The notes beneath the pieces were generated by a model. The model did not search any database and was not told the origin of the DNA. It saw only the letters and a program-made list of their open reading frames with translations. Source: Escherichia phage teqhad. From it: 64,000 nucleotides of DNA. This document shows positions 1 through 64,000 of the stretch, piece by piece. The position numbers and the translations under genes were made by a program. Location: sequence record NC_054933.1; one strand, given 5' to 3'. Positions within the stretch are counted from its first letter, which is position 1. Every line of letters starts with the position of its first letter.

Positions 1-817
1 TAACTTTGAAGCCAAAGCCATGCTCACCACAAGCATCATCCCATGTAATGAAGCCTTTATCTTCAAGTGGGTCTAAGATTTTACTCACATAAGTTTCACG
101 ATCATACTTATACGGAATCTCAGTGATATTCATTTGAGTTCGTGAAGTAAACTTGTACGTTCCACGAATTTCATATTGACCGTCAATCTCAACGACTTCA
201 CCACGAAATTCTGGGAATTCTACCTTCGGTTTAGTTACTTTCTTTCCTTGAATAGCTTGCAGTACAGCTTTCTTGACAGAAGAAACACTATGAGGAAGAA
301 TGTAAGTTGCATAACCAGTTGCAATACCGGAAACACCATTAAGAAGAACAGTAGGAATAATAGGCAAATAGAAAGCAGGCGGAATGTGTTCTTTATCTTG
401 ATGTACTGGAGCATATTCAGTATCTTTATATACGTTATAGAAATTTTTACTTACACGAGCAAAAATATAACGACTAGCTGCTGCCTTTTGGACAGTACGA
501 GAACCGAAGTTTCCTTGACCATCTAACAAAGGAAAGTTATTATTCCAAGTATTAGCCATCAAAGCCCCTGCATCTTGTGCAGAGTTTTCACCATGGTGAT
601 ATCCAAGGTCCGCTACACCACCTGCAATAGAAGCAAGTTTGTGAAACTTATCTTTATTTCCTCGTGCCAAATCAAGAGCTCGAGCAATAACAAATCGTTG
701 AACTGGCTTAAATCCATCAATCATATTTGGAATAGCACGATTTTCAACCGTGTACATAGCATAAGCCAATGCTTCATTATCAATGATACTTTTTAAATCG
801 CGATTATTCAGTTGCAT
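1..817 (-). CDS. 52: DNA topoisomerase II medium subunit (gp52), N-terminal part; 3' end lies beyond the window start
   Basis: Minus-strand frame open to the window edge; ATG at 817..815; N-terminus MQLNNRDLKSIIDNEALAYAMY... is GyrA-like. Not in the ORF track because it is truncated. Confidence 0.85.
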   Translation of the reverse strand, partial: MQLNNRDLKSIIDNEALAYAMYTVENRAIPNMIDGFKPVQRFVIARALDLARGNKDKFHKLASIAGGVADLGYHHGENSAQDAGALMANTWNNNFPLLDGQGNFGSRTVQKAAASRYIFARVSKNFYNVYKDTEYAPVHQDKEHIPPAFYLPIIPTVLLNGVSGIATGYATYILPHSVSSVKKAVLQAIQGKKVTKPKVEFPEFRGEVVEIDGQYEIRGTYKFTSRTQMNITEIPYKYDRETYVSKILDPLEDKGFITWDDACGEHGFGFKV

Positions 818-821
818 AAAT

Positions 822-962
822 TTACCATACTAGTGAATGTAGTGCCATAATAACATCAGAAATGAAAAGCACGACTTGAATCAATCCGAACATTACTCCA
901 TAATATAGTGCTACTAATAAAGTAGCAAGGGCTAATGAATAGCCCAAGATTTTCTTAATCAT
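822..962 (-). CDS. small hydrophobic protein (46 aa)
   Basis: Hand-translated MIKKILGYSLALATLLVALYYGVMFGLIQVVLFISDVIMALHSLVW; its ATG overlaps the stop of the upstream ac-like ORF. Confidence 0.35.
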   Translation of the reverse strand: MIKKILGYSLALATLLVALYYGVMFGLIQVVLFISDVIMALHSLVW

Positions 963-1113
963 TAGTAGATAACAACACAAATGTTAAATATGCACACATA
1001 CCCTGAGCTAAAGCTTGCGAAAACACACTGCTAGCATCGATACAGATAGTTAAAACACATGCTACTATCCAACAAATAAATGAAATAACTCCTAATAATT
1101 TTGCAATATTCAT
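955..1113 (-). CDS. ac: small membrane protein, Ac-like (52 aa)
   Basis: Hand-translated MNIAKLLGVISFICWIVACVLTICIDASSVFSQALAQGMCAYLTFVLLSTND; GAGGAAAAT SD before the ATG; size and position between ndd/stp and 52 match T4 ac. Confidence 0.45.
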   Translation of the reverse strand: MNIAKLLGVISFICWIVACVLTICIDASSVFSQALAQGMCAYLTFVLLSTND

Positions 1114-1120
1114 ATTTTCC

Positions 1121-1201
1121 TCACTGGCGTCCGAAGACGCCTTTAGTTTTAAGATTATTACGATAGAACTGCATCACATGTTCGTTATGGAAATTACTCA
1201 T
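1121..1201 (-). CDS. stp: Stp peptide (26 aa)
   Basis: Hand-translated [26 protein letters not shown], matching my memory of T4 Stp; the ATG overlaps the ndd stop (TAATG). Confidence 0.7.
1124..1140 (-). other. GC-stem UUCG hairpin inside the stp coding sequence
   Basis: Plus strand GGCGTCCGAAGACGCC, a perfect 6-bp stem with a UUCG loop on the mRNA, overlapping the stp 3' end and the SD of the ac-like ORF. Confidence 0.45.
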
Positions 1202-1656
1202 TAATATGCCTGCAAAACAAATTTAAAGTTATCAGCCAACATACGGTTCATTTCTTCAAGTGTTTGATACTCAGAATGATGATTACGAGTAAACGCCAAA
1301 GCTAACTGACCTTTTCCAAATCCTGTCGTCAGAGGTTTCATCTTAGAAGCAGGCAGATAAAATACTGTGTATACCATATTGTTATTTGCAATAGTACGCG
1401 CAAGTTGAGACCGGCGTTGACGAATATGACTTAAAACCGCACTAAATCCTTGCTTAGAACGCTGATTACCTACATAAAATCGTGCAGATACGCATGGATT
1501 ACTAAATGGACCACCGAGTTTACTCACTAAAAAGTAAAATCCAGGTTTAGATAAAATATCTTTATGCGGAGTTCCCAAAAACCATTCACCACCCTTGATT
1601 GTACCAATAACAGTTGCGCCTGCATTATTCAGATCAGTAACAGTCATATATTTCAT
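1201..1656 (-). CDS. ndd: Ndd-like nucleoid disruption protein (151 aa)
   Basis: ORF 1201..1704 in track; preferred start is the internal ATG at 1656 with GAGGAAA SD (MKYMTVTDL...); size and position fit T4 ndd. Confidence 0.6.
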
Positions 1657-1716
1657 ATTAATTTCCTCTAAATTATTTTCTACTCCAAGGCCGCATGAAT
1701 ACACACGGCCATTAAA

Positions 1717-1932
1717 TTAATCGTCGCAGTCGACGCTCAATTCCCAAAACTCTTCTACGGTATAAGTTTCAGTATCATTTTCAATACAGAAACGTTCATT
1801 ACTGTTATTTGCTAAAGTAGCGTTAACTGTCGGTTTCTCGCTAGTGCTCTTAAGAGGTGAAATACGAATTAACTGATCACCGTTATCTAAACAGAAAATT
1901 TCACCAACTTTTACATCTTTAAAAATTTTCAT
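1717..1932 (-). CDS. hypothetical protein (71 aa)
   Basis: ORF in track; GAGGTG SD upstream of the ATG. Confidence 0.5.
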   Translation of the reverse strand: MKIFKDVKVGEIFCLDNGDQLIRISPLKSTSEKPTVNATLANNSNERFCIENDTETYTVEEFWELSVDCDD

Positions 1933-2047
1933 AATTCACCTCAGGGAGTATAAAATCCAAATGCAGTTGTTGACCATCCCATCCAATATGGGAAATTTGC
2001 ACCAATGTAAAACATAAGAATATAAAACCAACCGCTCAGCAAATTCA

Positions 2048-2245
2048 TCATTTTACACCATTCCAAATTGTTTCAACCACAGATTTTAAACCATTTTGAT
2101 GAATATCAATTCCGACTACTGTCATCAAATAGATTCCAACTACAACTGAACCTAAGGCAAAAATCAGCATGAAAATGAATAAAGCCGGAAAAATATTATC
2201 GAAAAACCATTCAATAAATGTAAAAGCACTGCGTTTACGCTTCAT
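2048..2245 (-). CDS. hypothetical membrane protein (65 aa)
   Basis: ORF 2048..2266 in track; internal ATG at 2245 has GTGAGGAAAAT SD; hydrophobic core. Confidence 0.5.
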   Translation of the reverse strand: MKRKRSAFTFIEWFFDNIFPALFIFMLIFALGSVVVGIYLMTVVGIDIHQNGLKSVVETIWNGVK

Positions 2246-2252
2246 ATTTTCC

Positions 2253-2366
2253 TCACATAAATCCAAAGTAAACGTTTAATACATCAATCATTAAAACGAT
2301 TGGGAATATACTCAAAACTATTAGTATTATAACTACATTCCATATAGCTTTAACAATCTTTTTCAT
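2253..2366 (-). CDS. small membrane protein (37 aa)
   Basis: C-terminal part of track ORF 2253..2501 starting MKKIVKAIW...; GGAGGA SD; the early promoter cassette lies immediately upstream, so the longer track ORF is unlikely. Confidence 0.4.
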   Translation of the reverse strand: MKKIVKAIWNVVIILIVLSIFPIVLMIDVLNVYFGFM

Positions 2367-2392
2367 TTTCTGTTCCTCCGTAGTTGATAGGG

Positions 2393-2424
2393 TAATAGTA
2401 CCACGGAAGAACAGTCTTGTAAAC
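2393..2424 (-). promoter_or_regulatory. T4-type early promoter (GTTTAC -35 / TGGTACTAT-type -10)
   Basis: Minus strand reads GTTTACAAGACTGTTCTTCCGTGGTACTATTAC; one copy of the repeated cassette. Confidence 0.5.
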
Positions 2425-2609
2425 AACTTTTTTAAAAATATTCGTAATAAATGTGAATACCAACTACTACCGCTGAAACCTGTGCAACCCACCACGCACA
2501 AGCAATAAGTACAGAATTCAAAATTTTCATAATAACCTCATCACAAAAGTAAATGTTAAACAAATTACTGGAATACTAATTAACCAAACAAAACACCACC
2601 ATAATGAAC

Positions 2610-2873
2610 TCATAGTTCAATCTCAGCGATTTTCATTTCATTACTATTAATAGCCGCTTTAAGACTATCTGAAAGAATTACATTCCAGTGGTCATTCATA
2701 TGACCATTAACTAAGCGTGTAATTTCTTCAGGAGTTGAAAAATAAGGCTGATCAGACTCCCAATGCGATAATCCTAAGCGAGTATAAATCATGCCTTCAT
2801 CATCACTAGAATATTCAACTGACACAAACTCATCAGTTATTTTATGCTTAGCATAATAAAATTTAAATTTCAT
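2610..2873 (-). CDS. hypothetical protein (87 aa)
   Basis: Track ORF 2610..2972; internal ATG at 2873 with GGAGAG SD, downstream of the early promoter. Confidence 0.5.
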   Translation of the reverse strand: MKFKFYYAKHKITDEFVSVEYSSDDEGMIYTRLGLSHWESDQPYFSTPEEITRLVNGHMNDHWNVILSDSLKAAINSNEMKIAEIEL

Positions 2874-2904
2874 TTTACTCTCCAAATCCGTATCAGTTGA
2901 TAGT

Positions 2905-2937
2905 TGTATAGTACCACGGTCCTTGTGGTATGTAAAC
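2905..2937 (-). promoter_or_regulatory. T4-type early promoter
   Basis: Minus strand GTTTACATACCACAAGGACCGTGGTACTATAC. Confidence 0.5.
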
Positions 2938-2953
2938 TGTTTTGTGAAATTTT

Positions 2954-3511
2954 TTAAATGGAAAGATACCATCCGTTGTAGTTGCTTTTTCTTACAACCT
3001 TACGAAGGTCTTCTCTGTCACCGATGAACTTCGGAGTGTACTGGATGACACCTGGATGAATTTCTTTAGTGTTGAATATAATTATACAGTCAGCGACTTG
3101 ATGATTTAGAATGGGCCCTAGATTTATTCCAGAACCGTATGGATACTCTCCGCTGCATCCTGTTGTTACAGAAATCCAACGTGAGCCAGTTTGGTGTGTC
3201 TTAACTTCTACACGAAGCCCGCAGTATTTTGGATGCGCCAATACATCCCATGCATATGTGTAAGGATCATCGACATCTTCTTGGCCTTTATTGACATATC
3301 CGCTTAGCCAATCTGCCACGAAAAACTCTGCGTACACAGCGATACGGCATCTTTCGATAACTTCTGCTTTATCCTGGTTCGGGTTTTGTTTTAAAGAGTA
3401 TCTTGCTGTATCAGCAATTTTGACCTTCATTTCACTAGTCAAGTCACTGTTCGATAGGGTAAATGTCGGAATCTGAAATAGTCTCTGTAAACCCGGATTC
3501 GTTTTCTGCAT
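2954..3511 (-). CDS. denB: DenB-like endonuclease IV (185 aa)
   Basis: 185 aa ORF directly downstream of rIIB, the same size and position as T4 denB; AAAGGAAAG SD. Confidence 0.6.
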   Translation of the reverse strand: MQKTNPGLQRLFQIPTFTLSNSDLTSEMKVKIADTARYSLKQNPNQDKAEVIERCRIAVYAEFFVADWLSGYVNKGQEDVDDPYTYAWDVLAHPKYCGLRVEVKTHQTGSRWISVTTGCSGEYPYGSGINLGPILNHQVADCIIIFNTKEIHPGVIQYTPKFIGDREDLRKVVRKSNYNGWYLSI

Positions 3512-3575
3512 TTAGACTTTCCTTTTATGTCGGAATCACTGATATTCATATATAAATCATAATTTCTCTTAAAAC

Positions 3576-3595
3576 AAAAGGGCCGAAGCCCTTAT
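3576..3595 (-). terminator. intrinsic terminator-like hairpin (GGGC-UUCG-GCCC plus U-tract)
   Basis: Minus-strand RNA AAGGGCUUCGGCCCUUUUGUUUU just 3' of the 64-aa ORF. Confidence 0.55.
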
Positions 3596-3596
3596 T

Positions 3597-3791
3597 TTAT
3601 TTGAATTGTGCAATTCTTTTCTCTAGACATTCAGCATAAGATTTCATTGAGATGAACTGTGAAAGTAACAGTTCTTGCTCAACTGCACTAACTGTTAGAA
3701 ACTTTGCGCTTTCTAAAAATTTACTCAGTGCATTAATTTTGAGCATTAATTGATCGTATTCTTCTTTTACTCGTGCTTGATAACCTAACAT
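3597..3791 (-). CDS. hypothetical protein (64 aa)
   Basis: ORF in track, flanked by UUCG hairpins. Confidence 0.5.
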   Translation of the reverse strand: MLGYQARVKEEYDQLMLKINALSKFLESAKFLTVSAVEQELLLSQFISMKSYAECLEKRIAQFK

Positions 3792-3807
3792 AATTTTCCT
3801 TAATGTG

Positions 3808-3826
3808 ATAAGGGCCGAAGCCCTTA
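3808..3826 (-). other. intercistronic UUCG-tetraloop hairpin overlapping the rIIB stop
   Basis: GGGCCGAAGCCC core with no U-tract; more likely an RNA-stability or processing hairpin than a terminator. Confidence 0.45.
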
Positions 3827-4762
3827 TTTAAATTGTTCAGTAACGTCTTCAACTACTTCGTATTGGCAGGTACGCATTTTAGCATCGTTGTAATCAATCG
3901 GAATTGATACTACATCACGAGGATGAACTTTAACTTTTACAACTCGGCTGGTTGAACTGCCAAAGTGACGAATATAAGATTTAGAACACACATGCAGACC
4001 ACGAGAACAAGTTTGTGTATCATCGTCATTCACACGAGTACGTGGCATTTTAACTACTTTACCAGGACTGTTATCAAAGGTGTTTGAGTGACAGTCAAAG
4101 TAATTGCTGCGAACTACTTTCCAAGCATAGAAGTAACCATCTTCTGTAATTTCAATATCGTTTGCTACCAAGAAATCAAAGAGTCGAGATACCGCTTTTT
4201 GGCTTGGGTTTTCCAGCAGATTTTCCAAGAACGGAAAATAAAATTCAAAGTTTTCGCCTTTTTCCATCGAATCAAGAATACGATCAACCAAACCAGACCG
4301 CAATTCAATATTTTGATAGAACAGGCTTCCACCTTCAATTCGAACATCGCCGGAAATATATTTTTCAACAGCGCGACGAACATTAATTTTTTGTGCCGCT
4401 TCTTCCAGCTTATCCGCTACAAGCAGATTGAGAATTTCCTGGAAGTTTGAATGAGTATTAGGTGTTGCATTATAAGTTACACCATCGACAGTAATCGAAA
4501 TGAATTTTTTAGATGCATTCCAAATAATGTCAGATTTAGTAACTGGAGCAATAACTGCATCGCTATTAACTTTAACTGTAATATCACCGCTAATAGTAAC
4601 TTTAGAGCGTTTAGCTTCTTCAGCATTTTTCAAAACACGACGGATTGTATCAACCGATACACCTTGCCAATCAGCCAATTCCTGCTGAGTATAATTACCG
4701 CTTGAATACAGTTTAACAATTTCAGCTTGTTCGTTTTTGGTCAGGCATTTAATATTGTACAT
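3824..4762 (-). CDS. rIIB: rIIB protein (312 aa)
   Basis: 312 aa, N-terminus MYNIKCLTKNEQAEIVKLY...; adjacent to rIIA as in T4. Confidence 0.9.
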   Translation of the reverse strand: MYNIKCLTKNEQAEIVKLYSSGNYTQQELADWQGVSVDTIRRVLKNAEEAKRSKVTISGDITVKVNSDAVIAPVTKSDIIWNASKKFISITVDGVTYNATPNTHSNFQEILNLLVADKLEEAAQKINVRRAVEKYISGDVRIEGGSLFYQNIELRSGLVDRILDSMEKGENFEFYFPFLENLLENPSQKAVSRLFDFLVANDIEITEDGYFYAWKVVRSNYFDCHSNTFDNSPGKVVKMPRTRVNDDDTQTCSRGLHVCSKSYIRHFGSSTSRVVKVKVHPRDVVSIPIDYNDAKMRTCQYEVVEDVTEQFK

Positions 4763-4773
4763 AATTTTCCTTA

Positions 4774-6951
4774 TTAGGCCGCAAGGGCCTTCATAGTTTT
4801 AGCGATTTGGGAAACTTCATCATCACTTAAAGAGTTGCGATATCCGATGAAGTCGGAAACAATACGGAATTTCTTGGTAAACTCAGCAACCATTTTATCA
4901 CTGTTTTTTGAAGCATTATTTGATAATACATCAAAAAGATTAGTTACTGTCCAGATATCATGACCGATGGTATCTTTTCCACCATTAAAATATACACCGC
5001 GCAATGAACTAACTATATTAGCGAGTCGTGTATATTCTTCAGAAACTTCATCTGTACTGAAGTACTTCATCATAAAATCTAGTTCAGGATACTTGATAAT
5101 TTTATCAATATATCGTTGAGCTGAACTTGAATAACCTACATACTTATCATAATCTACATCATCAAAAGCATCTACATATAAATCACGCAAAGCTTCAAAA
5201 ATACATTGGCACTGACCGAGTTCTTTTACCTTTTTCTGTAAAAGCGGACGAATAACATAAAATTCATTAATGCCAATAAGATTAGCCATACGAATCAAAA
5301 TATTCATAGATGGATGACAAAGTGATGTAGTACCATCCATAGAGAAAATATCAGAACGATGCATATACGCTACATAACCAGTAATTTCATCTGCTTCTGA
5401 CGTAAGTGTAAATAGTTCCTCTTTTTCCCATCGCCCATCTTTAATTTCAAATTTAAATGCTGTAGCAGCTTTAGGACGAGGAGCTTTACTTTTAACTGCC
5501 TTCGGAATATAACTTTTAACTAAAGCTTCAATTTCTGACAAATAATGAATGTTAACTTCATCACTTTCAAACATTGCCATAATATCAGGAAGTAAATCAA
5601 TCTGCGATTCTACTTCCGGATTAATAAACAGAAGACGCTCATTATGATGAATATTCAAAGTGTTATTAAATTCACTATCATCTAACGCATGCGCTAATCC
5701 ACGGACAATATTAACACGATTTTTAATATTATCAATAACGATATTAATTTTTGTTGTATTAATACCAAACAGACGATAACTTGATGCAACGGCTGAAGTT
5801 TCATGGCTTTGCTTAATGCGTTTCAGTCGAGGGTCAAGATTTACTTCATACACAACTCCTGCATTGCATAACTTACTGTCAGGTTCAAACATGCTCTGCA
5901 TTTTCTTATATGACAGATTTTTAGTCGTGAATTTGACTGAATTACTAATCATATAATCTCGAGCAGAATACCCCATCTTCATCAATTCACGATATGTGTG
6001 ACGAGGAGATGTAGATTCTTTAAATCGTTTTACATCTTCATTAAATGCTTTCTCACTAAGCTCTTTAACTCGTTCAATAATATTTTTACGAGTGCGATCA
6101 TCTAATGAAAGAGCTTCACGTGATGGAGCAATATCAAGTGAACCCATTGGAAATTTAATGTAATTCACTTCATTACGAATGCTTAGCCAGTTACGGTCTC
6201 TAATAACACCATCGATAGGATAAACAATACCACCATAGATAGCATATAATCCACCACGATCAGGCCAGTATCTTTCTGGATTTACACCGTAATAGTCATC
6301 AAAATCCGGAAAATAATCAATTTCACGGTCAAGACCATTAATAATAGCTAAATCTTTGAACGGTCGCATGATATAAGAAACTTCATAAGCAAAGTTGCTA
6401 AAATCTTTTTCTTCAACTGGAACTACAATTTCAATACCAGTTTTATCATCTGGACCCATTTCTTTCACGAATGTAGGTTTAATTTGTGGACCATCGCCAT
6501 CCATGTAAGCTACATAACCACGAATTTCACCTTTATGATACGAAGTAATACTAAATGTATCAGTATAACTAAACGGAGATTTAGAACCTAAACCAAATCC
6601 GCCAATGAAATCGTTAGATTCAGCCTTAGATGAACTGAAGTATGAATTATACAAACCAGGAGAATTATCATCACCCTGAATATCAAAATCACTCATACCC
6701 GGACCAAAATCTCGGCAAACAAATCGTGGATCTAAACGTCCAGGAACTTGAATGATAAATTTTTCAGGATTTCCATTGAGAGCATGGGCATCAATCATGT
6801 TGGTAATCAATTCACGAACAACTGCGCGAATTTTGTTTGTATACAAATCAGATGACAGAATTTTAAATACTTTAGGAGATGCTGTGATGCTAAATGCTTT
6901 TGATTTAGAACCATTACCAAGAATTGTTTCTTTTTCAGTGGTGATAATCAT
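4774..6951 (-). CDS. rIIA: rIIA protein (725 aa)
   Basis: 725 aa ORF, GAGGAAATT SD; size and synteny match T4 rIIA. Confidence 0.9.
4778..4795 (-). other. intercistronic hairpin between rIIA and rIIB
   Basis: GGCCGCAAGGGCC, a GC stem with a small loop, directly 3' of the rIIA stop and 5' of the rIIB SD. Confidence 0.4.
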
Positions 6952-6961
6952 AATTTCCTCA

Positions 6962-7165
6962 TTAATTCATATTACGCTTAATAACTTCAGCAACTTCTAG
7001 TAGTTCATCTTTAGTTGCGGTGTCGGATTGAATTTTATCTCTAATATCTTTAAAGCGGTTTTTAAATTCTTCGGCTTCTCCCATATCGAAAAAGCGTTGA
7101 ATGATTCTATATTCTCGATGAACTGCTTTATCAAAAAGTTCTAAATTTACTCTATATGATTTCAT
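6962..7165 (-). CDS. rIIA.1-like small protein (67 aa)
   Basis: Track ORF between 39 and rIIA. Confidence 0.55.
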
Positions 7166-7190
7166 TTCAATATCCTCATTTGCCCAATTA

Positions 7191-7220
7191 ATTATACCAC
7201 ATCCTTGTGGTAAAGTAAAC
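7191..7220 (-). promoter_or_regulatory. T4-type early promoter (overlaps the 3' end of gene 39)
   Basis: Minus strand GTTTACTTTACCACAAGGATGTGGTATAAT; near-identical copy at 54092..54121. Confidence 0.55.
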
Positions 7221-9037
7221 TACTGGCTCATCCATTCTTTGCGAAGGTCAGCATTATCTCCCATGAGCATTTCAAAAAGCTCTTTCCAGTTCTCAGGAAG
7301 TTTAACAACATCATATACTGGATTTTGAATCATCTCACGATATTCAGATTTTTCCAAAGAGCCAAGTCCTTTAATATAACGGATGCTATGTTTAGGTAGA
7401 GCATCTTTGGCACTCTCATATTCAGCGACTGTATAAAACCATTCTTGTTTTTTACCGACCTGAGCGATGATTACAGGAGTTTTGACAAAGCGAATTCGTC
7501 CTTGCTCAAACAATTCTGGCCAATTACTAAAAAACCCGAGCAGAGAAGGATAAATGCTTCCTAGACCATCATGGTCAGCATCAGTCATAATAGCAATATT
7601 ATGATAATTCAAGTTTTCAGCTTTTTCACCAAGAACTAATCCAGTGATTGCGCAAATATCAAACAGTTCTTTGTTTTTAAGCATATCAGCATATGACATA
7701 CCCCAGCTGTTAAGAACTTTACCACGCAATGGATAACCACCATGAAGTTCTTTATCACGAACATCAATAAGATATCCGATAGCAGAATCACCCTCAGTCA
7801 AGAAAAGAGTAGTATCAGCATCTTTACCGCAAAGATTCGCTTTGATATGTTTATGAACCTTAGCTTTAGAAGCCTTTTTAGCTGCTTTAGTTTCTGCTGC
7901 TTTTTCTGCTGCCAATTTACGAGCTAATGCTGCTTCAATAATTGGCATCAAAATTGCTTCATTATTTAGAATAGCGCGTGAAATCTTTTTAGCATCAAGT
8001 TGAATATGACTACGGATTTCACCAAATGGAGAAGTCAAACGCTCTTTAGTTTGAGAATCAAATCGCATGTTTTTCATATCACGAACAAACATAACGATAG
8101 TCAAACATTCTTTGACACGTGCTTTAGTTACATCAATTTTGAACTTACGTTTGATTTGTGGAATAAGGTCTTCACAAATATCATCCATAACACAGTCAAT
8201 GTGATGGCCACCATTCTTAGTGTGAATGTTATTCACGTAAGTTAATTGACGAAATCCATCCGGTGAACGACCAACCGCAATAGAACAATTTTCTTGTTCT
8301 TGAACGATAGCATGTTCATCATACTGTCGTGCATATTTCTTAAAATTGCCCTGAACCTTTTTACCATTAAAGGTAAATTGAATATCAGGATAAACAACAG
8401 CAAGTGTCTGGAGACGATCTAGCGTAATATCAAGATAAACTTGGGACAGCTCATTAGTTTCAAATGACATAAAATCAGGAATGAAAGTAACACGAGTTCC
8501 TTTCCATTTTCCAGGAATAGTTTCCCAGGATTTATTTTCCATGCCGTTTGAACAACGAACTACAATATTATTTTGACCATCGCCAGTTTCACCAACAAAC
8601 ATCACAGAAAAAATGTTTGTCAAACTAGAACCAACACCATTCATACCACCGGTGACGCGTTCTTTATCATCACCGAAGTTACCACCTGCTTTTGGAATAG
8701 TCCACGCAGCAACAGGACCAGGAATTTCTTCACCGGTAGGTGTTTTAACCATCGCTTGTGGAATACCGCGACCATTATCTTCAACTGTTACTTGATTGTT
8801 TTTAATAGTAACATTAATTTTATTTGCGAATTTAAACTTAGTACGAATACCTTCATCTACTGAGTTATCGATAATTTCATCAATAAGCTTAACAAGACCA
8901 GGTACATACTGAACACTTTCCCATTTACCAAACAGAAAGCGCTCATGCATTTCATTAGCAGAAGAGCCAATATACATGCCGCTACGCTTTTTGATATGTT
9001 CAATATCGCTCAGAATTTTAATTTCATTCTTAATCAT
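7220..9037 (-). CDS. 39: DNA topoisomerase II large subunit, uninterrupted (605 aa; equivalent to T4 gp39 plus gp60 as one ORF)
   Basis: Continuous ORF; ATG at 9037 with GAGGA SD; MIKNEIKILSDIEHIKKRSGMYIGS..., GyrB-like ATPase and TOPRIM. Confidence 0.9.
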   Translation of the reverse strand: MIKNEIKILSDIEHIKKRSGMYIGSSANEMHERFLFGKWESVQYVPGLVKLIDEIIDNSVDEGIRTKFKFANKINVTIKNNQVTVEDNGRGIPQAMVKTPTGEEIPGPVAAWTIPKAGGNFGDDKERVTGGMNGVGSSLTNIFSVMFVGETGDGQNNIVVRCSNGMENKSWETIPGKWKGTRVTFIPDFMSFETNELSQVYLDITLDRLQTLAVVYPDIQFTFNGKKVQGNFKKYARQYDEHAIVQEQENCSIAVGRSPDGFRQLTYVNNIHTKNGGHHIDCVMDDICEDLIPQIKRKFKIDVTKARVKECLTIVMFVRDMKNMRFDSQTKERLTSPFGEIRSHIQLDAKKISRAILNNEAILMPIIEAALARKLAAEKAAETKAAKKASKAKVHKHIKANLCGKDADTTLFLTEGDSAIGYLIDVRDKELHGGYPLRGKVLNSWGMSYADMLKNKELFDICAITGLVLGEKAENLNYHNIAIMTDADHDGLGSIYPSLLGFFSNWPELFEQGRIRFVKTPVIIAQVGKKQEWFYTVAEYESAKDALPKHSIRYIKGLGSLEKSEYREMIQNPVYDVVKLPENWKELFEMLMGDNADLRKEWMSQ

Positions 9038-9064
9038 CACTTATCCTCGTTTGGTTTCGGGAAT

Positions 9065-9090
9065 ATTATACTCCGGTAATCATAAAGCTA
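9065..9090 (-). promoter_or_regulatory. middle-promoter-like element (MotA-box-like AGCTTTA, 12 bp, TATAAT)
   Basis: Minus strand AGCTTTATGATTACCGGAGTATAAT upstream of gene 39. Confidence 0.4.
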
Positions 9091-9110
9091 AAGGCCCGAA
9101 GGCCTTTTAT
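9088..9110 (-). terminator. hairpin AAAGGCC-UUCG-GGCCUUU
   Basis: Overlaps the stop of the lipoprotein ORF; followed by U-rich sequence. Confidence 0.45.
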
Positions 9111-9376
9111 TTAAAACGGATAGTCGAATCTTTGAAGAATAGACCAGAACATACTGTTCCTTCTACTTTCTGCCCGGTAGGTCCAACAGCACGAAATCCA
9201 GTATGTTGGAAATCATTTTCAGAACAACCGAACCAATTATATCCAGTGATTTCAATATTAGTAAAACCACTTGAAGACAAAACTTTGGTTGCATTATCAG
9301 CATCAGTACATCCTACTAAAGACACTGTTAATACTAATGCTGCAATAGAACGATTAATATATTTCATAATTTTCAC
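9107..9376 (-). CDS. putative lipoprotein (89 aa)
   Basis: Signal peptide with lipobox ...LTVSLVGC. Confidence 0.55.
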   Translation of the reverse strand: MKIMKYINRSIAALVLTVSLVGCTDADNATKVLSSSGFTNIEITGYNWFGCSENDFQHTGFRAVGPTGQKVEGTVCSGLFFKDSTIRFK

Positions 9377-9744
9377 TTAAATTTAATGGCTTGAAGAAGA
9401 CTAATAATTCTCAAGCGACTTCTTTCATCTTTAACTGTAAAAGAAAGAGGGTCACCAGATTTCATAGTAATAGTACATTCAAAATCAAAATCTTCTGTGA
9501 CTTCTTCGAAGAAGTCAAATTCTTCAGCATAAATTAGAACATTACTCTGCATACTGTGAAGAATTTTTCCGTTATTTCCAGACGCTGTACTAATCATCGT
9601 AACATTATGACCTTTCATATCTTCAACGATAAATTCGCTTGTAGATATTACAGCATTAATAGAACCATTCCTATAAATAGCAGACATTAGATATTTCTTT
9701 TCTTCGCCTTCGCGAATACGATATTTCTTACCGATTTTAAACAT
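9373..9744 (-). CDS. hypothetical protein (123 aa)
   Basis: Track ORF 9373..9750 begins at GTG; the ATG at 9744 is preferred. Confidence 0.5.
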   Translation of the reverse strand: MFKIGKKYRIREGEEKKYLMSAIYRNGSINAVISTSEFIVEDMKGHNVTMISTASGNNGKILHSMQSNVLIYAEEFDFFEEVTEDFDFECTITMKSGDPLSFTVKDERSRLRIISLLQAIKFK

Positions 9745-9923
9745 AATCACCCTTTAAGTAAGTCGTAAAATCCGCCATTCACATGCTTAGGAGCAGAAGC
9801 CCGACGAGTAGACAAACGATGACATTTAGGGCAAACATCATTTTCTCGTTCAGAAATCTTTTTAATTTTTTCATATTCATGCCCGCAATCTTCGGATTGG
9901 CATTTATAATCATACATTGGCAT
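9744..9923 (-). CDS. zinc-ribbon protein (59 aa, CxxC...CxxC)
   Basis: Hand-translated MPMYDYKCQSEDCGHEYEKIKKISERENDVCPKCHRLSTRR...; not in track (<60 aa). Confidence 0.45.
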
Positions 9924-9925
9924 AA

Positions 9926-10351
9926 TTATTCCTTAAAATGAGCTTTCAGCATCTGATACAAGGACCATGCCTGTTCATTATTTTCAATAGTAACTTTCAT
10001 GACAGGAAATTCTGTGAAATCTTCTATTTGTTCTTGCTCTTGCTCTTCCTGCTCTTGCTCTTCAGCTGCCTGATATGGATTTTCCACTTCATCAAAGAAC
10101 TCAGCTTCGTTAGTAGAGAGCCAGATAAAGTTTTCGTCAAGGATATCACCATGTGTTGCATATCCAATTGTGCCAGTAAATGACATAATTTTAGTAGGAC
10201 GACCAAGATGGTCAACATCTAAAATTTTAAAAGGATGCATACCTAAACGTCGTGCATAAATTCCGTTATCAGTATGGTCTTTAATAAAAGCTTCTTGAGC
10301 TTGTTTATTTTTAAATTGATACCATTTATTAACTTCAAATTTAATAGCCAT
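9926..10351 (-). CDS. goF: GoF-like protein (141 aa) with acidic EQ repeat
   Basis: 141 aa, the size and position of T4 goF; contains [12 protein letters not shown]. Confidence 0.5.
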
Positions 10352-10566
10352 TAATAAATTTCCTTCCAGTAAGTTGTGCCATCTTCAGTAATTTCACGAA
10401 ATACACCGTAAATTGGTTGTTTATCACCAACCTTTTCATACACATAAACCGAAGTCAAGTGAGTAAACTTAACGGTATGTTCCTTTTGAACTACTACCAA
10501 ATCTGGATCGAATAATACATCTTCAAATTCGTCATTAGTGCAGTTCTGAACAATTTTACGTTTCAT
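10351..10566 (-). CDS. cef: Cef-like protein (71 aa)
   Basis: 71 aa ORF directly after goF, as in T4. Confidence 0.5.
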
Positions 10567-10579
10567 TACAATTTCCTCA

Positions 10580-10849
10580 TTAATTGAACAGTGGAGCGAT
10601 GCGTTTCAGAAGAGTAGCAGCACCTTTGGCAAATTTTACATCATGAAAAACAGTTTCTTCTTCCGTTACAACACGAGCTTTAATGTTTTCACAATCCCAA
10701 TTTTTGCGAACAATCTTCAAAAGCTGCAGTAAATCTTTACATTCAGCAATATCGATAACACATCCACGAGAATCTTCCATTATCGCACGATAACCGTAAG
10801 CCATACCATAATCATTGAAAGATTGCTCGATGATAATTAAATTTTCCAT
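10580..10849 (-). CDS. hypothetical protein (89 aa)
   Basis: Track ORF starts at TTG inside the conserved leader; the ATG at 10849 follows GGAGAATAAA. Confidence 0.5.
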   Translation of the reverse strand: MENLIIIEQSFNDYGMAYGYRAIMEDSRGCVIDIAECKDLLQLLKIVRKNWDCENIKARVVTEEETVFHDVKFAKGAATLLKRIAPLFN

Positions 10850-10955
10850 TTTATTCTCCAAGTTGTTTTCTGTATCAGTAGTTGATATTGATATAGTACC
10901 ATAATCAACTACTGATGTATATAGTTTTATGAAAAATTTTAAACTTTATGCAAAT

Positions 10956-11375
10956 TTATGCTAAAGCTGCTTCGCACCATTTTTTAATTTGGAATTCAGG
11001 AACTACCATGAACTGGCCTGCAAAAACAATATTGTAGAGCTTGACACCATCTTCTACCCAACGGTCCGAAATAAAACCAGCGACTTGATTCGTTGTCCAT
11101 GGAGTTCCATCTGTTGCCGCCGCAATTGTGAATTTATGGTCTTTTACAACTAAAACTGAAGAACAAAGTTTCCATTTAAATGCGCTTTCTTCTGGCTCAA
11201 TGAACTGACTTGAGACATAACCAATGTTACCATCAGCGTCACGAACTTTAACCTCGTTACGACCAAAAACTGGATCACTTACAGAAAGAACTTCAACCAG
11301 CTTTCCTGCAACTTTAGAACGAGAAGCAACGGATACATATACGTAATCACCAGTAGAGAGATTTACAATATTCAT
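10956..11375 (-). CDS. hypothetical protein, tandem paralog 1 of 3 (139 aa)
   Basis: Shares N-terminal SRSKxAGxLVEV and C-terminal DxWVEDGxKLYNIVF motifs with 11385..11858. Confidence 0.6.
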   Translation of the reverse strand: MNIVNLSTGDYVYVSVASRSKVAGKLVEVLSVSDPVFGRNEVKVRDADGNIGYVSSQFIEPEESAFKWKLCSSVLVVKDHKFTIAAATDGTPWTTNQVAGFISDRWVEDGVKLYNIVFAGQFMVVPEFQIKKWCEAALA

Positions 11376-11384
11376 AATAATTCC

Positions 11385-11858
11385 TTAAGCTTTACGAGGA
11401 GAAGCATAACGAGTGATTTCAGATTCTTCAACAACCCGGAAGTCACCTAAGAATACGATATTGTAGAGCTTTTCACCATCTTCAACCCATTGGTCTGTGA
11501 TGAAGCCACACATCCTATCAGTTTTACTTGGACCAGCGAAATCATCAATATAATCGAATTCTTCATCAGTTACAAATTCAACGCCTTTACACAACGCCCA
11601 TTTAAATTGTGCATTAGACTCAGTGGATTCAACTTCTTCAACAGAAGCAAAATGAGAGCTAACACGAGTTTCCAGAAATTTAGGACTTACGTAAGCGTAC
11701 TGAGTTTCAGTTTTTCCAGAACTAGGAATGATTCGAACTTTAACTTCTATAACACGACCAGTACCATTAGTACGAAGTCCTACCACTTCAACTAGACGAC
11801 CTGCAGCTTTAGAACGAGATGCAGACGATACACGCTTAATTTCACCGATAGTAATCAT
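11385..11858 (-). CDS. hypothetical protein, tandem paralog 2 of 3 (157 aa)
   Basis: See paralog 1. Confidence 0.6.
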   Translation of the reverse strand: MITIGEIKRVSSASRSKAAGRLVEVVGLRTNGTGRVIEVKVRIIPSSGKTETQYAYVSPKFLETRVSSHFASVEEVESTESNAQFKWALCKGVEFVTDEEFDYIDDFAGPSKTDRMCGFITDQWVEDGEKLYNIVFLGDFRVVEESEITRYASPRKA

Positions 11859-11930
11859 AATTTTTCTCTCTTTGTTGTTAAGATTTATTCTCCATGAGAG
11901 CCATTATAACAGGCTCTCTATAAAGTAAAC

Positions 11931-12425
11931 TTAATTAAGGATATTAATTACTGCACTACGTGGAACTACACTAAAATCACCTGCATGAACAACGTTCAGA
12001 AGTTCAACACCGTCTTCAATCCACTGATCAGTTACCCATCCACTCACTGGACCTGCGAACGGACGTCGAATTGAAACAGCTTTACACAACAAATCAGTAG
12101 GCTCAATAGGCTTAACCAGAGTACCGTACATACAAGCGATATCCATATCAATACAGATGTCTTTAACGGGTTCTACTTCTTCAATCAACAGTTCAAAGTC
12201 GGTGCTTGGAAGGGCGGTAGTAGAAATTGTACCGTATGAATTTTTAATTTCTAAGAATAACCAAGGGCCTTCAGCTTGTTTGATGAAGTTAACAATAGTG
12301 AAACTATTACCTTGAGTGGCGCCTAAAATTTCACAAAACTTTTCATAAGCTCGCACTGAAGCACCATACCAGTTGATTTGCTTTTCGTCTTTCAGGATGT
12401 AAGTAGCTGTAGTACTGATATTCAT
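11931..12425 (-). CDS. hypothetical protein, tandem paralog 3 of 3 (164 aa)
   Basis: C-terminal GWVTDQWIEDGVELLNVVHAGDFSVV is related to paralogs 1 and 2. Confidence 0.55.
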   Translation of the reverse strand: MNISTTATYILKDEKQINWYGASVRAYEKFCEILGATQGNSFTIVNFIKQAEGPWLFLEIKNSYGTISTTALPSTDFELLIEEVEPVKDICIDMDIACMYGTLVKPIEPTDLLCKAVSIRRPFAGPVSGWVTDQWIEDGVELLNVVHAGDFSVVPRSAVINILN

Positions 12426-12436
12426 AATGTTTTCCC

Positions 12437-12940
12437 TTAATCTAAGGTAATAAAGCCTTTTAATTCGGCATGTGACTTGCGGAACATTACTTGATGACCG
12501 CCAATGATAACTTGGTCATCAGGTACTTCGTATACAGCGAGATAAAATCCTTTAGAAGCTAATTCTTCACGCTCTTCTCGTGTGAACCATCTCATCATAT
12601 CATATTCGCTAGCGAAAGCAAAATGATAAAGAGCTATAAACCATCCTGGAATATAGTGATCTACGCCTACATATTCTTCTTTCTCAAAATTAGTATTAAT
12701 TGCTATATTAGCATTTTTAACTAATAGTTTGTCTTCGTGCGGAAGAGGAATTCTTTTATTATCATTACTATGATGCATAAAATTAGGTCTGTCATAACCT
12801 ACGTGTAATAACCACTCTTCGCTCCATGAATCTATTATACTCCTGTATGGCGTTATTTGAACACAAAGATCTCGACGTATTGTTATAGCATCTTCATAAT
12901 TAAGAATACTAAATGATGATTCAACACGATAAATTTTCAT
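12437..12940 (-). CDS. hypothetical protein (167 aa)
   Basis: Internal ATG at 12940 with GAGGAT SD downstream of the early promoter. Confidence 0.5.
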   Translation of the reverse strand: MKIYRVESSFSILNYEDAITIRRDLCVQITPYRSIIDSWSEEWLLHVGYDRPNFMHHSNDNKRIPLPHEDKLLVKNANIAINTNFEKEEYVGVDHYIPGWFIALYHFAFASEYDMMRWFTREEREELASKGFYLAVYEVPDDQVIIGGHQVMFRKSHAELKGFITLD

Positions 12941-12964
12941 TTTATTATCCTCAGTAGCTATGGT

Positions 12965-12998
12965 GTTATAGTACCACAACTAACCGAGGAAGTAAACA
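12965..12998 (-). promoter_or_regulatory. T4-type early promoter
   Basis: Minus strand GTTTACTTCCTCGGTTAGTTGTGGTACTATAAC. Confidence 0.55.
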
Positions 12999-13002
12999 AC
13001 TT

Positions 13003-13686
13003 TTATCGTTTTGTTGGAAGAGACAGAGGATCGCATTCTTCCTCTGACGGAGCATCTTCAAGACCCATAGCATATCGCAAAGCATACTTCATCATCAGGA
13101 TGTCTTTCGCACAGTCATGAATAGAATCATGTGCAACGAATCCATCTAAAGTTCCTTTTGGAAGAGGACACGTGGTCATATCACGAACAAGCAGAAGTGC
13201 TTCAATTCTGGTACGAATATCACGCTGATTCCAGAATTTACAAGGTTCTAACTTAAATGTATCAAGCTCATTCTCGGAAACGCCGTTAAGACGTTGAATA
13301 TCGCGAATGAGATCAACTAAAATTGGAAAATCAAACGACATTCCACGGCACCAGCCTTGAGATTTCCAAGGATCGATATTATGCGCATTGATGTAATCAT
13401 TAAATTTTGCAATACCATCGATAGTGCTTACATCTTCATCTGATGGTGCAATATTTTTTCGAGCTTCAGGAGATTGATTTTTCCACCATTCGATAGTGCT
13501 TTTAGTAAAAAGACGATGTCCTTTTTGGCTTTTTAAATCAAATTTGATTTTAATGCCACGTGAAACTAATTCATCAAATGTTTCAACGACTTCTGGATTA
13601 GGGTCAAAAGCAATTACAGCCAAATCAATAACAGCTGCTTTTTCACCGCTTCCCATTGTTTCAAAATCTATAATAAAATCAAACAT
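13003..13686 (-). CDS. dexA: exonuclease A (DEDDh 3'-5' exonuclease, 227 aa)
   Basis: MFDFIIDFETMG... DxE exonuclease motif; 227 aa as T4 DexA. Confidence 0.8.
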   Translation of the reverse strand: MFDFIIDFETMGSGEKAAVIDLAVIAFDPNPEVVETFDELVSRGIKIKFDLKSQKGHRLFTKSTIEWWKNQSPEARKNIAPSDEDVSTIDGIAKFNDYINAHNIDPWKSQGWCRGMSFDFPILVDLIRDIQRLNGVSENELDTFKLEPCKFWNQRDIRTRIEALLLVRDMTTCPLPKGTLDGFVAHDSIHDCAKDILMMKYALRYAMGLEDAPSEEECDPLSLPTKR

Positions 13687-13943
13687 TAAACTTTCCTCGC
13701 TAAATCGCGAATTTGGCCTACAGTATAGTCTTGAATATAAACTTTATTAATAGGCTCATCAATAAATTTTGCCATAGATTCAATATCTTTTTGTATCTCT
13801 TTAAGACTGTATACTATCTTTGAAGCTTTTTCGCGAATAGTAATATTTTCAGGACCTGGATTTTCTTCAATGACAGCTTTAACATTTGTCATAAGAGATT
13901 TAAACTGGTACCAACTCAACTCAATCATTAATAATCGCCTCAT
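13686..13943 (-). CDS. hypothetical protein (85 aa), small tandem paralog
   Basis: Similar in length and motif (..DYxVGxI..) to 13921..14181. Confidence 0.5.
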   Translation of the reverse strand: MRRLLMIELSWYQFKSLMTNVKAVIEENPGPENITIREKASKIVYSLKEIQKDIESMAKFIDEPINKVYIQDYTVGQIRDLARKV

Positions 13944-14181
13944 AAAGATAGCTAATTTCGCCTAAAACGTAATCATTGATTGTAACAGTTTTCACTTCAC
14001 CGCAAAAGAATTCTAACGCAATTAAATCTCGTTCAATTTCTTCTAATTGAAGCATCAACTTATTAGATTCAATTTTTACAGTTTCACGATTTTTACCATG
14101 AGCAATTTCATAAATTTCGCTCACTTTATCTTGAAGCAGATAAAACTGATCTTTAGTTATTTCCACGAATAGCTTCCTCAA
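13921..14181 (-). CDS. hypothetical protein (86 aa), small tandem paralog
   Basis: Track ORF. Confidence 0.5.
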   Translation of the reverse strand: MRKLFVEITKDQFYLLQDKVSEIYEIAHGKNRETVKIESNKLMLQLEEIERDLIALEFFCGEVKTVTINDYVLGEISYLYEAIIND

Positions 14182-14413
14182 ATTTAATTAGTAATTTACA
14201 GACACTTTCATCTAGTGTAATTACCGTATCTGTATTACTGTGATATGATTGTTTTTCAATTCGTTTAATTGCTAATATAGTATCACTTATAAGATAAAGC
14301 TTATGAAGGAGCTCAGCTCCTGTTACCATAACATCGAGATTATCTTGCTTATTAGTATGCTTCCTTATACCATCTATTAGACGATTTAAATATTTTGAAT
14401 TGATGTTAATCAT
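14153..14413 (-). CDS. hypothetical protein (86 aa)
   Basis: Track ORF. Confidence 0.5.
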   Translation of the reverse strand: MININSKYLNRLIDGIRKHTNKQDNLDVMVTGAELLHKLYLISDTILAIKRIEKQSYHSNTDTVITLDESVCKLLIKFEEAIRGNN

Positions 14414-14419
14414 ATAGCC

Positions 14420-15739
14420 TCACACATAAAACACATCATAACGACCACGAGTTACACCAACATAAAGAAGCTGCTGAGCTAGTTCAGCATCTGCATAATG
14501 AATACAAGGCGTATAAATGAAAGCACGGTCTACAGACATACCCTGAGCTTTATGGAATGTTGATGCAGGAAGTGCTTTCACTTTACTGAACTGTGATTTA
14601 GCATCCCAAAAATCACTCCATGGAGCTTTTCCGCCTTTATTCCAATTTTTATATGTTTCTGCCGTTTTACCTAAAAATAAGTTAAACTTATACAGCTCTT
14701 CATCAGATGAAATTATTTTAATCTTTTCACGATAATATTCATCATCGCCGTAAGTTTCTACTGTTAAATCCCAATGACGAATTAAGTATTCTCCAGGAAC
14801 ACCACGAGCTTTAACAAACGTTGATGTATACTCTGCTTCTATAATACGAACTAATTGTCCGTTATTAAAAATAATTTCTGACACAGGCTTTCCATCAATT
14901 TTATATGTTTTAATTAATGGTTCCTGCATTACAATAATTTCACCAACAATAAAATCTTTATCAGTTTCAAAAATCTTTTTACGAATAATGCTATTTAACT
15001 TGTCAACAGATTTATTCGTAAATGCCATTACGCGATTTTCAAACAAATCATCTAGTGATTTGACGATTGAAAAATAATTTACCATAAAATCGCGTAAAGC
15101 GGTATCACCAGTAAATCCACGTACTCCATGCCCGTCAACAACTTTATCATAAATCCACTTACCATTACGAACATCAGTAGCTACATCAATAATAGGAGCA
15201 TTACTGCGTTTAACTTCAGTAAGTTCACACTGATAAAAATCTTTGTGTGTAAAGAATGGACTGATATAAGCAGTATTTTCTCCTGGGTCAACAGGTCTAA
15301 TTTGCTTATTATCACCTATTCCAATTATAGTACACCACGGTGGGATAGTTGAAAGCAAAATTTTGAAGAGCTTTCTATCATACATTGACACTTCGTCGCA
15401 GATTAATACCCTGCATTTAGCTAAATCTGGTACTTCTTTTTGTTCAAAAAGAACGTTTTCTTCATACGTAACTGGGTTAATTTTAAGAATACTGTGAATA
15501 GTACTCGCTTCTTTCCCCGACAGTTTTGAAAGAATCTTTTTAGCTGCATGTGTAGGAGCTGCCAAAATGATACCAGTTTCGCCTGTTGATATTAAAGCTT
15601 CAATGATGAATTTTGTAAGAGTAGTCTTACCAGTACCAGCAGGTCCATTAATAGTTACATGATGTTTCTTTTCTTTAATAGCCCTCATAACGATGTTAAA
15701 GGCATTTTTCTGGCCTTCTGTCAAATCATCAAATGTCAT
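14420..15739 (-). CDS. dda: Dda DNA helicase (SF1, 439 aa)
   Basis: Walker A GPAGTGKT; 439 aa as T4 Dda. Confidence 0.9.
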   Translation of the reverse strand: MTFDDLTEGQKNAFNIVMRAIKEKKHHVTINGPAGTGKTTLTKFIIEALISTGETGIILAAPTHAAKKILSKLSGKEASTIHSILKINPVTYEENVLFEQKEVPDLAKCRVLICDEVSMYDRKLFKILLSTIPPWCTIIGIGDNKQIRPVDPGENTAYISPFFTHKDFYQCELTEVKRSNAPIIDVATDVRNGKWIYDKVVDGHGVRGFTGDTALRDFMVNYFSIVKSLDDLFENRVMAFTNKSVDKLNSIIRKKIFETDKDFIVGEIIVMQEPLIKTYKIDGKPVSEIIFNNGQLVRIIEAEYTSTFVKARGVPGEYLIRHWDLTVETYGDDEYYREKIKIISSDEELYKFNLFLGKTAETYKNWNKGGKAPWSDFWDAKSQFSKVKALPASTFHKAQGMSVDRAFIYTPCIHYADAELAQQLLYVGVTRGRYDVFYV

Positions 15740-16047
15740 CGGAAAGTCCCTGCAATTGGAATACTAACAATACGCCCAGTATCTAGAATTCGTTGATATA
15801 ATCTTTGTGTATCTACATCAGGCTTAACATGTTTAACTTCTATTTTATTAAACCAAAACTTGCGTGGAGTCTCAACTAGTCTTGGAATTCCCATACCTAA
15901 AGCTAGTTTATATTGGTCTTTGAGAGTAGTAAAAACTCTATCAGCAATCTCTCTTTCAAAAAATACAGCAGGACGATGTTCATCAAGTGGAACTGGCGCC
16001 GTAAATCCGTCTTTGTCTCGGTAAACTATCGCATATACATAAACCAT
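15736..16047 (-). CDS. hypothetical protein (103 aa)
   Basis: Track ORF, coupled to dda. Confidence 0.5.
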   Translation of the reverse strand: MVYVYAIVYRDKDGFTAPVPLDEHRPAVFFEREIADRVFTTLKDQYKLALGMGIPRLVETPRKFWFNKIEVKHVKPDVDTQRLYQRILDTGRIVSIPIAGTFR

Positions 16048-16048
16048 A

Positions 16049-16795
16049 TTATCCTCGGATAAGTTTAAAAATTGAACAATTTAGCGGGTATCCTCTTTTC
16101 AGTTTAAGTTTATCAATAAAAGACAAGTTTTGATACCGCTCTACACCTTGAATAATTTTATCACACATATCATATTGCATTTCTGCTTCTGACAACTTTT
16201 TCACAATTTTCCAATCCGAGCCTTTAAGAAGAACGTTCAGTTTAACAACTTCAGCGCCTTCTGCTATGCGAGAACCATCAATACGAGCTTTAAGTGCTAT
16301 AATCCTTAGCTTAATGTCAGAGGTCTGTTTTGATTTAGAAAGCTGAGAAATGTGTTCAATTCGATTTTCACGCTTTTTCTGTATAGCTTTAATTTGATTA
16401 TAAGTCTTTTTGATTTTAGCCCATTTCTTTTCATCTAAATTTAGTTTATGAACTTTTTTCGCAGATGAACGACCAATTCGCAAAGCAAATAAATCACGCT
16501 TTTCAATCAACTCTTCTAAAGTATAATCAGAACGAAATGTATTATACTTTTTCTTTACTGCAATAACATTTCCTTTAATGTATCCAACGTTATTATCAAA
16601 ACGTTCTAATGATAATTTCTCTCCTTCAATACGATTATCAAAAGGTTCTCCTGAATAGGCACAAACTTTCTGATCTAAAATGTTCTTAATGTAATTGAAG
16701 TCTAAGTTAAAATCTTTAGAACGTCTTTTAGCAGATGCCTGAGTGTGCTCTAAACGACGTTTAATTTTACGAATTTGATTATTAGACAGTTTCAT
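16049..16795 (-). CDS. srd: Srd-like protein (248 aa)
   Basis: Basic, helical 248 aa ORF immediately downstream of modA, as T4 srd. Confidence 0.5.
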   Translation of the reverse strand: MKLSNNQIRKIKRRLEHTQASAKRRSKDFNLDFNYIKNILDQKVCAYSGEPFDNRIEGEKLSLERFDNNVGYIKGNVIAVKKKYNTFRSDYTLEELIEKRDLFALRIGRSSAKKVHKLNLDEKKWAKIKKTYNQIKAIQKKRENRIEHISQLSKSKQTSDIKLRIIALKARIDGSRIAEGAEVVKLNVLLKGSDWKIVKKLSEAEMQYDMCDKIIQGVERYQNLSFIDKLKLKRGYPLNCSIFKLIRG

Positions 16796-16827
16796 ATTTT
16801 TCTCACATCTTACGGACGATTGACTAC

Positions 16828-16860
16828 TATACTATAACATTTTTACTTCAGATTGTAAAC
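16828..16860 (-). promoter_or_regulatory. T4-type early promoter
   Basis: Minus strand GTTTACAATCTGAAGTAAAAATGTTATAGTATAG. Confidence 0.45.
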
Positions 16861-16917
16861 AACTTTATGCAAAAATGCTTTAAAACTTTCGTGGTATAAT
16901 GAATCTAAGTCCTTCCA

Positions 16918-17520
16918 TTATAGATTAAATCCTTCAAAATCAAGAGTATAGATAGTATATGTTGAATACTTTTTATACTCATATCTATCTGCAATTCTAA
17001 ATACACTTCCAGCTGGTATCATTACTTCTTGTTCATCTGAAACTAATTCCATATTACGATAACGATGGCTATCCGGAAACTTAAAGTTTGGATTGTATTC
17101 TTTACAGCGTAGAGCTTTTATGGCATACTCCTGGAAATTGAATACCATAGGAGCTTTGAATTCAAAAATAACCTGTGTGTTATACTCTAAACCGGAAGCA
17201 AAATGTAGAGCTATATTTTTATCATATGAAGCTGATACGACTTTATCAAATGTAATAATATCAATTCCTTGATTTAACACCTGCTTAGTCTCAGCTGGAA
17301 CACCTCTCCAAAGAGGTTTATCGTTTGGAACCAAACGAGATTTGATTATTTCATTTAACCAAGTATGGTCATCTGGTTTATTAGTAATACAATGAATTAA
17401 AAGTTCAATTTCAGATAAATTAAACCCTTCAGAAAGTAATTCTTCACGAATAGAAGCACGCACCGATGCATCCATTGATTTTATTTTAAAATCTTTTAGT
17501 TGCATTACTGAGTATTTCAT
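16918..17520 (-). CDS. modA: ModA-like ADP-ribosyltransferase (200 aa)
   Basis: 200 aa, tandem with the 207 aa paralog; the size pair matches T4 ModA/ModB. Confidence 0.65.
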   Translation of the reverse strand: MKYSVMQLKDFKIKSMDASVRASIREELLSEGFNLSEIELLIHCITNKPDDHTWLNEIIKSRLVPNDKPLWRGVPAETKQVLNQGIDIITFDKVVSASYDKNIALHFASGLEYNTQVIFEFKAPMVFNFQEYAIKALRCKEYNPNFKFPDSHRYRNMELVSDEQEVMIPAGSVFRIADRYEYKKYSTYTIYTLDFEGFNL

Positions 17521-18140
17521 TCAACTACCTCAATATCATAAACTTTAAATGTTCCAAATGAATCGTGTAATTTTTCTTTTGAAATAGAAGTTATTCTATA
17601 CTTTCCAATTGGAATCATCCATTCCTGTTCACGCACAATCATCATTAAGTTATCAGTACGCTCTGAATCTAATCCATCAGTATCTTCATACGTGTACTTA
17701 AACTCAGTATTAGGAGAAGAAAGTATAATATCGCTGATATGGTCAGAATAATTAAAAGCTTTATTAGTTTTTAAGCGAAGTATTATTTTAGTAAAATATT
17801 CAGCATAAGAAAAAGAACATGCTGTGAGCAAACTAGTAGTAAATGAATCTACTCTATTCGTTGAAAACACTTCTCCAACTTGTAAATCTTTAATAAGTTC
17901 TTCTGTTGATTTTGATATACCACGATATAACTGATAAGGTGATTTAGTTAAATGCTTTTTAATGATTTTATTCAACTGCCTATGAAGAGCTTCATTCTTT
18001 TTAGCTTCCATACATTGCCAAAGAATTGACTGCTCAAAGTCAGTAAATTTTTCACAGACTTTTTTATACATATCATATTGAAAATCAACGCTTTCAGCTT
18101 TTATAGATAACTGTTCAACATCTGCAAGATTAATAATCAT
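17517..18140 (-). CDS. modB: ModB-like ADP-ribosyltransferase (207 aa)
   Basis: 207 aa, 4-nt overlap with modA. Confidence 0.65.
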   Translation of the reverse strand: MIINLADVEQLSIKAESVDFQYDMYKKVCEKFTDFEQSILWQCMEAKKNEALHRQLNKIIKKHLTKSPYQLYRGISKSTEELIKDLQVGEVFSTNRVDSFTTSLLTACSFSYAEYFTKIILRLKTNKAFNYSDHISDIILSSPNTEFKYTYEDTDGLDSERTDNLMMIVREQEWMIPIGKYRITSISKEKLHDSFGTFKVYDIEVVE

Positions 18141-18165
18141 GATAGCCTCCGTATACTTCAGAAGC

Positions 18166-18196
18166 TATCATATCATCGTTAGAAAGGAAAGTAAAC
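18166..18196 (-). promoter_or_regulatory. T4-type early promoter
   Basis: Minus strand GTTTACTTTCCTTTCTAACGATGATATGATAG upstream of modB. Confidence 0.5.
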
Positions 18197-18207
18197 AACT
18201 TTTTGAA

Positions 18208-18390
18208 TTATTTTGCCCAGGGAGCCCAAGGCGGAGGGTCAAGATGATATGAAGCTAGTTCTTCTAGAAGAGCATCTGGGGCTTCAATTCCATAATTCTG
18301 TAATACTATACGGTACTCTTTCTTATAATCACTAGAATCATTCTGGATATTCGTAGAATGATTATCTTCTAACATCTCAAATAAATCCAT
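18208..18390 (-). CDS. hypothetical protein (60 aa)
   Basis: Track ORF. Confidence 0.45.
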   Translation of the reverse strand: MDLFEMLEDNHSTNIQNDSSDYKKEYRIVLQNYGIEAPDALLEELASYHLDPPPWAPWAK

Positions 18391-18398
18391 ATTAATTC

Positions 18399-18869
18399 CT
18401 AGCGATAAAAACCAAAATGACGATTAGCTTCAATAATCTTTCTTTCTTCTTCGGACATTCTCCATCGTAGTCCAACATCAAAATGAGCCCAGACCATCCT
18501 AACAAATGCATTTATATCTTTAATATCTTCAATAATGAATGTTTTACTTTTAGAAGGTTGACTCGCTAATTTAACTTTATCGTCTTCAAACATGTCAAAA
18601 AGACCATATTCATGAGCTCTTTTATAGCCTTTAATAGTTAAAGCTTCAGAAGAAGAAAATGGTGAATCTGTATTCTGCAAAATATCTTCAGTATGCTTTA
18701 TAATTAGAATAATATTTTCTGGATATTTTCTTTCTTTTATATCTTTAATTAAAATATCCGGATTTTCTGCTAAAGGAATAATTAATGAGCATTTTTTATC
18801 AAGTGTATTTACTGATTTACCTTCTTTAGACATAAATTCTATTGAATAATGTTTTGCTACTTCAATCAT
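18399..18869 (-). CDS. hypothetical protein (156 aa)
   Basis: Track ORF. Confidence 0.5.
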
Positions 18870-19014
18870 GGGATTTCCTTTTGCCTACTAATGGACCATC
18901 GGGAATTTTGTTTTCCTGGATATATTTCTCATTTTCTTCCATCATTTTACTGCCAATTTTAAGAAGCAAATCCAGTGCTTCATTTGCTTTAGCTTTAGCC
19001 TCTTCCAGCGTCAT
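18862..19014 (-). CDS. small helical protein (50 aa)
   Basis: Hand-translated [23 protein letters not shown]...; its stop overlaps the next ATG (ATGATTGA). Confidence 0.3.
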
Positions 19015-19022
19015 ATCTTTGT

Positions 19023-19226
19023 TCACGATTTATCCCCATAGATGTCTCTCATCAATTTAAGCGCTGAGCGTTCTAATTTCTTTTCTTTCTCAGCACTAAT
19101 CATTGATTTCATCCATTCTTCCGATTCGTTCTGCATTTCTTTATTTGCTTGTTCAACCCAACCATCATCAATGTACATTGAGTTTGGTCTATTGAACCAT
19201 TCAAGAATCTTCTTGAGAGCTTTCAT
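19023..19226 (-). CDS. hypothetical protein (67 aa)
   Basis: Track ORF. Confidence 0.5.
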
Positions 19227-19686
19227 TTATTTTACCTAAAACAATAGTAGGAGCATTGTCAAATTTATGAATTTTTAGCAAATTTGGATTTAAATTATTC
19301 CATAAAGAGGTAATAAAATATGATAGCGCACTTTCGTCCGTAATTATAAATTTATTTCCTTTATCTATTTTCCAATCATATATTGAATCATATGAATAGA
19401 AGGATAACGGTTTATTATTATAATATGCTTCAGCAACATCAATATAGTTAGATTTAGTAAATGCTTGAATTGCCATAAATGGAGAATTTTGTACAGTTTC
19501 AATAATTCCGATCTTTTTAAGTTTTATTTCAACATCTTCTGGAATTGGCATTGAAATAAAATCTTCTACTAGATACATGTTATTGTCATATCTTTTATCA
19601 ATCATTACTGCTACTGTAATTGGAACATCCTTGACAAACGCCATACTAATGCTATTGATAGACATTTCAAACAAAATTGCTTCCAT
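19201..19686 (-). CDS. hypothetical protein (161 aa)
   Basis: Track ORF starts at TTG; the ATG at 19686 follows GAGGAAAATT. Confidence 0.5.
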
Positions 19687-19694
19687 AATTTTCC

Positions 19695-20036
19695 TCAATC
19701 ACAAGATGTAGATGAACAACTAGAATCACAAGAACTTCCGCATGAATCACCTGCCCATACATGAACAGGAACATTAGTATCATATGAATCAGAACTAGAC
19801 TGTGTATTCTGTGTGTTAGATGATGTAGTAGGTACTGACCAGCGCCAAGGATTTTTATAATATTCTTGGGCTTCTTCATAAGTCATAGTAACTGCTTCTA
19901 CTGTTCCATCTCCCATATAAACATATTCAACTACAGTTAAAGGGAGATAGTCATTTGAAATAGGAACTACACCTTCCCCAGGAGTTGTAGAGAAAAAATC
20001 CGTAAAGAAACTTTTAAACCAATTAAAGATAAACAT
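19695..20036 (-). CDS. hypothetical protein with Cys/Ser-rich C-terminal tail (113 aa)
   Basis: C-terminus ...[19 protein letters not shown]. Confidence 0.5.
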
Positions 20037-20242
20037 TACAAAAAGCCTCTTTTGAATTCAACTTGTTTATCGCCATAATCATATCGAATCTCTGCATTAA
20101 ATTCGACAGAGCCATCTGCGTACATCATAAATGAATGCACAACAACTTCTGTAGACCATGGTTGTAGTTCATATTTCTTCATTACATGCCGTGAAATGAT
20201 AATATCTAAATCTTCATTTGGTTTAATCCAGCGATTTAACAT
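20036..20242 (-). CDS. hypothetical protein (68 aa)
   Basis: Track ORF; GAGGAG SD; early promoter upstream. Confidence 0.5.
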   Translation of the reverse strand: MLNRWIKPNEDLDIIISRHVMKKYELQPWSTEVVVHSFMMYADGSVEFNAEIRYDYGDKQVEFKRGFL

Positions 20243-20266
20243 AGTGCTCTCCTCTATAAGATAATT

Positions 20267-20298
20267 CTATTATACCATACTCATTGTGGAAAGTAAAC
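20267..20298 (-). promoter_or_regulatory. T4-type early promoter
   Basis: Minus strand GTTTACTTTCCACAATGAGTATGGTATAAT. Confidence 0.55.
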
Positions 20299-20303
20299 CG
20301 GTA

Positions 20304-20335
20304 AAATGAAAAAGGACTCCCGAAGGAGTCCTTGA
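20304..20335 (-). terminator. intrinsic terminator (GGACUCC-UUCG-GGAGUCC plus U-tract) downstream of soc
   Basis: Minus-strand RNA AAGGACUCCUUCGGGAGUCCUUUUUCAUUUU. Confidence 0.6.
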
Positions 20336-20339
20336 ATTA

Positions 20340-20576
20340 TTAACCACCTATTTCTGTTGGCGTAAACATTGCAGCATTCTTAGTTTTCCAGTCAGCTGCA
20401 TCAGAAACTACAGTAGAATATGCCGCCTTTTCAGAAGGAAAGGTCTGATAATGAGAATCTGCAATACGATGCTCGTTAGAATAGATTTCAAACGGAACAG
20501 AAACTTCCATACCTTTAACTTCTTTGCCTTCACCCGCTGGATGAGTAAAGGTCTTGATGTTAACGAAACCACCCAT
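20340..20576 (-). CDS. soc: small outer capsid protein Soc (78 aa)
   Basis: ...VNIKTF...HYQTFPSEKAAYSTV... matches the remembered T4 Soc; late promoter upstream. Confidence 0.8.
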   Translation of the reverse strand: MGGFVNIKTFTHPAGEGKEVKGMEVSVPFEIYSNEHRIADSHYQTFPSEKAAYSTVVSDAADWKTKNAAMFTPTEIGG

Positions 20577-20607
20577 AATAAACTCCTTTATTGTTTAATT
20601 ACAGGTG

Positions 20608-20615
20608 TATTTATA
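20608..20615 (-). promoter_or_regulatory. late promoter TATAAATA upstream of soc
   Basis: Plus-strand tatttata, i.e. TATAAATA on the coding strand about 30 nt upstream of the soc ATG. Confidence 0.6.
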
Positions 20616-20785
20616 TCAGTCTTCAATGAAAACTTGTGCCAGGAATTCGTGTTCATCTTGAATTTGTTTATATAAAGCCATTACAGCATTTATATTAGAG
20701 CTATCTACTTTAAGTTGATAAGCATACCACTCGTGTAAATTAATTAAAGCTTTTTGACGTCTAATAAATTCTTCTTTGGATATTT

Positions 20786-20986
20786 TCATTTTGAATGCTC
20801 TATAATTAATTTTAAGGCTTTTTCACTGACAAAAATTTCATCAGGACCTTCTTCTACAACCCAATCAACCGTACGAAGCTGATTAGATAAGAGCTCACAT
20901 ACGAGCTCCTTGTCATAATCTTTAAATAGCTGGTCAATACGTTTCTTGCGGGCTTTCTTAAGCTGGCGTTTATTTAAACGAGCCAT
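20786..20986 (-). CDS. hypothetical basic protein (66 aa)
   Basis: Track ORF; its start codon overlaps the gene 56 stop. Confidence 0.45.
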   Translation of the reverse strand: MARLNKRQLKKARKKRIDQLFKDYDKELVCELLSNQLRTVDWVVEEGPDEIFVSEKALKLIIEHSK

Positions 20987-21504
20987 TAATAGCCTCTGTC
21001 TTGACGAGCGAAATTTTCAGCATTTTTCAGATAATAAAGTTTAAAGATTTCTTCAGCTGACATTCCAAGAGCAATGAATTTATTCATGAAAAAGTGAAAT
21101 TGATCAATCAGTTCAAATTTAATTTCAAGTTGATCTTCAGGAGATAAATCTTGAATTTTCTTGGATTGCATTTCAGCATAACGTTTCTTCCAAGGTTTCC
21201 ATACAGCAGAAGCTTCTTTTTCACCATTACTCATACCACCAAGAGAAGTATATAGCTCGCGAGTTTCGTCTGCGATATAATCGTCTTGGTTTCGCAACCA
21301 AGCAAGAACTTCTCCTGCGGTTTCAAGTGAATCAGGATGACGATTTGTTTCTGGTTTATCATTAGCCAAACGAATCTGTAAATGCCGCTGCATGTCAAGC
21401 ATAACTTGTAGTGGGTCAATATTGTGCATAATATTCTCAGCATATGCACGATTTGCTTTATCAACACCTTCGATCAAATGAGCACATTCATTAAAGTGAG
21501 CCAT
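20986..21504 (-). CDS. 56: dCTP pyrophosphatase gp56 (MazG-like, 172 aa)
   Basis: MAHFNECAHLIEGVDKANRAYAENIMHNIDPLQ...; the ATG at 21504 has AAGGAAA SD, so the longer track ORF is an N-terminal over-extension. Confidence 0.85.
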   Translation of the reverse strand: MAHFNECAHLIEGVDKANRAYAENIMHNIDPLQVMLDMQRHLQIRLANDKPETNRHPDSLETAGEVLAWLRNQDDYIADETRELYTSLGGMSNGEKEASAVWKPWKKRYAEMQSKKIQDLSPEDQLEIKFELIDQFHFFMNKFIALGMSAEEIFKLYYLKNAENFARQDRGY

Positions 21505-21575
21505 TATTTTTCCTTTCAATTCATGGGTTAGTAGATTAATTATACAATAAATATATAAAGCAATAAGGAGGACAT

Positions 21576-21776
21576 ATGGTACAAAAATTAATGGCACTTG
21601 TTAATGCCATCAAAGGTAATAAAAAGCGTATAGCTTTTACTATTTCTGCTATGGTAGGAATTTTACTCTGGAACTTTATTTTATCACCTGTTGCAATTGC
21701 ACATGGTATTAATATTCCAGTAGTTACTCTTGATACATTCGTAGATTTAGCATTTGCTTTAGTTGGGTTAATTTAA
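21576..21776 (+). CDS. small membrane protein on the plus strand (66 aa, two predicted TM segments)
   Basis: AAGGAGG SD 4 nt before the ATG; hydrophobic; convergent with gene 61. Confidence 0.45.
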   Translation: MVQKLMALVNAIKGNKKRIAFTISAMVGILLWNFILSPVAIAHGINIPVVTLDTFVDLAFALVGLI

Positions 21777-22801
21777 ATCTTAGCATATTTAGATAGCCGC
21801 ATTTTAGCCATCAACCCCTGGGCAATATTATTTTTCATATATTCCATAATTTGTTCAGGGGTTGCACCTTCCTTTCTAATCATATCATTAACATCTTTTG
21901 ATTTCCAGGGAGATTTATCCCAAAACATAACCCTTTCTCCTGCATCAACCAATTTAGTCATTCGTTTAATAGTGTCAGGGTGACGAGGTTCATTATCTAA
22001 AACCCACACACGTCTATCTTTAAATGGAACAACTTCTAGGTCTAATTGACCACCCGTAATAGCTATACCATTTTCAATAAAAAGTGAATCTATAGGTCCT
22101 TCTAGAACATATACATCACCATCTTTAACTCGTTCGACTCCATATATTTTTGTTGCCTCAGGATAAGCTTTAATGGTGATATATTTTTGAGGAGCATCTT
22201 TCTTTAATGCACGTCCTTGAAAAGACTCAGCTTTTCCGTTAGCATTATAAATTGGAATAACAAGACGAGGCTCAGGTATTTCCTTTTTATATGTTCCCGG
22301 TGCTATGCTATTAACCAATTTAGGCCATTCGGTTGTAAACCAAAGATATTTCCATTTATCCTTTGGAATACAACGAGCTTTTACATATTTTATAATTGGA
22401 TGGTCTTCCGCCAGTTTATCTAATCTAATACATGACGGAAGAAATTTAATTATTTTCTTCTCGGGTTGTTTAGGAAGTTCTTTAGGTTTTTCTACTGGAC
22501 GACTTTTACCTTTTTCTTTTCTTATTTCAAAGATATACTCACGATATAAATCAGGTTCAAACTCCTTTAAATATATTCCGATTGGTGCATGATAGTTACA
22601 GTTATAACAATGAATATTTCCTTCATTATTATCACCATAATACCATCCACGAGCTTTATTCTGGTCGGTTTTTGAATCTCCACAAACAGGGCATCTAAAC
22701 CGCAATTTAAAAGTTGAACTATTATTTACTTGTGTGAATTTAGGTAAATGAGCTAATGCACGGTATGCAAATTCATTATCAATCCAAGGTATTGATGACA
22801 T
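21773..22801 (-). CDS. 61: DNA primase gp61 (342 aa)
   Basis: Zn-ribbon CPVCGDS...CYNC plus TOPRIM region; 342 aa as T4 gp61. Confidence 0.9.
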   Translation of the reverse strand: MSSIPWIDNEFAYRALAHLPKFTQVNNSSTFKLRFRCPVCGDSKTDQNKARGWYYGDNNEGNIHCYNCNYHAPIGIYLKEFEPDLYREYIFEIRKEKGKSRPVEKPKELPKQPEKKIIKFLPSCIRLDKLAEDHPIIKYVKARCIPKDKWKYLWFTTEWPKLVNSIAPGTYKKEIPEPRLVIPIYNANGKAESFQGRALKKDAPQKYITIKAYPEATKIYGVERVKDGDVYVLEGPIDSLFIENGIAITGGQLDLEVVPFKDRRVWVLDNEPRHPDTIKRMTKLVDAGERVMFWDKSPWKSKDVNDMIRKEGATPEQIMEYMKNNIAQGLMAKMRLSKYAKI

Positions 22802-22803
22802 TT

Positions 22804-22968
22804 TTACTCTTCTTTTTCTTTAGATTCCTCTTTTTTCTTTTTAGGAATCTGTTCAGGACCTTTATTTACTACAGCGCCTGATGTTGTTCCAGTAGAGATA
22901 TTTTCAGGACTACCACCTGAATCTCCAGCGACCATATCTTCTTTGATAAATTCTTTATATGTTTTCAT
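22804..22968 (-). CDS. small hydrophilic protein (54 aa)
   Basis: Hand-translated MKTYKEFIKEDMVAGDSGGSPENISTG...; its start lies inside repeat copy 1. Confidence 0.35.
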   Translation of the reverse strand: MKTYKEFIKEDMVAGDSGGSPENISTGTTSGAVVNKGPEQIPKKKKEESKEKEE

Positions 22969-22969
22969 A

Positions 22970-23326
22970 TTAACCTCTATTCATAAAAGCATTAAAAATT
23001 TGGTCATCAATAGATAGTGCAGTAATATTTTCTGCATCATTTAGCAAATCATTAATTTCATCAGATAGCATAACACATGTACCTTTATTTCCTGTAATTG
23101 TTACTGCGCAATTACGAACGTTTTCTTTATTAAATTTTAGGTTAATATTTTCGTAATGAAAATCCTTTAATGCTGAATATATTTTTAAAATAAAATTGTC
23201 TTTTACTACAATAAACCCAACCTCACTATTAAAACGTGGTTCATGGAAACTGTAATAAACCTTTTCATCTATAAAATCGTATGAAATTTTTTCCATTTTT
23301 AAATATGAAAATTCAGAACTATACAT
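22970..23326 (-). CDS. 61.1-like hypothetical protein (118 aa); paralog of the C-terminal half of the next gene
   Basis: Ends ...SIDDQIFNAFMNRG; GFIVVKDNFILKIY aligns to GGIFVKDNRITRIIY in 23328..23954. Confidence 0.55.
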   Translation of the reverse strand: MYSSEFSYLKMEKISYDFIDEKVYYSFHEPRFNSEVGFIVVKDNFILKIYSALKDFHYENINLKFNKENVRNCAVTITGNKGTCVMLSDEINDLLNDAENITALSIDDQIFNAFMNRG

Positions 23327-23327
23327 A

Positions 23328-23954
23328 TTAATCTCTATTCATAAAAGCATTAAAAATTTGGTCATCAATAGAAACATTTACTTTAGACTGTTTTTCAGAT
23401 GGCAATTCATATCCACATATTACAATTTTATGATCAATATCAAAATACACAGAAGCAATATGATTAATGCTGTTTTCAGTAAAGTCTAAATCAACATCAA
23501 TATCTTTTTGACCAAAGCCCAAAGGATAAATAATGCGAGTAATTCGATTATCTTTAACAAATATTCCACCGACATACTCTGTGCTGCGTTTAAAGTCTAC
23601 ACGCCGACGAAATGAAAAATATTCAGGCTCTTTATGAGCTCGGCTCATAGGGCACAACGAATAACTAGAATAAGAGATGTCAAATCCTACGCCTTCAATA
23701 TGAACTAAATTGTCATGATTAAACCAATTATAATCATATGCCAAGTCCATTAGATTGTCATATGTGAAAGGCACCGGATTAACATCATTGGTCACAAGCA
23801 TATAATTAGCAACTGCTATAATTTCATTATTTTTAACGAATACAAACCGTGATTGATGCGAATGACCTGGACCCGCGTTTTCACGATTAATGATATAACA
23901 CTGGGCACCTTTATATTTGTATGTATCTTTGCACTTGTGCATTTGATAGAGCAT
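23328..23954 (-). CDS. 61.2-like hypothetical protein (208 aa)
   Basis: Ends ...SIDDQIFNAFMNRD; AGGTGA SD. Confidence 0.55.
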   Translation of the reverse strand: MLYQMHKCKDTYKYKGAQCYIINRENAGPGHSHQSRFVFVKNNEIIAVANYMLVTNDVNPVPFTYDNLMDLAYDYNWFNHDNLVHIEGVGFDISYSSYSLCPMSRAHKEPEYFSFRRRVDFKRSTEYVGGIFVKDNRITRIIYPLGFGQKDIDVDLDFTENSINHIASVYFDIDHKIVICGYELPSEKQSKVNVSIDDQIFNAFMNRD

Positions 23955-24247
23955 TATTCACCTACCACTTCAGCGATGATATTTTTATTATTAAAGTTTT
24001 TATCGCAATACAGAACATAATTATACTGCATTACACCACCAGACTTAAGCTGTTTTTGCACTTCGGCTTTCATTTCAGGACGATCGCGCTCAACGATATT
24101 CATAATATCTGCTTCAATTTGGGTTTCAACCTCAGTCTGATCAGCAGTCATAGACCATTCGCACAAATCTTTATCATAACCTGCCATAGCAGGCTGAGCA
24201 GCACAAGAAGCTAAAGCAAAAATTGCAGCAAAGATAAATTTTTTCAT
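23954..24247 (-). CDS. sp: Spackle-like periplasmic protein (97 aa, signal peptide)
   Basis: Signal peptide MKKFIFAAIFALASCAAQPAMA; 97 aa as T4 sp; position between 61.2 and 61.4. Confidence 0.6.
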   Translation of the reverse strand: MKKFIFAAIFALASCAAQPAMAGYDKDLCEWSMTADQTEVETQIEADIMNIVERDRPEMKAEVQKQLKSGGVMQYNYVLYCDKNFNNKNIIAEVVGE

Positions 24248-24305
24248 GATAATCTCCTCAGTAGTTTATGTTTATAATATCTCAATTTCCAATAAAAGTA
24301 AACAG

Positions 24306-24563
24306 TTATTTTAAAACTTCTGCATAATCACATGTTACAAACTGTTTCTCTAGCTTGACGATTTTACGAAAATACCTTTTGCATTGACGAATCTGCCGCT
24401 TCGTAGGGCGAACAGCAAACTTAATAAATTCCACTCGACCAAATGGAGGGCTTTCTTCTGCTGGAATATCTAACACCAATTCCCACGTATCTGCAATAAG
24501 TGCTTTGAATTGCGTATTTTTCCTGGCGTTATACGGAGTAGGTTTAAATAAAACAATATGCAT
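24306..24563 (-). CDS. 61.4-like small protein (85 aa) adjacent to dmd
   Basis: GAGGAT SD; TAATG coupling to dmd. Confidence 0.5.
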   Translation of the reverse strand: MHIVLFKPTPYNARKNTQFKALIADTWELVLDIPAEESPPFGRVEFIKFAVRPTKRQIRQCKRYFRKIVKLEKQFVTCDYAEVLK

Positions 24564-24564
24564 A

Positions 24565-24747
24565 TTATCCTCGGCAATCTACTTCACATACTTTCTTGTC
24601 ATCAATGAAAGCTTTAACTAATGCTTTATTAACTTCAGCATATTGAGTAGTAGCCCATTGAACGTCATCTTTCATCATTGTGATTTCTTTAGTAAACATG
24701 CTTTCATTCTTAAACCACCCCATAAAAACTACCTTTACCAATTCCAT
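24565..24747 (-). CDS. dmd: Dmd (60 aa)
   Basis: MELVKVVFMGWFKNESMFTKEITMMKDDVQWATTQYAEVNKALVKAFIDDKKVCEVDCRG matches my memory of T4 Dmd; the track ORF is extended 5 codons at the N-terminus. Confidence 0.75.
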   Translation of the reverse strand: MELVKVVFMGWFKNESMFTKEITMMKDDVQWATTQYAEVNKALVKAFIDDKKVCEVDCRG

Positions 24748-24774
24748 AACAATCTCCCCCATTTAACCAACAAG

Positions 24775-24807
24775 ACTACTATACCATAGTCTTGTCAGCT
24801 TGTAAAC
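24775..24807 (-). promoter_or_regulatory. T4-type early promoter upstream of dmd
   Basis: Minus strand GTTTACAAGCTGACAAGACTATGGTATAGT. Confidence 0.5.
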
Positions 24808-26234
24808 TAAAATTTTAATTCATTTGCCAAAGCATCTAACTGGGCTCGAGTGGATTCATTTCTTTGATAGCGATTCTGCTCAGCCTGAATCTGTTGTGAA
24901 CCTGCTACTTCGTTCACTTCAGTTGGAGTAGAATCTTGCTCAATTTCTACCCATTTCTGATTTCCTTTTTGAACACCCATCAAAAACTTATTCCATTTAT
25001 TCTTATCGCCATATCGTGATTTGATTTGCTTAATGAGTTGTTGTTCAGCAGCTGCTAACTCCTCGGTTTCAATGACCGCAAGCATAAAATCGGCTGTTGC
25101 TGGAAGACCGGCAGATTCTGCAATATCGCTCATGTTAACATCAGAAGAATCCCAAGCTTGTTTGCCGACCTGTGCTGCAGTCCAAAGAACAGTTTCGGTT
25201 TCAACAGCCAGAGCACGCAATTCCTCTGCAATAGCTTTAACAGTCGTGTAACTATTTTCTGAATAAACTCTAATGCGGCAAGATTTACAAATACCCAGAT
25301 AGTCAACAATAATGATTGTTGGAACAAAATTCTTCTTGAGCTTCAATTCGTTTAAAAGAGATCGAAATGTATTAGCGTCTGCTCCACCAGTAGGATACTG
25401 TTTAACGATTAAACGACCGAGAGTAGATTTCTCACGCCATTTTTCCATTTTTCCTTTATACTCAGCGTAAGAAATATGCCCATCATCAATGTCATCAAGA
25501 GAAACATCAAGCATATTAGCATCAATACGTTTAGCACAGACTTCTTCTGCCATTTCCATGGAAATGTAAAGAACATTATGTCCAAGCTGCAAATAATCTG
25601 CTGCTAATGAACACAATCCTAATGACTTACCAACGTTAACGCCAGCCATTAAAACGTTCAGCGTTCCAGTCTCAGCTCCGCCTTTAGTAATTTTGTTTAG
25701 AATTCTGAGTTTAAATGGAACCTTACGAGCTTTATTCATATAAGATAGCCAACGTGCTTCGTAGTCATCCATCCAATCATGACCAACGTAGCTATCAAAT
25801 GAAATTGATAATGCTTGACGCATAATGTCAGGAATAGCACCAACATCCGGCATTTTCTTATTTCGTTTTTCCGGAGGAAGCTCAGCATTAGTTTGAATTT
25901 CGATTATTTTAGACGTAGCATTAAACATCGCCCTTTGCTGAACATATTTTTCTGTTTCTTTTATTAACCAACTGTGGTCTTCCGGAGAATCAGCCAGTTT
26001 TGAAATAAGTGTTTTTACACCAGAATATTCTGTTTCAGTAAATGAACTATTTTCTAATGCAACATTTAACGCATTAATAGATGGAACGCTATGATACTCA
26101 TTAACATGAGATTTAATTAATTTGAATGTATTTTTAGCTGGACCACTTTCAAAATATTCTGAATCCATATATGGCCAAACTTTTGAAAAATAAGCTTGAT
26201 CAAATATGAGATGAGAAAGAATAATTTCTACCAC
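24807..26234 (-). CDS. 41: replicative DNA helicase gp41 (DnaB-like, 475 aa)
   Basis: Walker A GVNVGKS; 475 aa; GTG start 5 nt after AAGGAG. Confidence 0.92.
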   Translation of the reverse strand: MVEIILSHLIFDQAYFSKVWPYMDSEYFESGPAKNTFKLIKSHVNEYHSVPSINALNVALENSSFTETEYSGVKTLISKLADSPEDHSWLIKETEKYVQQRAMFNATSKIIEIQTNAELPPEKRNKKMPDVGAIPDIMRQALSISFDSYVGHDWMDDYEARWLSYMNKARKVPFKLRILNKITKGGAETGTLNVLMAGVNVGKSLGLCSLAADYLQLGHNVLYISMEMAEEVCAKRIDANMLDVSLDDIDDGHISYAEYKGKMEKWREKSTLGRLIVKQYPTGGADANTFRSLLNELKLKKNFVPTIIIVDYLGICKSCRIRVYSENSYTTVKAIAEELRALAVETETVLWTAAQVGKQAWDSSDVNMSDIAESAGLPATADFMLAVIETEELAAAEQQLIKQIKSRYGDKNKWNKFLMGVQKGNQKWVEIEQDSTPTEVNEVAGSQQIQAEQNRYQRNESTRAQLDALANELKF

Positions 26235-26243
26235 ACTTACTCC

Positions 26244-26588
26244 TTAAAAGAATTTAAATTTTTTCTTTGACCTTTTATTAAATGCATCTTGCAGTTGCAT
26301 TGTAATACATTTTTCTACATGAGGAGCTAACTCAGCTTTTCTTTCTTGGTCAAGAACAGCAAAGTCCATTACAACCTTTCCATCAACCCAATCCAGTTTA
26401 GTTACATACACTATATGTGTAGAACCATCTTCTAGTTTAATGACAATCTCCTGGATAACATTTTCCATAGCGGATTTAATTATCTTAAGAGATTCATTAA
26501 AAAGACGTTCTTTTCTTTCTTCTTCCCCCTCCGAAGAGGGGGATTCATCGATAATTTCTAGATCTAAATCTAAATCATCTTTATTCAT
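26244..26588 (-). CDS. 40: gp40-like protein (114 aa)
   Basis: Track ORF 26244..26606; the ATG at 26588 overlaps the uvsX stop; size matches T4 gp40. Confidence 0.55.
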   Translation of the reverse strand: MNKDDLDLDLEIIDESPSSEGEEERKERLFNESLKIIKSAMENVIQEIVIKLEDGSTHIVYVTKLDWVDGKVVMDFAVLDQERKAELAPHVEKCITMQLQDAFNKRSKKKFKFF

Positions 26589-27762
26589 TAAATTCTTCCA
26601 TATCACTTAACTGTTCGAGGTCAGTTTCTAAATCAGCTGCTGATTTACTTTTACTTTCTGGAGATTTAAATTTTTCAACCTTTGAGTTAATCAATTCATC
26701 AACTTCAGCTTCAACAATTTCATTACTATCAATAGCACCTAACTGATAAGCACGTTTAATAGCATCTCGGAATGGTTGATGTTTAAATAAAGGACCCCAG
26801 AATGTAGTGCAGTTGGTATCTTTTGCACGCCAAGATTTTTCTTCACGAATCATCTCGCCGGTTTCTTCATCAAGAAATTCACGAGCATACCAGCCATTTT
26901 TAGGTTTTACCACGAATCCTAATTCTAGAGCCATATCTAACAATCCAGAATAAGGATCAATACCACCGTCAAATTTAACATCAATAAAGAATTTACTTTT
27001 TTCTTTAACGGTACGAGATTTTTCTACATTTAGAACAAATTGATACCCCTGAAGATCAGAACCATCTTTAATCTGACGTTTACCGATAATGAATACAGTA
27101 TCAGCCGAATACATTACGCCTGTACCACCTGTCATCACGGTTTTACTAAACATTTCAATTGTTTCAATTGTATGGTTAACCGCAACACATGGAATATTTT
27201 TAATGCTAAAATAAGGAGTAACAATACGGAATAATGACTTCAGTGATTTAGCACGAGTCATATCTGCCACAGATTTTTCATTCAAGGCATCTTCAGTTTC
27301 TTTCTTAGAAGCCATATTACCAATTGAGTCGATGAATACTATAACTTTTTCACCACGCTCAATAGCTTCAAGCTGATTCACCATATCAATTTTCAGCTGT
27401 TCAACTGACTGAATTGGCGTATGAATTACTCGTTCCGGGTCAACTCCCATGGATCGCAAATAAGCTGGAGTAATACCAAATTCACTATCATAGAATAGAC
27501 AAACCGCGTCAGGATATTTGTTCAAATATGCCGCAACCATAGTCAAAGACATATTTGATTTAAAGTGTTTAGAAGGACCTGCAAAAATAGTTAAACCAGA
27601 CTGCATGCCGCCATCAATCGCACCAGAAATAGCAATATTAAGCATTGGAATTTTTGTACGAATTACATCCTTTTCATTAAAGAATTTAGATGTAGTCAGT
27701 TCAGCAGTCATTTTAGAAGTGGAAGCTTTAATCAAACGGGATTTTAAATCTACAATAGACAT
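26581..27762 (-). CDS. uvsX: UvsX recombinase (RecA-like, 393 aa)
   Basis: Walker A GPSKHFKS and RecA fold motifs; acidic C-terminus. Confidence 0.92.
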   Translation of the reverse strand: MSIVDLKSRLIKASTSKMTAELTTSKFFNEKDVIRTKIPMLNIAISGAIDGGMQSGLTIFAGPSKHFKSNMSLTMVAAYLNKYPDAVCLFYDSEFGITPAYLRSMGVDPERVIHTPIQSVEQLKIDMVNQLEAIERGEKVIVFIDSIGNMASKKETEDALNEKSVADMTRAKSLKSLFRIVTPYFSIKNIPCVAVNHTIETIEMFSKTVMTGGTGVMYSADTVFIIGKRQIKDGSDLQGYQFVLNVEKSRTVKEKSKFFIDVKFDGGIDPYSGLLDMALELGFVVKPKNGWYAREFLDEETGEMIREEKSWRAKDTNCTTFWGPLFKHQPFRDAIKRAYQLGAIDSNEIVEAEVDELINSKVEKFKSPESKSKSAADLETDLEQLSDMEEFNE

Positions 27763-27839
27763 TCATTTTTTCCATAGGCATCATTATATTTTCCTCACTG
27801 GTTAAAGATAGAGTAATTATAACACAATAAATTTAGGCA

Positions 27840-28688
27840 TTAATCAACTGCTATTGGATGAATAGCATTAAACTTATGAAATGCTTCTGATTTTTCTTTA
27901 CGTGAAACGCACATGCGAAGAACCTTTAATGGTTCGTCTTCTTCACCCAACGATTTTCGTTTTTCAATATTAGAAGTTTTCCAACGAGCTTGCTCTGGAA
28001 ACTCTCTATTAATCTGCTCAAGCGCTCTATTATGTTTAGAATTACTACGAATTGAACTGCACCCGCCAGGAGCTTGTGCTTTTCCAGATACAACTAGATA
28101 TTTGAACAAGGCCAAATGCGGATAACCTTGATTAATTAAATTGAGAAATGCATACATATCTTCGCATAAATCAATTTTTCCATACCCAATTTGTTCTGTC
28201 GTAAGTTTTCCGAGGTCATACCATGTATTCGTGAATCCATATGAATTTTCACGATAATTACCCCAAGATGAAGTAATTTTAAAAATAGGTAGACGAGCAT
28301 GGCCATGATAATACCCGCAATCCATGGCATCCTCAACATATTGAATCAATTCATAGAACTGTTCACGAGTCAATTGATTGACTTTATCTACGCAACGACG
28401 ATCATCTCTTTTTCGCATTGAACTCATACGAATAGTAGTATCATCGTCAATCATCCAGATTCGTTGACCTGCATACATATCGGTAATTGCTTTACGAGTA
28501 CCGGCAATTCCGTTTACATCATCAGGAATAGTTATAATTTTAGCTCTAGACCCATAAGCGTCATGATAAGCTTTTTCTTCATGTTCACGCACTACAATAT
28601 GCGGTTCATAATCAGTCGGAAACATATCAAGGGCAGAAACTGCCCCGACACGTTGATAACTTGGAATTACGAATTGAATCATTTCCAC
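27840..28688 (-). CDS. putative DNA glycosyltransferase (282 aa) at the beta-gt position
   Basis: Lies between uvsX and 42; has a hydrophobic DDD motif (IWMIDDDTTI) and does not resemble the 351 aa T4 beta-gt that I recall. Confidence 0.5.
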   Translation of the reverse strand: MEMIQFVIPSYQRVGAVSALDMFPTDYEPHIVVREHEEKAYHDAYGSRAKIITIPDDVNGIAGTRKAITDMYAGQRIWMIDDDTTIRMSSMRKRDDRRCVDKVNQLTREQFYELIQYVEDAMDCGYYHGHARLPIFKITSSWGNYRENSYGFTNTWYDLGKLTTEQIGYGKIDLCEDMYAFLNLINQGYPHLALFKYLVVSGKAQAPGGCSSIRSNSKHNRALEQINREFPEQARWKTSNIEKRKSLGEEDEPLKVLRMCVSRKEKSEAFHKFNAIHPIAVD

Positions 28689-29419
28689 TCACCTTTATAG
28701 TCTTTTTTCACAATATGAGTTTCGCCAGTATTCCACCAATGATCAACCAAATAAAAATGACGAGAATATACATGAAGACTTCCAACATTCCATATAATAG
28801 AACCTGCTTTATACTGACGAGTTGAATCGCCTGCATTCAAATCAGATACTAATTTATCTAATACGTATTTTTGCCATGCATAATCATTACGGAATCCGAA
28901 GACCACGTCATTTGAGCGCATGTTAACAACCGCATTAATTTTCTTGTCACGAATCAGATACTGTACGGTATTCGTACACATGAAATCTGACATACCATCT
29001 TTATTGTAGTCAAACTGCATAGATGGACGAGTATAAATCATGATACCACGCCGAGAATCAGGATTTTGACCAAGTTCAGCTAAACACATGTCATATTGAG
29101 CATAGTTATCTTCTGACCAGATAGCCCAACCATAATTCGAGTTAATTTCACCTTTAGAAGATGCTACTTGTTGCCAAATCTTCGGTGTTTCACCTGGAAT
29201 ATCTTTAACAAACAAGCTCTTAGATTTATACCATTCAAGTTCACGCTGAATGTATTCATCATTAAGAGCGCCAAAAATAAACGGTTCATCTGCTACAAAT
29301 GATGCGCCAATAATTTCAATAGTTTTAACACCAGTTTTATCAACTACGAAATCTTTTTCTTTTAATGCAAGCCCCAAATGAAGACGGATTTCTTCAACTG
29401 TCATAGAGTCACTAATCAT
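28679..29419 (-). CDS. 42: dCMP hydroxymethylase gp42 (246 aa)
   Basis: Thymidylate-synthase-like fold; 246 aa as T4 gp42. Confidence 0.9.
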   Translation of the reverse strand: MISDSMTVEEIRLHLGLALKEKDFVVDKTGVKTIEIIGASFVADEPFIFGALNDEYIQRELEWYKSKSLFVKDIPGETPKIWQQVASSKGEINSNYGWAIWSEDNYAQYDMCLAELGQNPDSRRGIMIYTRPSMQFDYNKDGMSDFMCTNTVQYLIRDKKINAVVNMRSNDVVFGFRNDYAWQKYVLDKLVSDLNAGDSTRQYKAGSIIWNVGSLHVYSRHFYLVDHWWNTGETHIVKKDYKGEWK

Positions 29420-29445
29420 TTAAACCTCAATTGATGCATTCATAT

Positions 29446-29577
29446 TTAAATTGTAACAGTAATAAACCCCACCCCTATGATAAGAGTTGGAATCATAGCA
29501 GGAACTGTTACGCTATAGTATATACTTATTATAACCATCAAGATTAAAAGCAATGCTGCTATAATTTTGCTTTTCAT
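29446..29577 (-). CDS. small membrane protein (43 aa)
   Basis: Hand-translated MKSKIIAALLLILMVIISIYYSVTVPAMIPTLIIGVGFITVTI; ATGA overlap with the imm stop. Confidence 0.35.
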   Translation of the reverse strand: MKSKIIAALLLILMVIISIYYSVTVPAMIPTLIIGVGFITVTI

Positions 29578-29825
29578 TCTTTCTCTCTGATGATAATTAC
29601 CTGATTTGGCTGTGCAGACTTTTTAGTTTCACCAGCAATTGACCAAATAAATGTAATAAACCAACCAATAATTGACCAGTTAAACAGTAAAGATGTGAAA
29701 AAGATTCCTACTGTCGATTTTGACCCACGCATCAAGGCGATAAACCATGGAAGCATGTATATAATAATAGCCAACACACCTGAAACTAAAACCATAAAAA
29801 TTGAACCTGCTACTAAAGTTTCCAT
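29574..29825 (-). CDS. imm: Imm superinfection immunity membrane protein (83 aa)
   Basis: Two TM helices; 83 aa; directly upstream of gene 42. Confidence 0.7.
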   Translation of the reverse strand: METLVAGSIFMVLVSGVLAIIIYMLPWFIALMRGSKSTVGIFFTSLLFNWSIIGWFITFIWSIAGETKKSAQPNQVIIIREKE

Positions 29826-29832
29826 CTTTTCC

Positions 29833-30213
29833 TCACTTAGTCAAATTTTTTACGCATGAATTATAAGAATTCACTACATACTCCATCGGAGCATTTTTAC
29901 CAGTACGCCATTGGTAATTATTAGCCCAATTAGCCCAAATTTCGGCGCAGTAGTTTTCAATTTTTTCTTCGCGTGTAATTACATCAGAATTACGATATGC
30001 TTGAGCAGATTCATCTGGACGAATAGCTTCGTCAAAATTCGCCTGCATTTGTTCGACTGTTTGCTTTGGAGCTTCTTTATAACACTTGACATTAGGATTA
30101 TAAAATTTGCTTGAACAGTTTACAATTTTTCCTACATCAGACTGATTTACTACCGGTCCTTGAGCTACACAACCAGTAAGACCTAATGCAATAACCAAAA
30201 TAGCGATTTTCAT
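29833..30213 (-). CDS. putative lipoprotein (126 aa)
   Basis: Signal peptide with lipobox LGLTGC. Confidence 0.55.
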   Translation of the reverse strand: MKIAILVIALGLTGCVAQGPVVNQSDVGKIVNCSSKFYNPNVKCYKEAPKQTVEQMQANFDEAIRPDESAQAYRNSDVITREEKIENYCAEIWANWANNYQWRTGKNAPMEYVVNSYNSCVKNLTK

Positions 30214-30223
30214 AATAATTTCC

Positions 30224-30460
30224 TCAAATGCAAGTAGTAATTACTCCAGTAGTGCTTATGCAGGTATTACCCATTTGCACACCTAAAGATCCATTTGTAT
30301 TCACATGAAGATTATCATCAATTTTTGTTGATACTTTACCATTCATGTGAATAACAGTATTAGATTCAATCACATTCTGAGTATCATTTTCAATATCAAT
30401 AAATGAAACAGCTGCTAATGCAACTAAACACACTGCTAAGCAACCATAAACAATTTTCAT
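30224..30460 (-). CDS. small secreted protein (78 aa)
   Basis: Track ORF starts at TTG in the conserved leader; ATG at 30460 after GGAGAATAAA; N-terminal signal-like segment. Confidence 0.5.
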   Translation of the reverse strand: MKIVYGCLAVCLVALAAVSFIDIENDTQNVIESNTVIHMNGKVSTKIDDNLHVNTNGSLGVQMGNTCISTTGVITTCI

Positions 30461-30491
30461 TTTATTCTCCAAATCCGTATTAGTTGATAGT

Positions 30492-30524
30492 TGTATAGTA
30501 CCACAGAGGAACAGTCTTGTAAAC
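30492..30524 (-). promoter_or_regulatory. T4-type early promoter
   Basis: Minus strand GTTTACAAGACTGTTCCTCTGTGGTACTATAC. Confidence 0.55.
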
Positions 30525-30605
30525 AGTTTTGTGAAAAATTTTTTAGGGAATTCTAAAGGTCCAGAATCATCTGTTTTTCATAAGTATAGATTTATATTAC
30601 TTGTA

Positions 30606-30630
30606 TGAAAAAGGGACCCGGAGGTCCCTA
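30606..30630 (-). terminator. intrinsic terminator (GGGACC-UCCG-GGUCCC plus U-tract) downstream of gene 43
   Basis: Minus-strand RNA AGGGACCUCCGGGUCCCUUUUUCAU. Confidence 0.6.
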
Positions 30631-30641
30631 GATTTATTCTA

Positions 30642-33338
30642 TCAGCCAAACAGGAAGTCTAACGAAGCTTTTTCTTCATAGTCCATACCAGCCGATTCAC
30701 ACATACCCGCAAGCGGTTTAACAAACGATTTTTGGAACAAAGTTGAGTAGTCAATCCAAGACAGTACATCAGAACGAATTTCTTTTGGAAGTTCTGTGCC
30801 CGACGGCCAAGCAATGCACTTGTCACCAAATGGATTTCCTTCACGCAATGGAAGAACCATTACCTTATTTCCATCCAAAATTGGAGCTACACCCAGACCA
30901 CTAACAGCTCGACGATAAGTTAGCACACCACGAATATGGAACGGGCATTTAAATCCTGGCCAACCTTTATCATCATATTTCGCTATATCGTTCGCAGTTT
31001 TTACTTCAGCAATAACTTTATAGTCAAGTTGACGATATTCTTTCTCGAAGTTTTTGTAATATTCTTGGACAGACTCTTCACCTTCCTGAAGAATACGACG
31101 AATACTTTCTTCGAGAGCTTCTTGCACTGCTTTTGGTGTTGAACTCTGCTGAGTTTCCATACCCATGATTTTTAGATGCGGTTCAGCAAATCGCTTATCT
31201 TCCATATCATAAACGTTCAGAGCATAACGCTTTTTCGCTTTCCAAAATCCGCCAATGCCCTTTGAACCAAGTGGAGGGCAAGAAATAGCTTCACGGTCCA
31301 TATGCATCAGATGCTCGCGGTTATTCATATAATCACATAACTCACGATATGCAACATCAATCATAGGTTCCATCTTTTTCTTACCGAACTGATTCATGAA
31401 TTCAACTAAATCGTTCTGCTCTTTGAATCGGTCAAGACCAACTTTTTCAATAACTTTATCTACGCAAACATATACCGAATCAGTATCACCTGCCGCGATG
31501 AAATCTTCACCATTAGTTCCGCATACTTTATTCAGATATTCATTAATTTTACGAGCAATCCACTGAATACCGACTTGACCAAAAATTGTGATAGCAGTAG
31601 CATTTCGCAAATCATAGTAACGGAAATGAATATTACCAAGAGCACCATAAAGACTGTTAATAAGAATTTTACGGTTCAGCTGATTTGTATTAGCAAGTGT
31701 AGCTGCTTTTTCACATTCCTCAATCAGACTATTGAGAACAGATTCAGTATAATTCGATAGTTCATTTAAGAAATCATCACTGAACTTAACATATCGTTCA
31801 ACTTCTGGTTTAGTTGAACAGGACCCTGCGCCTTTCATAATAATCTTTTTAATAGCTTCGGCATTCATTTCTTCAGCGAACATTTTCTTTTTCCAATCTT
31901 TACGCTGGAAAAATACTTTAGCGATTTCCTTTGGAATGATACCTTCTTGATGCTTATCATACATCCATCCATTCGGAGAACAAGAATATTCATCACTCGG
32001 TTTAGGAGCTGTTCCTGCGATATATTCATGAATTGGATAAACTTTAAACTGCCCACGAATAGTCTCAGGACTAATGTTAACCTGACGAATAATGCTCGGA
32101 TACAAAGACGTCAAGTCAAAACTCATAATATATCGACGAGCAATTGGTTTAGGTTCAAATACAAATGCACCCGGAAAACTCTGTTTAACGTGCGAACCTT
32201 GTTGAGGAATAACCTTGTGTTCACCTTTCAATGAGTTAAAAATAATAGCATCCCAGGTTTTAATAGGACTCATTACACCAGAAAAAGGCATTTTAGCGTA
32301 ATAAGACATACTTAAAACTAGATCGATAAACCCGCGAATTTTATCAATTGCTTGAACTGATTCTACGTCAATGATGTTATAACTAATGTATCGTTGATGA
32401 TTAGTCTCACGAAGTTTATTAATAGGACCGTCGTATGGTAATTTACCTTTTTTGGTTTCATGTTGAGCAACTGATTCCAAAGAGAATGACGGCAAATTAG
32501 TAAATGCGAATTTCTTATACAAATCTAAATAATCAAGAATAGATACGCCATCAATAGAATAAATTTCTTTGCTACCGTACATATTTTGGATAAGTTTAGA
32601 TTTTACTCGACCGATTGGAGAGAAGCGTTTCATACTACGTTCACCGAGAACCATTTTAACGCGATTCATGATATACGGAACGTCAAATCCCTCAATATTC
32701 CAACCAGTAAAAATAGCAGGTCGTTTCTGTTCCCAGAGATTGATATATTCCATGAGCATATCACGCTCATTATCGAATGGCATATAAATTACTCGGTCAA
32801 GAATTTCTTGAGGAACTTCATCACCACCTTCACAGTCAAGCTTAGCAGCTAACTTTGCATCCCATTTTGATACTGAACCATACATTGAATTCAAAAGGTC
32901 GAAAACATAAAAACGATCATCAATTGAATCGTAATGAGTGATAGCATCAATTTCATATTCAGCTTTCATTGGGTCAGGAAATTTATCACCAGTAACCTCA
33001 ATGTCACAGTTAGCTACACGAACAAATTTTCGGTCATAAACAATTTCTGAACCGTATGTATCACTGATATAAGCGAGTTTAAAATCGTTCATACCGAGAG
33101 CTTCGAGACCGATGTCTTCCATTCGTTTCATCCAATCTCGAGCATCTTTCATTGATGGAAATTTTTGAGGAGCGCAGTTTTTACCATAGATGTCTTTGTA
33201 CTTTGACTCTTCCTTACAATGCCTAAACATAGTTGGAAGATATTCTACTTCACGAGTACGTTCCTTTCCATTTTCATCAATATAACGTTCAACAATATTA
33301 TTTCCGACTGTTTCAATAGAGATATAAAATTCTTTCAT
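30642..33338 (-). CDS. 43: DNA polymerase gp43 (family B, 898 aa)
   Basis: 898 aa; exonuclease and polymerase motifs (...YGDTDS...). Confidence 0.95.
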   Translation of the reverse strand: MKEFYISIETVGNNIVERYIDENGKERTREVEYLPTMFRHCKEESKYKDIYGKNCAPQKFPSMKDARDWMKRMEDIGLEALGMNDFKLAYISDTYGSEIVYDRKFVRVANCDIEVTGDKFPDPMKAEYEIDAITHYDSIDDRFYVFDLLNSMYGSVSKWDAKLAAKLDCEGGDEVPQEILDRVIYMPFDNERDMLMEYINLWEQKRPAIFTGWNIEGFDVPYIMNRVKMVLGERSMKRFSPIGRVKSKLIQNMYGSKEIYSIDGVSILDYLDLYKKFAFTNLPSFSLESVAQHETKKGKLPYDGPINKLRETNHQRYISYNIIDVESVQAIDKIRGFIDLVLSMSYYAKMPFSGVMSPIKTWDAIIFNSLKGEHKVIPQQGSHVKQSFPGAFVFEPKPIARRYIMSFDLTSLYPSIIRQVNISPETIRGQFKVYPIHEYIAGTAPKPSDEYSCSPNGWMYDKHQEGIIPKEIAKVFFQRKDWKKKMFAEEMNAEAIKKIIMKGAGSCSTKPEVERYVKFSDDFLNELSNYTESVLNSLIEECEKAATLANTNQLNRKILINSLYGALGNIHFRYYDLRNATAITIFGQVGIQWIARKINEYLNKVCGTNGEDFIAAGDTDSVYVCVDKVIEKVGLDRFKEQNDLVEFMNQFGKKKMEPMIDVAYRELCDYMNNREHLMHMDREAISCPPLGSKGIGGFWKAKKRYALNVYDMEDKRFAEPHLKIMGMETQQSSTPKAVQEALEESIRRILQEGEESVQEYYKNFEKEYRQLDYKVIAEVKTANDIAKYDDKGWPGFKCPFHIRGVLTYRRAVSGLGVAPILDGNKVMVLPLREGNPFGDKCIAWPSGTELPKEIRSDVLSWIDYSTLFQKSFVKPLAGMCESAGMDYEEKASLDFLFG

Positions 33339-33394
33339 AGATATTCCTTAGTTTATAGCCCGAGTTATTAGGCTCTTGATATATTATACTCCAA

Positions 33395-33416
33395 ATAAGG
33401 GGCCGAAGCCCCTTTG
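33395..33416 (-). terminator. hairpin GGGGC-UUCG-GCCCC
   Basis: Immediately 3' of the 33419..33655 ORF. Confidence 0.45.
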
Positions 33417-33418
33417 CT

Positions 33419-33655
33419 TTAAATTTCTATTGTACGACGCGATATAACGGACTTGCCATCTGTATTTGTGGTTTTGATAATCGCATGAAATGCGCGTTGG
33501 CGTGGGTAAACTAATCGTTGGAATTCTTTTTGGAATTCTATTTGTTTATCTTCCGGGAGGTCAAAAACCAGTTGGGTAGAAGACAGACCATATGTTTGTT
33601 TTAGATTTTCGAATATTAGAAAAGCTTCGGTAAACTGAATCTCTGATTGTGTCAT
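33419..33655 (-). CDS. hypothetical protein (78 aa) between regA and 43
   Basis: Track ORF 33419..33706; an internal ATG is chosen to avoid overlap with regA. Confidence 0.4.
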   Translation of the reverse strand: MTQSEIQFTEAFLIFENLKQTYGLSSTQLVFDLPEDKQIEFQKEFQRLVYPRQRAFHAIIKTTNTDGKSVISRRTIEI

Positions 33656-33665
33656 ATAATTTACC

Positions 33666-34034
33666 TTAATTACCAATCGTATATTTAGGAACGAGTTTCC
33701 ATTCATGTTTTTGTTTAAAAGAAATAACTCGGAAGTTATTAGTTAAATCTTTCATAAAAGTTCTTTGTCCAGGAACGATTTCAATCAGTCCCCAATCTTC
33801 TAACAGCCATGCAATCGAATCACGACGAACTTCATCTTCTTCTGTCATTTCAACTTGACGGCCATCCATACGAAGCATTTCTTTAAAATGAACGATATAG
33901 TATAGTCCTTTTTTCTGAAGAATATGACAGGACTGATACAGAACTTTATCTTTATTATTAGCAATTCCCATACGAGTCAAAGTTTCTTTTACTTTCAGAA
34001 AATCTTCAGGTTTTTTAAGAGTAATTTCAATCAT
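33666..34034 (-). CDS. regA: RegA translational repressor (122 aa)
   Basis: 122 aa, MIEITLKKPEDFLKVKETLTRMG... Confidence 0.85.
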   Translation of the reverse strand: MIEITLKKPEDFLKVKETLTRMGIANNKDKVLYQSCHILQKKGLYYIVHFKEMLRMDGRQVEMTEEDEVRRDSIAWLLEDWGLIEIVPGQRTFMKDLTNNFRVISFKQKHEWKLVPKYTIGN

Positions 34035-34035
34035 T

Positions 34036-34599
34036 TTACCATTCCAATGCTAGTTTTTTGAGTTGTTTCTGTTCTTTTACGTTCTTAGTCACTTCTTTTA
34101 AAAAATCATCCGTGACTAATCCTTTAAGTTCTTTTAATACTAAAGGTAGTTTTCCATTTTTAGTAAGAATTGATTTATAGTTAATTGCATCATTTGTGTT
34201 AACTTGATACCGCTTAGCAAGTAACTTAATAATCAATACTTCGGTGGAATCTTCAACTAGTTTTGCCCATTTACCATATCTTTTACCACGAGGAACTGCA
34301 GCCATCAGATAATTAAAATGGGCTTCATCGCTTAAACCTGATCCAATTAAATTCATAGCATATACAGCTGGCATGCACTCCGGAAATTGTGATAATGCAT
34401 TTTCAACCATGAATTTTGAATAATCTTTTTGAGCAATAGAGCATTTAGTTTTATTATTAATAGCTCCAATTATTTCAAAAAACTCATTTTCAGCTTTTTC
34501 TTTAAAAGAATCAGCAGCGGATTGGACAGCTGTCCAATCTTTTGAATACCAAGCAACTTGATGCTCGTTTAATTGAATATCATCTTCAAATAAGCTCAT
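34036..34599 (-). CDS. 62: clamp loader small subunit gp62 (187 aa)
   Basis: Internal ATG ([22 protein letters not shown]...) chosen over the longer track ORF. Confidence 0.85.
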
Positions 34600-34600
34600 A

Positions 34601-35560
34601 TCACTTCCACTGCATTTCACATGCTAATTGAATGAAAAGATAAGCTAAATGCAATTCAGTATTAGCTGCAATACCATGATACTGATTATTTTCGCCGACA
34701 ATTTCGTACATACGAATAATACTCTGTGGAGTTACACGTGAATAGATTTCTTCGGCAAGTTTACCCACGAACCACGAATAATCGGCTGCATATTTTGGTG
34801 CTAAAGCTCTGAGTTGTTTAACATCTTTATTTTTGAGAGACTCAAGAACATCATCAATAGCACCACGATCGTTAGTAACCAGTGATAAAATACCAGCATC
34901 CAAAACACCTTTAGATGAATAACTATCGAGCTCGCCAATAGTTTTACGAAAATCAGGAAAATTCTTTTTAACCAAAGCTGCTACAACTTTCATATCAGCT
35001 ATAGCAATTCCTTCATGCTTACAGATTTCAGTCAATCGACGAATCATCTGCTTCATCATTTCAATTTTATCTTCATCGGTCGGTTGACCGAATGTAATAA
35101 CTCGACAGCGTGACTGAAGTGGTTTAATAATACCATCAATATTGTTAGCAGTAATAATAATACTACAGTTTGAACTATAAGCTTCCATAAAGGAACGAAG
35201 ATGTCGCTGAGACTCTGCTAACCCTGAGCGGTCAAATTCATCAATAACGATTACTTTTTGACGACCATCAAATGAAGCGGCGCTGGCAAAATTAGTCAAA
35301 GGACCACGAACGAAATCAATTTTACAATCTGATCCATTCACAAACATCATATCAGCATTTACATCATGACACAATGCTTTTGCTACAGTTGTTTTACCTG
35401 TTCCTGGAGAAGGAGAATGAAGAATAATATGTGGAATCTTACCTTTACTTGTAATAGATTTAAAGGTTTCTTTATCAAAGGCGGGAAGAATACATTCATC
35501 GATAGTAGATGGACGATATTTCTGTTCAAGAATGTGTTCTTTTTCATTTACGGTAATCAT
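34601..35560 (-). CDS. 44: clamp loader large subunit gp44 (AAA+, 319 aa)
   Basis: Walker A GTGKTT; the second ATG follows GAGGAAATT. Confidence 0.9.
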
Positions 35561-35591
35561 AATTTCCTCATTCAAGTTTTAGTGTAAATTA

Positions 35592-35610
35592 TAAAGGGCC
35601 GAAGCCCTCT
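35592..35610 (-). terminator. hairpin GGGC-UUCG-GCCC downstream of gene 45
   Basis: Minus-strand RNA AGGGCUUCGGCCCUUUAUAAUUU. Confidence 0.5.
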
Positions 35611-35611
35611 A

Positions 35612-36298
35612 TTAAAAATCGTGGGTAGAATCAGCTTCAAGAGCTACTACATAATTCGCATGTTCACCTTCAAATTTAGCAGCACCTTGTTTACCTTTTG
35701 CCCAGAGCAGAAGTTTATAATTTCCTGGTTGCATTTTCATATTTGCCATATTGATAATGAAATTAAATGTATTTTCACCATCATAATCACCAAGAGTCAA
35801 AGAATATTTAACACGGGTCAGAGCAGAATCTTCTACTTTATTAAAACCGTTAATTACGATTTTACCTTCTTTTACCGTGATAGCAATTGTATCAATTTGC
35901 AGACCACGAGATACACGCAACAGCTGTTGAAGGTCTTCAGCTTTAATTTCAGTAACAACAGATGCTACCGGGAATGGAATTGGTTTATTAGGAGCAACTA
36001 CTGTACTCGGATCGGCTGCTGGCCAAAAAATTGTTGAACGAGCATCAGCAATTTTAATATTTCCATCTTCTGACTGGGAAATTTCTGCATCATCATTAAC
36101 TAGAGACAGAATACCGAGAAAACCGTTCAAATCGTAAATTGCTACATCAAAATCAATAGTGTCAGAAATATTTGCTTCCGCATAAGTTGTACCATTAACT
36201 GCACGAGTCATAATAAATTGACCTGATTTAAGCATAATACCAGAGTTAATAGTAGCGAAATTTTTAAGCAGAGCAGTAGTATCTTTAGACAGTTTCAT
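35612..36298 (-). CDS. 45: sliding clamp gp45 (228 aa)
   Basis: 228 aa, MKLSKDTTALLKNFATINSGIM... Confidence 0.9.
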   Translation of the reverse strand: MKLSKDTTALLKNFATINSGIMLKSGQFIMTRAVNGTTYAEANISDTIDFDVAIYDLNGFLGILSLVNDDAEISQSEDGNIKIADARSTIFWPAADPSTVVAPNKPIPFPVASVVTEIKAEDLQQLLRVSRGLQIDTIAITVKEGKIVINGFNKVEDSALTRVKYSLTLGDYDGENTFNFIINMANMKMQPGNYKLLLWAKGKQGAAKFEGEHANYVVALEADSTHDF

Positions 36299-36353
36299 GT
36301 AATTTCCTTCAATTCAAATGAGATTTAATTTTATAACTAATTTAATAAAGCAA

Positions 36354-36743
36354 TTAACGATTAAAATCAGCCGCAATTGTTTCCGCAACAATTTGTGCAG
36401 CAACAATTAGACGTTCATCTGCATTACCGCAATAATCATCTTCAAGGCGTTCACCGCATGAAGTCATAATAAATTTAGCACCGGCGTTTAGGGATTCTGT
36501 AGTATGTTTGCGCATTAATTCAATCCATTTATTACTTACTTCACGATCGATAGCTTCATAATACGCATGACGAGCAGGTGCAGATTTAATTTTGTTCTGA
36601 ATAACTTCCATTGCATTATCAGAAAGAGACAAAACCCATGCTCGACGAATTTTATTTTGGTTTTGTGGATTTGATTCAGAACGCACGTGTTTTGGCTGAA
36701 TATCTTTTACATCAACAGTATAATTCACAGTAATTTTAGTCAT
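36354..36743 (-). CDS. rpbA: RpbA-like RNA polymerase binding protein (129 aa)
   Basis: 129 aa ORF directly downstream of gene 45. Confidence 0.65.
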
Positions 36744-36752
36744 AATACACCT

Positions 36753-36944
36753 TTAGTCATAATAATCAGTAACAGTCCAAGCTTCATTTCTATTGGACAT
36801 TATTTTTGTATATTCTGCTTTAAATGCATTCCTAAGCATAGATTCAGTAACTATATGCTCTTCATTAGAAAAATTATTTCTCAGAATATATCGTTTTATT
36901 TCAGGAAAAGTTAATAGATGCTGTCCGGTTGAATATTCTGCCAC
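36753..36944 (-). CDS. 45.2-like small protein (63 aa)
   Basis: Track ORF. Confidence 0.5.
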   Translation of the reverse strand: MAEYSTGQHLLTFPEIKRYILRNNFSNEEHIVTESMLRNAFKAEYTKIMSNRNEAWTVTDYYD

Positions 36945-36954
36945 AGTTCCTCCG

Positions 36955-36962
36955 TATAAATA
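36955..36962 (+). promoter_or_regulatory. late promoter TATAAATA (plus strand) upstream of the HNH endonuclease gene
   Basis: Exact TATAAATA 33 nt upstream of the ATG at 36996. Confidence 0.55.
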
Positions 36963-36995
36963 TGTTTATCACTCGCTGTATCAAAAGGATATGTT

Positions 36996-37712
36996 ATGAA
37001 TTATAAACTAATTTATGAAAAGTTAATCTCTAATGCTAAATCTCGAAAACTTGATTGCTATACTGAATCTCATCACATTATACCACGCTGTTTAAATGGC
37101 AGCGATGATGCTTCAAACTTAGTAGAGTTAACACCAGAAGAGCACTATGTAGCTCATCAACTTTTAGTAAAAATTTATCCTTCTGAACCAAAATTAGTCT
37201 ATGCTGCTAACATGATGACAGTTTCCACGAAATACGCTAAACGCAACAATAAAACTTTCGGTTGGATTCGTCGTAAACTCTGGGAAATAGAAAAGAACAA
37301 AGAATTCTCCCAGGAGACACGAAAGAAAATGTCTGATGCAGTAGCTAATAAAGCAAGACTAACTTGTCCTCATTGCGGTAAGTCTGGATTAAGCGGGAAT
37401 ATGAATCGTTGGCATTTTGATAACTGCCCAAATCACCCTAATCCTAAAGTTAGACCACCAATGTCTAAAGAACACAGAAATAATATCTCAAACGGACTTA
37501 AAGCAATCGTTCTTGAAGAAACATCCTGCGAATTCTGCGGAATGATAGGCAAGAAATGCGTTATCGCAGCGCATAGAAATTTCTGCAAGAAAAATCCAAA
37601 TGGACGCAAGAAAACTGAAAAGACTGGTACTTGCGTCCATTGTGGTAAAGTTACCACTTTCGGAAATTTATCAAGATGGCATAATGATAACTGTAAATAT
37701 AAACCTAGCTAA
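36996..37712 (+). mobile_element. free-standing HNH homing endonuclease gene (238 aa) on the opposite strand, with repeated CxxC zinc-ribbon motifs
   Basis: HNH motif ...ESHHIIPRCLNGSDDASNLVELTPEEHYVAHQ...; C-terminal repeats CPHCGKSGLSGNMNRWHFDNC and CVHCGKVTTFGNLSRWHNDNC. Confidence 0.8.
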
Positions 37713-39393
37713 TCTTAGCTAAACTAAATCTACCAACTTTTTCCATTTGAATATGCTGACCGTATTCTTGTGGGTCATGGTCTTTATGCGAAATTATGAA
37801 GAAGTTGGTATCCTTCAAACCATCTAAAATTTTAGCTACATTTTTAATACCTTCAGCATCAAATGCACCGTCATACACTTCATCAAGAAATAAACAACTT
37901 ATTTTAACACCTGAAACTTTTTCAGCAATATCACGCCAAGTAAATAAAAGAGCAATATCAATTCGTGCTTTTTCACCTTGACTGAATGAAGCATAACTAA
38001 AATCTTCACGACCACGGGATTTAATTGTCTCATTAAATTCTTCATCTAATGTAAACACATAATCCGCTTCCATTATTTTAAGATAATAATTAATCTGTTT
38101 ATTAAATAATGGAATGTACTTTTTAATAATAGCACCTTTAATACCAGAATCTTTGAGCATATCAGTCAAAATTCCTCGGTGGTATTTTTCCATTACTAAA
38201 TTAGTTTTTGTCTTAACAATTTTATCAAGTTCTTCTTGAAGCAGTGCTATTTCATCAGCATGGTCAATAAACTCAGAAGATGCTTTTTCTATAGCTGCTT
38301 TAACTTTTTTAGCTTTATCTACCGTCGTGATTAAGGATTGCTTTTTATTGCGAATATCATTTGCTAATGACTGTTGGGTTTTAATATTATCTCGGTATTC
38401 ATCAACAAGAACTTTTAAATTATCGCGATGCGTTGAAAGCTGTTCAAACGAATGCGTGCATTCAGAAACTTTATCTTTAATTTTAGAAACAACTTTATCA
38501 CCGGAACTTAATTGTGACAAACAGGTTGGACATAATCCACCTTCATGATACATATTAATGACTTTATTATACGAGTCAATTTTTGATTTAATTAAAACTG
38601 CTTCTTGACCGATTTTATTAAATGCATCAGTCGGGTCTTCGTCTAAAACAATATTAACTAATCTTTCATTAGCTTCTTCTATTTCTGATTTTAGCGTTCT
38701 AGCTTCTTTTGCCAAATCATCATACATATTTTGAAGACGAGTAAGGTTGTCACCAGACAATTTTTTCTGACGTTCAACATTATCATTATATATTTTAATT
38801 TGTTGGATAATACTATCTTTTTTAACATCAAGCACTTGGTTTTGTGAATTTAATTCACGTATTAGTGCTTTATTAAGCTTATCCATTTCAGCTAATGTTC
38901 CTACCTCAAGCAGGTCTTCCACAAGCTTTCTTCGTGCAGGGGTCGACAAACCCATGAAAGGGGTATACCCTGCTGTACCAAGGACAACAATCTGCTTGAA
39001 ACTGGCATATGACATTCCGATAAGCTGTTCAAATTCTGCTTGGAAATCTTTACTGCTGGCAGATTCATTAAGACGTGTACCGTTAACGGTGATTTCGAAA
39101 ACGTTTGGTTTTTGTCCTCTTTTGATATAGTACTTTTTCTCATCATATTCCATCCACAGTTCAACTAAAAGTTCTTTCTTATTTGTGCTGTTTATTAATT
39201 GACCTTTCTTTACATCACGAAATGGCTTGCCAAAAAGCCCAAACGTGATGGCTTCTAACATAGTAGACTTACCACCGCCATTTCGTCCAGTAATAAGAGT
39301 TTTTTGAACCTTATCTAATTGAATGTCAATAGGATTTCCACCTACTGACATTATATTTTGATACCTAACTCGGTTTAGTTTAAAATTCTTCAC
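37705..39393 (-). CDS. 46: recombination nuclease subunit gp46 (Rad50/SbcC-like, 562 aa)
   Basis: Walker A GRNGGGKST; coiled-coil middle; C-terminal signature/Walker B. Confidence 0.9.
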   Translation of the reverse strand: MKNFKLNRVRYQNIMSVGGNPIDIQLDKVQKTLITGRNGGGKSTMLEAITFGLFGKPFRDVKKGQLINSTNKKELLVELWMEYDEKKYYIKRGQKPNVFEITVNGTRLNESASSKDFQAEFEQLIGMSYASFKQIVVLGTAGYTPFMGLSTPARRKLVEDLLEVGTLAEMDKLNKALIRELNSQNQVLDVKKDSIIQQIKIYNDNVERQKKLSGDNLTRLQNMYDDLAKEARTLKSEIEEANERLVNIVLDEDPTDAFNKIGQEAVLIKSKIDSYNKVINMYHEGGLCPTCLSQLSSGDKVVSKIKDKVSECTHSFEQLSTHRDNLKVLVDEYRDNIKTQQSLANDIRNKKQSLITTVDKAKKVKAAIEKASSEFIDHADEIALLQEELDKIVKTKTNLVMEKYHRGILTDMLKDSGIKGAIIKKYIPLFNKQINYYLKIMEADYVFTLDEEFNETIKSRGREDFSYASFSQGEKARIDIALLFTWRDIAEKVSGVKISCLFLDEVYDGAFDAEGIKNVAKILDGLKDTNFFIISHKDHDPQEYGQHIQMEKVGRFSLAKIS

Positions 39394-39653
39394 AAAAGAT
39401 TCCTTTTAATGTATCTTTTAGACCATTCTATCATATCATCATAATCTAAAAAGTATTCATCAAATTCAGCCACGCAAACAACACCTTGTGCTGTTTTTGA
39501 TGTAATATAAATTATTCCAACATATCTAGAATCTTCTTCGGTATAATCAATATTTGCTATGAATTCATCATTAATGTCAAATGTCGAAAACTTCACAGTA
39601 TGCATCCTTAATACAAGATACAGCCATATCTTGTAATGATTTAGGTGTGTCAT
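39390..39653 (-). CDS. hypothetical protein (up to 87 aa)
   Basis: Track ORF; start codon uncertain. Confidence 0.4.
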   Translation of the reverse strand: MTHLNHYKIWLYLVLRMHTVKFSTFDINDEFIANIDYTEEDSRYVGIIYITSKTAQGVVCVAEFDEYFLDYDDMIEWSKRYIKRNLL

Positions 39654-39840
39654 TATCTAAAATGTTGAAGTTAAAAGATACAGCCCAGTCAGTGCAGACT
39701 GTAACCTTTTTAATACAATTATCTTCAACCTCTAGTGGTTCAAACCAATATTCAATAATTTCTTTATGCCCAATATCATCTTTTACTTCGCATTCAAAAT
39801 GCTGACTCATCATAACATTTTTAAATTCATCAAAAGTCAT
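39577..39840 (-). CDS. hypothetical protein (87 aa)
   Basis: Track ORF coupled to gene 47. Confidence 0.45.
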   Translation of the reverse strand: MTFDEFKNVMMSQHFECEVKDDIGHKEIIEYWFEPLEVEDNCIKKVTVCTDWAVSFNFNILDNDTPKSLQDMAVSCIKDAYCEVFDI

Positions 39841-40856
39841 TGTGTTGCCTCTACATATAACTGATTTGCATATTGAATAAGTGCTTCACGGTCAGAATCA
39901 GTGATGTCTGGAATTGCATTAATGTATTCTTCCATCAACGTCTGAAGAGATTGAACTTCAACTTCTTCACTGTCATCTGACTCGACAGAGTTATCAATCT
40001 TTGACACAACTCGTAATGAATGCACAACTTTTTCTAGTTCAGATTCGAACTTCGTCAGATTTTTGTCTACTTCAGTTACTATAACACGTACTGATAGATT
40101 TGTAAAATCTTTATAGTCAATTTTTCCTTTAAACGGATAATGAATTCTACGATGCCAGGTAGTATTGTTTGGAATAAATTCCATTCGTTCTGTTTCTGTA
40201 TCAAACATCCAGAACCCACGAGGGTCATTCTCGTCACCTGCTGTTAGTGTCCATGGTGTCCCAATATATCTGACGTTAGCAGCCTCAGAGATAGTATGGA
40301 AGTGACCAGACCACACCTCTTTATAAGTCTTAAGGAAATCAGGTTCAAGACCGTGAGATTTCATTCCTTTATAAAAATAAAATCCATTCAGTTCCCAGTG
40401 ACCAACACAAAAAGAAGCAGATGAAGTTTTGATGTGTTCAAGAATTTCACCAGTATTTTCTTCGCACATCCAAGGAATCAAATCAATCAAACACCCGTCA
40501 AAATCTACTGTAGTAGGCTTATCATACACTTTAACATTATGATATTTAGCCAAAAGCTCAGTAGAGGCATTTGGATGCATTACATTTTTGTAGTGGAGAT
40601 CGTGATTTCCTACAATAGTATGTAATGTGATTCCAGCGTCATCAAGCATTTGAACTATTTCACGGGCAAACTCCATAGTTTTATGCGTGATTGCTTTTCG
40701 CACATCAAAAATATCACCATATTGAATCCATACAGTAATTCCATTTTTCTTAGAATATTCTATCGCTTGCTTAATTCCATCAATTTGAATACCGCGAATC
40801 CACTCATCATCAGCTTTAACGCCTAAATGCCAATCACCCAAGTTTAGTATTTTCAT
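39837..40856 (-). CDS. 47: recombination nuclease subunit gp47 (Mre11/SbcD-like, 339 aa)
   Basis: Phosphoesterase motifs (GDWHLG, GNHD); 339 aa. Confidence 0.9.
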   Translation of the reverse strand: MKILNLGDWHLGVKADDEWIRGIQIDGIKQAIEYSKKNGITVWIQYGDIFDVRKAITHKTMEFAREIVQMLDDAGITLHTIVGNHDLHYKNVMHPNASTELLAKYHNVKVYDKPTTVDFDGCLIDLIPWMCEENTGEILEHIKTSSASFCVGHWELNGFYFYKGMKSHGLEPDFLKTYKEVWSGHFHTISEAANVRYIGTPWTLTAGDENDPRGFWMFDTETERMEFIPNNTTWHRRIHYPFKGKIDYKDFTNLSVRVIVTEVDKNLTKFESELEKVVHSLRVVSKIDNSVESDDSEEVEVQSLQTLMEEYINAIPDITDSDREALIQYANQLYVEATQ

Positions 40857-41457
40857 GGTGTCTTTTCCATCCTAATTTAGCTGCTTTTGAAACCAGTTCT
40901 TTAATTTTTCCTTTTGTCCATTCAGGACCAGGAGGTTCATGACATAACATTTGCTTAACTCCGTTATTATACCATTTTTTACCTTTATTATGTGATGAAG
41001 CTTTAAATTTATTTGACCTTCCTTTTACATAACCTTCTGGAATATAAGGCAAAAAGGCAGATTTTCCTGTTAATGGATCATGTGAATGTATATTTCCTTT
41101 ACAATTATGAGAACCATATAATGGATGATTTTGTCCTTTATTATCTCTTCCAAATGAACCTTTTGGAGCAGCATATGACATATTAAAGAATAATGGATTT
41201 TTAACTGCATCATGCAATCGTTGATAATATAACTCGCATTTAATAGCTTCTTCACGCGTATCAAATTCAGCTAAAATGCATGAATCAAATAAGTGAGGAT
41301 TATCTGAAAGCTCTTTATTATAAATTTTCTTATACTTTTTAGATAAAACTGAACCATGATATCCAGCTAAATGCCTATCTAAAGACGTAGATCCAATATA
41401 AAAAGGAGGAAGTTTATCTCCACTATATATTGTTAAATAAGTTATATATTTTTTCAT
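40834..41457 (-). mobile_element. free-standing GIY-YIG (Seg-like) homing endonuclease gene (207 aa)
   Basis: YLTIYSGDKLPPFYIGST (GIY...YIG spacing), conserved R and E, and ...FDSCILAEF... which parallels I-TevI ...FECSILEE...; basic C-terminal DNA-binding region. Confidence 0.7.
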
Positions 41458-41594
41458 ATATCAAGAACCGTCATTGAAATGCAAAATAAAATTATTGAAA
41501 TAAACCCATCTGGTGTGCTAAAGAACCCAATCCAACATGCTTTAGTGAATAGATAAAATGCAAGAAAAAGTATCACATATCCAAGAAATATCAT
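41454..41594 (-). CDS. small hydrophobic protein (46 aa)
   Basis: Hand-translated MIFLGYVILFLAFYLFTKACWIGFFSTPDGFISIILFCISMTVLDI; ATGA overlap with the endonuclease start. Confidence 0.3.
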   Translation of the reverse strand: MIFLGYVILFLAFYLFTKACWIGFFSTPDGFISIILFCISMTVLDI

Positions 41595-41618
41595 TATATC
41601 AAACTCCGTATAAAGCTA
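41593..41618 (-). promoter_or_regulatory. middle-promoter-like element (AGCTTTA, 12 bp, TATAAT)
   Basis: Minus strand AGCTTTATACGGAGTTTGATATAAT upstream of the GIY-YIG gene. Confidence 0.4.
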
Positions 41619-41635
41619 AAGGGCCGAAGCCCTTT
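41618..41635 (-). terminator. hairpin GGGC-UUCG-GCCC immediately 3' of alpha-gt
   Basis: AAAGGGCCGAAGCCCTTT. Confidence 0.45.
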
Positions 41636-42836
41636 ATTTTGTAATAATGTCAAACTGTTCTTTAAAGCAGAAGCTTGAATCTTGATGCTGATACAAAAAT
41701 TCATATGCTTTTTCTCGCTCACGGTCATAAAGAGCTCGGTCAGATGACAGTTCTTTAATACGCTCAAATGTTGATTCCATATCATTTTCATCAAACCAAA
41801 TGATACCGCTATCATGCGAGGTCAAAGGAGTATTATCAACACGGAATTTTAAATTTTCGCCAGTAGATTTCCAAAATACCGGAATTGTTCCACATGCACC
41901 AAGCTCGAGATGAGTATATTCTAAAGAACGTTGTAGATATTTTTTATCCAACTTACTCAACTGATAACCAAAACCGGATTTACTCATGCGTTCAAGCATT
42001 TCGCTATTTACATAACGATCAAGAATTTGCGTTGGCAAATTAGGAGCAATTTTAATTTGGTCTACTTGATGAAGACGATAATACTCGTATGGAATTCCTT
42101 TTTCTTTAATAGGAATGAACGCTGGAGAACGTTCCAGACCTTCCATAATAGTACTTAGTCCTGCAGGTTTAAGATGTTTTTCATGAAAATCAAACATCTG
42201 ATAAAAACCTTTCCATGTAGTCGTACGACCAATCCATCGGTTGACATTCATGTTAATTTCAGAAACATCTTTCCAGTAGGTTGACCGAACCTTCGCAATA
42301 TCCATAGGAGGCTGAAAGTTATATACGGTCGGCGCTTCTTCAATATCATCAAACAAAGAAACTGTTTCAGGATACCATTCTTTCATCAGAACTTTATTAA
42401 AATCGCCATTATCAGAATGACTAAAAATAACATCAGCTCGACGAACAGTTTCTTCTAATCCCAAATTTCGGCGCAAAGAAAGAGAAGAATGGTCATGTTG
42501 ATAAACTACAACACGAACCGAAGGTTTAATGTTATCAATAATTTTTTTATAGTTATTAATAGTGTCTTCTTCAACTGAAGTAGCAGGAACTGAATTGATA
42601 ATTAGAATATCACAATCATTTACCAGCTTAAGTGTTTTATCGTATTCTTTTGCCAATAAAACCGGAATTGAAAATGATTTATAATCATGTGCGCAATTAC
42701 GAGTAAATGATTTATCTTTAGCATAAACCAAAGTTACTTCATGACCATTTTTAATAAACCAATCACGTTGCTCAAGAGAAAATTTAGTTACACCACAACC
42801 TTCAAGACCTCGAGCCATAAAAATACATACTTTCAT
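41634..42836 (-). CDS. a-gt: DNA alpha-glucosyltransferase (400 aa)
   Basis: 400 aa, MKVCIFMARGLEGCGVTKFSLEQRDWFIKNGHEVTLVYAKDKSF... matches the remembered T4 alpha-gt. Confidence 0.85.
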   Translation of the reverse strand: MKVCIFMARGLEGCGVTKFSLEQRDWFIKNGHEVTLVYAKDKSFTRNCAHDYKSFSIPVLLAKEYDKTLKLVNDCDILIINSVPATSVEEDTINNYKKIIDNIKPSVRVVVYQHDHSSLSLRRNLGLEETVRRADVIFSHSDNGDFNKVLMKEWYPETVSLFDDIEEAPTVYNFQPPMDIAKVRSTYWKDVSEINMNVNRWIGRTTTWKGFYQMFDFHEKHLKPAGLSTIMEGLERSPAFIPIKEKGIPYEYYRLHQVDQIKIAPNLPTQILDRYVNSEMLERMSKSGFGYQLSKLDKKYLQRSLEYTHLELGACGTIPVFWKSTGENLKFRVDNTPLTSHDSGIIWFDENDMESTFERIKELSSDRALYDREREKAYEFLYQHQDSSFCFKEQFDIITK

Positions 42837-42887
42837 TTAATATCCTCATTGTTTTTGGTTTATTTTACCAAAAATTTATAAAGCAAT

Positions 42888-42907
42888 ATAGGAGCCGAAG
42901 CTCCTAT
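42888..42907 (-). other. hairpin GGAGC-UUCG-GCUCC
   Basis: ATAGGAGCCGAAGCTCCTAT upstream of alpha-gt. Confidence 0.4.
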
Positions 42908-43080
42908 CCGCATAATACGCCATACAAAGGCTCATTAGAGCTTCTAAATTTTATGCGCTTATATGTTATAGTTCCTTCTGCTTTAGCTTTATCGTAAGAC
43001 TCTTTAAAGCGTCTCATCATTTCTACTTTAGAGGAACGAATTTTATTATAATCTATTTCAGAAGTCTGGATGTTCATCTT

Positions 43081-43287
43081 TCATAACTGCCACCATTTTT
43101 TGACTTGATAAGAATCAACCCACACTTTCATATTAGGGTCTGCTCTTACAATAGGAGGATTAACTTCTTTAATTGAACTATCATGGTATTCTTTTTCAGA
43201 AATTTTCACACAAAGATGACCATTCAAAGATTCAGTAAATCCTGCATTAATTTTAAGACGCTTGAATTTTACGTGTGTAAGCATCAA
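43081..43287 (-). CDS. hypothetical protein (68 aa)
   Basis: Track ORF. Confidence 0.45.
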   Translation of the reverse strand: MMLTHVKFKRLKINAGFTESLNGHLCVKISEKEYHDSSIKEVNPPIVRADPNMKVWVDSYQVKKWWQL

Positions 43288-43570
43288 TCATATCCTCAAT
43301 TTGCGATCTAGTAGTCTTCCAAAGAATACTGATGAGTTCATCGTTATATGGCTGTTTTAGAATATCCCGACTTTTCTTGATAGCATATTCGTATTGAGCA
43401 AAATTATTGTTTTCAGCTGCGATCTGAGCGTGCTTATAAAGACGATTCAGTTCGCGTTTGTTTTTAGACAATAACTTATTTGCTTTTCTTTCTGCTTCAA
43501 GACGGTTCTTTTCTTCAATAGAAGAAATAAGCTTTTCCACTTCATCATTAATTTCGGGTTTATCAGTCAT
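43253..43570 (-). CDS. hypothetical protein (105 aa)
   Basis: Track ORF. Confidence 0.5.
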   Translation of the reverse strand: MTDKPEINDEVEKLISSIEEKNRLEAERKANKLLSKNKRELNRLYKHAQIAAENNNFAQYEYAIKKSRDILKQPYNDELISILWKTTRSQIEDMIDAYTRKIQAS

Positions 43571-43571
43571 A

Positions 43572-43790
43572 TTATTTCTCTAATATAAAATAAAAATCAT
43601 CATCTGTTAAATGATACCTGTAATTTAATTCTACACCATTAGATTTAAAAGCGGTATCATACGGATTTTCTGGATCAATATCAATGTCAAGAGCTAAAAC
43701 TTCCCTGAGATACATTTTAAGTAAATAGGGAATAGCTTCAACTTCAGGTATTTCTTCCAAGAATCCGGAGAGGTTAATCGTTAGCCTCAT
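43572..43790 (-). CDS. hypothetical protein (72 aa)
   Basis: Track ORF. Confidence 0.45.
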
Positions 43791-44331
43791 ATAAAAAATC
43801 CAAACTAGGAGAATCGTCTACAACACTTTTCTTTTCAGCCCCCGGTGTTCTATAGGTTGATTCTTCGTAATGCGTCATTTTATCGTAGATGTCTTGAATA
43901 AAAGTTTCATCTACTAACGCAACCATATCGTCGTCACGACTGTCATAGACATTGTGAACGAAGTAACTATATTTCTTTGCAACTTCCTTACGTTCTTTTT
44001 TAATACGCTGGACGAATGCATTAAAACAAGCTTGAGTTATATATGCATGTGGGTTTTTATATTTCGTTTCATCAAAATTATGAAGCCCCTTAATAGAAGC
44101 TTCTATACCATCTGCAATCATTTCTTGTTTCCAAGACTGGGTGTATCCTGAAAAGTTGAAACGTTTAGATAAGCCTTCTGCAATAAGCATAATGGCTAAT
44201 CCGATAGTATCATTCTGACGAACTACTTTATTTGGGTCTTTATTATTTGCTAATTCTGTTTTCCAATCAATAATAGCTTGTAAAAGCTCTTTATTGTTTA
44301 CGTAATTATATTTAGGCTTAGTTTCTGACAT
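43774..44331 (-). CDS. 55: late sigma factor gp55 (185 aa)
   Basis: [30 protein letters not shown]...; the third ATG follows GAGGTGA. Confidence 0.85.
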
Positions 44332-44409
44332 TTTCACCTCTTAGCTCAATTCATAGATCTATTATATCATAATATTTGAAGATCTATCTTAAAGCATAGA
44401 GAATATCAG

Positions 44410-44679
44410 TTATCTAAGTAAACAGTATGCTTGGAATACTTTCTCCATCATCTTTTTAAATTCATGAATATCTATATAATGACTAGTTAAATCAGCATGA
44501 TATAAAAAGTCTAAAAACTTTTCATGTGTGCTAACATATTCACTTTCATTTAATTCAGAAACATGACTTTCCCAATATCCAACACCAGTCTTATTTGGGA
44601 AAAATGAAATTTTCATATATTGGTCAACATAGAAAATGCCATAATTTTCAATAGTAATAGAAATATTAATAAATTTCAT
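44410..44679 (-). CDS. hypothetical protein (89 aa)
   Basis: Track ORF. Confidence 0.45.
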   Translation of the reverse strand: MKFINISITIENYGIFYVDQYMKISFFPNKTGVGYWESHVSELNESEYVSTHEKFLDFLYHADLTSHYIDIHEFKKMMEKVFQAYCLLR

Positions 44680-44891
44680 ACATTCATCAACTTAGCCGCT
44701 TCAAGAGCTGCATCTAGTGAATCAAATTGGTCAACATATTCAATCAATTCGCCATAATTGGCATATAACCACCATTGGCTAAATTCATACTCAAGGATGA
44801 ATCCGTTTCCTTCAATTTGAGTTAAACCAATGCCATTTGTATTTACTTCATATCCAGCAAGACGCAAATCGTTAATAAGAGCTTCGTTCAT
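44676..44891 (-). CDS. hypothetical protein (71 aa)
   Basis: Track ORF. Confidence 0.45.
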   Translation of the reverse strand: MNEALINDLRLAGYEVNTNGIGLTQIEGNGFILEYEFSQWWLYANYGELIEYVDQFDSLDAALEAAKLMNV

Positions 44892-44893
44892 AA

Positions 44894-45220
44894 TTATACC
44901 TTAGTAATTTTCAGGTCTGCAAATTTTTTCTTGCGTTGATTTTTCATGCGACGAATAGTTTTATCGGAAATTTCATGCTTTTGATAAGCTTTAGATTCTA
45001 CACCAAAAGCTTTAACATCAAATTCTGACAAGATATATTGAACCAACAATTCACGGACAGTATTGCGTCCAATCTTCTGATCATTCTGTTTCATCGTTTG
45101 ATGAAGCTCTTTTTCCCATTTATCCAAACTTTGAGGAGTTACAATATCGCCTTTTTCTAGCAAAGAAACTACTTTATCATATGCGTAAGAATTAATGACG
45201 TTTTTAATTTGAATAGTCAT
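44894..45220 (-). CDS. hypothetical protein (108 aa)
   Basis: Track ORF. Confidence 0.5.
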   Translation of the reverse strand: MTIQIKNVINSYAYDKVVSLLEKGDIVTPQSLDKWEKELHQTMKQNDQKIGRNTVRELLVQYILSEFDVKAFGVESKAYQKHEISDKTIRRMKNQRKKKFADLKITKV

Positions 45221-45249
45221 ACATTATCCTCAATTACGTTAAAATTTTA

Positions 45250-45275
45250 TTATCCAAAAAGGGCCGAAGCCCTTA
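45250..45275 (-). terminator. intrinsic terminator (GGGC-UUCG-GCCC plus U-tract)
   Basis: Minus-strand RNA AAGGGCUUCGGCCCUUUUUGGAUAAUAAAAUUUU. Confidence 0.55.
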
Positions 45276-45473
45276 GCTAAACTTTTTGGCACCCTTCCAG
45301 CCTTCATACATCATTGCGGCTGATATTAATATTGCTCCTGAGCAACTTGAATATTTGTGATTCCAAAACCAGTTCAGAAAAACTTCGTCATCAATACCTT
45401 GGGCTATCATATTTTCAAAGAACTGACGACGAGCTTCGGCAATTCGCTGCGATAATTTAGATTCAGGATTCAT
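45273..45473 (-). CDS. hypothetical protein (66 aa)
   Basis: Track ORF. Confidence 0.45.
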   Translation of the reverse strand: MNPESKLSQRIAEARRQFFENMIAQGIDDEVFLNWFWNHKYSSCSGAILISAAMMYEGWKGAKKFS

Positions 45474-45605
45474 TTAAATTTTCCAATTACCATTTTCATC
45501 AATAAATTTAATCCAGTCATTTACTGACCACTTAGTTGTATCACCTTTTGGAGTAACATTTAAAGTGTATAACCCCTGCTTAAAAAGCATTCGTTTGATA
45601 TTCAT
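45474..45605 (-). CDS. small protein (43 aa)
   Basis: Track ORF 45474..45689, trimmed to the ATG at 45605 after GAGGAAAAT. Confidence 0.35.
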   Translation of the reverse strand: MNIKRMLFKQGLYTLNVTPKGDTTKWSVNDWIKFIDENGNWKI

Positions 45606-45612
45606 ATTTTCC

Positions 45613-45906
45613 TCAGCTGTAACGATAACACTCGTTTGATTTACGTTTAGCAACTCGTTGAGAAGTATTATAATCAAAATCATCGTCAATGTAAACTGAT
45701 TTTTTCAACTTTCTTACTTCACCGCGTAATTGACGATTTAGCTCATCTTTAACTTCTGAATCAATACCTTTCATTCTACGCCATTTATCTGAGCGAAAAA
45801 TGTTTTCAACCATATCTTTATGACTTACACCATCAGGAGCTTTACGCTTTCCGAAATAGTCATAATCACGTACTTTTAAATCTTTACGACGATACGTTTT
45901 ACCCAT
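45613..45906 (-). CDS. hypothetical basic protein (97 aa)
   Basis: Track ORF trimmed to MGKTYRRKDLK...; ATGGGTAA coupling with the upstream small ORF. Confidence 0.45.
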   Translation of the reverse strand: MGKTYRRKDLKVRDYDYFGKRKAPDGVSHKDMVENIFRSDKWRRMKGIDSEVKDELNRQLRGEVRKLKKSVYIDDDFDYNTSQRVAKRKSNECYRYS

Positions 45907-46075
45907 GGAGTTTAATTTCCTTAGCAACTGAACTAAATACAGCACGATCACAAACCATGCGTTTGTTCCATTTAATCACAGTATAATGAACATCTAGATC
46001 ATCGACTGCTGTAACAATAACGATATGTCCGTTAACACGATAGTACTGGTCAATTTTAATCTCTTTATCAACCAT
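45899..46075 (-). CDS. small protein (58 aa)
   Basis: Hand-translated MVDKEIKIDQYYRVNGHIVIVTAVDD...; downstream of the early promoter at 46104..46134. Confidence 0.35.
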   Translation of the reverse strand: MVDKEIKIDQYYRVNGHIVIVTAVDDLDVHYTVIKWNKRMVCDRAVFSSVAKEIKLHG

Positions 46076-46103
46076 ATCAATTCCTCAAAGGTAATTCATA
46101 TGT

Positions 46104-46134
46104 TAATAATACCACGGTTTGAACCTGTTGTAAA
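46104..46134 (-). promoter_or_regulatory. T4-type early promoter
   Basis: Minus strand GTTTACAACAGGTTCAAACCGTGGTATTAT. Confidence 0.45.
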
Positions 46135-46204
46135 CAACTTTGTGAAAAATATTTTAGGGAATGATAAGAAAGGAACGATAGCTTAGAATGGTAATATACA
46201 GAAT

Positions 46205-46233
46205 GTGAGAAAGAAAGGCCCAGAGGGCCCGTC
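46205..46233 (-). terminator. terminator-like hairpin (GGCCC-UCU-GGGCC plus U-tract)
   Basis: Plus strand AAAGGCCCAGAGGGCCCGTC, directly 3' of the glutaredoxin-like ORF. Confidence 0.45.
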
Positions 46234-46557
46234 TTAATCTTCTATGATATCTCTATCATATCCAAGTGAAATGAGAGTTTCTTTGAAGTGTTTAATGTTC
46301 TTTTGTCTAGAATCATTAATGAAAATGACTGGATAACGAATGTTAAGAGATGTGAATCCAGCGCGTTTAGCAAGAGATACAATCAGAGGACGATCATACT
46401 CAATCTTACCGTTATTTGTAAGAACTTTATAGAAAGTAAAAGGAGCATTGAGCTCCTTTAGAAGTTTTGTAACTGATTGACATCCAGGACAACGACCTAC
46501 TTCATCTGGAATTCCATAGACTTCAATCTTATTCTTTAAGTTCGAGTTTTGTTCCAC
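46234..46557 (-). CDS. glutaredoxin-like protein (CPGC motif); start codon uncertain, possibly GTG
   Basis: ...KIEVYGIPDEVGRCPGCQSVTKLLKELNAPFTFYKV...; no in-frame ATG before the redox motif. Confidence 0.45.
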   Translation of the reverse strand: MEQNSNLKNKIEVYGIPDEVGRCPGCQSVTKLLKELNAPFTFYKVLTNNGKIEYDRPLIVSLAKRAGFTSLNIRYPVIFINDSRQKNIKHFKETLISLGYDRDIIED

Positions 46558-46840
46558 GAGAAATAATTCCTTGGTAAGCCCAATAAGGAGGATTAACAGA
46601 ATCCTCACCAGAGTTTTCTTCAGGAAAATAAACCTGGATAACAAATCCAGACGCATCAAAGGTAAAATAAACCGTAGGCAATTCACCTAACAATTCGGCA
46701 CGAGCATTAATTTCTTCTAGATCTCGTTCACGTCCAGCCCAAAAACTAGGATTTAGATTACATTCGTAAAAATAATAGTCATTACCGAACATATCAAAAC
46801 CCTTCCAACTCTCTACCACGTACCGCTCAAAACTAATCAT
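46529..46840 (-). CDS. hypothetical acidic protein (103 aa)
   Basis: Track ORF. Confidence 0.45.
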   Translation of the reverse strand: MISFERYVVESWKGFDMFGNDYYFYECNLNPSFWAGRERDLEEINARAELLGELPTVYFTFDASGFVIQVYFPEENSGEDSVNPPYWAYQGIISRGTKLELKE

Positions 46841-46842
46841 AA

Positions 46843-47058
46843 TTAAGCCTTTTTATCAAGAACAGAATTCAGTTTGTTAGTAATTTTATCCAGACGCTCA
46901 TTAAACTCACTAGAAGATAAGCCCTTTTCTGGAGAAATTAAACTAATAACGAAAAATATAGCAATAAAAGGAATAAGGAAAATAGCTCCAACTGCCATAA
47001 ACAGAAAGAATGTTACAGTTGTAAGAAAATCAGCTAAACCTTTACGAAATTTATACAT
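46843..47058 (-). CDS. small membrane protein (71 aa)
   Basis: Hydrophobic N-terminal half. Confidence 0.5.
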   Translation of the reverse strand: MYKFRKGLADFLTTVTFFLFMAVGAIFLIPFIAIFFVISLISPEKGLSSSEFNERLDKITNKLNSVLDKKA

Positions 47059-47173
47059 ATTTTACCCTTAATTAATTAACAAAGCATTGATAAGTACTAA
47101 ACTATATTGGGAATAAAATTCTGGACCAAAATGAAAAATCATATCATTTATAGTATCCATAATGCAATTCAAT

Positions 47174-47644
47174 TTAATCATGTTTCCACACCCCATCGGT
47201 ATTTGACCAAAGTCGCTGATTATCTGATCCTCGCCACAGCTTTTTAGTCGGAAGATTTTTCTCATACTTCCCATCAATAATAACATCAACATATTTAAGC
47301 ATTTCTAGTTGTTTAATATCTTCAAACTTATATCCTGTCCACAACCAAATGCTTTTATTGGGATAAAGATTTTTAATAGTTTGAACCACAGAGTGAATCA
47401 CGTCTCTGTTATCAGGATAAAGAGGGTCACCTCCGGTTATAGTCAATCCTTCTATATAATCATTATTCAAACATTCAATTAATTGTTCTAGTGTTTCACC
47501 AGTGAATGGAACACCATTTCTAGCATTCCATGTTGATTTATTATAACACCCTTCGCATTTATGCAAACAACCTGTAACGAAAAGAACGACCCTGCATCCA
47601 GGGCCATTCACAAAATCACAGGGATAAAATCTATCGTAATTCAT
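47174..47644 (-). CDS. nrdG: anaerobic ribonucleotide reductase activating protein NrdG (radical SAM, 156 aa)
   Basis: Cys cluster CLHKCEGCYN; 156 aa; 4-nt overlap with nrdD. Confidence 0.85.
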   Translation of the reverse strand: MNYDRFYPCDFVNGPGCRVVLFVTGCLHKCEGCYNKSTWNARNGVPFTGETLEQLIECLNNDYIEGLTITGGDPLYPDNRDVIHSVVQTIKNLYPNKSIWLWTGYKFEDIKQLEMLKYVDVIIDGKYEKNLPTKKLWRGSDNQRLWSNTDGVWKHD

Positions 47645-49458
47645 TGGTGTTTAACCCTATGCATGATTTCTTTATTTTTACCGAGATTAAATCCGCGTTC
47701 GTTCGGATTTCCCAAATAGCCGCATGTTCTTCTTATTGTGTTCATCTTTTTAGGATCAGTTTCTCCACAAATAGAACAAACAAATCCGTTTTCAGTAGGA
47801 GTCATTTCATGGGTACTTCCGCATGTAAAACACTTATCTACTGGCATATTAACACCAAAATAATCTAAATGCTGTGCAGCATAATCCCACACGGCCTCAA
47901 GACCTTTTAAGTTATTTTTCATATCAGGAAGTTCAACATAAGAAATGTGACCGCCGGTCGCAATGAAATGATACGGCGCTTCACGAGAAATCTTTTCAAA
48001 CGGAGTAATATTTTCTTCTACTGAAACATGGAAACTGTTGGTGTACCAACCTTTATCGGTAACATCCTTTACACTTCCATATTTTTCGGTATCAAGTTTA
48101 CAGAAGCGATAACAAAGGTTTTCAGCAGGAGTAGAATACAAGCTAAAAGCAAAACCAGTTCTTTCAGTCCACTGCTTAAGACGAGCATTCATTTTAGTTA
48201 AAATTTCTTGTCCAATATCACGACCGACAAGAATATTCAATTCGTGAATACCAATGTATCCTAAGGACACTGAACTTCTACCGTTTTTAAATAACTCAAT
48301 TATATCATCATCAGGTTTAAGACGAACCCCGAATGCACCTTCTTGGTAAAGAATAGGAGCAACAGTCGCTTTAACTCCTTTTAAGGAACTAATTCTACAC
48401 ATCAAAGCTTCAAAACATAAATCCATTCGCTCATTGAACAATTCGATAAATTTCTGTTCATTGAACTGTGTTCCAATATAAGAATCTAACGCGATACGAG
48501 GAAGATTCAGTGTTACAACACCGAGATTATTACGTCCATCAAGAATTTCATTACCAGTCGAATCTTTCCATACGCTCAAGAAACTACGGCAGCCCATTGG
48601 AGAAACAGGAACAGATGAACCAGTGATATCTTTATTGTTCTTAGCTGAAATAATATCAGGATACATTCTTTTGCTTGCGCACTCTAGAGCAAGCTGTTTA
48701 ATATCATAGTTCGGATCGTCTTTATAAAGATTAACACCTTCTTCAACAAACATAACAAGCTTAGGGAAAATAGGAGTTATCCCATCACGACCAAGACCTT
48801 TAATACGATTTTTCAGAATTGCTTTCTGAATCATTCGTTCAGTCCAGTCAGTTCCTGTACCAAATGTAATTGTTACAAAAGGTGTTTGTCCGTTTGAACT
48901 AAAGAGAGTATTTACTTCATATTCATAAGCTTGGAATGCATCGTATACATCTTTTTCTGTTTTAGATTGAGCATAATTCAACGCATCAGCGATTTGCCAT
49001 TTTTCTGCATCCTCAATATGTTTTGCATAGGTGCGTTTAACATAAGGAGAAAGTACTTTATCTACATTCGCAAAAGTCGTTCCGCCGTATTGGTGAGAAG
49101 CAACTTGCGCAGTAATTTGCGCCATAATTGCAGTAGCAACTCCAATTGATTTAGGAGTTTCAATCTGTGCATTACCTAGCTTAAATCCGTTCTCAAGCAT
49201 TCCTTTTAAATCTACTAAACAACAATTAGTAAATGGAAGAGCAGGGGAATAATCAATATCGTGGAAATGGATAATTCCGCTTTCATGCGCTTTCATAATA
49301 AAAGACGGGACCATATTTTTGGCAATGTGTTTAGACACAATACCAGCCATAAGGTCCCGTTGAGTTGGAAAAACACGAGAATCTTTATTAGCATTCTCGT
49401 TCAAAAGGTCTTTATTAGTTTTATGAATCAATCCTTCAATTTCTTTTTCAATTGTCAT
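47641..49458 (-). CDS. nrdD: anaerobic ribonucleotide reductase NrdD, uninterrupted (605 aa)
   Basis: C-terminal glycyl-radical region ...TCGYLGNP... and Zn site CxxC...CxxC; continuous ORF. Confidence 0.92.
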   Translation of the reverse strand: MTIEKEIEGLIHKTNKDLLNENANKDSRVFPTQRDLMAGIVSKHIAKNMVPSFIMKAHESGIIHFHDIDYSPALPFTNCCLVDLKGMLENGFKLGNAQIETPKSIGVATAIMAQITAQVASHQYGGTTFANVDKVLSPYVKRTYAKHIEDAEKWQIADALNYAQSKTEKDVYDAFQAYEYEVNTLFSSNGQTPFVTITFGTGTDWTERMIQKAILKNRIKGLGRDGITPIFPKLVMFVEEGVNLYKDDPNYDIKQLALECASKRMYPDIISAKNNKDITGSSVPVSPMGCRSFLSVWKDSTGNEILDGRNNLGVVTLNLPRIALDSYIGTQFNEQKFIELFNERMDLCFEALMCRISSLKGVKATVAPILYQEGAFGVRLKPDDDIIELFKNGRSSVSLGYIGIHELNILVGRDIGQEILTKMNARLKQWTERTGFAFSLYSTPAENLCYRFCKLDTEKYGSVKDVTDKGWYTNSFHVSVEENITPFEKISREAPYHFIATGGHISYVELPDMKNNLKGLEAVWDYAAQHLDYFGVNMPVDKCFTCGSTHEMTPTENGFVCSICGETDPKKMNTIRRTCGYLGNPNERGFNLGKNKEIMHRVKHQ

Positions 49459-49928
49459 TTTAAACTCTTTCTAAGCTGCTTCTTGAATGAAGCTATTAAT
49501 TGTGTTTTGGTGTCAGATTCATTATATTCAAATCCTCTTTGAAGCATCTCGGCCATCATTTCCTCTTTTCCTAAACGAGAAAATTCCTTTGATTTATCTC
49601 CAACGAAGTTAGGGTGAATATTATTTTGGGTGTAATCGGATTTTAAATAAGTAAGTAAATTTTCTAACCATTCAAGATAATCAACACCTTGTCCCTTTAA
49701 GCCAGAACGATTAAATTTATGCTTCATTTGACCTTCTGCGGCATTGCAGAGATTACAAAGCAATCCACGTACCTTTCCTGCTTTTGGTCCATTTAATTCA
49801 TGGTCATGGTCGAGGTGATTAGCTTGAACGTCAGGATTTAGTTCTCGTTGGCAAATTAAGCATTTACCATTTTGTGCATCATAAAATTTCTGTTTTTCTT
49901 CTTTGTATAATTTGCCAGTCAATAACAT
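49455..49928 (-). CDS. 49: endonuclease VII gp49 (Holliday junction resolvase, 157 aa)
   Basis: 157 aa, CxxC...H-N-H-type motifs (DHDHELNGP). Confidence 0.85.
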   Translation of the reverse strand: MLLTGKLYKEEKQKFYDAQNGKCLICQRELNPDVQANHLDHDHELNGPKAGKVRGLLCNLCNAAEGQMKHKFNRSGLKGQGVDYLEWLENLLTYLKSDYTQNNIHPNFVGDKSKEFSRLGKEEMMAEMLQRGFEYNESDTKTQLIASFKKQLRKSLK

Positions 49929-49970
49929 AATAAAACCCTTACCTTAAATAGATAAGGGTATTTATTATTT

Positions 49971-50456
49971 TCAAGTATTGTAAAACATTTGATTCAATCG
50001 CTTATATTGCCGAATCTTTTGGTCAGAAAAAGAAATTTGGGTTTCAAGCCATTCAATATATTCTGCCGCAGCTTGCATCAAATTTCCTTCATAGCCATCG
50101 TTATTTTCTTGTGCAGCTAATTTAGCTAATGCGTATGAAATACGTTCACCTTGAAAATCAGCTTTAGGCTTCTGAACAACTTGATTAGTTCTCTCTACAA
50201 CTTCTTCAATTTCGCCATTTTCTACTGATTCAGTATTCCACAAGCACCAATACGTAATTGGCTTATCGTAGATGTTAATAATCTTTCCATCAGAAAGTTC
50301 AATTTCAATAATTCCAGTGTCAGGCTCTATATCATCTTCACATTCTTTTGCAAGTTCACGAACTTTAAAGACAGTACCTGCACTAAGTTCCGGCCAGTAA
50401 TTACACAGCCCTGTATCAGCACGATTAATTCTAAACCACTTATCTACTGTAATCAT
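49971..50456 (-). CDS. pin: Pin-like protein (161 aa)
   Basis: Size and position downstream of gene 49, as T4 pin; internal ATG chosen. Confidence 0.5.
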   Translation of the reverse strand: MITVDKWFRINRADTGLCNYWPELSAGTVFKVRELAKECEDDIEPDTGIIEIELSDGKIINIYDKPITYWCLWNTESVENGEIEEVVERTNQVVQKPKADFQGERISYALAKLAAQENNDGYEGNLMQAAAEYIEWLETQISFSDQKIRQYKRLNQMFYNT

Positions 50457-50579
50457 GTCCCATCTCCATATCAATTAAGTCATTTATCGTTGGTTCATTA
50501 TATACTGTTTCTTCATCAGTGTAAACCGGTTCTTCCGGCTCTGGCTCTACAGTTTCCCATCTAGCCGCCCACCAAGGTT

Positions 50580-50900
50580 TTATAGCGTAATCCATTCTCG
50601 TACTATCTGAGTTACTACACGTTCACGGGGCTCGACTAGTTCAACAGTCGGAACTGCATAATACCAGTCAGAATGATAAGAACCTGACCGAGATTCATTT
50701 ACCGCTACATGTACATTATGTTTTGGACTAAAGTAAACACACTGACGATATTGGCATTTACCATCTTGCACCCAGTCTTCTATTTCGATAGGTTTAAGAT
50801 AATCGGAAAAATCGAAATCATAGTTTTCCGAAAATGCATCATGGTCTTCAATGATTTCGCTCAGAACTGCATCAACATCTAATTTATTTTCAATAGTCAT
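50580..50900 (-). CDS. hypothetical acidic protein (106 aa)
   Basis: Track ORF. Confidence 0.5.
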   Translation of the reverse strand: MTIENKLDVDAVLSEIIEDHDAFSENYDFDFSDYLKPIEIEDWVQDGKCQYRQCVYFSPKHNVHVAVNESRSGSYHSDWYYAVPTVELVEPRERVVTQIVREWITL

Positions 50901-50910
50901 TTTTCACCAA

Positions 50911-51120
50911 TTAATTTCGCAATTTATTAAGTTCTTCATCATCAATCCAGGATTCTAGTCCTGTTGGCAGGTCACATTCAATTTCCCAAAGAAGTTCTTC
51001 AATTTTATGAAGACGATCTAGTTCTTCAGCAGGAATAGTAACCATTGACGGAGCTCTTGCTACATTAATATCGTAAATCATATTTACCCCAGTTTGACCA
51101 TACAATCGCCGTATTTCCAC
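50911..51120 (-). CDS. hypothetical protein (up to 69 aa)
   Basis: Track ORF; start uncertain. Confidence 0.4.
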   Translation of the reverse strand: MEIRRLYGQTGVNMIYDINVARAPSMVTIPAEELDRLHKIEELLWEIECDLPTGLESWIDDEELNKLRN

Positions 51121-51299
51121 TTAGAAATAGACTTTTCACCATTAGAATAATAAACTTCGAGTTTAGCACGATTATTTTTAATTTGAATAACCTTGGCTGT
51201 CATCAAAGTTCCATACCCATAATAAACTGCAACTTCATCACCTACATATACCGCGCTTCCGCGGTAATCATGAATATAGTCATTTCCTTCGAGCATCAT
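51084..51299 (-). CDS. hypothetical protein (71 aa)
   Basis: Track ORF. Confidence 0.45.
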   Translation of the reverse strand: MMLEGNDYIHDYRGSAVYVGDEVAVYYGYGTLMTAKVIQIKNNRAKLEVYYSNGEKSISKWKYGDCMVKLG

Positions 51300-51559
51300 T
51301 TAAAATATTCTCGCAGTTGGTCAAATCCACCAATATGACTTCCATCAGGAGCAAATACTTGTGGCATTGTCAAACCAATTTGAGTATCACGACCTAGTTT
51401 AGTCAGAAGCTCAGCGATTTTCTCATCATCAAAAACACCTTTTTCCGGCATAATGTTGATAAATTCAAACGGCTGTTTCTTCACGGTCAAAAGACGTTTT
51501 GCATTATCGCAATACACACATTTATGAATGTTGCTATCATAACCATATACTTTAAACAT
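51296..51559 (-). CDS. nrdC: thioredoxin NrdC (87 aa, CVYC)
   Basis: MFKVYGYDSNIHKCVYCDNAKRLL...; 87 aa. Confidence 0.8.
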   Translation of the reverse strand: MFKVYGYDSNIHKCVYCDNAKRLLTVKKQPFEFINIMPEKGVFDDEKIAELLTKLGRDTQIGLTMPQVFAPDGSHIGGFDQLREYFK

Positions 51560-51560
51560 A

Positions 51561-51803
51561 TTATTCCTTAATTCCTAGTACTTGTTTAAAAGTCTCGTCG
51601 TAATCAAGACTTTGGCCCGTTTGTTCTTTATGTTTGTATATAATATCACTTACTTCTGATAGCATATTTTTATATGAACGAGTTAAAGCAGATTTAAGCA
51701 CGCTGTATCTATCAGGAAATTTACCATGTTCATTATAATACGCTATTGCTAATTCACGGACTGCCTTTTCAGCAGTCTCCATATATTCTTTACGCTTTGT
51801 CAT
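51561..51803 (-). CDS. hypothetical protein (80 aa)
   Basis: Track ORF trimmed to the internal ATG ([15 protein letters not shown]...). Confidence 0.4.
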
Positions 51804-52086
51804 TTTCTTCTCGGTCAAATCGGTGTTTACAATGGCGGCATTTATAACGAAGATTACTAGTCTGCCAATGAACCAATTGCACCTGTTCAGTTCCACATTC
51901 AGGGCAATTAGGAACGTTTTTAGAAGCCCTTTCGCGACGTTTAACCATAGCCATAATGGCATCCCATGCTGGAGGTTTAAAATCTAAATCGTCAGTAACT
52001 AGCAGTCCTTTATCAAACCCAACGCATGGAGTCCATTCAGGAAAATCTGAAGCTTCGGCAATATCTTCTAATAAACGCTTTTTCAT
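51790..52086 (-). CDS. zinc-ribbon protein (98 aa)
   Basis: CPECGTE...CRHCKHRF. Confidence 0.5.
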
Positions 52087-53009
52087 TTCAGTACCTCAAT
52101 AGCATCACGTAAACCATTTGCTTTGGCGGTTAAAGCCTTAATAACTTTAGTATGCTCTTCAATCTGTTTTTCAACTTCAATCAAACGGGCACTGAGATAT
52201 TCGCGTTCTTCTTTCATAGTATCATTCCCATGATTGGGCTTTGGCGTAGGTTTAAATTTATTAGGGTCCTTTAACTTAATAACAACTTTAGTTTCAAACA
52301 GTGAAAGACCATAATTCGTATTATCATCAAAGGATTCAACTACGTCCATTTTAGACAATAACGTACGAAGATTATAAGTCAAAGAACGAATCGTTTTATT
52401 ATGTTTATTAGCTTCACATGGTTTCATATATGGAAGATTTTTATATATTTCATGCGGAGCACAAACAATAATTGACAATTCAAATGGTCCATTCTGTGAT
52501 GATGGAATGAATTTAGCCGTAACCCAATCTTTTACATTTACATTAATAGTACGATCATCGCCATGACAAAACAGTCTACGAGAATGCTTAAAAATCATAT
52601 TCACATTATTATTAAATTCGTGTGAAAACTCGCTGGCAAATTTTTCTTTACTATTTTTAGAAAACCATTCTTCTAAATAAGTTCTTTTCACGTCATTAAT
52701 AATATTAAATGTAACAACATTAGCATTTGATACATTAGTCTCAATGTAGCTTGGATACATAAATTTTTTAACATTATTAACAGCTATCACAGAAGATAGT
52801 AATCGGGAACGTTTGAACCACTCGAGCAAAGAACCAAGAGAATGTGAATACGCATTTTGTGTATCTTTACAAATATGGTTTTCCCATCCAATATAGTCTA
52901 AAAAATCACGAAGAATATTATTGATTACTGCTCTGTGTCCTATCTGATAATTACGATGTTTAGTAATAAGACTGTCAAAATAATCAATATAATGTTTACG
53001 AGTTTTCAT
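52083..53009 (-). CDS. paralog A of a 4-gene tandem family (308 aa), C-terminal coiled coil
   Basis: Starts MKTRKHY...; central ..L..L...KxMDVV.. segment shared with paralogs B and C; heptad-like C-terminus. Confidence 0.6.
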   Translation of the reverse strand: MKTRKHYIDYFDSLITKHRNYQIGHRAVINNILRDFLDYIGWENHICKDTQNAYSHSLGSLLEWFKRSRLLSSVIAVNNVKKFMYPSYIETNVSNANVVTFNIINDVKRTYLEEWFSKNSKEKFASEFSHEFNNNVNMIFKHSRRLFCHGDDRTINVNVKDWVTAKFIPSSQNGPFELSIIVCAPHEIYKNLPYMKPCEANKHNKTIRSLTYNLRTLLSKMDVVESFDDNTNYGLSLFETKVVIKLKDPNKFKPTPKPNHGNDTMKEEREYLSARLIEVEKQIEEHTKVIKALTAKANGLRDAIEVLK

Positions 53010-53061
53010 GTTCTTCTCACTTGGTTAATGATTTATACTCCGAGCCATCCTTGGCTTTAAA

Positions 53062-54063
53062 TTACTTAATTAACTGTAAAGCTTGTTCAAGACGATCCAG
53101 GCGATTAACAGATTCTTCCCAAATCCTTTTAGCCTGCTCATATTCTTTCTGCGCTTTATTAGAAATTTCTAGAACTTCTTTATAAGCTTTTTCTAATGCA
53201 ATAACTTCTGGACGAATTTCTACCGGTTCAGGCGAATCATCAAGATTATCCATTAGTTCCTCAAGTGTAGTTTCTTCTTTAGGAGTATTCACAATTTCTT
53301 CACATTTTTGTTGGTAAATTTCTTTATCAGTTAGTGAATAAGCACATTTCACTTCACGAAGGCTAATTACGAGTTTATATCCTTCCCAACCGCATATATT
53401 CTTAAAAGGATATGTATGAATATTTTCTACTGTTTCCATACAAAGTAATGCGGTCTCTAATTGACGAGTTATAGTGCTAGCAATTGAGAAAAATTTATTA
53501 ATATTCTTTTGGTTAGTTTCTGGTGTAAAAAATCCATAATTCACAAAAATAGCTACTTTATTTTTATCAAGTTCATATTCTTTTATGATAATCATATCAG
53601 AAGCCAAAGGATGAATTTGACGATAATCGCCATAACATAATTTAGAAGCTGATTTTAGAATTTGCTTCTTGAAAAGTCTGAAATTACTAATCCAACGACG
53701 AGTAAAAATATTCTCAGGGTCTTCTTTATTATTGAGATGATAAGAATTAACATCACCGAACCAATTATATCCTACTACATCTTTAGTTCGTTTAATTTCT
53801 TTCCCAAAATTACCAAGAATATCCCGATTAACCAAATATGAAAGAAGACGAGACTCTTTAAAGGTTTTCTTGATAACATCTTTATCTACACGGCTAGAAA
53901 TTTTACGAATTTCATGAATAAATTTAGTAGAAGAAACAATACCTGCATCAACACTATTGAGCCATTGATTGATAATAGAAAGAACGCTATTTTGGCCAAA
54001 CATCGGTATAGCTTTATCATCAATAACGCTATTGAATGATTTGATATATTCGTTACGAGTCAT
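53062..54063 (-). CDS. paralog B of the 4-gene tandem family (333 aa)
   Basis: Track ORF trimmed to MTRNEYIKSF... (GAGGAG SD); C-terminal coiled coil. Confidence 0.6.
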   Translation of the reverse strand: MTRNEYIKSFNSVIDDKAIPMFGQNSVLSIINQWLNSVDAGIVSSTKFIHEIRKISSRVDKDVIKKTFKESRLLSYLVNRDILGNFGKEIKRTKDVVGYNWFGDVNSYHLNNKEDPENIFTRRWISNFRLFKKQILKSASKLCYGDYRQIHPLASDMIIIKEYELDKNKVAIFVNYGFFTPETNQKNINKFFSIASTITRQLETALLCMETVENIHTYPFKNICGWEGYKLVISLREVKCAYSLTDKEIYQQKCEEIVNTPKEETTLEELMDNLDDSPEPVEIRPEVIALEKAYKEVLEISNKAQKEYEQAKRIWEESVNRLDRLEQALQLIK

Positions 54064-54091
54064 ATTAATCTCCTCAGTAGAAAGTAAGAAC

Positions 54092-54121
54092 ATTATACCA
54101 CATCCTTGTGGCAAAGTAAAC
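54092..54121 (-). promoter_or_regulatory. T4-type early promoter, near-identical to the copy at 7191..7220
   Basis: Minus strand GTTTACTTTGCCACAAGGATGTGGTATAATG. Confidence 0.55.
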
Positions 54122-55140
54122 TAGTTCAGTGCATTTAGTGCATTGTTCAGTTTAGAACGTTGCTTCATGAGATTTTTGACTTTTTCTTGTGCTTTTTCTA
54201 GCATCTTTTCAGCTTCTAGCACTTCATTGGTCGCTTTAACGAGTTCATCATCTACTGCCTTAAGGGACTTCTCAATCGCATCCGCGTGCCATTTTTCAAC
54301 AGGTTTAAGACTCGGATTTTCAATAGGAAGAAAATTCACTTTATTGAATTTCCATGCATCTTTATTGCCTGAACTATACATCCAAAATTTAGGATCGTTT
54401 GATGAGTAATTAGATAAATTTAAGTTATCTTGCACTTCTTGCTTTTTCTCTTGCGGGACTTCGTCCTTTCTCAAAAAATCGTATTTAAATGAAACGATCA
54501 TATCAAGTTCATATGTTGTTGTATGTTCCCAATTTCGCTCAAAACGAGGTAAAATCTTAGAATGAACAGCGGCAACAACATCCATATACTTAAATGCTTC
54601 TGTCAACTGCGATTTAAGGCATTCGCAAATTGAAAGAGAATTTTTTGTATTAGGTTTAAAGCTAATTCGTGCAGTTCTATTATTTTCTTTTAATGGTCTT
54701 ACTTCCATCTGAAGAGTATAACCATCAAATTTCAGGTTCTTTAAGTTAATGTCAGAACCTTTTAATCGACTAGCCGTCGACAAAATTTGCTTTAATTGTT
54801 TACGGAATAGAGCAATAAATCTCCATTCAATACGATAATGATTTGGATTGAAAAATCCAGATGATAAATCGACCTTACTCTGACCAACACCTTGAACAAA
54901 CAGAGGATTTTTATAATCAATAGTTTTACAGAAATCGGTGAGCTGCTCACGAGCAGTCATTTGTGTAATATACCCCGCTTTACTAAAATGACGTAACCAT
55001 TCACTGCTATTCATATATTTAAAGTGAATATCACGATTAACTTTATCAGGGTCTAAATTATTTTGGCACAAAAATGTCATAACATCACGAGTATAGCTGG
55101 CATTACGAACCATATCTTCAATTTGAGAACGAGTTTTCAT
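54121..55140 (-). CDS. paralog C of the 4-gene tandem family (339 aa)
   Basis: Starts MKTRSQIEDM...; C-terminal coiled coil. Confidence 0.6.
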   Translation of the reverse strand: MKTRSQIEDMVRNASYTRDVMTFLCQNNLDPDKVNRDIHFKYMNSSEWLRHFSKAGYITQMTAREQLTDFCKTIDYKNPLFVQGVGQSKVDLSSGFFNPNHYRIEWRFIALFRKQLKQILSTASRLKGSDINLKNLKFDGYTLQMEVRPLKENNRTARISFKPNTKNSLSICECLKSQLTEAFKYMDVVAAVHSKILPRFERNWEHTTTYELDMIVSFKYDFLRKDEVPQEKKQEVQDNLNLSNYSSNDPKFWMYSSGNKDAWKFNKVNFLPIENPSLKPVEKWHADAIEKSLKAVDDELVKATNEVLEAEKMLEKAQEKVKNLMKQRSKLNNALNALN

Positions 55141-55148
55141 GGTGTTCC

Positions 55149-56051
55149 TTAAGATTTAAGTAAATCAACAATTTTAATTAACTTTTCACGCTCAGATTTA
55201 GCTTTACTACTCAATCCAGATAGTCTAAAGATTTCATCGTCATATTGTTGAATAGAAATATTCAGCTCTTCAATTTGCTTATTAAAATAATCAATTTGTT
55301 CAGAATGTTTTTCGTTACTACGAACTGGTACAGGTTTTGTAGGAAATTTAGTTAAACTGGATTCATCCGGGCGATAAATTAAAATACAATTTGAACCAAT
55401 CGGGCATTTAGCACCAGACACATATTCTAATGTTCCAGCTTCCTTTAAAACTTCAAAAGCTAAACAGAGATGATGCCCCATATTGACATAATCTGTAGAG
55501 TGAGCTCTGACGTAATAATCATCTCCACGAGTGCTAAATTTAAAGCATTTAAGGTCTTCTGTATTATTAGTTTTAAAAATCATTTGTTTATCTAAACCTT
55601 TAGCTAATCGAGCGCCTAATGCTAATAATCGTCGTTGATTTTCCCACAAATCCGCAATCATTTGATCGAATGACAATTTCGGCATTAGTCGACCATAAAG
55701 GTCATATCCTTTATTATAATTGCGAAGGATTTCACTCGCATTAATACGAGACAACGCTCCAATTTTATTAAGGGCTTTCATGATGCGATTAGATAAACCC
55801 ATTCCAGACCCATTTGTTCGTTGTAAATGTTTTTCTAATCCAAATCCAATATCAACTTTAAATTTATCTAAAATTTCAGCATGAACATCTCTGTCAATAA
55901 CATTCAAATCCAAAGTTGGGTTAAATCTATGAAAAAATTTATCTGGCTCTCCACGACGAAGTACAGTCCATTCATTTAATTTTTTATTAACTAAAGATTT
56001 AATTACTGCATTGACATTATTAATTACTACTGACATATTTTTCTCACTCAA
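55149..56051 (-). CDS. paralog D of the 4-gene tandem family (300 aa)
   Basis: Similar architecture with a C-terminal coiled coil; the most divergent member. Confidence 0.5.
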   Translation of the reverse strand: MSEKNMSVVINNVNAVIKSLVNKKLNEWTVLRRGEPDKFFHRFNPTLDLNVIDRDVHAEILDKFKVDIGFGLEKHLQRTNGSGMGLSNRIMKALNKIGALSRINASEILRNYNKGYDLYGRLMPKLSFDQMIADLWENQRRLLALGARLAKGLDKQMIFKTNNTEDLKCFKFSTRGDDYYVRAHSTDYVNMGHHLCLAFEVLKEAGTLEYVSGAKCPIGSNCILIYRPDESSLTKFPTKPVPVRSNEKHSEQIDYFNKQIEELNISIQQYDDEIFRLSGLSSKAKSEREKLIKIVDLLKS

Positions 56052-56452
56052 TTTTCAATTTTACTAAATACACAGAATATGATGGAAAAGACTATATAAG
56101 CACCGCATACAGATTGAACTAATACCATTCCAAAGAACCAAACAATATTATCAAACAATGTCTGTTTTACGTCGAAAGGACGTAAACTTACAGTAATATT
56201 ATCGCCTTTTTCTATTGATGAATACATCTCTGGTGAAATATATTCACTAAATCTATAACCGTCTTTGAGTTCATATACGGCAATAAACGATAAACTAGAC
56301 CCCTTTCCTTGAGTTCCTGTAAGGGTATTAACTACAGTAACATCATAATCTTTATAATGCATATAATCATTAATTGCGTAATAACCATATGCAACTACTA
56401 CACATAAACAACATATCAATAAATTCAATCTTTTAATTATCAACTGTTTCAT
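56048..56452 (-). CDS. membrane protein (134 aa)
   Basis: N- and C-terminal hydrophobic helices. Confidence 0.5.
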   Translation of the reverse strand: MKQLIIKRLNLLICCLCVVVAYGYYAINDYMHYKDYDVTVVNTLTGTQGKGSSLSFIAVYELKDGYRFSEYISPEMYSSIEKGDNITVSLRPFDVKQTLFDNIVWFFGMVLVQSVCGAYIVFSIIFCVFSKIEN

Positions 56453-56482
56453 AATAATCTCAATTAAAAGGGCTTAGAACCA

Positions 56483-56506
56483 TTATACCATCCTTGGTAT
56501 AAAGCG
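56483..56506 (-). promoter_or_regulatory. promoter-like element (CGCTTTA box, 11 bp, TGGTATAAT)
   Basis: Minus strand CGCTTTATACCAAGGATGGTATAATGG. Confidence 0.35.
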
Positions 56507-56507
56507 G

Positions 56508-57035
56508 TTATGCGAGTACCGTCTTTAACCGTTCTTCAAACTTCCGAAGAGTATTCTGGCGTTCAGCTCTTTGCTTTTTGTAAGTTTCAATACGCTCTGA
56601 AATGAGAGTGTATCGTTCATTTACTGATTCTTTCATAAAATCAGGAATTTCACGAGAAGCTTTAATCTCATCAAATTTATCAATAACAGCTTGCTCTTCA
56701 GCAATTAAGTTATCATACATCAAAATATCTTTCTTGATGAACTCAATATCTTCTTGAGTTACACGAGATAATTTAGATGCTTTATCCTTTTTGTACTGTT
56801 CGTTAGTATCACGAGACCAGTGTAATGTACGATTTTTATTCGTATTTTTGTAAATTTCTACAATACCAATCTCATCAATAATAACGATCCAATTCCAACG
56901 GGATTTGTAAATTTGTCCTCCATCAACCGTGATTTCACCTCCGATTGAGATGTCATTAAAGAACTTGCTTTGTGCTTCTGATTTAAATTTACCATCATTG
57001 TAATTTACCAGGTTGAAAATATCTTTAGCGTTCAT
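56508..57035 (-). CDS. hypothetical protein (175 aa)
   Basis: ATG after GGAGGAACAGAAA in the conserved leader. Confidence 0.5.
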   Translation of the reverse strand: MNAKDIFNLVNYNDGKFKSEAQSKFFNDISIGGEITVDGGQIYKSRWNWIVIIDEIGIVEIYKNTNKNRTLHWSRDTNEQYKKDKASKLSRVTQEDIEFIKKDILMYDNLIAEEQAVIDKFDEIKASREIPDFMKESVNERYTLISERIETYKKQRAERQNTLRKFEERLKTVLA

Positions 57036-57061
57036 TTTCTGTTCCTCCGTAGTTGATAGTT

Positions 57062-57093
57062 GTATAGTACCACAGAGGAACAGTCTTGTAAAC
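57062..57093 (-). promoter_or_regulatory. T4-type early promoter
   Basis: Minus strand GTTTACAAGACTGTTCCTCTGTGGTACTATAC. Confidence 0.55.
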
Positions 57094-57095
57094 CA

Positions 57096-57410
57096 CTAAA
57101 AGAAACTTCTTTCACAATTTTTTCCACTGAACCATGCGCTCACTGCTTTCTTAGTCTCAGGAGCAGTGTTATCCATAAACCATTCAAAGGCAGCCTTTTT
57201 ATGATTCTGGAGGGCTTCTCGGGCTTTAATCTGCTCACGGTCTATTAACACTAACATATGAGCCTTTCTTGTCACCAAGGGCTTCTTATGATTCTTGGAG
57301 TATTCCCAGTCATTTGTCCAACGCATTGTCGTTGCGAACTGAAATACTGCTTCTTTAATTTTAGTTTCGTAAATTTCACGAGCCTTTGAGTATAACATCA
57401 TTACCTCCAT
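57096..57410 (-). CDS. hypothetical basic protein (104 aa)
   Basis: Track ORF. Confidence 0.5.
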   Translation of the reverse strand: MEVMMLYSKAREIYETKIKEAVFQFATTMRWTNDWEYSKNHKKPLVTRKAHMLVLIDREQIKAREALQNHKKAAFEWFMDNTAPETKKAVSAWFSGKNCERSFF

Positions 57411-57499
57411 TTATCAGTTTAATTCTAGTCATCTTTTTGATGGCAGTCCATATAATCTATTTCTGAACTGCCTTTTTATCTTAGAAGGCCTCTTATGAA

Positions 57500-58468
57500 T
57501 TATTTCAGAAGAGTAACCTCAGCGATTTCTTCCCAACCGTTTTTGTCGGTCATAATAAAGTCAGCAAGATAAAGAGCAGTACGCAGTGAAACATTGCGTA
57601 AACGATTAACATTGACTTTCATCCATGATAATGCTTTATAAGTTTCTTCATCAGAAAGACCACGCTTTTGCATCATGTCAGTTGAAAGAATAACATCTTC
57701 AACCCTGACCATAATTTCTTCATTAGTGTGAACACCCAAATCCAAATAAACTGAGCGGGACACTAATGCTTGTAAATGTGGAGCAAGTTTAGTACCACGG
57801 TCTAATTCGCGGTCAATGTCAACGTTTGTGATAAAAACAATCGTTCCTTTAAATTCAAACTCACGCTCAATGCCTTTTTCTTCTAAGTAAGAAGATGCAG
57901 TGCTCCAGCAGACTTTACGGGTCTCTCCAGTGTCCAGAGCAGCTTTCAGAAGATTAAGAATGTCCATATCAGAGAAAACATCCACATCATCAATCAAAAG
58001 GACAGAATTCTCTTCACGATTATTCCAAAGTTGTTCATAAAGACCGATACCGGAGATTTTACCGTTAATGCTTTTATATTCAATGTATCCATTATCATTT
58101 GCTTTATTTAAAGCTTTATCTAAAGAATACGTTTTACCAATACCTGCTGCTCCCGAGATAATTAATGAACGAATGTTTCCGTTAATAATACCATTCGTCA
58201 TCATTCCCATAACATTAAATCTTTTATTAATGCGGGTTTTCATATCTTCATATGATTCTTTAACTTCTTCAACTTTTACACCATCATATGAAATGTCTGA
58301 TTTGTAAACCCAAACACCGCGACGTTTACCGTCAATTTCAACAAAAACTTTACCATCTCCTTGTGCATCTACCGGAGCATTATCTGGGAACCATTCACCT
58401 AAGAGCTCAAAAGTTCCAGAGATTTCTTTACCGAAGTAGATACCCTTATTGATAGTTACAGTTTTCAT
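57500..58468 (-). CDS. P-loop NTPase (322 aa)
   Basis: Walker A GAAGIGKT and Walker B LLIDDVD; track ORF trimmed at the TTG/ATG artefact (MKTVTINKG...). Confidence 0.6.
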   Translation of the reverse strand: MKTVTINKGIYFGKEISGTFELLGEWFPDNAPVDAQGDGKVFVEIDGKRRGVWVYKSDISYDGVKVEEVKESYEDMKTRINKRFNVMGMMTNGIINGNIRSLIISGAAGIGKTYSLDKALNKANDNGYIEYKSINGKISGIGLYEQLWNNREENSVLLIDDVDVFSDMDILNLLKAALDTGETRKVCWSTASSYLEEKGIEREFEFKGTIVFITNVDIDRELDRGTKLAPHLQALVSRSVYLDLGVHTNEEIMVRVEDVILSTDMMQKRGLSDEETYKALSWMKVNVNRLRNVSLRTALYLADFIMTDKNGWEEIAEVTLLK

Positions 58469-58499
58469 TTTATTCTCCAAATCCGTATCAGTTGATAGT

Positions 58500-58532
58500 T
58501 GTATAGTACCATAAAGCTTTATGCTTGTAAAC
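58500..58532 (-). promoter_or_regulatory. T4-type early promoter
   Basis: Minus strand GTTTACAAGCATAAAGCTTTATGGTACTATAC. Confidence 0.5.
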
Positions 58533-58552
58533 CGTTTTGTGAAAAATTTTTG

Positions 58553-58582
58553 AAATAAAAAAGGGAGCCCGAAGGCTCCCTA
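58553..58582 (-). terminator. intrinsic terminator (GGGAGCC-UUCG-GGCUCCC plus U-tract)
   Basis: Minus-strand RNA AGGGAGCCUUCGGGCUCCCUUUUUUAUUUC. Confidence 0.6.
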
Positions 58583-59596
58583 TCATTTATAATAACTTCG
58601 GTGGTTTTCAAGATAGACCTTCTCAAGGAAGTCATCCCAGAAACCCATGTCTACTTTTTGCTGCATACCGTTCTTAGAAGCTTCAGTAGATGCTGCTTCT
58701 ACTTGATCGACCACATCTTCCAAAAACTTTTGAACCGTTTTAAATGGATGTTTACCCAACTTCACGTCGAGAATAAATGGAGCGTCTTGAAGTGGATAAA
58801 CCAAGTCACCAGTTTTGTAAATTTCCAATAGTTGAAGTCCACCACGACAAGCATGGCTCAGAGCTTTCCAGTCAATGCCTTCATTGGCTTCGGCCTTTCG
58901 AGCGCGTTCACCATATTCAGCATCTAATTTGTTCAGTGACTGCTTAAGCTCAATAAGAGAAAGCGTTGTCTGATATTTACGACCCAGCACTGTATAGAAC
59001 GTTTGTGGACCTGTTTTCTCATGATTATGGAACACCCATTCACAGAATTCGTTTTCTGGAAGACGATGCTTAATATCTTCAACTTTAGTACGACGCTGCT
59101 TAATGGAACCGTCTTCTTGGTAATCAACCCATTGCTCAGGGATTTGATTAACTACTTTCAATACATCACGTAATGCAGCCAAACGAGAACCCTTGACGCC
59201 GTATTTAGAAGCTTGCTTGCGGACATATCCTAAATAGGATTTCATGTTAGTCGTATAAAAACGAGAACGGTTGTCTTGAATAAACTTCCACACATCAGGC
59301 AAATCAGATTTAACCACTAGTTCAGGTGGAGTGTGAAGCATATCCAATGCTACAGTTTCACCATCTGCTGCTAATTTAAAGAAATATTTAAGACTGTATA
59401 GTTCATGGTCAATATCATCTTTAGTGTTTTTAGATGATGTGTTGTTAGTGTTTTTACTCATGTGCTCTTTGACATTTCCGACAAGAATATCGCGAGCAGG
59501 AGGAACAAAGATTTCTTTAAAATCTACATCAGATTCTGGGGTAGAAGTTCCATAAAGATGACTACCAAAATAGCTTTTCATTACTGTTTTCATCAT
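58583..59596 (-). CDS. predicted nucleotidyltransferase (Pol-beta superfamily, 337 aa)
   Basis: GS...DxD motif: FGSHLYGTSTPESDVDFKEIF. Confidence 0.6.
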   Translation of the reverse strand: MMKTVMKSYFGSHLYGTSTPESDVDFKEIFVPPARDILVGNVKEHMSKNTNNTSSKNTKDDIDHELYSLKYFFKLAADGETVALDMLHTPPELVVKSDLPDVWKFIQDNRSRFYTTNMKSYLGYVRKQASKYGVKGSRLAALRDVLKVVNQIPEQWVDYQEDGSIKQRRTKVEDIKHRLPENEFCEWVFHNHEKTGPQTFYTVLGRKYQTTLSLIELKQSLNKLDAEYGERARKAEANEGIDWKALSHACRGGLQLLEIYKTGDLVYPLQDAPFILDVKLGKHPFKTVQKFLEDVVDQVEAASTEASKNGMQQKVDMGFWDDFLEKVYLENHRSYYK

Positions 59597-60054
59597 TCAG
59601 CCTTATATTCAATAACAGGACATACTTTAGCTTTACGAGCTTTTAAAAATTCAACGATAATCGATTTCTTGGGTTGAATAGGAGGTAAACCTTTATTTTT
59701 CCTATCAATGTTTTCTACGTGTAAAGCATAATCCTTTTTCCATTTATAATCTTTATATTTTTCACGCAAATGTACAGGAATAACAAATGAACCAATAATA
59801 AGTAAAACAACCAAAAGCGCAAGTATAAATGCTGATGGAAGCAAAGTCCATAAACTACCAAAAATAAGCCAACGCTGTAAACTTTCTGCACAAATAATTG
59901 TTAGCCCTACGAGTATAGCACATCCAAAAATAGAAACGAAAAATGTAGGAATGGCAATAGACCAAAAATATGCGCATAGTGTCTTAGGTCGTTGCCATTC
60001 ATCGTTAAACAATTTGAATAATTTATAATGCCAAGAGTTTTCATTAATAATCAT
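59593..60054 (-). CDS. membrane protein (153 aa)
   Basis: Three hydrophobic segments; AAAGGA SD. Confidence 0.5.
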   Translation of the reverse strand: MIINENSWHYKLFKLFNDEWQRPKTLCAYFWSIAIPTFFVSIFGCAILVGLTIICAESLQRWLIFGSLWTLLPSAFILALLVVLLIIGSFVIPVHLREKYKDYKWKKDYALHVENIDRKNKGLPPIQPKKSIIVEFLKARKAKVCPVIEYKAE

Positions 60055-60056
60055 AA

Positions 60057-60578
60057 TTATCCTTTCATTGAAGGTGTAACAGTTGTTAAATACTTAATCA
60101 TAGCCTCAGCTTCTGATTTTGATAGTGAAATTTCTTCACCGTTTTGGCGAATAGAAACAAAATCTGGATGACGATCACCACCAGCTTTTAAAACACACAT
60201 ATAAGTATCAGCTTCGCCTTCAATATTTGAAATGATTGAAGCAGTTCCACACGAATGTGGTTTTTGATAAATCAATACAGCTTTTCTTCCACCATTTGAC
60301 TGTTCATAGGCTTTTAATACATCAAACAAATCAGTTCTTTTATCAATAGCTAAGATGTTATTTTCATCTTCAATATTAAATCCTTCGGATACTTCATAAA
60401 GAGTTACCCATAAATCACCGATGTCAATAACAGCATTTACTTTTCCACGGCTTTCAAGAGTATGACAAATTTTCTTGATTTCGTCATAACTCATTTTAAT
60501 AATATCATCTCCTTGACTAAGGAAGATGTCATTTTTAAATTCAACACGAATTAAACCACTTCCACTTGAAATAAACAT
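60057..60578 (-). CDS. hypothetical protein (173 aa), tandem paralog 1 of 2
   Basis: ...GFNIEDENN... and ...SKSEAEAMIKYLTTVTPSM align with the next ORF. Confidence 0.5.
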   Translation of the reverse strand: MFISSGSGLIRVEFKNDIFLSQGDDIIKMSYDEIKKICHTLESRGKVNAVIDIGDLWVTLYEVSEGFNIEDENNILAIDKRTDLFDVLKAYEQSNGGRKAVLIYQKPHSCGTASIISNIEGEADTYMCVLKAGGDRHPDFVSIRQNGEEISLSKSEAEAMIKYLTTVTPSMKG

Positions 60579-60584
60579 ATTTCC

Positions 60585-61139
60585 TCACTTTGAAATCATA
60601 ATTGGAATGACAGAATCAAGATAAGTCTTTAGCGCAATAGCTTCGTCTTTGGTAAATGTGACAATATGTGCTCGAAAATCGTCAATTTGACGAATAGATA
60701 CTACATCTCCCTCTTCATAGCATTTTGACACATTTAAAATAGTTTCATCATTCTGATTGCAAGCGTTAGTAATAATAGCATTGCAATTTTTAAACCATTT
60801 TAAACTGTGTTTTCTTTCATTAGAATAATAAAAATATTTAATCTTATCTATAAAACTATCCCAATGGATAACTGATAAGCATATTGACTCGCTTTCAATA
60901 TTAAATCCTGGGCATGAAGAATAAAAATGAATTTTATGCTCATCATTAATGCTTACAATTTTATCAGTATAAGGATTTTCAATTTGGGTTAAATGAATGA
61001 TTTCACTAGGCGTAAAATATAGCATATCATCTTCTTGTGTCAAACGATACATATTATTTACTTTTTCTATAGCCAATTCACCAAAAAGTGAACTAACTTC
61101 TAATACTAATCGTTTCATATTAATCCTTTTTATTGGCAC
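60585..61139 (-). CDS. hypothetical protein (184 aa), tandem paralog 2 of 2
   Basis: ...GFNIESESI... and ...TKDEAIALKTYLDSVIPIM. Confidence 0.5.
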   Translation of the reverse strand: MPIKRINMKRLVLEVSSLFGELAIEKVNNMYRLTQEDDMLYFTPSEIIHLTQIENPYTDKIVSINDEHKIHFYSSCPGFNIESESICLSVIHWDSFIDKIKYFYYSNERKHSLKWFKNCNAIITNACNQNDETILNVSKCYEEGDVVSIRQIDDFRAHIVTFTKDEAIALKTYLDSVIPIMISK

Positions 61140-61386
61140 GAATTTGTTCTAAAATTTTAGAGTATTCCTTTGTATCAGATTTACGTACAATCGATACACT
61201 ATACGGCATACTATCGGTGTCTTTTATAAAGCGTTCCAAATGACACTCTAATAAAATTTCTGGATTATAAATCGTGTACATCAAATTACCTGTTGCTCCA
61301 CGATATTGACAGATTTCTACTGATTGAACACCATTCCATAATTTTGTTAAGACCAAATCACCTACTTCTAATTTAGGAAAGCCCAT
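61120..61386 (-). CDS. hypothetical protein (88 aa)
   Basis: Track ORF trimmed to MGFPKLEV... (GGTGA SD). Confidence 0.45.
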   Translation of the reverse strand: MGFPKLEVGDLVLTKLWNGVQSVEICQYRGATGNLMYTIYNPEILLECHLERFIKDTDSMPYSVSIVRKSDTKEYSKILEQIRANKKD

Positions 61387-61387
61387 G

Positions 61388-61573
61388 TTATTCACCAATT
61401 AAAGTTTCAATATAAGAATCAAGATTTACTTTAGCTTCTTCCATAAGAGTTTTGTATTTAATCTTGTTAGCATGTCCGGAGAAAGCTGATTCATCAATAA
61501 CTGTTGATGTATGAACAGCTCTACTATACGTCTCAATTAATTCTCTTAATTTAAAAGCCTGCTCACTTGTCAT
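61388..61573 (-). CDS. hypothetical protein (61 aa)
   Basis: Track ORF. Confidence 0.45.
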   Translation of the reverse strand: MTSEQAFKLRELIETYSRAVHTSTVIDESAFSGHANKIKYKTLMEEAKVNLDSYIETLIGE

Positions 61574-61677
61574 TACATACTCCTTTGAATCATATCAATA
61601 ATATTGTTCACCAGATTATAGGTAAACATTGGGTAATTATATTGAATCATCACATATATAACAAACAAAACTTTCAT
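61573..61677 (-). CDS. small hydrophobic peptide (34 aa)
   Basis: Hand-translated MKVLFVIYVMIQYNYPMFTYNLVNNIIDMIQRSM; TAATG coupling to the next gene. Confidence 0.3.
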   Translation of the reverse strand: MKVLFVIYVMIQYNYPMFTYNLVNNIIDMIQRSM

Positions 61678-61704
61678 TCTCTTCTCCTTGACAGTTGACA
61701 AGAT

Positions 61705-61734
61705 TACTATACCATAACCTTGCCAACTTGTAAA
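61705..61734 (-). promoter_or_regulatory. T4-type early promoter
   Basis: Minus strand GTTTACAAGTTGGCAAGGTTATGGTATAGT. Confidence 0.5.
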
Positions 61735-61900
61735 CCGTTAAATGTTGTTTTCAATAAAATTCTGAAGCTTTGTGTGAGCATCAACCATGATTTTCATTTC
61801 TTCCTTTGCGAAAGCTGTACCTCTTTCCCGAGCAGAATACTCATAGTCAGAAACTGCATTAGCATATTCTTCAATTAGCTTCATTAAAAACATCTGCTTT

Positions 61901-62095
61901 TCAGTTTTCATTATTCCACCTAATCATTTCAAGATATTGAACTAACTTAGCTTTAGATTTATCCAAATCCTTTTTAGCTGCTTCTATACCGTCGTATGAA
62001 TATCCTTCACAATGCTCAACTGCTAATTGATATGAATCTATTTCAATATCACGTGCTAATTTAATGATTTTTTCAAACTGTTCACGTGTTAGCAT
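61901..62095 (-). CDS. hypothetical protein (64 aa)
   Basis: Track ORF. Confidence 0.45.
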   Translation of the reverse strand: MLTREQFEKIIKLARDIEIDSYQLAVEHCEGYSYDGIEAAKKDLDKSKAKLVQYLEMIRWNNEN

Positions 62096-62097
62096 AC

Positions 62098-62301
62098 TTA
62101 AACTCTCGTATTATGATCGATAATTTCATCAAGAAACATATCTAACGCTTCTAAAGCATTATCAACTTTAGCTTCAAGTTCATCAATGCCTTTATTTGCA
62201 ATGCCTGACGAAAACCAAGCAAAGTCACTAAGTTCCTCGTCTGCTTTACGAATTAAAGCTACCAATTCTTTAATCTTATCCGCTTGTTCGATACTAATCA
62301 T
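62098..62301 (-). CDS. hypothetical protein (67 aa)
   Basis: Track ORF trimmed to [13 protein letters not shown]... (GGTGGA SD). Confidence 0.45.
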   Translation of the reverse strand: MISIEQADKIKELVALIRKADEELSDFAWFSSGIANKGIDELEAKVDNALEALDMFLDEIIDHNTRV

Positions 62302-62489
62302 TATTCCACCACATATGAAAGAGAGAATATTGCACACGCCATGTGAGTTGCAACTTCATCACACATATTATAACGTTTCTTAAGAAGTTCTACAAGTTCT
62401 TCACTAGTAACTTCATCCATGTCGACGAAAAAATCACCATTAATGATGACGTAGATATTTCCTTCTTGATTAAGTGCTTCAATTTTCAT
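62301..62489 (-). CDS. hypothetical protein (62 aa)
   Basis: Track ORF. Confidence 0.45.
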
Positions 62490-62514
62490 GATGTTCTCCT
62501 CTTTATCCGATGGT

Positions 62515-62547
62515 TGTATAGTACCACGGCTCAGACGGAAAGTAAAC
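62515..62547 (-). promoter_or_regulatory. T4-type early promoter
   Basis: Minus strand GTTTACTTTCCGTCTGAGCCGTGGTACTATAC. Confidence 0.55.
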
Positions 62548-62554
62548 CGGTAAA

Positions 62555-62582
62555 ATGAAAAAAGTCTCCCGAAGGAGACTAA
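62555..62582 (-). terminator. intrinsic terminator (GUCUCC-UUCG-GGAGAC plus U-tract)
   Basis: Minus-strand RNA AGUCUCCUUCGGGAGACUUUUUUCAUUUU. Confidence 0.6.
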
Positions 62583-62584
62583 TG

Positions 62585-62971
62585 TTATTCGAGGGAAAGA
62601 AGATACTTACTCTGGTAAAACATTCCAGTAATATCATCTATCGTGCTTTGAATGGCTGGAGGCATTTCTTTATAAATGCTGTTAGATTGGTCTAGTATGC
62701 GATCAATCATTTTAATTATGTCGGTAGGAAGTTTACTGGCATCTGGAATTGAAGGTGTGTATTTTCTACCAGAATACCCCAAATATTGCTCACCAAATTT
62801 ATCAATCAAATCTGGCAACTCGGAGAAAATAAAATCGTATGCTTTGTGTCTAGCATAACTTTTAGTTTCAAAATGTGCAGAATGAAAATAAGCTTGTGCA
62901 GCCATTAATAAACCTAAGTATTCATCTGCCTTTGAAGGTTTTCCACTTTGTGAAAAGTCGCTGAATTTCAT
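62585..62971 (-). CDS. hypothetical protein (128 aa)
   Basis: Track ORF. Confidence 0.5.
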
Positions 62972-63261
62972 TCAGTCTCCAATTTAATGTTCATAATTCT
63001 AGCGTATGATTGTGCCATCTCCGCGCCTCGTTCTATACATTCAAAATCAGAAGAGCACGGGTCATTTTTATAGGTCGTTCTCATAAAACTATAGAACTGT
63101 TCAGATGATTCTACACTTTTATTTTCAAAAAGCATATAAACGTGTCTAATACCAGATTCCATAAATTTATCAAAATGAGGATCGACATTCGCTTCAATCG
63201 ATGGAGATAAAACAAATGACAATCCTAGCATGGCAAATAGTGCCGTTGCTTTTAAGGCCAT
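62968..63261 (-). CDS. rI: RI-like lysis inhibition protein (97 aa, N-terminal signal anchor)
   Basis: MALKATALFAMLGLSFVLSPSIEA...; 97 aa; close to tk, as in T4. Confidence 0.6.
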   Translation of the reverse strand: MALKATALFAMLGLSFVLSPSIEANVDPHFDKFMESGIRHVYMLFENKSVESSEQFYSFMRTTYKNDPCSSDFECIERGAEMAQSYARIMNIKLETE

Positions 63262-63273
63262 AAAGGCCTCCTA

Positions 63274-63486
63274 TCATTTTTGTCCTGTATTTACTTTATG
63301 CCGATGCACGGCCTTAACTTTATCAAGGTATTTTTCAAAATTTCGCAATCTAGTATAGTCTGCCGGAGATTGGTTGAGTGATACTTCTCGACGCAAAGCT
63401 GAAATAACATTTCCAACTTCCCTACGAATTTCATCTAATTGAAGAACAGTAAGATTGCGAAGTTGCTTTTCAGTTAATTGTAGCAT
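63274..63486 (-). CDS. hypothetical protein (70 aa)
   Basis: Track ORF; late promoter upstream. Confidence 0.45.
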
Positions 63487-63512
63487 ATATACCCCTTTAG
63501 TTAGATAAACCT

Positions 63513-63520
63513 ATTTATAA
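63513..63520 (-). promoter_or_regulatory. late promoter TATAAATA
   Basis: Plus-strand tatttata about 26 nt upstream of the ATG at 63486. Confidence 0.5.
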
Positions 63521-63528
63521 CTTTTGCA

Positions 63529-64000
63529 CTAACCAAGCTTTTTAGTTAATTCATTCCAATGTTTTCTACACAAAGAAACATAAATTTCATCACCAATACA
63601 GATTTGATTACCTTCTTTAACTGGTGTTCCATCTTCCATTAATCGAGCTGTCATAATCGCTTTTTTACCACAATGACAAACTGCCTTTAGTTCAATAAGT
63701 TTATCTGCAATCGCTAAAAGTTCTTTAGAACCTTCAAACAATTTTCCAGCGAAATCAGTCCTTAATCCATAAGCCATAACAGGAACATTATATGTATCAA
63801 CAATTCGACTCAATTGATGCACTTGTTCAGTTTTTAAAAACTGAGCTTCATCTACAAATACGCAATGAATATCTTTTTGTGCTTCAGCCCATTTATAGAA
63901 CTCAAAAATATCCATATCATCCGTAATAATATTCGCTTCCTGCTTAATTCCAATACGAGAAACGACTTCACAGACAGAATCGCGAGTATCAATAGCAGGC
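63529..64000 (-). CDS. tk: thymidine kinase, C-terminal part (5' end beyond the window)
   Basis: ...DIFEFYKWAEAQKDIHCVFVDEAQFL... and Zn site CHCGKKA...C; the frame stays open to the window end. Confidence 0.85.
   Translation of the reverse strand, partial: PAIDTRDSVCEVVSRIGIKQEANIITDDMDIFEFYKWAEAQKDIHCVFVDEAQFLKTEQVHQLSRIVDTYNVPVMAYGLRTDFAGKLFEGSKELLAIADKLIELKAVCHCGKKAIMTARLMEDGTPVKEGNQICIGDEIYVSLCRKHWNELTKKLG

Follow-up and report, generated by a model that had tools for sequence, protein, structure and literature searches.

A probable free-standing Mob-type HNH homing endonuclease gene on a 786-bp cassette between genes 45.2 and 46 of T4-like phages

Between genes 45.2 and 46 of Escherichia phage teqhad lies a gene for a protein of 238 residues that is very probably a free-standing, Mob-type HNH homing endonuclease gene (HEG), carried on a cassette of 786 bp. 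It was examined in a 64,000-nucleotide stretch of sequence record NC_054933.1 (the window), a segment of a T4-like (Tequatrovirus) genome in which transcription lies almost wholly on the minus strand. T-even phages are the group where free-standing homing endonuclease genes were first described, and the present gene is already known, having been annotated in public genomes since 2006. In RB32 it is RB32ORF054w (ABI94878.1), a 'putative site-specific intron-like DNA endonuclease, similar to mobB', and the copies in RB33, slur07, Aplg8, fFiEco06 and others bear the RefSeq label 'homing endonuclease'; RB32 has been credited with two mob-like HEGs (PMC2993671, Table 5). RB32ORF054w and the RefSeq copies are this very gene, 98–99% identical in nucleotide sequence, with site, orientation and gene 46 overlap all unchanged; nothing of substance sets RB32ORF054w apart, and its annotation is by similarity only. 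Our literature search found no experimental paper on cleavage, homing or transcription of an endonuclease at the 45.2/46 junction. The gene is an ordinary selfish homing endonuclease gene between two conserved T4-like genes, and to this extent the original prediction, made from the sequence alone, interpreted it correctly. The coordinates of the locus are given in Table 1.

Table 1. Features at and around the 45.2/gene 46 junction, in window coordinates
Feature	Position	Strand	Basis
gp44	34601-35575	-	ORF list; name from T4 and RB32 records
gp45	35612-36298	-	ORF list; name from T4 and RB32 records
rpbA	36354-36743	-	ORF list; name from T4 and RB32 records
45.2	36753-36944	-	ORF list; name from T4 and RB32 records
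Inserted cassette, 786 bp, replacing 72 bp of endonuclease-free relatives	36939..~37724		BLAST + MAFFT
Cassette-borne 45.2 start, GTG + extra Ala codon	36939..36944	-	MAEYS here vs MEYS in T4
T4-type late promoter consensus TATAAATA, exact, 33 nt before ATG	36955..36962	+	Sequence
Shine-Dalgarno AAGGA, 6 nt before ATG	36985..36989	+	Sequence; conserved in MHG19 and G2469
Homing endonuclease ORF, 238 aa, ATG start	36996..37712	+	ORF call, family matches, homologue search
HNH core E24-H54: beta strands 24-27 and 42-45, then helix 47-60	37065..37157	+	
CCHC zinc finger 1 (C124, C127, H140, C144)	37365..37427	+	Sequence + AF2 element 121-143
Candidate MotA-type middle promoter, ATTGCTTTA-N13-TATTAT, antisense within ORF	37480..37507	-	Regex
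CCHC zinc finger 2 (C178, C181, H193, C197), divergent	37527..37586	+	Sequence + AF2 element 175-197
CCHC zinc finger 3 (C213, C216, H229, C233), family-invariant, common to T4 MobE	37632..37694	+	Sequence, AF2
Cassette-borne gene 46 tail + stop	37705..37724	-	...GRFSLAKIS* here vs ...GRFTVMV* in T4
gp46	37705-39393	-	ORF list; name from T4 and RB32 records
Endonuclease-linked divergent block, 176 nt, gene 46 3' end	37725..37897	-	Carrier/non-carrier comparison
Codon ATT (Ile) in CAT-ATT-CAA-ATG, candidate immunity position	37750..37752	-	Codon scan
46.1 and 46.2	between gp46 and gp47	-	Names from T4 and RB32 records
gp47	39837-40856	-	ORF list; name from T4 and RB32 records

A plus-strand ORF of 238 aa between 45.2 and gene 46 had been proposed, and the ORF call agrees; position 36955, from which the feature was then counted, is that of the late promoter, and the ORF itself begins at 36996. 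The convergent overlap with gene 46 that had been read at 37705..37712 is likewise correct, since the minus-strand stop of gene 46 lies at 37705–37707, and the last 8 nt of the endonuclease ORF overlap this stop and the final two codons. In other phages that carry the gene an overlap of 4–14 nt with gene 46 is conserved. No minus-strand gene in the ORF list overlaps the body of the endonuclease ORF. The description of the gene as the only substantial one on the plus strand needs qualification: it is the only long one, but there is a second real plus-strand gene, of 66 aa, at 21576–21776. This short gene matches phrog_2024 (unknown function; E = 1.4e-31), converges on the primase gene and has an annotated same-strand counterpart in phage Ac3. 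The remaining plus-strand ORFs of at least 100 aa are probably spurious antisense artefacts; three of them sit within longer minus-strand ORFs, the ORF at 8976–9380 overlies minus-strand ORFs, and neither this one nor that at 176–526 has a PHROG family match.

The reading of the product as an HNH endonuclease is upheld by its motif residues, by homology to the T4 Mob proteins and by a match of the 238-aa protein to PHROG 655 'homing endonuclease' (E = 1e-68). The HNH string ESHHIIPRCLNGSDDASNLVELTPEEHYVAHQ occupies residues 24–55 of the ORF. A homologue search with the protein returned 2281 sequences at E ≤ 0.001 and, across 43 homologues of 34–64% identity, the HNH residues E24, H26, H27, P30, G35, N41, H50 and H54 are invariant, as are C213, C216, H229 and C233 of the terminal finger; the HNH catalytic residues are therefore present on alignment. 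Over the N-terminal 75–120 residues identity is 44% to T4 MobB, 37% to MobC, 53% to MobD and 43% to MobE. The HNH region of the IscB model matches the endonuclease at E = 2.7e-5, and residues 23–43 align with positions 14–34 of the Pfam HNH profile (PF01844), a match that falls below the cut-off at 17.3 bits against a gathering threshold of 21.4. An AlphaFold2 model of the protein (mean pLDDT 91.3) has the beta-beta-alpha fold around the HNH motif, followed by helical linkers and strand-strand-helix units at residues 121–143, 175–197 and 210–232. When searched by domain it gave weak but specific structural matches to GVE2 HNH, Cas8-HNH, IscB and zinc-finger arrays; searches with the full model gave no significant whole-chain fold match.

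Each of the strand-strand-helix units bears a C-x2-C...H-x3-C ligand set, with the spacing C-x2-C-x11-12-H-x3-C, so the protein has three CCHC zinc fingers. Duplicated zinc repeats had been described from the sequence; the CxxC fingers are real, but there are three of them and it is fingers 1 and 3 that form the similar pair. The protein thus combines a Mob-like N-terminal domain with a C-terminal half of its own, and its gene stands free between conserved genes, outside any intron or intein. The ORF is intact in all 12 loci examined and dN/dS among close copies is 0.015–0.12, values which together favour a working protein over a decaying relic.

The limits of the insertion were established by aligning (BLAST, MAFFT) eight carrier loci with 15 non-carrier loci, namely T4, T2, T6, RB14, wV7, PP01, sb4, KAW1E185, Manna and six IMG/VR contigs. 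This comparison of the junction across T-even genomes, which had been suggested as a check, returned sharp boundaries at 36939 and ~37724: homology to non-carriers ends at 36938 and restarts at ~37725, and the junctions are identical in every one of the eight carrier loci. In T4 the spacer between 45.2 and gene 46 is only 55 nt, in keeping with the earlier statement that T4 has no gene there. Besides the endonuclease ORF, the 786 bp contain the late promoter and the ends of both neighbouring genes. The cassette supplies the start of 45.2 together with its ribosome-binding site, and the resulting MAEYS N-terminus recurs in the Mosigvirus carrier G2469, there with an ATG start; it supplies the tail and stop of gene 46 as well. 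The cassette also removes a middle-promoter match of the T4 spacer, TATGCTTTA-N12-TATAAT (MotA box/-10). A candidate middle promoter within the ORF, reading from 37507 to 37480 on the minus strand, is kept in six other carriers. The regular expression used is too loose for this embedded MotA-type promoter to be considered reliable, having 13 matches in the window of which five are on the plus strand, where almost no gene is transcribed, and we treat it as a lead only.

Population counts were taken from a phage-record collection, in which 580 records match the locus and 58 hold the cassette at ≥95% identity. Carriers thus make up 58 of ~503 Tequatrovirus records (11.5%), the site being empty in the other ~445. 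Of ~155 Mosigvirus records, 14 (~9%) have a diverged allele at this position, RB69 itself being empty, and a scan of IMG/VR added six further loci, all non-carriers. Homologues at the same site and in the same convergent arrangement occur in Yersinia phage MHG19 (an unclassified Tevenvirinae phage; 63% identity), Mosigvirus G2469 (57%), Pseudotevenvirus PF-CE2 (44%) and Klebsiella phage Squirrel (42%). The gene is therefore far from universal in T4-like phages, carriers being a minority, and the suggestion of a mobile insertion accords with its precise presence or absence in ~11% of Tequatrovirus and ~9% of Mosigvirus. Such patchiness, at ~10% in each of two genera and combined with precise junctions, is classically characteristic of homing endonuclease genes.

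The late promoter consensus TATAAATA is found exactly where it had been reported, 33 nt upstream of the ATG. It is depleted in the window, with four occurrences against 10.4 ± 3.3 in shuffled sequences, so that a copy correctly placed before the sole long plus-strand ORF is unlikely to be due to chance. The full consensus is conserved upstream of homologues, at -44 in MHG19 and -54 in Mosigvirus G2469; the two most distant homologues retain TAAATA only. These sequence features support a late promoter belonging to the endonuclease gene itself, from which the late sigma factor of the phage would transcribe the gene late in infection. Earlier expression would not be expected, because the gene is antisense to the surrounding early and middle transcription unit. 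No intrinsic terminator was found on the plus strand between 36300 and 38300, downstream of the endonuclease ORF, and late transcripts would therefore run antisense into gene 46.

Two further forms of control were considered and rejected. An I-TevI-type operator was sought by comparing 36939–36998 with the T4 empty site; the best ungapped match was 14/20, and 111 of 200 shuffles did equally well or better. RNA structure masking the ribosome-binding site, as in I-TevI, SegB and Aeh1 MobE, was sought in 36968–37040, where the predicted fold has -7 kcal/mol (z = -0.45); such masking would be unnecessary here, since early transcripts cannot read the gene. The leader (36963–36995) contains a motif, TATC-N6-7-(C/T)ATC(A/G)AA, that is kept in homologues with only 42–63% protein identity; this motif does not resemble the empty site and is not predicted to form RNA structure. 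Elsewhere in the window, a second plus-strand TATAAATA lies at 9672–9679, within the minus-strand ORF 9373–9750, and the only plus-strand ORF near it is one of 52 aa at 9783–9941.

Carriers and non-carriers also differ beyond the cassette, in a short block at the 3' end of gene 46. Divergence between the two groups is 0.20–0.31 in this block compared with ~0.01–0.05 in the left flank (gene 45, rpbA and 45.2), where divergence between groups is about that within groups and there is no differentiation. The fixed differences in gene 46 end at 37896, and the block comes in three forms: carrier, T4-type and T2-type. It covers what we take to be the Walker B motif (LDEV), the H-loop (ISHKDH) and the C-terminus of a Rad50/SbcC-like ATPase. 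The carrier form is present at ≥95% identity in exactly 58 of 50,697 phage records and in none at 90–95%, the next band being 80–90%; linkage between block and cassette is therefore complete or nearly so.

Within the block, the marker codon on the minus strand at 37750–37752 is ATT, ATC or TTG in 12 of 12 carrier loci, which include all carrier lineages sampled, and CTT or CTC in all 15 non-carrier loci readable by the codon scan. Between RB69 (empty) and G2469 (carrier) this codon is the sole change near the right-hand junction. The Mosigvirus change from CTT to TTG is synonymous and takes two substitutions, which suggests selection on the DNA and not on the protein.

T4 MobE provides the model for these observations: it nicks nrdB a short way from where mobE is inserted, and sequence differences at that point are believed to shield the carrier genome (PMC2790892). 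The marker codon and flank pattern match that model, and on this basis we predict that the target lies in the last ~15 codons of gene 46, possibly at the junction itself. The target position is put forward as a hypothesis, as physical proximity alone could yield the linkage of a 176-nt block, and a single acquisition followed by ordinary recombination fits the shared right-hand boundary of the Tequatrovirus carriers as well as repeated homing does.

The protein has an HNH (beta-beta-alpha-metal) nuclease domain at its N-terminus, which helical linkers connect to three CCHC fingers that would read the DNA. In a mixed infection with a cassette-free relative, the enzyme would make a nick or cut in the empty allele, at or close to the final ~15 codons of gene 46 and around CAT-CTT-CAA-ATG, and recombinational repair off the carrier genome would then copy in the cassette along with adjacent gene 46 sequence. 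Two changes would shield carrier genomes from their own enzyme, namely the replacement of one side of the site by cassette sequence and the base differences in the adjoining gene 46 block. A Mob homologue cannot simply be taken to be active, as PMC2988022 (Table 1) names no target gene for T4 MobB, MobC or MobD.

A more ambitious proposal, which we offer tentatively and at rather less than even confidence, is that one endonuclease lineage has tracked the last ~15 codons of gene 46 across several Straboviridae lineages, that immunity in every carrier lineage lies largely in one codon (CTT susceptible; ATT, ATC or TTG in carriers), and that the three-way hypervariability of the 3' end was left behind by repeated invasion and co-conversion. 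If this were true, the target of an uncharacterised three-finger HNH enzyme would have been predicted by sequence comparison alone.

The region 37725–37925 exists in three sharply different forms (carrier, T4/T6 and T2/RB14) among genomes that are otherwise 95–99% identical. The protein of the T2/RB14 form closely resembles the C-terminus of Mosigvirus gp46 (...DSATD.EG.KAISTIL.SL...SHRDHDPQAYGQH), and there are hints here of a past inter-genus exchange at the gene 46 3' end. In T2, T6 and PP01, which are without the cassette, another gene annotated as a homing endonuclease lies immediately upstream of gene 46, on the minus strand, in the place of 46.1 and 46.2 of T4 (locus positions 3934–3987 in T2, 3696–3987 in T6 and 3694–3985 in PP01). 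The mobile nuclease gene beside gene 46 thus varies from one T-even phage to another.

Other explanations of the locus must be weighed against an active homing endonuclease. The nuclease may no longer home, the cassette being kept because the phage depends on the parts it carries, that is, the 45.2 start and ribosome-binding site, the gene 46 tail and stop, and possibly a replacement promoter for 45.2, rpbA and gene 45. The cassette does bear those host-gene parts, it displaces the middle-promoter match of the T4 spacer and has a candidate replacement within the ORF, embedded host promoters are a recognised route to retention of T4 seg and mob genes (PMC2988022), and all Tequatrovirus carriers have one right-hand boundary in common. 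We nevertheless think this unlikely, because low dN/dS and intact ORFs in every copy point to selection on the protein itself, the catalytic and zinc-binding residues are invariant, and the embedded promoter match is weak, 5 of the 13 window matches being on the plus strand. The protein might instead act mainly as a weapon of exclusion that damages the essential gene 46 of co-infecting relatives, its own copying being incidental. T4 is known to exclude T2 partially by means of endonucleases (PMC2993671), defence genes derived from HEGs are known in other phages (PMC10448857), and the predicted target is in an important replication and recombination gene. The same cut would yield both outcomes, so that sequence cannot separate exclusion from homing, but a cassette that is precisely present or absent at a single site, and this in several phage lineages, bears the mark of copying and not of killing alone, and we judge a primary role in exclusion to be quite improbable.

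That the ORF is a chance antisense frame, or encodes an HNH protein with a role other than as a nuclease, is the least plausible of these readings. AT-rich phage DNA does yield antisense ORFs, such as those at 8976–9380 and 35621–36037 in the window, but a frame of that sort would hardly be accompanied by 2281 homologues and strong family matches, a confident fold, purifying selection and freedom from any overlapping minus-strand gene, and we consider the idea effectively refuted already. A mobile, Mob-type homing endonuclease gene accordingly remains our preferred reading.

Among characterised enzymes the closest to the window endonuclease is T4 MobE, with 43% identity over the N-terminal 120 residues and a C-terminal CPHCGK...RWHxDxC finger common to both (RWHYDKC in MobE); in the T4 reference record this terminal finger of MobE is in a different reading frame and annotated as nrdB.1. 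The mobE gene is also free-standing, between nrdA and nrdB, and its product acts on a neighbouring conserved gene (PMC2790892). MobE differs in having a single such finger, with NUMOD3-like repeats instead of the other two. Furthermore, mobE has no promoter and is transcribed together with nrdA from the same strand, an internal terminator limiting the transcript (PMC2790892), whereas the window gene runs antisense to the genes on either side, is preceded by a late-promoter consensus of its own and occupies another locus. MobB, MobC and MobD of T4 share the HNH N-terminus (37–53% identical) and the free-standing, sporadic habit, but their C-terminal halves are unrelated and their genes lie on the same strand as their neighbours. 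The opposite orientation is shared with T4 segD, located between genes 23 and 24 (PMC2988022); SegD is of the GIY-YIG family, and no segD-specific promoter was found (PMC2988022), in contrast to the exact late consensus here. I-HmuI, the HNH nicking enzyme of SPO1, has a similar plan of HNH domain, linker and modular DNA-binding region (PMC2790892), but it is intron-encoded, uses other DNA-binding modules and is absent among the structural matches listed.

The differences from the T4 paradigms are hence the opposite strand with its own late promoter, the three-finger array and the locus. The opposite-strand late consensus sets the gene apart from the majority of T4 seg and mob genes, whose orientation is that of the genes around them. 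Beyond annotation the gene matters little, being one more free-standing homing endonuclease gene already labelled in public records. It has modest value as an uncharacterised family member with three CCHC fingers, natural carrier and non-carrier pairs in two genera, and a specific target predictable from sequence in the essential recombination-nuclease gene 46. As the targets of MobB, MobC and MobD are unknown (PMC2988022), the window gene, once characterised, would provide a second well-defined Mob enzyme besides MobE.

The copy in phage Ac3 (OK040907.1) was set aside. From 31,961 to ~35,250, a block comprising the endonuclease gene, gene 46 and ~850 bp beyond has 40–51% GC, against 30–38% elsewhere in the Ac3 genome, and its left edge is exactly the endonuclease ATG. 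Compared with the window, 137 of 237 endonuclease codons are synonymously changed with only five non-synonymous changes, and gp46 has 351 synonymous and 14 non-synonymous differences. Leucine in the block is encoded by CTG or CTC only, arginine by CGT or CGC only and glycine by GGC or GGT only, and there are many switches between TCN and AGY serine codons. By megablast the block matched no other phage record and no complete E. coli genome. We rejected the interpretation of a natural divergent allele, as the E. coli-optimal codon set looks artificially recoded, and the Ac3 copy was therefore not used as evidence for natural co-conversion.

Several smaller features of the window may be noted. 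The mechanical ORF for 46.1 has 87 aa (39390–39653, minus strand) and its PHROG family match covers residues 20–87 only; the true start codon probably lies further in, for a product of ~68 aa as in T4. Four stretches of the window (7220–9040, 41634–43570, 47174–49458 and 58583–60054) bear on other differences from T4. The window phage is without mobB, mobC and mobD at their T4 positions and without the nrdD intron with I-TevII, and no further endonuclease gene was noticed in passing. Its topoisomerase large subunit is encoded by a single ORF of 606 aa, in contrast to the split 39/60 of T4.

Follow-up and report, generated by a model that had tools for sequence, protein, structure and literature searches.

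A probable Seg-type GIY-YIG homing endonuclease gene at the 47.1/47 junction of Escherichia phage teqhad

Introduction

What kind of gene lies between gene 47.1 and gene 47 of Escherichia phage teqhad, and is it a mobile one? Where recombination boundaries fall among the T-even phages, and which markers are excluded, is influenced by free-standing homing endonucleases, of which to our knowledge only those of T4 and a few more (SegH, Hef) have been studied by experiment. In the literature that we searched we found neither a named seg gene at the 47.1/47 junction nor a description of an endonuclease there. Here we analyse this locus in a 64,000-nt stretch of the teqhad genome (NC_054933.1), referred to below as the window. 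The gene is an ordinary further member of a familiar class, and the kind of system is not new. We note, however, that it tightly abuts a gene of an essential pathway, which encodes the Mre11-like gp47, so that its target, its immunity and any effect on gp47 expression should be easily testable.

Results and Discussion

A reading frame inserted at a fixed site

A preliminary description of this DNA had listed an endonuclease ORF, a 46-aa hydrophobic ORF next to it, overlaps with the neighbours, a GIY-YIG-like motif and a promoter-like site, and all of these are found where it had placed them, the endonuclease ORF having 207 aa and lying on the minus strand (Table 1). The 207-aa ORF is not a chance ORF, since it matches phrog_10820 (E 1e-94), has 170 database homologues and is present with an identical protein in many phage records; the copy in the window is intact, its protein is 100% identical in dozens of records, and some records already name the ORF "putative homing endonuclease".

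The insertion between α-gt and gene 47 that had been proposed is borne out by its presence or absence at a fixed site among near-identical genomes. Direct comparison of junction sequences at 13 loci gave boundaries that are identical in all loci examined, and that are ambiguous by a 7-nt repeat, ATGAAAA, which opens the endonuclease ORF and gene 47 alike. In T4, 47.1 directly adjoins 47 with nothing between them; the insert takes over the former upstream sequence of gene 47 together with its first 7 nt, and leaves 47.1 and 47 both intact. The stop codon of 47.1 overlaps the start of the endonuclease ORF as ATGA, the same overlap that it forms with the start of gene 47 in T4. Although this overlap is as the preliminary description had it, the 46-aa ORF is not part of the element, being the conserved T4 gene 47.1 and hence backbone. 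At the other end the 23-nt overlap with gene 47 is confirmed: the end of the endonuclease is read in the -1 frame of the first 23 nt of gene 47, and its stop codon lies inside GGTGATTGG, which encodes G-D-W of gp47. An Rfam search of positions 40500-42000 found no group I intron, and gene 47 is uninterrupted, which together indicate that the endonuclease gene is free-standing. A second insertion in this region, of an HNH gene, had also been suggested; the ORF exists (36996-37712, plus strand), but its score against Pfam HNH, 17.3 bits, is below the threshold of 21.4 bits.

Table 1. Features of the 47.1/47 region in the window (residue numbers refer to the endonuclease)
Feature	Position	Strand	Basis or remark
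Gene 47 (SbcD/Mre11-like recombination nuclease subunit)	39837..40856	minus	Pfam Metallophos; gp47 98.8% identical to T4
GGTGATTGGCATTTAGG, gp47 metallophosphoesterase motif I (G-D-W-H-L-G)	40822..40838	minus	gene 47 starts of 20+ loci; Pfam Metallophos
Overlap of endonuclease and gene 47, 23 nt	40834..40856	minus	last 7 codons and TGA stop (...HENTKLG*)
Four silent substitutions, gene 47 codons 3-6 (nt 9, 10, 15, 18)	40839..40848	minus	
Seg-type GIY-YIG homing endonuclease CDS (putative), 207 aa	40834..41457	minus	ATG start
Endonuclease catalytic domain	~residues 1-100		
NUMOD3-like stretch	~residues 105-126		
Two SegE-like "xNG...P-x-G-[FWY]-x-KG" modules	~residues 123-147 and 160-184		
C-terminal helix	residues 186-203		
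Insert, 601 bp, missing in T4 and other empty-site phages	40857..41457	minus	T4 alignment, junctions of 13 loci
Gene 47.1 (46 aa, hydrophobic, predicted membrane protein)	41454..41594	minus	phrog_6693; 97.8% identical to T4 gp47.1
T4 middle promoter P47: MotA box (A)GCTTTA, 12-nt spacer, -10 TATAAT	41593..41617	minus	identical in T4
GGGC-UUCG-GCCC hairpin directly after α-gt stop codon	41617..41636	minus	backbone, identical in T4

The N-terminal domain is of the GIY-YIG type

The 207-aa protein carries T9-I10-Y11, then 8 residues and Y20-I21-G22, followed by R28 and E75. Pfam GIY-YIG (PF01541) scores 21.4 bits against it (E 3e-4), just missing the gathering score of 22.6, and sequence searches of the PDB with the single protein or the family profile returned no GIY-YIG chain, so the assignment needs profile and fold evidence; an NCBIfam search gave nothing meaningful. 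Among 44 family members, 14 match PF01541 (E<0.01) and 20 carry NUMOD3. When the family was aligned to T4 SegA-G with hhalign, the probability was 97.7% (E 2.5e-12) over residues 2-99 and 89 aligned columns. The best-scoring T4 relative of the family HMM is SegE (35 bits), in an alignment that includes the C-terminal modules. A T4 Seg profile run against the 201 ORFs of the window matched the 207-aa ORF (27.6 bits) and no other. Residues 1-100 of the AlphaFold model have a pLDDT of 93-98 and a predicted GIY-YIG alpha/beta fold, with a three-stranded sheet flanked by helices; the top three Foldseek matches of the model are the I-TevI catalytic domain (probability 0.99), the further neighbours are other GIY-YIG nucleases, and there is no significant neighbour outside GIY-YIG.

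Within the family, Y7, Y11, Y20-I21-G22, E75 and N92 are invariant or nearly so, with at least 90% conservation of Y11, Y20-I21-G22, E75 and N92 in 44 sequences, and a GY-x-GS-x3-SK motif common to T4 SegA-E is conserved, whereas the position of I-TevI Arg27 is not: residue 28, R in the window protein, varies between K, R, N and S. An hhalign comparison with I-TevI alone aligns the NUMOD3-like segment only (probability 9.7%) and is unusable for mapping catalytic residues. The Seg-like GIY-YIG reading put forward in the preliminary description, for which it had proposed a check by HHpred or Pfam, accordingly stands on the SegA-G alignment and the I-TevI and other GIY-YIG fold neighbours, while Pfam itself stays under its gathering score. 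On these profiles and this model, the N-terminal domain is a Seg-type GIY-YIG nuclease.

Many RefSeq records, and the PHROG description of phrog_10820, name the product "HNH endonuclease". We give this identity practically no credence, since Pfam reports no HNH family for the 207-aa protein at E up to 1, its profile and fold matches are all to GIY-YIG nucleases, and the GIY...YIG...E...N motif set is conserved in the family. The label is wrong for this family, for which GIY-YIG (Seg-like) homing endonuclease is the proper name.

Relation to characterised endonucleases

T4 SegE, as the work of Kadyrov et al. 1997 is summarised in PMC2988022, is a free-standing GIY-YIG homing endonuclease encoded between inh and uvsW, with uvsW as its target. 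Our protein resembles SegE in a catalytic domain of Seg type, in which YIG is followed by the GY-x-GS motif, in its two C-terminal "xNG...P-x-G-[FW]-x-KG" modules, and in the placement of its gene directly upstream of, and in the same orientation as, a known or presumed target. The two modules are presumably DNA-binding beta-hairpins, joined to the nuclease domain through a short NUMOD3-like linker. It differs in that the similarity is low and seen only with profiles, in that site and neighbour are gene 47 rather than uvsW, in that the ORF overlaps both neighbours and lacks an intergenic promoter of its own, and in its NUMOD3-like stretch.

SegA-D, SegF and SegG belong to the same catalytic-domain family (covered by the same 97.7% hhalign match), and their genes likewise lie between conserved genes, are sporadic among T-even phages, exploit host-gene promoters and overlap neighbouring ORFs; segF and gene 56 of T4, for example, share 11 nt, and an overlap with the ORF upstream is described for five endonuclease ORFs of T4 (PMC2988022). 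None of these genes, however, is at the 47.1/47 junction, and their C-terminal domains are richer in NUMOD3 or helix-turn-helix.

In structure, the predicted catalytic domain comes closest to I-TevI, the GIY-YIG enzyme of the td intron (PDB 1MK0/1LN0). The two share a beta-strand segment (FECSILEEI in I-TevI, FDSCILAEF here), a similar spacing of the catalytic Glu and Asn (E75/N90 in I-TevI, E75/N92 here) and a modular plan, predicted in our case, in which a linker joins the nuclease to a DNA-binding domain and a NUMOD3-type element is present. In contrast to I-TevI, our gene is not intron-encoded, its protein has no zinc finger or C-terminal helix-turn-helix, the sequence match is not significant and the Arg27 position is not conserved.

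Sporadic distribution and selection

Comparison of the 47/α-gt junction in related phages, which the preliminary description had recommended, separates about 67 Tequatrovirus records with the insert junction from about 438 with the empty one, so that the insert is present in about 13%. The ORF is therefore missing from most relatives at the same fixed site, the sporadic presence and absence that marks a homing endonuclease gene. Two outcomes named beforehand as contrary to the endonuclease reading, a lack of any GIY-YIG signal and an ORF present in all relatives, are the reverse of what we find. The endonuclease is absent from T4, yet common enough to study, and it occurs at the same site in several genera. 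Directly upstream of gene 47, at least five further Straboviridae lineages (Gelderlandvirus, Jiaodavirus, Winklervirus, Biquartavirus and one that is QL01-like) have orthologues of 48-80% identity; gp47 identity in these lineages is 40-90%. A paralogue with a different C-terminal domain lies upstream of gene 39 instead. The C-termini of the orthologues end alike in [HNY]-E-N..., an ending that corresponds to the -1-frame reading of ATGAAAAT and occurs in about 20 of the top 28 homologue clusters. Between orthologues of different genera dN/dS is 0.10-0.25, which by this codon-based measure places the protein under purifying selection. Occupation of the same site in other lineages, together with these dN/dS values, argues that the gene encodes a free-standing, site-specific homing endonuclease on which selection still acts. 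Overall, we think it likely, with good confidence, that the ORF is a free-standing Seg-type homing endonuclease gene with SegE as its closest T4 relative, its homing mechanism being assigned by analogy.

Two other accounts of why the gene persists bear on these same data. The gene might be a relic of homing, a past invader now inactive or decaying in this lineage and retained since its deletion would disturb the start and translation of gene 47. Indeed, the ATG of gene 47 is embedded in the endonuclease ORF, so that only a precise deletion would be tolerated, and there are empty sites with insert-type codons at the gene 47 start, as expected after loss of an insert. Damaged copies can also be found: those of ESh36 and ZCEC15 are each split into two tblastn pieces, that of KNP5 lacks residues 60-134, that of ERS-1 has three frameshifts, and the KPV15 orthologue is annotated as fragments. 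The damaged copies come mostly from UNVERIFIED or indel-rich records, however, and as evidence of decay ERS-1 and KNP5 carry little weight, both being UNVERIFIED and ERS-1 showing 19 gap openings in 2.9 kb. Moreover, the intact window copy with its many identical counterparts, the conservation of the catalytic-motif residues over 44 diverse members and the low dN/dS between genera all run against decay, and we regard a relic as unlikely.

Alternatively, the nuclease could be kept mainly for the benefit of the phage, instead of being purely selfish: it might interfere with relatives that infect the same cell, promote recombination or amplification of the genes around it, or have a role tied to gp46/47 recombination. 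Competitive or anti-defence benefits of phage homing endonucleases have been published, as outlined for SegB in PMC13096335 and for an intron endonuclease in PMC11620839; in addition, the location next to the recombination nuclease genes 46 and 47 is the same in different genera, and purifying selection on the protein would fit. A generally useful gene should nevertheless be commoner than one that is carried by so small a fraction of Tequatrovirus records and that T4 does without. We find this account unlikely too, and slightly less probable than that of a relic, although it is compatible with a homing mechanism and does not exclude homing.

A possible route of homing and a candidate target

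If the gene is a homing endonuclease gene, as we favour, its spread may follow the course known from SegE, SegF, SegG and I-TevI. By this analogy, the endonuclease would be made in the middle period of a mixed infection, would bind a conserved sequence at the 5' end of gene 47 of an insert-free phage infecting the same cell and would make a double-strand break near its binding site; recombinational repair would then use the donor as template for the endonuclease gene and for markers beside it, spreading the gene and locally excluding the markers of the recipient. The donor itself would be protected by the insertion, which replaces the sequence upstream of the gene 47 ATG, and perhaps additionally by four linked silent changes in codons 3-6. 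Gene 47, whose start abuts the insert, is the presumed target gene. We note that those free-standing endonucleases of T4 that have been characterised often cleave at a distance of hundreds of bp from the gene encoding them (PMC2988022), so the site of this enzyme could lie elsewhere.

The start of gene 47 offers two candidate elements. Codons 3-6 read ATA CTA AAC TTG with the insert as against ATT TTA AAT TTA in the T4 type, and apart from these four substitutions no difference between insert-bearing and T4-type empty-site alleles is fixed anywhere in the 1020 nt of the gene. The rest of gene 47 is a mosaic produced by recombination, in which no site beyond nt 18 is linked to the insert. The stretch of codons 3-6 is a candidate self-immunity or cleavage-site region. 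The adjacent motif I DNA, GGTGATTGGCATTTAGG, is nearly invariant across genera in the gene 47 starts of 20+ loci, and is a candidate for the sequence that the DNA-binding domain recognises.

The recoding of codons 3-6 does not hold as a general signature of self-immunity and can serve as a hypothesis only: in Salmonella phage SEA1 (Gelderlandvirus), which has the insert, the gene 47 start is the same as in insert-free relatives, and a gene-wide clustering test is marginal (p ~0.05). The recoding holds in Tequatrovirus, and a similar pattern is seen in the QL01-like lineage. Three empty-site phages, SHFML-26, BCPEco001 and YwIITB1, have the insert-type codons; ERS-1 combines the insert with T4-type codons, and in KNP5 the insert is internally deleted.

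It is conceivable, and we offer it tentatively, that this lineage has specialised on the first ~35 nt of gene 47, such that the SegE-like modules read the near-invariant DNA for the Mre11/SbcD-type motif I (GDWHLG), the nuclease domain cuts slightly upstream in codons 3-6 and the recoding constitutes a resistance allele. On such a reading, the resistance allele occurs with the insert and, rarely, alone in empty-site phages. Were this specialisation real, invasion, immunity and loss could all be followed from genome sequences in one compact natural system, located in the very gene whose nuclease product resects the breaks that homing requires.

Promoter and expression context

The AGCTTTA-N12-TATAAT site upstream of the endonuclease, described beforehand as resembling a middle promoter, is a real promoter, namely the T4 middle promoter P47, whose start has been mapped to position 36576 of T4 (PMC2988021, Table 1); it does not belong to the element, which only exploits this piece of the backbone. 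The insert lies between P47 and gene 47, downstream of the promoter. In the window the inferred P47 start is at ~41586, 8 nt inside 47.1, and P47 transcripts would therefore be unable to translate 47.1, so that coupling through the ATGA overlap would be possible only on read-through transcripts from upstream.

Middle or late promoters are typical of T4 free-standing endonucleases (PMC2988022). There is no late promoter TATAAATA on the coding strand in or near the ORF, and a sigma-70 scan found sites no more numerous than in shuffles. Hairpins that sequester the RBS have been described for some T4 endonuclease genes; none was found at either start codon here, where the RNA-structure z-scores are +0.93 and +0.68. 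The window contains 5 matches to GCTTTA-N11-13-TATAAT where 0.15 would be expected, and the hairpin that follows α-gt is annotated as a terminator in related records.

Results

The 207-aa ORF upstream of gene 47 appears, from profile comparisons and a structural model, to be a free-standing, SegE-like GIY-YIG homing endonuclease gene, which supports, with corrections, what the preliminary description had proposed. The features reported there are present: the TIY-x8-YIG pattern, R28, E75, a basic C-terminus and an upstream AGCTTTA-N12-TATAAT site. The Pfam GIY-YIG match (E 3e-4) scores 21.4 bits, slightly short of the 22.6-bit threshold, and a search of the protein against NCBIfam gave no match. 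Profile-profile comparison of the family with T4 SegA-G, however, gave a probability of 97.7% (E 2.5e-12, residues 2-99). SegE scored best with the family HMM (35 bits), its C-terminal region being aligned too; like the 207-aa protein it carries two C-terminal 'xNG…P-x-G-[FWY]-x-KG' modules, and SegA-E share with the family a 'GY-x-GS' motif after YIG. In an alignment of 44 homologues the N-terminal domain of ~110 residues is strongly conserved, with Y7, T9, Y11, Y20-I21-G22-S23, Y33, G35, S39-K40, R68, E75 and N92 invariant or nearly so, whereas the family varies at the position of I-TevI Arg27. An AlphaFold model computed from this alignment is confident over the catalytic domain (pLDDT 93-98), and its top three PDB matches (Foldseek) are the I-TevI catalytic domain, with Slx1 next. 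The Seg profile match and I-TevI as nearest fold bear out the GIY-YIG domain. A search of a large protein database returned 170 homologues, many with the NUMOD3 repeats typical of GIY-YIG homing endonucleases.

The protein family is named 'HNH endonuclease' in RefSeq (NC_054911, NC_054916, NC_054919, NC_054920, NC_055723 and others) and likewise in phrog_10820, the PHROGs match of the 207-aa protein (E 1e-94); phrog_314, also matched, is labelled 'homing endonuclease'. Pfam reports no HNH family and the RefSeq and PHROG name is therefore wrong, fold and profile pointing to GIY-YIG. Some GenBank records already read 'putative homing endonuclease'. A search limited to one literature library found no paper naming or characterising the 47.1/47 endonuclease gene.

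From a-gt to gene 46, T4-type genes stand in T4 order on the minus strand of the window. Alignment with T4 (NC_000866) places a 601-bp insertion exactly at the junction at which 47.1 and gene 47 overlap directly (ATGA) in T4; since the insert and gene 47 both open with ATGAAAA, the boundary has an ambiguity of 7 nt. The gene was placed by insertion between P47 plus 47.1 and gene 47. As had been claimed, the 46-aa ORF's stop and the endonuclease start overlap by ATGA, and the endonuclease stop lies 23 nt into gene 47.

Features of the endonuclease locus and related sites in the window
Feature	Position	Strand	Remarks
a-gt	41634-42836	-	Pfam AGT, E 4e-237
46-aa ORF (= 47.1)	41454-41594	-	ORF
P47 start	~41586		
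207-aa ORF (endonuclease)	40834-41457	-	ORF
gene 47	39837-40856	-	Metallophos; 98.8% identity to T4 gp47
46.2, 46.1, 46	next after gene 47	-	gene order
238-aa ORF	36996-37712	+	region 36945-37712; strand opposite to neighbours
Late-promoter consensus TATAAATA	36955-36962	+	34 nt before 238-aa ORF's ATG
Gap without mobB	42837-42903		67 nt
Other MotA-box/-10 matches	9065-9088, 16877-16900, 21539-21561, 56482-56505		exact

Upstream of the insert, the a-gt stop, a GGGC-UUCG-GCCC hairpin, the promoter-like site and 47.1 (in T4 annotated as a predicted membrane protein) are identical to T4 except for three point differences, all within 47.1. The micro-ORF, hairpin and promoter therefore belong to the phage backbone and are not parts of the element. 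The 'coupled micro-ORF' accordingly stands as an overlap and not as a component of the insertion, and the middle-promoter-like site is indeed a promoter, the mapped T4 middle promoter P47, though not the insert's own. P47 transcription starts at T4 coordinate 36576 (Hinton review, PMC2988021, Table 1), within 47.1 and 8 nt past the A of its start codon. Transcripts from P47 therefore cannot translate 47.1, and the endonuclease ORF would be the first complete reading frame on them; upstream of it stands the sequence that in T4 serves gene 47. The window contains five copies of the pattern GCTTTA-N11-13-TATAAT, where 0.15 would be expected by chance, and the four copies other than P47 are probably further T4-type middle promoters. 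No significant RNA structure was found at the endonuclease and gene 47 start codons, no late promoter near the 207-aa ORF, and no excess of sigma-70-like sites in a scan.

Discussion

Within Tequatrovirus the endonuclease gene occurs sporadically; in several other Straboviridae genera it is found at the same site. Only 64 of the 515 phage records that match the flanks by megablast carry the insert, junction-specific queries returned 438 empty versus 67 insert junctions (~13% insert), and an independent tblastn search found copies of at least 90% identity in 67 records. In the comparison of the 47/alpha-gt junction among relatives that had been proposed as a check, the insert is present or absent at one fixed junction. 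Gene 47 polymorphisms are freely shuffled between insert-bearing and insert-free phages, as expected of the highly recombinogenic T-even genomes. Orthologues 48-80% identical lie directly upstream of gene 47 in Salmonella phage SEA1 (Gelderlandvirus) and Aeromonas phage avDM2 (Biquartavirus), both with the 23-nt overlap, in Klebsiella phage KPV15 (Jiaodavirus), in Serratia phage LC53 (Winklervirus) and in a QL01-like coliphage, there in place of 47.1. Of the 28 closest protein clusters, about 20 share a C-terminus of [H/N/Y]-E-N followed by a few residues, which is gene 47's ATGAAAAT read in the -1 frame, so these clusters probably also abut gene 47. In Yersinia phage TG1 a paralogue lies upstream of topoisomerase gene 39 and differs in its C-terminal domain, which combines NUMOD3 with a helix-turn-helix-like tail; target thus changes with DNA-binding domain. 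Orthologue dN/dS is 0.10-0.25, though with dS saturated, and the protein is under selection. No intron was found at the locus.

We note two variants among relatives. In the QL01-like genus, the endonuclease of an IMG/VR contig (L025, 1897-2514) replaces 47.1 rather than following it, and a close relative (L023) has 47.1 without the endonuclease; the boundary between endonuclease gene and gene 47 is the conserved one, the upstream boundary the variable one. In the KPV15 locus (L036, 1498-3110) the annotation breaks the orthologue into two or three short ORFs and gives gene 47 a late start, and the match to gene 47 is spread over more than one frame, reflecting either real decay or sequencing frameshifts.

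The putative enzyme is not yet characterised, yet it belongs to a well-known kind, and the main value of the locus is as a tidy experimental system, along with the correction of annotation. It is plausible, by analogy with the plan of I-TevI, that the DNA-binding modules would recognise GGTGATTGGCATTTAGG in gene 47, a nearly invariant sequence coding for the gp47 metallophosphoesterase motif GDWHLG, and that the nuclease domain would cleave the DNA shortly upstream of it. Those free-standing T4 enzymes that have been characterised are able to cleave hundreds of bp away from their own genes (PMC2988022).

Gene 47 begins ATG AAA ATA CTA AAC TTG in 3/3 insert-bearing Tequatrovirus loci examined and ATG AAA ATT TTA AAT TTA in 7/7 T4-type empty loci. 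Across the 1020-nt gene no fixed difference other than these four, all synonymous, separates the two sets of loci compared; a permutation test over the whole gene gives p ~0.05 for a cluster of this kind. Protection against self-cleavage is one hypothesis for the four changes; another is simple hitch-hiking with the insert, all of them being no more than 18 nt from it. Similar recoding of codons 3-6 occurs in the QL01-like lineage, and none such in Gelderlandvirus. Junction searches showed a strong linkage with a few exceptions: in BCPEco001, YwIITB1 and SHFML-26 an empty site goes with insert-type codons, and ERS-1, a low-quality record in which the ORF is multiply frameshifted, combines the insert with T4-type codons. 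Two of the three empty-site phages, SHFML-26 (a Shigella phage; locus L043, 3311-3712) and BCPEco001 (locus L041, 3314-3715), carry an 855-bp (284-aa) CDS between 46.1 and 46, labelled 'homing endonuclease' in the former and 'hypothetical protein' in the latter; this second mobile element, 1.4 kb off, may have influenced gene conversion across the region.

Lastly, no ORF in the 64-kb window other than the 207-aa ORF matches the T4 SegA-G profile, so segA and segF homologues are lacking; mobB, which in T4 lies between a-gt and a-gt.2, is also absent, and the homing endonuclease set therefore differs from that of T4. The 238-aa ORF has an HNH-like motif (SHHIIPRCLNGSDD…NLVELTPEEH; Pfam HNH 17.3 bits, below the threshold of 21.4) and takes up the 760 nt that separate 45.2 from gene 46, a gap of only 55 nt in T4, its end overlapping the gene 46 3' end by 8 nt; a T4 late-promoter consensus precedes it.

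What the first reader, a model, noticed from the sequence alone, without database searches (positions are those of the whole stretch)
47174..49458. Intron-less nrdD directly abutting nrdG
nrdD is a continuous 605-aa ORF with a 4-nt overlap to nrdG. In T4, nrdD carries a group I intron and there is an HNH gene (mobD) in the neighbourhood. The absence of both here makes this a likely intron-minus homing target locus.
Basis: partly seen in the sequence, partly recalled or inferred. Interest (0 to 1): 0.4.

Follow-up and report, generated by a model that had tools for sequence, protein, structure and literature searches.

The report
Intron-free nrdD–nrdG operon, T4-like phage
This is the ordinary, uninterrupted anaerobic ribonucleotide reductase gene pair (nrdD–nrdG) of a T4-like coliphage; it lacks the intron and homing-endonuclease gene that T4 carries here, as do most sequenced relatives.

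Summary
On the minus strand, nrdD (47641-49458, 605 aa) is one open frame, colinear residue for residue with T4 NrdD. It overlaps nrdG (47174-47644, 156 aa) by ATGA. No group I intron is detectable, whereas the same search finds the T4 intron at 105 bits.

- The T4 HNH gene between nrdG and nrdD is mobC, not mobD. mobD lies about 10 kb away in T4 and is also absent here.
- The "empty" state is the norm. At least 458-520 phage records share this arrangement or junction allele, including T2. Only 25 records have the intron, 32 have mobC and 32 have another HNH endonuclease gene.
- The window's counterpart of the 30-bp I-TevII site differs from the T4 exon junction at 7 silent positions. All lie in a short patch (-2 to +38) inside an otherwise about 97% identical gene. 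The T4-type flank is seen almost only with the intron, so it looks like a co-converted import and the window carries the native allele.

Whether I-TevII can cut this allele is untested here. Empty intron and endonuclease sites in T-even phages are long-described biology. Verdict: real, ordinary, already known.

The parts
47641..49458 (-). nrdD, anaerobic (class III) ribonucleoside-triphosphate reductase large subunit, 605 aa, uninterrupted
   Evidence: ORF; Pfam NRDD 8e-172 and Gly_radical 1e-25; gap-free 1-605 alignment to T4 NrdD 1H78. Cys79, Cys290, Cys543/546/561/564 and Gly580 are present at the T4 positions (read from the alignment).
47174..47644 (-). nrdG, radical-SAM activase of NrdD, 156 aa
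   Evidence: ORF; Pfam Fer4_12 4.5e-49 and Radical_SAM; C26xxxC30xxC33 motif in the translation; 126/156 identical to T4 NrdG, 152/156 to UFV-AREG1 NrdG.
47641..47644 (-). ATGA stop/start overlap of nrdD and nrdG. This is the empty position where relatives carry mobC, a 279-aa HNH endonuclease gene, or segH
   Evidence: Sequence GTTAAACACCAATGAATTACGATAGA; T4, UFV-AREG1 and RB3 annotations.
47606..47644 (-). nrdG codons 1-13 (MNYDRFYPCDFVN), the stretch duplicated at the 5' end of the HNH endonuclease genes inserted here in relatives. Insertion point is after codon 7 for mobC and after codon 13 for the UFV-AREG1 type
   Evidence: Junction sequences and translations. The first 36 nt of the UFV-AREG1 endonuclease gene match the nrdG 5' end: the 21 short hits listed were 100% identical, and the run totalled 429 hit records.
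48901..48930 (-). Counterpart of the 30-bp I-TevII homing site. The empty intron insertion point lies between 48921 and 48920. Window: GCTTATGAAT|ATGAAGTAAATACTCTCTTT; T4: GCTTATGAGT|ATGAAGTGAACACGTTATTC
   Evidence: 7 silent differences, at -2, +8, +11, +14, +15, +17, +20. The site definition is recalled from REBASE and Loizos et al. 1996.
49455..49928 (-). gene 49, endonuclease VII, 157 aa; its stop overlaps the nrdD start by ATGA
   Evidence: Pfam Endonuclease_7 and Endonuc-dimeris; sequence.
47584..47609 (-). 11-bp G+C-rich hairpin followed by a T-run, inside nrdG codons 13-21. Function unknown and possibly only a by-product of the conserved NGPGCRV coding sequence
   Evidence: Terminator-like scan: 4 sites found against 2.1 +/- 1.3 in shuffles, so weak.

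Best explanation
The locus is the native, uninvaded 49-nrdD-nrdG gene chain of a Tequatrovirus (T4-like) coliphage. nrdD encodes the glycyl-radical class III ribonucleotide reductase and nrdG its radical-SAM activase. The three genes are joined by ATGA stop/start overlaps, so they are most likely co-transcribed and translationally coupled (inferred). Both positions that hold selfish elements in T4 are empty: the group I intron with I-TevII after nrdD coding nt 538, and the mobC slot at the nrdD|nrdG junction. This is the common state of the genus. The short patches where T4 differs strongly from the window are best read as foreign sequence dragged into T4-type genomes together with the mobile elements (co-conversion). 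These patches are -2 to +38 around the intron site and nrdG nt ~1-312 next to mobC. They are not peculiarities of the window. In a mixed infection with an intron- or endonuclease-carrying relative, the locus would in principle be a recipient. Whether the endonucleases cut this particular allele is not established.
For: - Gene identity and integrity.
- No intron, with a positive control.
- Identical annotated organisation in the closest record, Escherichia phage AdolfPortmann (98.3% identity over 3.2 kb; nrdG/nrdD/endonuclease VII with the same 4-nt overlaps).
- Population counts in 50,697 phage records: the window's 40-nt exon-junction allele is in 520 records (485 at >=99%), including T2. An uninterrupted 100-nt nrdD/nrdG junction is in >=458 records. 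The nrdD intron is in 25 records, mobC in 32, and the UFV-AREG1-type HNH gene in 32.
- The T4-type exon-2 flank occurs in 24 records whose match covers only the exon-2 part of the junction query; their names largely coincide with the intron-bearing records. It spans the junction without the intron in only 3 records of 2 phages, SG1 and ESCO47.
- Differences from T4 in nrdD: none between -200 and -29; 9 between -2 and +38; none between +65 and +173.
- T4's divergent nrdG segment occurs in Escherichia/Shigella/Salmonella-named phages largely in the records that also have mobC (judged from the listed rows). Otherwise it is typical of Klebsiella T4-like phages.
Against: - A second cluster of 7 differences per 30 nt exists at nrdD coding nt ~1000-1041, so patchy divergence is not unique to the intron site.
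- Direct repeats of the nrdG 5' end flank the HNH genes in relatives. Precise loss of an endonuclease gene could therefore also produce the empty junction, and 'never invaded' cannot be separated from 'invaded and lost'.
- Co-transcription and translational coupling are inferred from the overlaps only.
Confidence: 0.9

Rival explanations
1. The window-type junction allele is an I-TevII-refractory (immune) site. The 7 silent substitutions prevent binding or cleavage, so this locus is not a homing target, and the prevalence of this allele explains why the intron is rare.
For: - 7 of 30 positions differ, all synonymous, with four at +14 to +20, around and just past the I-TevII cut position at +13/+15 (cut position from memory).
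- The T4-type flank and the intron are almost perfectly linked, and 520 intron-less records carry the window allele.
- The G-to-A at +8 and C-to-T at +11 differ from both the T4 homing site and the intron-internal pseudo-site upstream of the I-TevII ORF (the fused flanks of the ORF are reported to be cleaved, PMC3984707).
Against: - Linkage of flank and intron is expected from co-conversion alone.
- GIY-YIG phage endonucleases bind through sequence-tolerant minor-groove contacts (PMC2330249, PMC1865063).
- The -2 A of the window is also present in the intron-internal pseudo-site.
- The intron must have entered a Tequatrovirus genome at least once.
- As far as I recall, Sandegren and Sjoberg 2004 (J Biol Chem 279:22218, not held in the library) reported homing of several introns into intron-less relatives with variable efficiency.
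Confidence: 0.3
2. The locus is a secondary 'cured' site. An ancestor carried the intron and/or an endonuclease gene and lost it precisely, by reverse-transcript-like or recombinational intron loss, or by deletion between the duplicated nrdG 5' ends.
For: - The HNH genes at this junction are flanked by direct repeats of the nrdG start in relatives, which would allow precise excision.
- Two phages (SG1, ESCO47) have a T4-type flank without the intron, as expected after precise intron loss.
Against: - The window has neither the T4-type exon flank nor the endonuclease-associated nrdG 5' allele (MNYDRIYPCC...) seen in UFV-AREG1 and RB3. A loss event would be expected to leave these behind.
- The window allele is the majority allele.
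Confidence: 0.07

Closest known systems
Phage T4 nrdD (sunY)-mobC-nrdG region (NC_000866 42446-46385)
   Same: Same genes, same order and strand (49, nrdD, nrdG, 55.8). NrdD has the same length with 600/605 identical residues. nrdD nucleotides are 96.3% identical after removing the intron.
   Different: T4 has the 1033-nt group I intron with I-TevII after nrdD nt 538, and the 210-aa HNH gene mobC between nrdD and nrdG. T4 also has a foreign-looking patch in nrdG nt ~118-312 (NrdG 126/156 identical overall) and a 9-difference patch at the exon junction.
Intron-less Tequatrovirus genomes such as Escherichia phage AdolfPortmann (MZ501046), teqdroes, RB51/RB68, T2
   Same: Identical organisation, including both ATGA overlaps. 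97-98% nucleotide identity over 3.2 kb. T2 has the same 40-nt exon-junction allele.
   Different: Only scattered point differences. Nothing structural.
Phages with other endonuclease genes at the nrdD|nrdG junction: RB3 segH (AY262138; Sandegren, Nord and Sjoberg 2005) and the UFV-AREG1 279-aa HNH gene
   Same: Same flanking genes and the same intron-less nrdD junction allele.
   Different: They carry an 0.8-kb endonuclease gene at the junction, and divergent flanks (nrdG codons 1-26; in RB3 also the last ~80 nt of nrdD). The window lacks all of these.

Membership tests
Class III anaerobic ribonucleotide reductase, NrdD | Full-length match to the NRDD family plus the C-terminal glycyl-radical domain | tested here: met
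   PF13597 residues 21-604, E 8.2e-172; PF01228 residues 481-586, E 1.2e-25.
Class III anaerobic ribonucleotide reductase, NrdD | Radical glycine (T4 Gly580, RxCGY), active-site Cys79 and Cys290, and the four-Cys zinc site 543/546/561/564 | tested here: met
   Gap-free alignment to 1H78 (the T4 NrdD chain has Ala where the window has Gly580, which I recall is the G580A crystallisation mutant) shows all residues in place. Residue roles are from knowledge of the T4 structure papers, not tested here.
NrdG radical-SAM activase | CxxxCxxC 4Fe-4S/SAM motif and a family match | tested here: met
   C26LHKC30EGC33 in the translation; PF13353 E 4.5e-49 and PF04055 E 9e-08.
Group I intron in nrdD (T4 sunY intron type) | Insertion after nrdD coding nt 538 with a group I catalytic core | tested here: not met
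   No RF00028 match at E<=1 in 46500-50500 or at gathering threshold in the whole window. The T4 control scores 105 bits. The coding sequence is colinear across the junction.
Free-standing homing endonuclease gene at the nrdD|nrdG junction (mobC, segH, UFV-type HNH) | An HNH or GIY-YIG ORF between the nrdD stop and the nrdG start | tested here: not met
   The genes overlap by 4 nt. tblastn with MobC, I-TevII and the UFV endonuclease gives no hit in the locus apart from the shared 13 NrdG N-terminal residues.
I-TevII homing site (cleavable recipient allele) | Sequence match to the ~30-bp site spanning the exon junction | tested here: inconclusive
   23/30 identical; differences at -2, +8, +11, +14, +15, +17, +20. 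The tolerance of I-TevII to these changes is not known to me.
I-TevII homing site (cleavable recipient allele) | Actual double-strand cleavage by I-TevII and intron acquisition in mixed infection | not testable with these tools
   Needs an in vitro cleavage assay or phage crosses.

The most novel reading that the evidence does not exclude
The T2/window-type exon junction allele, carried by >=520 sequenced T4-like phages, is a naturally I-TevII-resistant site. The rarity of the nrdD intron (25 records) would then reflect widespread target immunity rather than lack of opportunity. The same logic would apply to the nrdG 5' alleles and the three endonuclease genes that compete for the nrdD|nrdG junction.
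Probability: 0.25. Interest if true: 0.3.

Novelty: already known. Interest (0 to 1): 0.1.

Why it matters
It matters little on its own. It is correct annotation of a standard T4-like nucleotide-metabolism operon. [quoted passage not shown] 1989; Sandegren and Sjoberg 2004; Sandegren et al. 2005; review PMC2988022, which notes that T4 is the outlier and most relatives have few endonuclease insertions).

The one mildly useful by-product is a database-wide count. It shows near-perfect linkage between each mobile element and a short divergent flank. It also shows that one 'empty' junction allele dominates, which frames a simple cleavage experiment.

Tried and rejected
- Literature: I tried to read the primary papers that would settle cleavability and the segH/mobC targets. 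These were Sandegren and Sjoberg 2004, Sandegren et al. 2005 (PMC1275590), Quirk et al. 1989 (PMC331552) and Bell-Pedersen et al. 1990 (PMC331075). None is held. Statements about them are from memory or from the reviews that cite them.
- IMG/VR scan: the exact-pattern scan for the exon-1 flank returned only 8 loci, too few for allele frequencies. I replaced it with allele-specific 40-nt megablast counts.
- Pseudo-site comparison: I compared the window site with the intron-internal pseudo-site next to the I-TevII ORF to infer tolerated positions. It is suggestive for -2 only and not decisive.
- Discarded numbers: the difference counts printed for loci L002-L012 were computed with a 2-nt offset. 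I discard them; only the printed sequences are used.
- Splice boundaries: my first boundaries were 2 nt off and gave spurious D179E/D180Y differences. They were corrected.
- Statistics: the binomial P of 5e-5 for 7/30 differences is for a pre-chosen window. A scan shows one other equally dense cluster in nrdD, so I do not lean on it.

Full report
**What is there**

The window is a stretch of a T4-like (Tequatrovirus) coliphage genome. Positions 46800-50000 are 98.3% identical to Escherichia phage AdolfPortmann and 97-98% identical to many other Tequatrovirus records.

The minus strand reads as follows:
- gene 49, endonuclease VII: 49455-49928
- nrdD: 47641-49458, 605 aa
- nrdG: 47174-47644, 156 aa
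- the 55.8 homologue: 46843-47058

Pfam matches nrdD to NRDD over its full length (E 8e-172) plus the glycyl-radical domain. It matches nrdG to Fer4_12 and Radical_SAM. The nrdD stop and nrdG start share ATGA, and so do the gene 49 stop and the nrdD start. The closest annotated record has exactly the same coordinates relative to one another.

**Is nrdD seamless?**

Yes.
- The protein aligns 1-605 to 1-605 of the T4 NrdD crystal chain 1H78 without a gap.
- Cys79, Cys290, the Cys543/546/561/564 cluster and Gly580 are all in place. The crystal chain has Ala where the window has Gly580, which I recall is the G580A crystallisation mutant.
- With the T4 intron removed at the correct boundaries (exon 1 = 538 nt, intron = 1033 nt), the two coding sequences are both 1818 nt. 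They differ at 68 positions (96.3% identity) and 5 amino acids.
- The T4 exon junction corresponds to the bond between window positions 48921 and 48920.
- Rfam finds no family at gathering threshold anywhere in the 64 kb. At E<=1 in 46500-50500 it finds no intron family, only a 27-bit ohsC_RNA match (E 0.43) that I take to be chance.
- The same permissive search on the T4 locus recovers Intron_gpI at 105 bits, E 1.7e-27.

In T4 the HNH gene lying between nrdG and nrdD is mobC. mobD lies between nrdC.11 and mobD.1, about 10 kb away (Table 1 of PMC2988022). mobD is in fact also absent from the window. Between the nrdC.11 homologue (58583-59596) and the mobD.1 homologue (60585-61139) there are two unrelated ORFs.

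**How unusual is the empty state?**

It is not unusual. Counts in 50,697 phage records:

| Feature | Records |
|---|---|
| T4 nrdD intron | 25, many of them T4 isolates |
| mobC | 32 |
| 279-aa HNH gene at the same junction (UFV-AREG1 type) | 32 |
| Window's 40-nt sequence across the intron insertion point | 520 (485 at >=99%), including T2 |
| 100-nt probe across the uninterrupted nrdD/nrdG junction, >=80% covered | 458 |

This agrees with the review statement that T4 is an outlier and most relatives carry few endonuclease insertions (PMC2988022).

**Is it a homing target?**

This is where the sequence says something more specific.
- I recalled the 30-bp I-TevII site from REBASE and Loizos et al. 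1996. It is consistent with the T4 exon sequences read here: GCTTATGAGT|ATGAAGTGAACACGTTATTC.
- The window has GCTTATGAAT|ATGAAGTAAATACTCTCTTT. That is seven differences, all synonymous, at -2, +8, +11, +14, +15, +17 and +20.
- They belong to a patch of nine differences between -2 and +38. The patch is bounded by stretches without any difference (-200 to -29, and +65 to +173).
- The T4-type flank was found in 24 records whose match covers only the exon-2 part of the junction query. Their names largely coincide with the intron-bearing records. Only two phages, SG1 and ESCO47 (3 records), have it without the intron.
- All nine intron-less relatives whose junction sequence I printed (UFV-AREG1 and six IMG/VR loci, plus AdolfPortmann and RB3) carry the window-type allele or a close variant of it.

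The most economical reading is that the window allele is the native Tequatrovirus sequence. On that reading the T4 flank is a short co-conversion tract imported with the intron. Co-conversion of flanking exons is a known feature of homing (PMC2988022).

This does not tell us whether I-TevII cuts the native allele. Four of the seven changes lie at +14 to +20, around and just past the cleavage position (+13/+15, from memory). On the other hand, these enzymes are described as sequence-tolerant minor-groove binders. The intron-internal pseudo-site also has the window's A at -2. I put the 'immune allele' rival at about 0.3. One other cluster in nrdD (coding nt ~1000-1041) is equally dense in differences, so patchiness by itself is not special.

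**The nrdD|nrdG junction**

Three different endonuclease genes occupy this junction in relatives:
- mobC (HNH) in T4
- a 279-aa HNH gene in UFV-AREG1
- segH (GIY-YIG) in RB3

For the UFV-AREG1 gene, Pfam gave no HNH-domain hit. The HNH assignment rests on PHROG homing- and HNH-endonuclease family matches and on the motif I read in its sequence.

Both HNH genes begin with a copy of the NrdG N-terminus. MobC starts MNYDRIY; the UFV type starts MNYDRFYPCDFVN. Both end in GATGAATTATGA, which regenerates the nrdG start. They therefore sit inside the first 7-13 codons of nrdG and take over its coupled start. The window shows the undisturbed version at 47606-47644.

Each element-bearing genome differs sharply from the window right next to the element:
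- UFV-AREG1 and RB3 differ in nrdG codons 1-26. They share MNYDRIYPCC where the window has MNYDRFYPCD.
- RB3 also differs in the last ~80 nt of nrdD.
- T4 differs across nrdG nt ~1-312, with 45-50% mismatches between nt 118 and 312.

Among Escherichia/Shigella/Salmonella-named phages, the T4-type nrdG segment appears largely in the records that also have mobC, judged from the listed rows. Otherwise it is typical of Klebsiella T4-like phages. This again looks like a tract that travelled with the endonuclease gene. [quoted passage not shown] It adds nothing categorically new.

**Mechanism**

Shown:
- Intact NrdD and NrdG with their catalytic motifs.
- Overlapping stop/start codons.
- Absence of the intron and of any endonuclease gene.

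Inferred:
- The three genes are co-transcribed and translationally coupled.
- NrdG generates the Gly580 radical on NrdD, so the phage can make dNTPs anaerobically (established T4 biochemistry, not tested here).
- In co-infection with an element-bearing relative the locus could be converted, provided the endonuclease accepts the native alleles.

**Verdict**

The feature is ordinary and already known. Interest is low.

Noticed in passing
window 36996-37712 (+): A 238-aa HNH/mob-like homing-endonuclease ORF (PHROG 655 E 1e-68; 37% identical to the T4 MobC N-terminal half). It lies antisense between rpbA (36354-36743, -) and gene 46 (37705-39393, -), where T4 has the small genes 45.1 and 45.2 (T4 gene order here is from memory). 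The review of T4 endonucleases lists segD as the only one transcribed against its neighbours.
   Followed up: partly
window 40834-41457 (-): A 207-aa GIY-YIG (seg-like) ORF overlapping the end of gene 47 (PHROG 10820 E 1e-94; Pfam GIY-YIG just below its cut-off). This phage therefore carries free-standing endonuclease genes elsewhere, though not at nrdD/nrdG.
   Followed up: partly
window 59593-60578 (-): mobD is absent. Between the nrdC.11 homologue (58583-59596) and the mobD.1 homologue (60585-61139) lie two other ORFs: a 153-aa ORF that looks like a membrane protein, and a 173-aa ORF.
   Followed up: partly
window 47584-47609 (-): An 11-bp G+C-rich hairpin followed by TTTTCGTT, inside nrdG codons 13-21. 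It starts exactly where the UFV-AREG1-type endonuclease gene is inserted in relatives. In UFV-AREG1 a C-G pair of the stem is replaced by T-A. It may be only a consequence of the conserved NGPGCRV coding sequence.
   Followed up: no
L001 (T4) 3598-3818, compared with window 47325-47545: The T4 nrdG middle segment is about 45-50% different from the window. Among Escherichia/Shigella/Salmonella-named phages it occurs largely in records that also carry mobC, judged from listed rows. It is 92-97% identical to nrdG of Klebsiella T4-like phages, which suggests mobC arrived with a Klebsiella-phage-like tract.
   Followed up: partly
window 46529-46840 (-): A 103-aa ORF (PHROG 2749, unknown function) between nrdH and 55.8. 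It is present in UFV-AREG1 and AdolfPortmann but has no counterpart at this position in T4.
   Followed up: no
phage records MF001354/NC_054936 (Salmonella phage SG1) and OM386662 (ESCO47): These are the only records in which the T4-type exon flank spans the junction without the intron. They are candidates either for precise intron loss or for fully I-TevII-susceptible natural sites.
   Followed up: no

Follow-up and report, generated by a model that had tools for sequence, protein, structure and literature searches.

A repeated promoter-leader cassette in front of small early genes of a T4-like phage

Background

The early promoters of phage T4 have been described as GTTTAC at -36 to -31, a GT-rich or TGn extended -10, a -10 element at -12 to -7, and an A-rich UP element (PMC1524935, PMC2988021). 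Promoter-early stem-loops (PeSLs) are related elements, which are also described as giving mini-circles when neighbouring copies exchange. The PeSL consensus in T4 and PST is TTTACW-N17-TAYWAT, and modular shuffling mediated by PeSLs has already been proposed in print (PMC4122927; PMC2839356, PMC4122927). Leaders of T4 early mRNAs contain targets of the RegB/S1 endoribonuclease, with the single-stranded 11-nt consensus GGAGRAYARAA (Durand 2006, PMC1702504). The T4 genes e, soc, 49 and I-TevI have a promoter inside a hairpin that sequesters the ribosome-binding site, the 3' arm lying over the Shine-Dalgarno (SD) sequence or the AUG (PMC3014915). Long RNAs started upstream are therefore untranslatable, while the 5' arm is missing from RNAs that start at the internal promoter.

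The window analysed here is a stretch of 64,000 nucleotides of Escherichia phage teqhad (NC_054933.1), a Tequatrovirus genome that is colinear with T4 positions 164,388–168,903 plus 1–60,234, the T4 early arm. A unit of about 60–95 bp is repeated within it and fronts about 17 small early genes. This promoter-leader cassette is real and abundant, but it has been described before, and so has the proposal that it acts as a recombination 'landing pad'. Only the sense-strand stem between the promoter spacer and the SD could extend what is known.

Occurrence of the cassette

The fixed pattern GTTTAC-N18-TAYWRT has 18 matches in the window, all 18 of them on the minus strand. The chance expectation is 0.19, based on 100 dinucleotide shuffles, none of which reached a count of 18. 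There are 17 strong copies of the cassette, named here by the position of the G of GTTTAC (or the first base of the degenerate -35 in copy 10922), and each is followed by an SD and an ATG opening a real ORF. The preliminary description had the unit recurring at least 15 times, and this is borne out. A position weight matrix search of both strands found 19 sites on the minus strand, none on the plus strand and close to none in shuffled sequence, an enrichment that is partly circular because the matrix was derived from the cassette copies themselves. A generic sigma-70 scan of the window gave 76 matches with 62 expected, which is no enrichment, and so only the T4-specific consensus discriminates. 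Four more pattern matches (40107, 45696, 50526, and 61627) lie within genes; these are doubtful and may not be promoters.

The copies differ in how closely they resemble one another. Four that had been described as near-identical over more than 50 bp are 70–87% identical over 54–63 nt, although they do have an identical 22-nt block, TGGTACTATACAACTATCAACT, in common. For the pair at 7186..7222 and 54084..54121 a match of about 35 bp had been claimed, and 29 of 30 positions agree across the -35 to -10 span. The features are listed in Table 1.

Table 1. Cassettes and associated features in the window, with the position of the G of GTTTAC where given
Feature	Coordinates	Strand	G of GTTTAC	Remarks
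nrdC.8-homolog promoter, the cassette in focus	57033..57117	-	57093	GTTTAC 57093-57088; TGG+TACTAT 57072-57064; predicted +1 57057; SD GGAGG; ATG 57035-57033
UP region of nrdC.8 cassette	57094-57117	-		Inside 3' end of nrdC.9 homolog
15-bp stem-loop within nrdC.8 cassette	57039..57083	-		Fold -25.4 kcal/mol, z -5.25; 5' arm is promoter spacer + TGG (57083-57069), 3' arm is leader including SD (57053-57039); loop contains -10 and predicted start site
ndd.4-homolog cassette	2364..2448	-	2424	Paralog of 57093; spacer-to-SD stem 2414-2400 / 2384-2370, as in copy 57093
ndd.6-locus cassette	2871..2961	-	2937	Fronts 87-aa ORF not in T4; leader GGAGAGTAAAATG
rIIA.1-homolog cassette	7163..7244	-	7220	Spacer holds small hairpin CCACAAGGATGTGG; stop TAG of upstream 606-codon gene shares G with GTTTAC
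Degenerate -35 cassette	10847..10946	-	10922 (first base of ATATAC)	Before 89-aa ORF with an internal deletion in T4; strong stem brackets -10; exact RegB consensus GGAGAATAAAA in leader
motB-type promoter, probable	11903..11930	-		Short spacer GTTTAC-N16-TATAAT; 7-bp stem GAGAGCC/GGCTCTC brackets -10
motB.2-homolog cassette	12938..13021	-	12997	Spacer pairs with post-10 region and SD
srd-homolog cassette	16793..16884	-	16860	Without stem
modB-homolog cassette	18138..18220	-	18196	-10 TATGAT; SD predicted occluded in read-through RNA
mrh.2-homolog cassette	20240..20332	-	20298	UUCG-loop terminator hairpin (about 20313-20332) directly upstream
sp-homolog cassette	24245..24327	-	24303	Without stem
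dmd-homolog cassette	24745..24831	-	24807	Stop TAG of upstream gene 41 shares G with GTTTAC; 15-bp stem 24800-24786 / 24779-24765 brackets TGGTAT of -10
imm.1-locus cassette	30458..30548	-	30524	Fronts 78-aa ORF not in T4; mosaic of type-A spacer and GGAGAATAAAATG leader
55.6-homolog cassette	46073..46159	-	46135	
nrdC.4-homolog cassette	54061..54145	-	54121	-35 to -10 span 29/30 with copy 7220; stop TAG of nrdC.5 homolog shares G with GTTTAC
nrdC.10-homolog cassette	58466..58581	-	58532	UUCG-loop terminator 58581-58562 directly upstream; leader GGAGAATAAAATG includes TTG behind MENKM mis-start
mobD.2-homolog cassette	61675..61759	-	61735	Paralog of 24807 with compensatory changes; 15-bp stem 61728-61714 / 61707-61693 brackets -10
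mobD.5-homolog cassette	62487..62580	-	62547	UUCG-loop terminator 62580-62563 directly upstream; spacer pairs with post-10 region and SD

Promoter structure and genomic context

The most conserved columns among the copies are the UP element, the -35, the TGn, the -10 and the SD. Exact GTTTAC with 18 nt to the -10 element is present in 16 of the 17 strong copies, the remaining one (10922) having ATATAC. The sequence TGGTA(C/T)(T/A)(A/G)T is found in 13 copies, with TGTTATAGT or TGATATGAT in two and AGATATTAT in one. In the unit as first described, TATA(A/C) was out of register; the -10 element is TA(C/T)(T/A)(A/G)T after TGG. The register of the unit agrees with both the published description of T4 early promoters and the PeSL consensus of T4 and PST. 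The UP element, at about -40 to -60, has an A/T-rich consensus with a conserved A at about -40 to -44, and is often encoded within the 3' end of the upstream gene. The overlap of cassettes with upstream genes, already remarked on in the preliminary description, is seen in 10 copies, where the upstream stop codon is 2–19 nt before GTTTAC; in three of these (7220, 24807, and 54121) the last base of the stop codon TAG is also the G of GTTTAC. An ATG with its SD is positioned 55–73 nt past the G of GTTTAC in every one of the 17 copies, and the predicted leaders are 19–37 nt long.

Each strong copy is at a T4 site directly 5' of an early gene, and T4 has the same pattern there. These sites are ndd.4, ndd.6, rIIA.1, motB.2, srd, modB, mrh.2, sp, dmd, imm.1, 55.6, nrdC.4, nrdC.8, nrdC.10, mobD.2, and mobD.5. 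All copies are oriented in the direction of early transcription. The ORFs behind the 17 strong copies encode 34–333 aa, with a median of 78 aa, and there are no cassettes in the 31–45 kb region, which contains genes 43, regA, 62, 44, 45, 46, 47, and 55. In the public records MT682714 (phage Lutter) and LR215724 (fPS-65), 'promoter' is annotated at these cassettes.

The copies are very probably the early, sigma-70-dependent promoters of a T4-like phage, with a short leader and a ribosome-binding site joined to each. The match of the -35, TGn, -10 and UP element supports the fit to the T4 early promoter consensus that had been suggested for them. Consensus and genomic position together point to their identity with the published T4 early promoters, to which they are alike in GTTTAC at -36 to -31, the TGn extended -10, the -10 register, the A-rich UP element, location at T4 early-gene sites and use of the counter-clockwise strand. 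Nothing substantive sets them apart; only the ORFs behind some of the promoters differ in this phage. That the cassettes fire, and do so from the predicted start sites, is likely from the consensus, their position and the literature.

It is extremely improbable that the repeats are instead MotA-dependent middle promoters, or repeats of another class such as transposon ends or homing-endonuclease sites. Many prereplicative genes are located in this region, and several homing-endonuclease genes are present or absent between T4 and the window. However, a MotA box would read (a/t)(a/t)(a/t)TGCTTtA with its centre at -30, whereas the -35 region here is GTTTAC. All copies have one orientation, each is immediately upstream of an SD and ATG, and none of the mob, seg or intron differences from T4 has its junction at a cassette. 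Middle promoters and repeats of the other classes were both rejected.

By the established biology of T4, the cassettes would act as early promoters just after infection, when the alpha C-terminal domains of the host RNA polymerase, one of them ADP-ribosylated by the injected Alt protein, would bind the A/T-rich UP element. Across a spacer of 17 bp, sigma-70 would contact (G)TTTAC(A/T) at the -35 on one side and, on the other, TAnnAT at the -10 with its TGn extension. Counting from the G of GTTTAC, transcription would start about 36 nt further downstream, which would generate the 19–37 nt leader, and translation of the early gene, in most cases a small one, would be driven by the GGAG SD in the leader. 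The SD of several copies may double as a RegB/S1 cleavage site, through which the early mRNA would later be inactivated.

Leaders and RegB sites

GGAG is present within the SD of 13 of the 17 copies. The full RegB consensus GGAGRAYARAA has only three exact matches in the 64 kb (10849-10859, 30460-30470, and 58468-58478), all of which are in cassette leaders. Copies 10922, 30524, and 58532 have the leader GGAGAATAAAA(TG), an exact match to the T4 RegB consensus, GGAGAAUAAAA, and near matches are found in the leaders of copies 2937, 61735, 54121, and 62547. Compared with known RegB/S1 targets, the GGAGGAACAG-type leaders do not follow the consensus in its A-rich 3' half. The near-identical leaders carry the target GGAGAAUAAAA and are candidate substrates for RegB/S1 cleavage.

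The GGAGAATAAAATG leader was at first taken to be that of T4 motA. This is only partly right: the T4 motA promoter agrees in its UP element, its -10 and its first transcribed bases, but its SD is different. The same leader accounts for the spurious MENKM start reported previously, as the mechanically called ORF 57500..58480 opens TTG GAG AAT AAA ATG, whereas T4 nrdC.10 is annotated from the ATG.

Probable common descent and exchange of cassettes

Sequence identity between the copies reaches positions without known polymerase contact, in blocks that are common to subsets of the copies. The spacer AAGACTGTTC.. is found in three copies and the spacer CCACAAGGA in three, and there are two alternative leaders. 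Among paralogous cassettes, the same variant patches are found at different loci in different genomes, and in phage Lutter the leader type has been swapped at one locus. At the ndd.6 locus, four ORF arrangements are present behind one constant cassette. Their left boundary is exactly the cassette ATG, and GAG(A/T)AAAATGAAA is repeated at each module junction.

Selection on polymerase and ribosome contacts might have produced copies that are functionally convergent only, with neither common descent nor a role in recombination. The most conserved columns are indeed the known functional elements, and of the 23 indel junctions between the window and T4 just three are at a cassette, no enrichment in this single comparison (P about 0.3). 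Convergence is nevertheless unlikely given the blocks of identity beyond known contacts, the two alternative leaders, the patches that recur at different paralogous loci, the leader swap in Lutter, and the use of the cassette as the exact left boundary of the four ORF arrangements. A cassette subfamily related by descent, the members of which exchange short patches, would account for these features. The constant promoter-leader would then double as a junction for the gain, loss or swapping of ORFs, as in the 'mobile regulatory cassette' idea already published for PeSLs.

The suggestion that the copies provide dispersed homology for recombination is therefore supported in a modified form. The patchy sharing of variants among paralogs and the ORF arrangements at the ndd.6 locus favour it, but the indel junctions do not. 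The three junctions that are at cassettes are deletions between direct repeats of 6–12 nt at or just after the cassette ATG, and none is an exchange between full cassettes. In this respect they differ from PeSLs (Arbiol 2010, PMC2839356; Comeau 2014, PMC4122927): the junctions consist of short SD-ATG repeats that mark the cassette's 3' edge and are not whole-PeSL exchanges. Like PeSLs, the cassettes are found before small non-essential ORFs, in hyperplastic regions outside the replication core, and they may be associated with ORF gain, loss and replacement; the ndd.4-ndd.6 locus is also in Fig. 6A of Comeau 2014 (PMC4122927). A slot equipped with a promoter and able to take single ORFs also resembles integron cassettes and lambdoid 'morons', a comparison made by the PeSL authors. 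There is, however, no integrase or attC site here, and the junctions are formed by short direct repeats or by homology in the promoter-leader.

Stem-loops embedded in the promoters

A PeSL combines AT-rich sequence upstream with an early promoter, a stem-loop and, at the 3' end, the SD and ATG of the following ORF, an arrangement to which the cassettes correspond. [quoted passage not shown] The stem-loops, part of the published PeSL definition, are missing from the preliminary description. A hairpin test in a 41-nt window (-32 to +9) found no general enrichment (P 0.2). Because this window cut off the 3' arms, a test of spacer-versus-leader duplexes was adopted, in which 8 of the 17 copies have a stem between the spacer and the post-10 region or leader that is past the 5th percentile of the genomic background (binomial P 6e-7). 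Small hairpins within the spacer are present in four more copies, and three copies are immediately preceded by a UUCG-loop terminator with its T-tract. In about 7 of the 17 the stem is weak or lacking, and three to four have none at all. They are therefore not a universal component of the cassette, being convincing in about half to two-thirds of the copies, which is a difference from PeSLs. The location also differs, as the PST stem-loops are just upstream of the promoter (Comeau 2014, PMC4122927) and most of the stems here bracket the -10.

The embedded stems take their 5' arm from the untranscribed spacer of the promoter, and their 3' arm covers the SD or the first transcribed bases; in five copies (57093, 2424, 12997, 62547, and 20298) the SD itself forms the 3' arm. 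The spacer-to-leader stem can form only in RNA reading through from upstream. The stems are backed by covariation, with 96% paired and both sides changed in 7 of 15 pairs, and sense-strand folds are 7.2 kcal/mol more stable than antisense folds. At the nrdC.8 locus relatives have four different stems, and the T4 motB promoter has another stem, GGGACC/GGTCCC, at the place that corresponds to the stem at 11903..11930. The geometry in the same five copies is that of the hairpins that sequester ribosome-binding sites (Uzan and Miller 2010, PMC3014915). In the known examples, however, the promoter is a late one and the hairpin prevents early transcripts from yielding late proteins, whereas the internal promoter here is early and the effect is predicted by folding only.

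Tentatively, the stems may act on read-through RNA, by which delayed-early or middle transcripts are meant. The gene would then be translated only from the mRNA of its own promoter, and would otherwise be silent and probably RegB-resistant; this is possible, although on balance doubtful. Occlusion of the SD as a general property of the cassette was rejected (Wilcoxon P 0.64), and is true of a subset of copies only.

The promoter-embedded stems could also be terminators or attenuators that insulate the cassettes from upstream transcription, the function proposed for PeSL stem-loops. One RB49/phi1 PeSL stem-loop cut expression of a downstream lacZ about as much as rrnB T1 (PMC2839356), and the three cassettes with canonical UUCG-loop terminators and T-tracts directly upstream are in keeping with such insulation. 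Reading of the sequences, however, reveals no T-tract after the stems that bracket the -10 (57093, 2424, 24807, 61735, 10922, and 12997), so these are not canonical intrinsic terminators, and a 3' arm that is the SD in five copies points to translation and not termination. Termination is therefore a rather unlikely function for them.

A role at the level of DNA, either as operators to which a dimeric early-promoter repressor binds or as cruciform recombination targets, is highly unlikely. The stems do overlap the -10, where a repressor would act, and the PeSL authors speculated on a DNA-binding protein for GGGG/CCCC stems. The stem sequences are, however, wholly different between copies, and between relatives at one locus, and so there is no common operator sequence. 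Their reliance on G-U pairs and their much better folding on the sense strand argue for RNA, and a protein operator was rejected on the basis of this bias and the absence of a common stem sequence.

Conclusions

The cassettes mark about 17 transcription units in the window and are of value for annotation, as the true start codon is the ATG and not the upstream TTG. Because UP elements are encoded there, the 3' ends of the upstream genes are constrained. The cassettes also flag the slots at which small accessory genes are swapped in T4-like phages.

If the stem does silence read-through RNA, the promoter-inside-hairpin logic of the T4 late genes e, soc, 49, and I-TevI would extend to early promoters, and PeSL stem-loops would gain a function other than termination. 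It would also explain how some early genes of T4 are confined to the first minutes after infection.

Early promoter cassettes

The repeated unit corresponds to known T4 early promoters, of the kind also described as promoter-early stem-loop (PeSL) cassettes; the repeat itself is confirmed and this interpretation is supported. There are 17 strong copies, named by the window position of the G of GTTTAC, where the preliminary description had counted at least 15. The pattern GTTTAC-N18-TAYWRT has 18 matches in the window, on the minus strand only, against 0.19 expected from dinucleotide shuffles, and a looser variable-gap pattern has 7 against 0.15. The proposed weight-matrix search of both strands, which is partly circular because the matrix derives from the copies themselves, finds 19 minus-strand matches, none on the plus strand and approximately none in shuffled sequence. 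A generic sigma-70 scan of the window is not discriminating, with 76 matches against 62 expected. Copy 10922 has a degenerate -35, copy 11930 is probably an extra promoter with a short spacer, and no strong copy lies in the replication-gene block (~31–45 kb). In each strong copy an ATG with a Shine-Dalgarno (SD) sequence follows 55–73 nt past the first base; the ORFs so opened are real (34–333 aa, median 78 aa).

In T4 early promoters GTTTAC occupies -36 to -31, with a UP-like A-rich region at -40 to -44, a GT-rich run before -12, A at -11 and T at -7 (Nolan et al. 2006, PMC1524935). They have been termed 'über' UP/-35/TGn/-10 promoters; they have further consensus positions, and Alt-modified polymerase stimulates them (Hinton 2010, PMC2988021). 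By the published numbering, the predicted start site of copy 57093, 5' of the nrdC.8 homolog, is at ~57057 and the predicted 5' UTRs of the cassettes are 19–37 nt. Tequatrovirus genomes are ~98% identical to the window, which is colinear with T4 164,388–168,903 and then 1–60,234, the early counter-clockwise arm. All strong copies map to T4 sites immediately 5' of early genes, where T4 has the same promoter pattern. Consensus and sites agree with the published promoters, as the promoter reading had it, and a 'promoter' feature is already marked at these cassettes in some public genome records. PeSLs combine an AT-rich region, early promoter, stem-loop and SD/ATG and sit in hyperplastic regions; it has been proposed that they mediate the shuffling of modules and the formation of mini-circles (Arbiol et al. 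2010, PMC2839356; Comeau et al. 2014, PMC4122927). The unit is exactly the T4/PST consensus TTTACW-N17-TAYWAT of Comeau et al. (PMC4122927), and copies 2424 and 2937 stand at ndd.4/.5, where that paper illustrates an exchange. Both the promoter and the recombination readings have therefore been published before.

To describe copies 2937, 30524, 57093 and 58532 as near-identical over more than 50 bp is an overstatement: they are 70–87% identical over the spans given, although they share an identical 22-nt block, TGGTACTATACAACTATCAACT; a repeat search recovers five copies that, over 94 nt, are 69–88% identical to the reference copy. The close match of 7220 and 54121, put at about 35 bp, is 29 of 30 positions from -35 to -10. 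Overlap with upstream genes holds: in ten copies the distance from the upstream stop codon to GTTTAC is 2–19 nt, which makes the UP element coding sequence, and in 7220, 24807 and 54121 the stop TAG and GTTTAC have their G in common. The suspected TTG mis-start is also found, the mechanical ORF 57500..58480 opening TTG GAG AAT AAA ATG (MENKM), whereas T4 nrdC.10 is annotated from the ATG.

RegB inactivates early mRNAs. The T4 RegB/S1 target is GGAGAAUAAAA (Durand et al. 2006, PMC1702504), or GGAGRAYARAA when written with degenerate positions; the latter occurs three times in the window, always in cassette leaders (10922, 30524, 58532). GGAG is within the SD in 13 of 17 copies. Together these indicate two roles for the conserved GGAG..A-rich..ATG part, that of ribosome-binding site and, judging by its sequence, that of a putative RegB site.

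Features of the cassettes and of the comparison with T4 (window positions)
Feature	Position	Strand	Details
Strong copies (n=17), G of GTTTAC	2424, 2937, 7220, 10922, 12997, 16860, 18196, 20298, 24303, 24807, 30524, 46135, 54121, 57093, 58532, 61735, 62547	minus	T4 genes downstream of the sites: ndd.4, ndd.6, rIIA.1, cef-proximal ORF, motB.2, srd, modB, mrh.2, sp, dmd, imm.1, 55.6, nrdC.4, nrdC.8, nrdC.10, mobD.2, mobD.5
Copy 57093	57117 -> 57035	minus	A/T-rich stretch, GTTTACA (G 57093), 14-nt spacer, TGGTACTAT, ACAACTATCAACTACGGAGGAACAGAAA, ATG at 57035
Stem of 57093, 5' arm	57083-57069		Spacer + TGG; loop holds -10 and predicted start site
Stem of 57093, 3' arm	57053-57039	minus	ACTACGGAGGAACAG, SD included
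Doubtful pattern matches	40107, 45696, 50526, 61627		Intragenic
Mosaic spacer AAGACTGTTC..	2424, 30524, 57093
Mosaic leader ACGGAGGAACAGAAAATG	2424, 57093
Mosaic leader GATACGGATTTGGAGAATAAAATG	2937, 30524, 58532
Mosaic spacer CCACAAGGA	2937, 7220, 54121
GGGCC-GAAG-GCCC hairpins	3561-3594, 3793-3826, 9074-9107, 41602-41635, 45242-45275		UUCG loop on minus strand
Sites of segments absent vs T4	7555-7620, 21544-21565, 42827-42853, 47624-47644, 48920-48923		Clean
Exchanged T4 segments	27751-28696, 20522-20985, 59598-60559		segA + beta-glucosyltransferase; segF; mobD
Insertions vs T4	9370-9741, 14189-14419, 33420-33664, 40857-41450, 44405-44664, 61117-61561		230-600 bp
49-nt repeat	22966-23014, 23324-23372		98% identity, 358 bp apart
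Direct repeats, motB region	10987-11079/11416-11508, 11290-11337/11785-11832		71-79% identity, spaced 429-495 bp

Stem-loops bracketing the -10

The preliminary description did not mention stem-loops. Copy 57093 folds with a 15-bp stem (-25.4 kcal/mol, z -5.25). In 8 of 17 copies, pairing of the spacer with the post-10/leader region falls outside the 5th percentile of the genomic background (binomial P 6e-7), and the SD is part of the 3' arm in five of these eight (2424, 57093, 12997, 62547, 20298). Small intra-spacer hairpins are present in four copies, and UUCG-loop terminators directly 5' of the cassette in three. A family of GGGCC-GAAG-GCCC type hairpins followed by T-runs look like intrinsic terminators of early transcription units. 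At the nrdC.8 locus, relatives have four unrelated stem sequences, each bracketing the -10, one of which (TCTCCAGTAG / CTACTGGAGG) also pairs with the SD. For the dmd and mobD.2 paralogs, taken with a third type, 96% of cells are paired, compared with 31–63% in slid controls, and both sides have changed in 7 of 15 pairs, with the caveat that one of the five rows was picked because it folds.

The stems use G-U pairs, and the sense fold is better than the antisense by 7.2 kcal/mol (background -1.3 +/- 3.3). This points to an RNA structure on read-through transcripts that start upstream and cross the promoter, and away from a DNA cruciform or protein operator. The -10-bracketing stems are not canonical terminators, since the sequences have no T-tract past the stem. 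SD occlusion is not a general property of the 17 copies (P 0.64); folding predicts it in copies 2424, 57093 and 18196, whose SD has an unpaired probability of 0.66–0.83 in the own-promoter transcript but only 0.21–0.28 in read-through RNA. The function of these promoter-embedded RNA stems is an inference. Their nearest known parallel is found in T4 genes e, soc, 49 and I-TevI, whose hairpins have a late promoter inside an RBS-sequestering stem (PMC3014915).

Cassettes as probable recombination junctions

Between the window and T4, 3 of 23 indel/replacement junctions touch a cassette, with no enrichment (P ~0.3). All three are deletions in T4 between direct repeats of 6–12 nt (ATGAAA(A/T), AAAATT) that lie at the cassette ATG or just past it, so that T4 keeps the promoter, lacks the 87-aa and 78-aa ORFs and has a truncated 89-aa ORF; the PHROG families of these three ORFs have no known function. 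At T4 ~166997-167023, opposite window 2610-2873, all that the ndd.6-locus cassette drives is an ORF of 8 codons, MKIAEIEL, with a stop overlapping the ndd.6 ATG (ATGA); it is the leftover of the deleted 87-aa ORF, which the window has.

Other differences from T4 were also seen. The mobA/60.1 segment between genes 60 and 39, the dam methylase gene, mobB, mobC and the nrdD intron with I-TevII are absent from the window, with junctions away from the promoter cassettes, and three T4 segments are exchanged for unrelated sequence of other length. Six insertions, also away from the cassettes and with junction overlaps of 0–7 nt, may be small ORF modules joined via other short repeats. At the gene 61.1/61.2 junction (T4 19128-19176), the window has ~309 extra bp together with the 49-nt repeat, which suggests tandem duplication of a small ORF. 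The motB region is only ~69–80% identical to T4, and its direct repeats suggest tandem paralogous genes.

Stronger support for recombination than the junctions with T4 comes from three observations. The cassettes are mosaics of shared spacers and leaders. The same variant patches turn up at one paralogous locus or another, depending on the genome: one genome has an nrdC.8-type core at ndd.4, another an ndd.4-type discriminator at nrdC.8, and the imm.1-locus spacer is nrdC.8-type in the window and ndd.4-like in T4. The ndd.6 locus has four ORF arrangements behind one cassette, with an 87-aa ORF in the window and phage Lutter (which has the other leader type), a 68-aa ORF in T2, both in tandem in UFV09, and neither in T4 and RB18. 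The left boundary of these modules is exactly the cassette ATG, and every module junction carries a short copy of the leader 3' end, GAG(A/T)AAAATGAAA. The dispersed homology had been proposed to serve recombination; what stands is that the cassette acts as a junction for ORF swapping, where the events seen are for the most part exchange between short repeats at the cassette's 3' edge and short-patch conversion between paralogs, rather than cassette-to-cassette excision.
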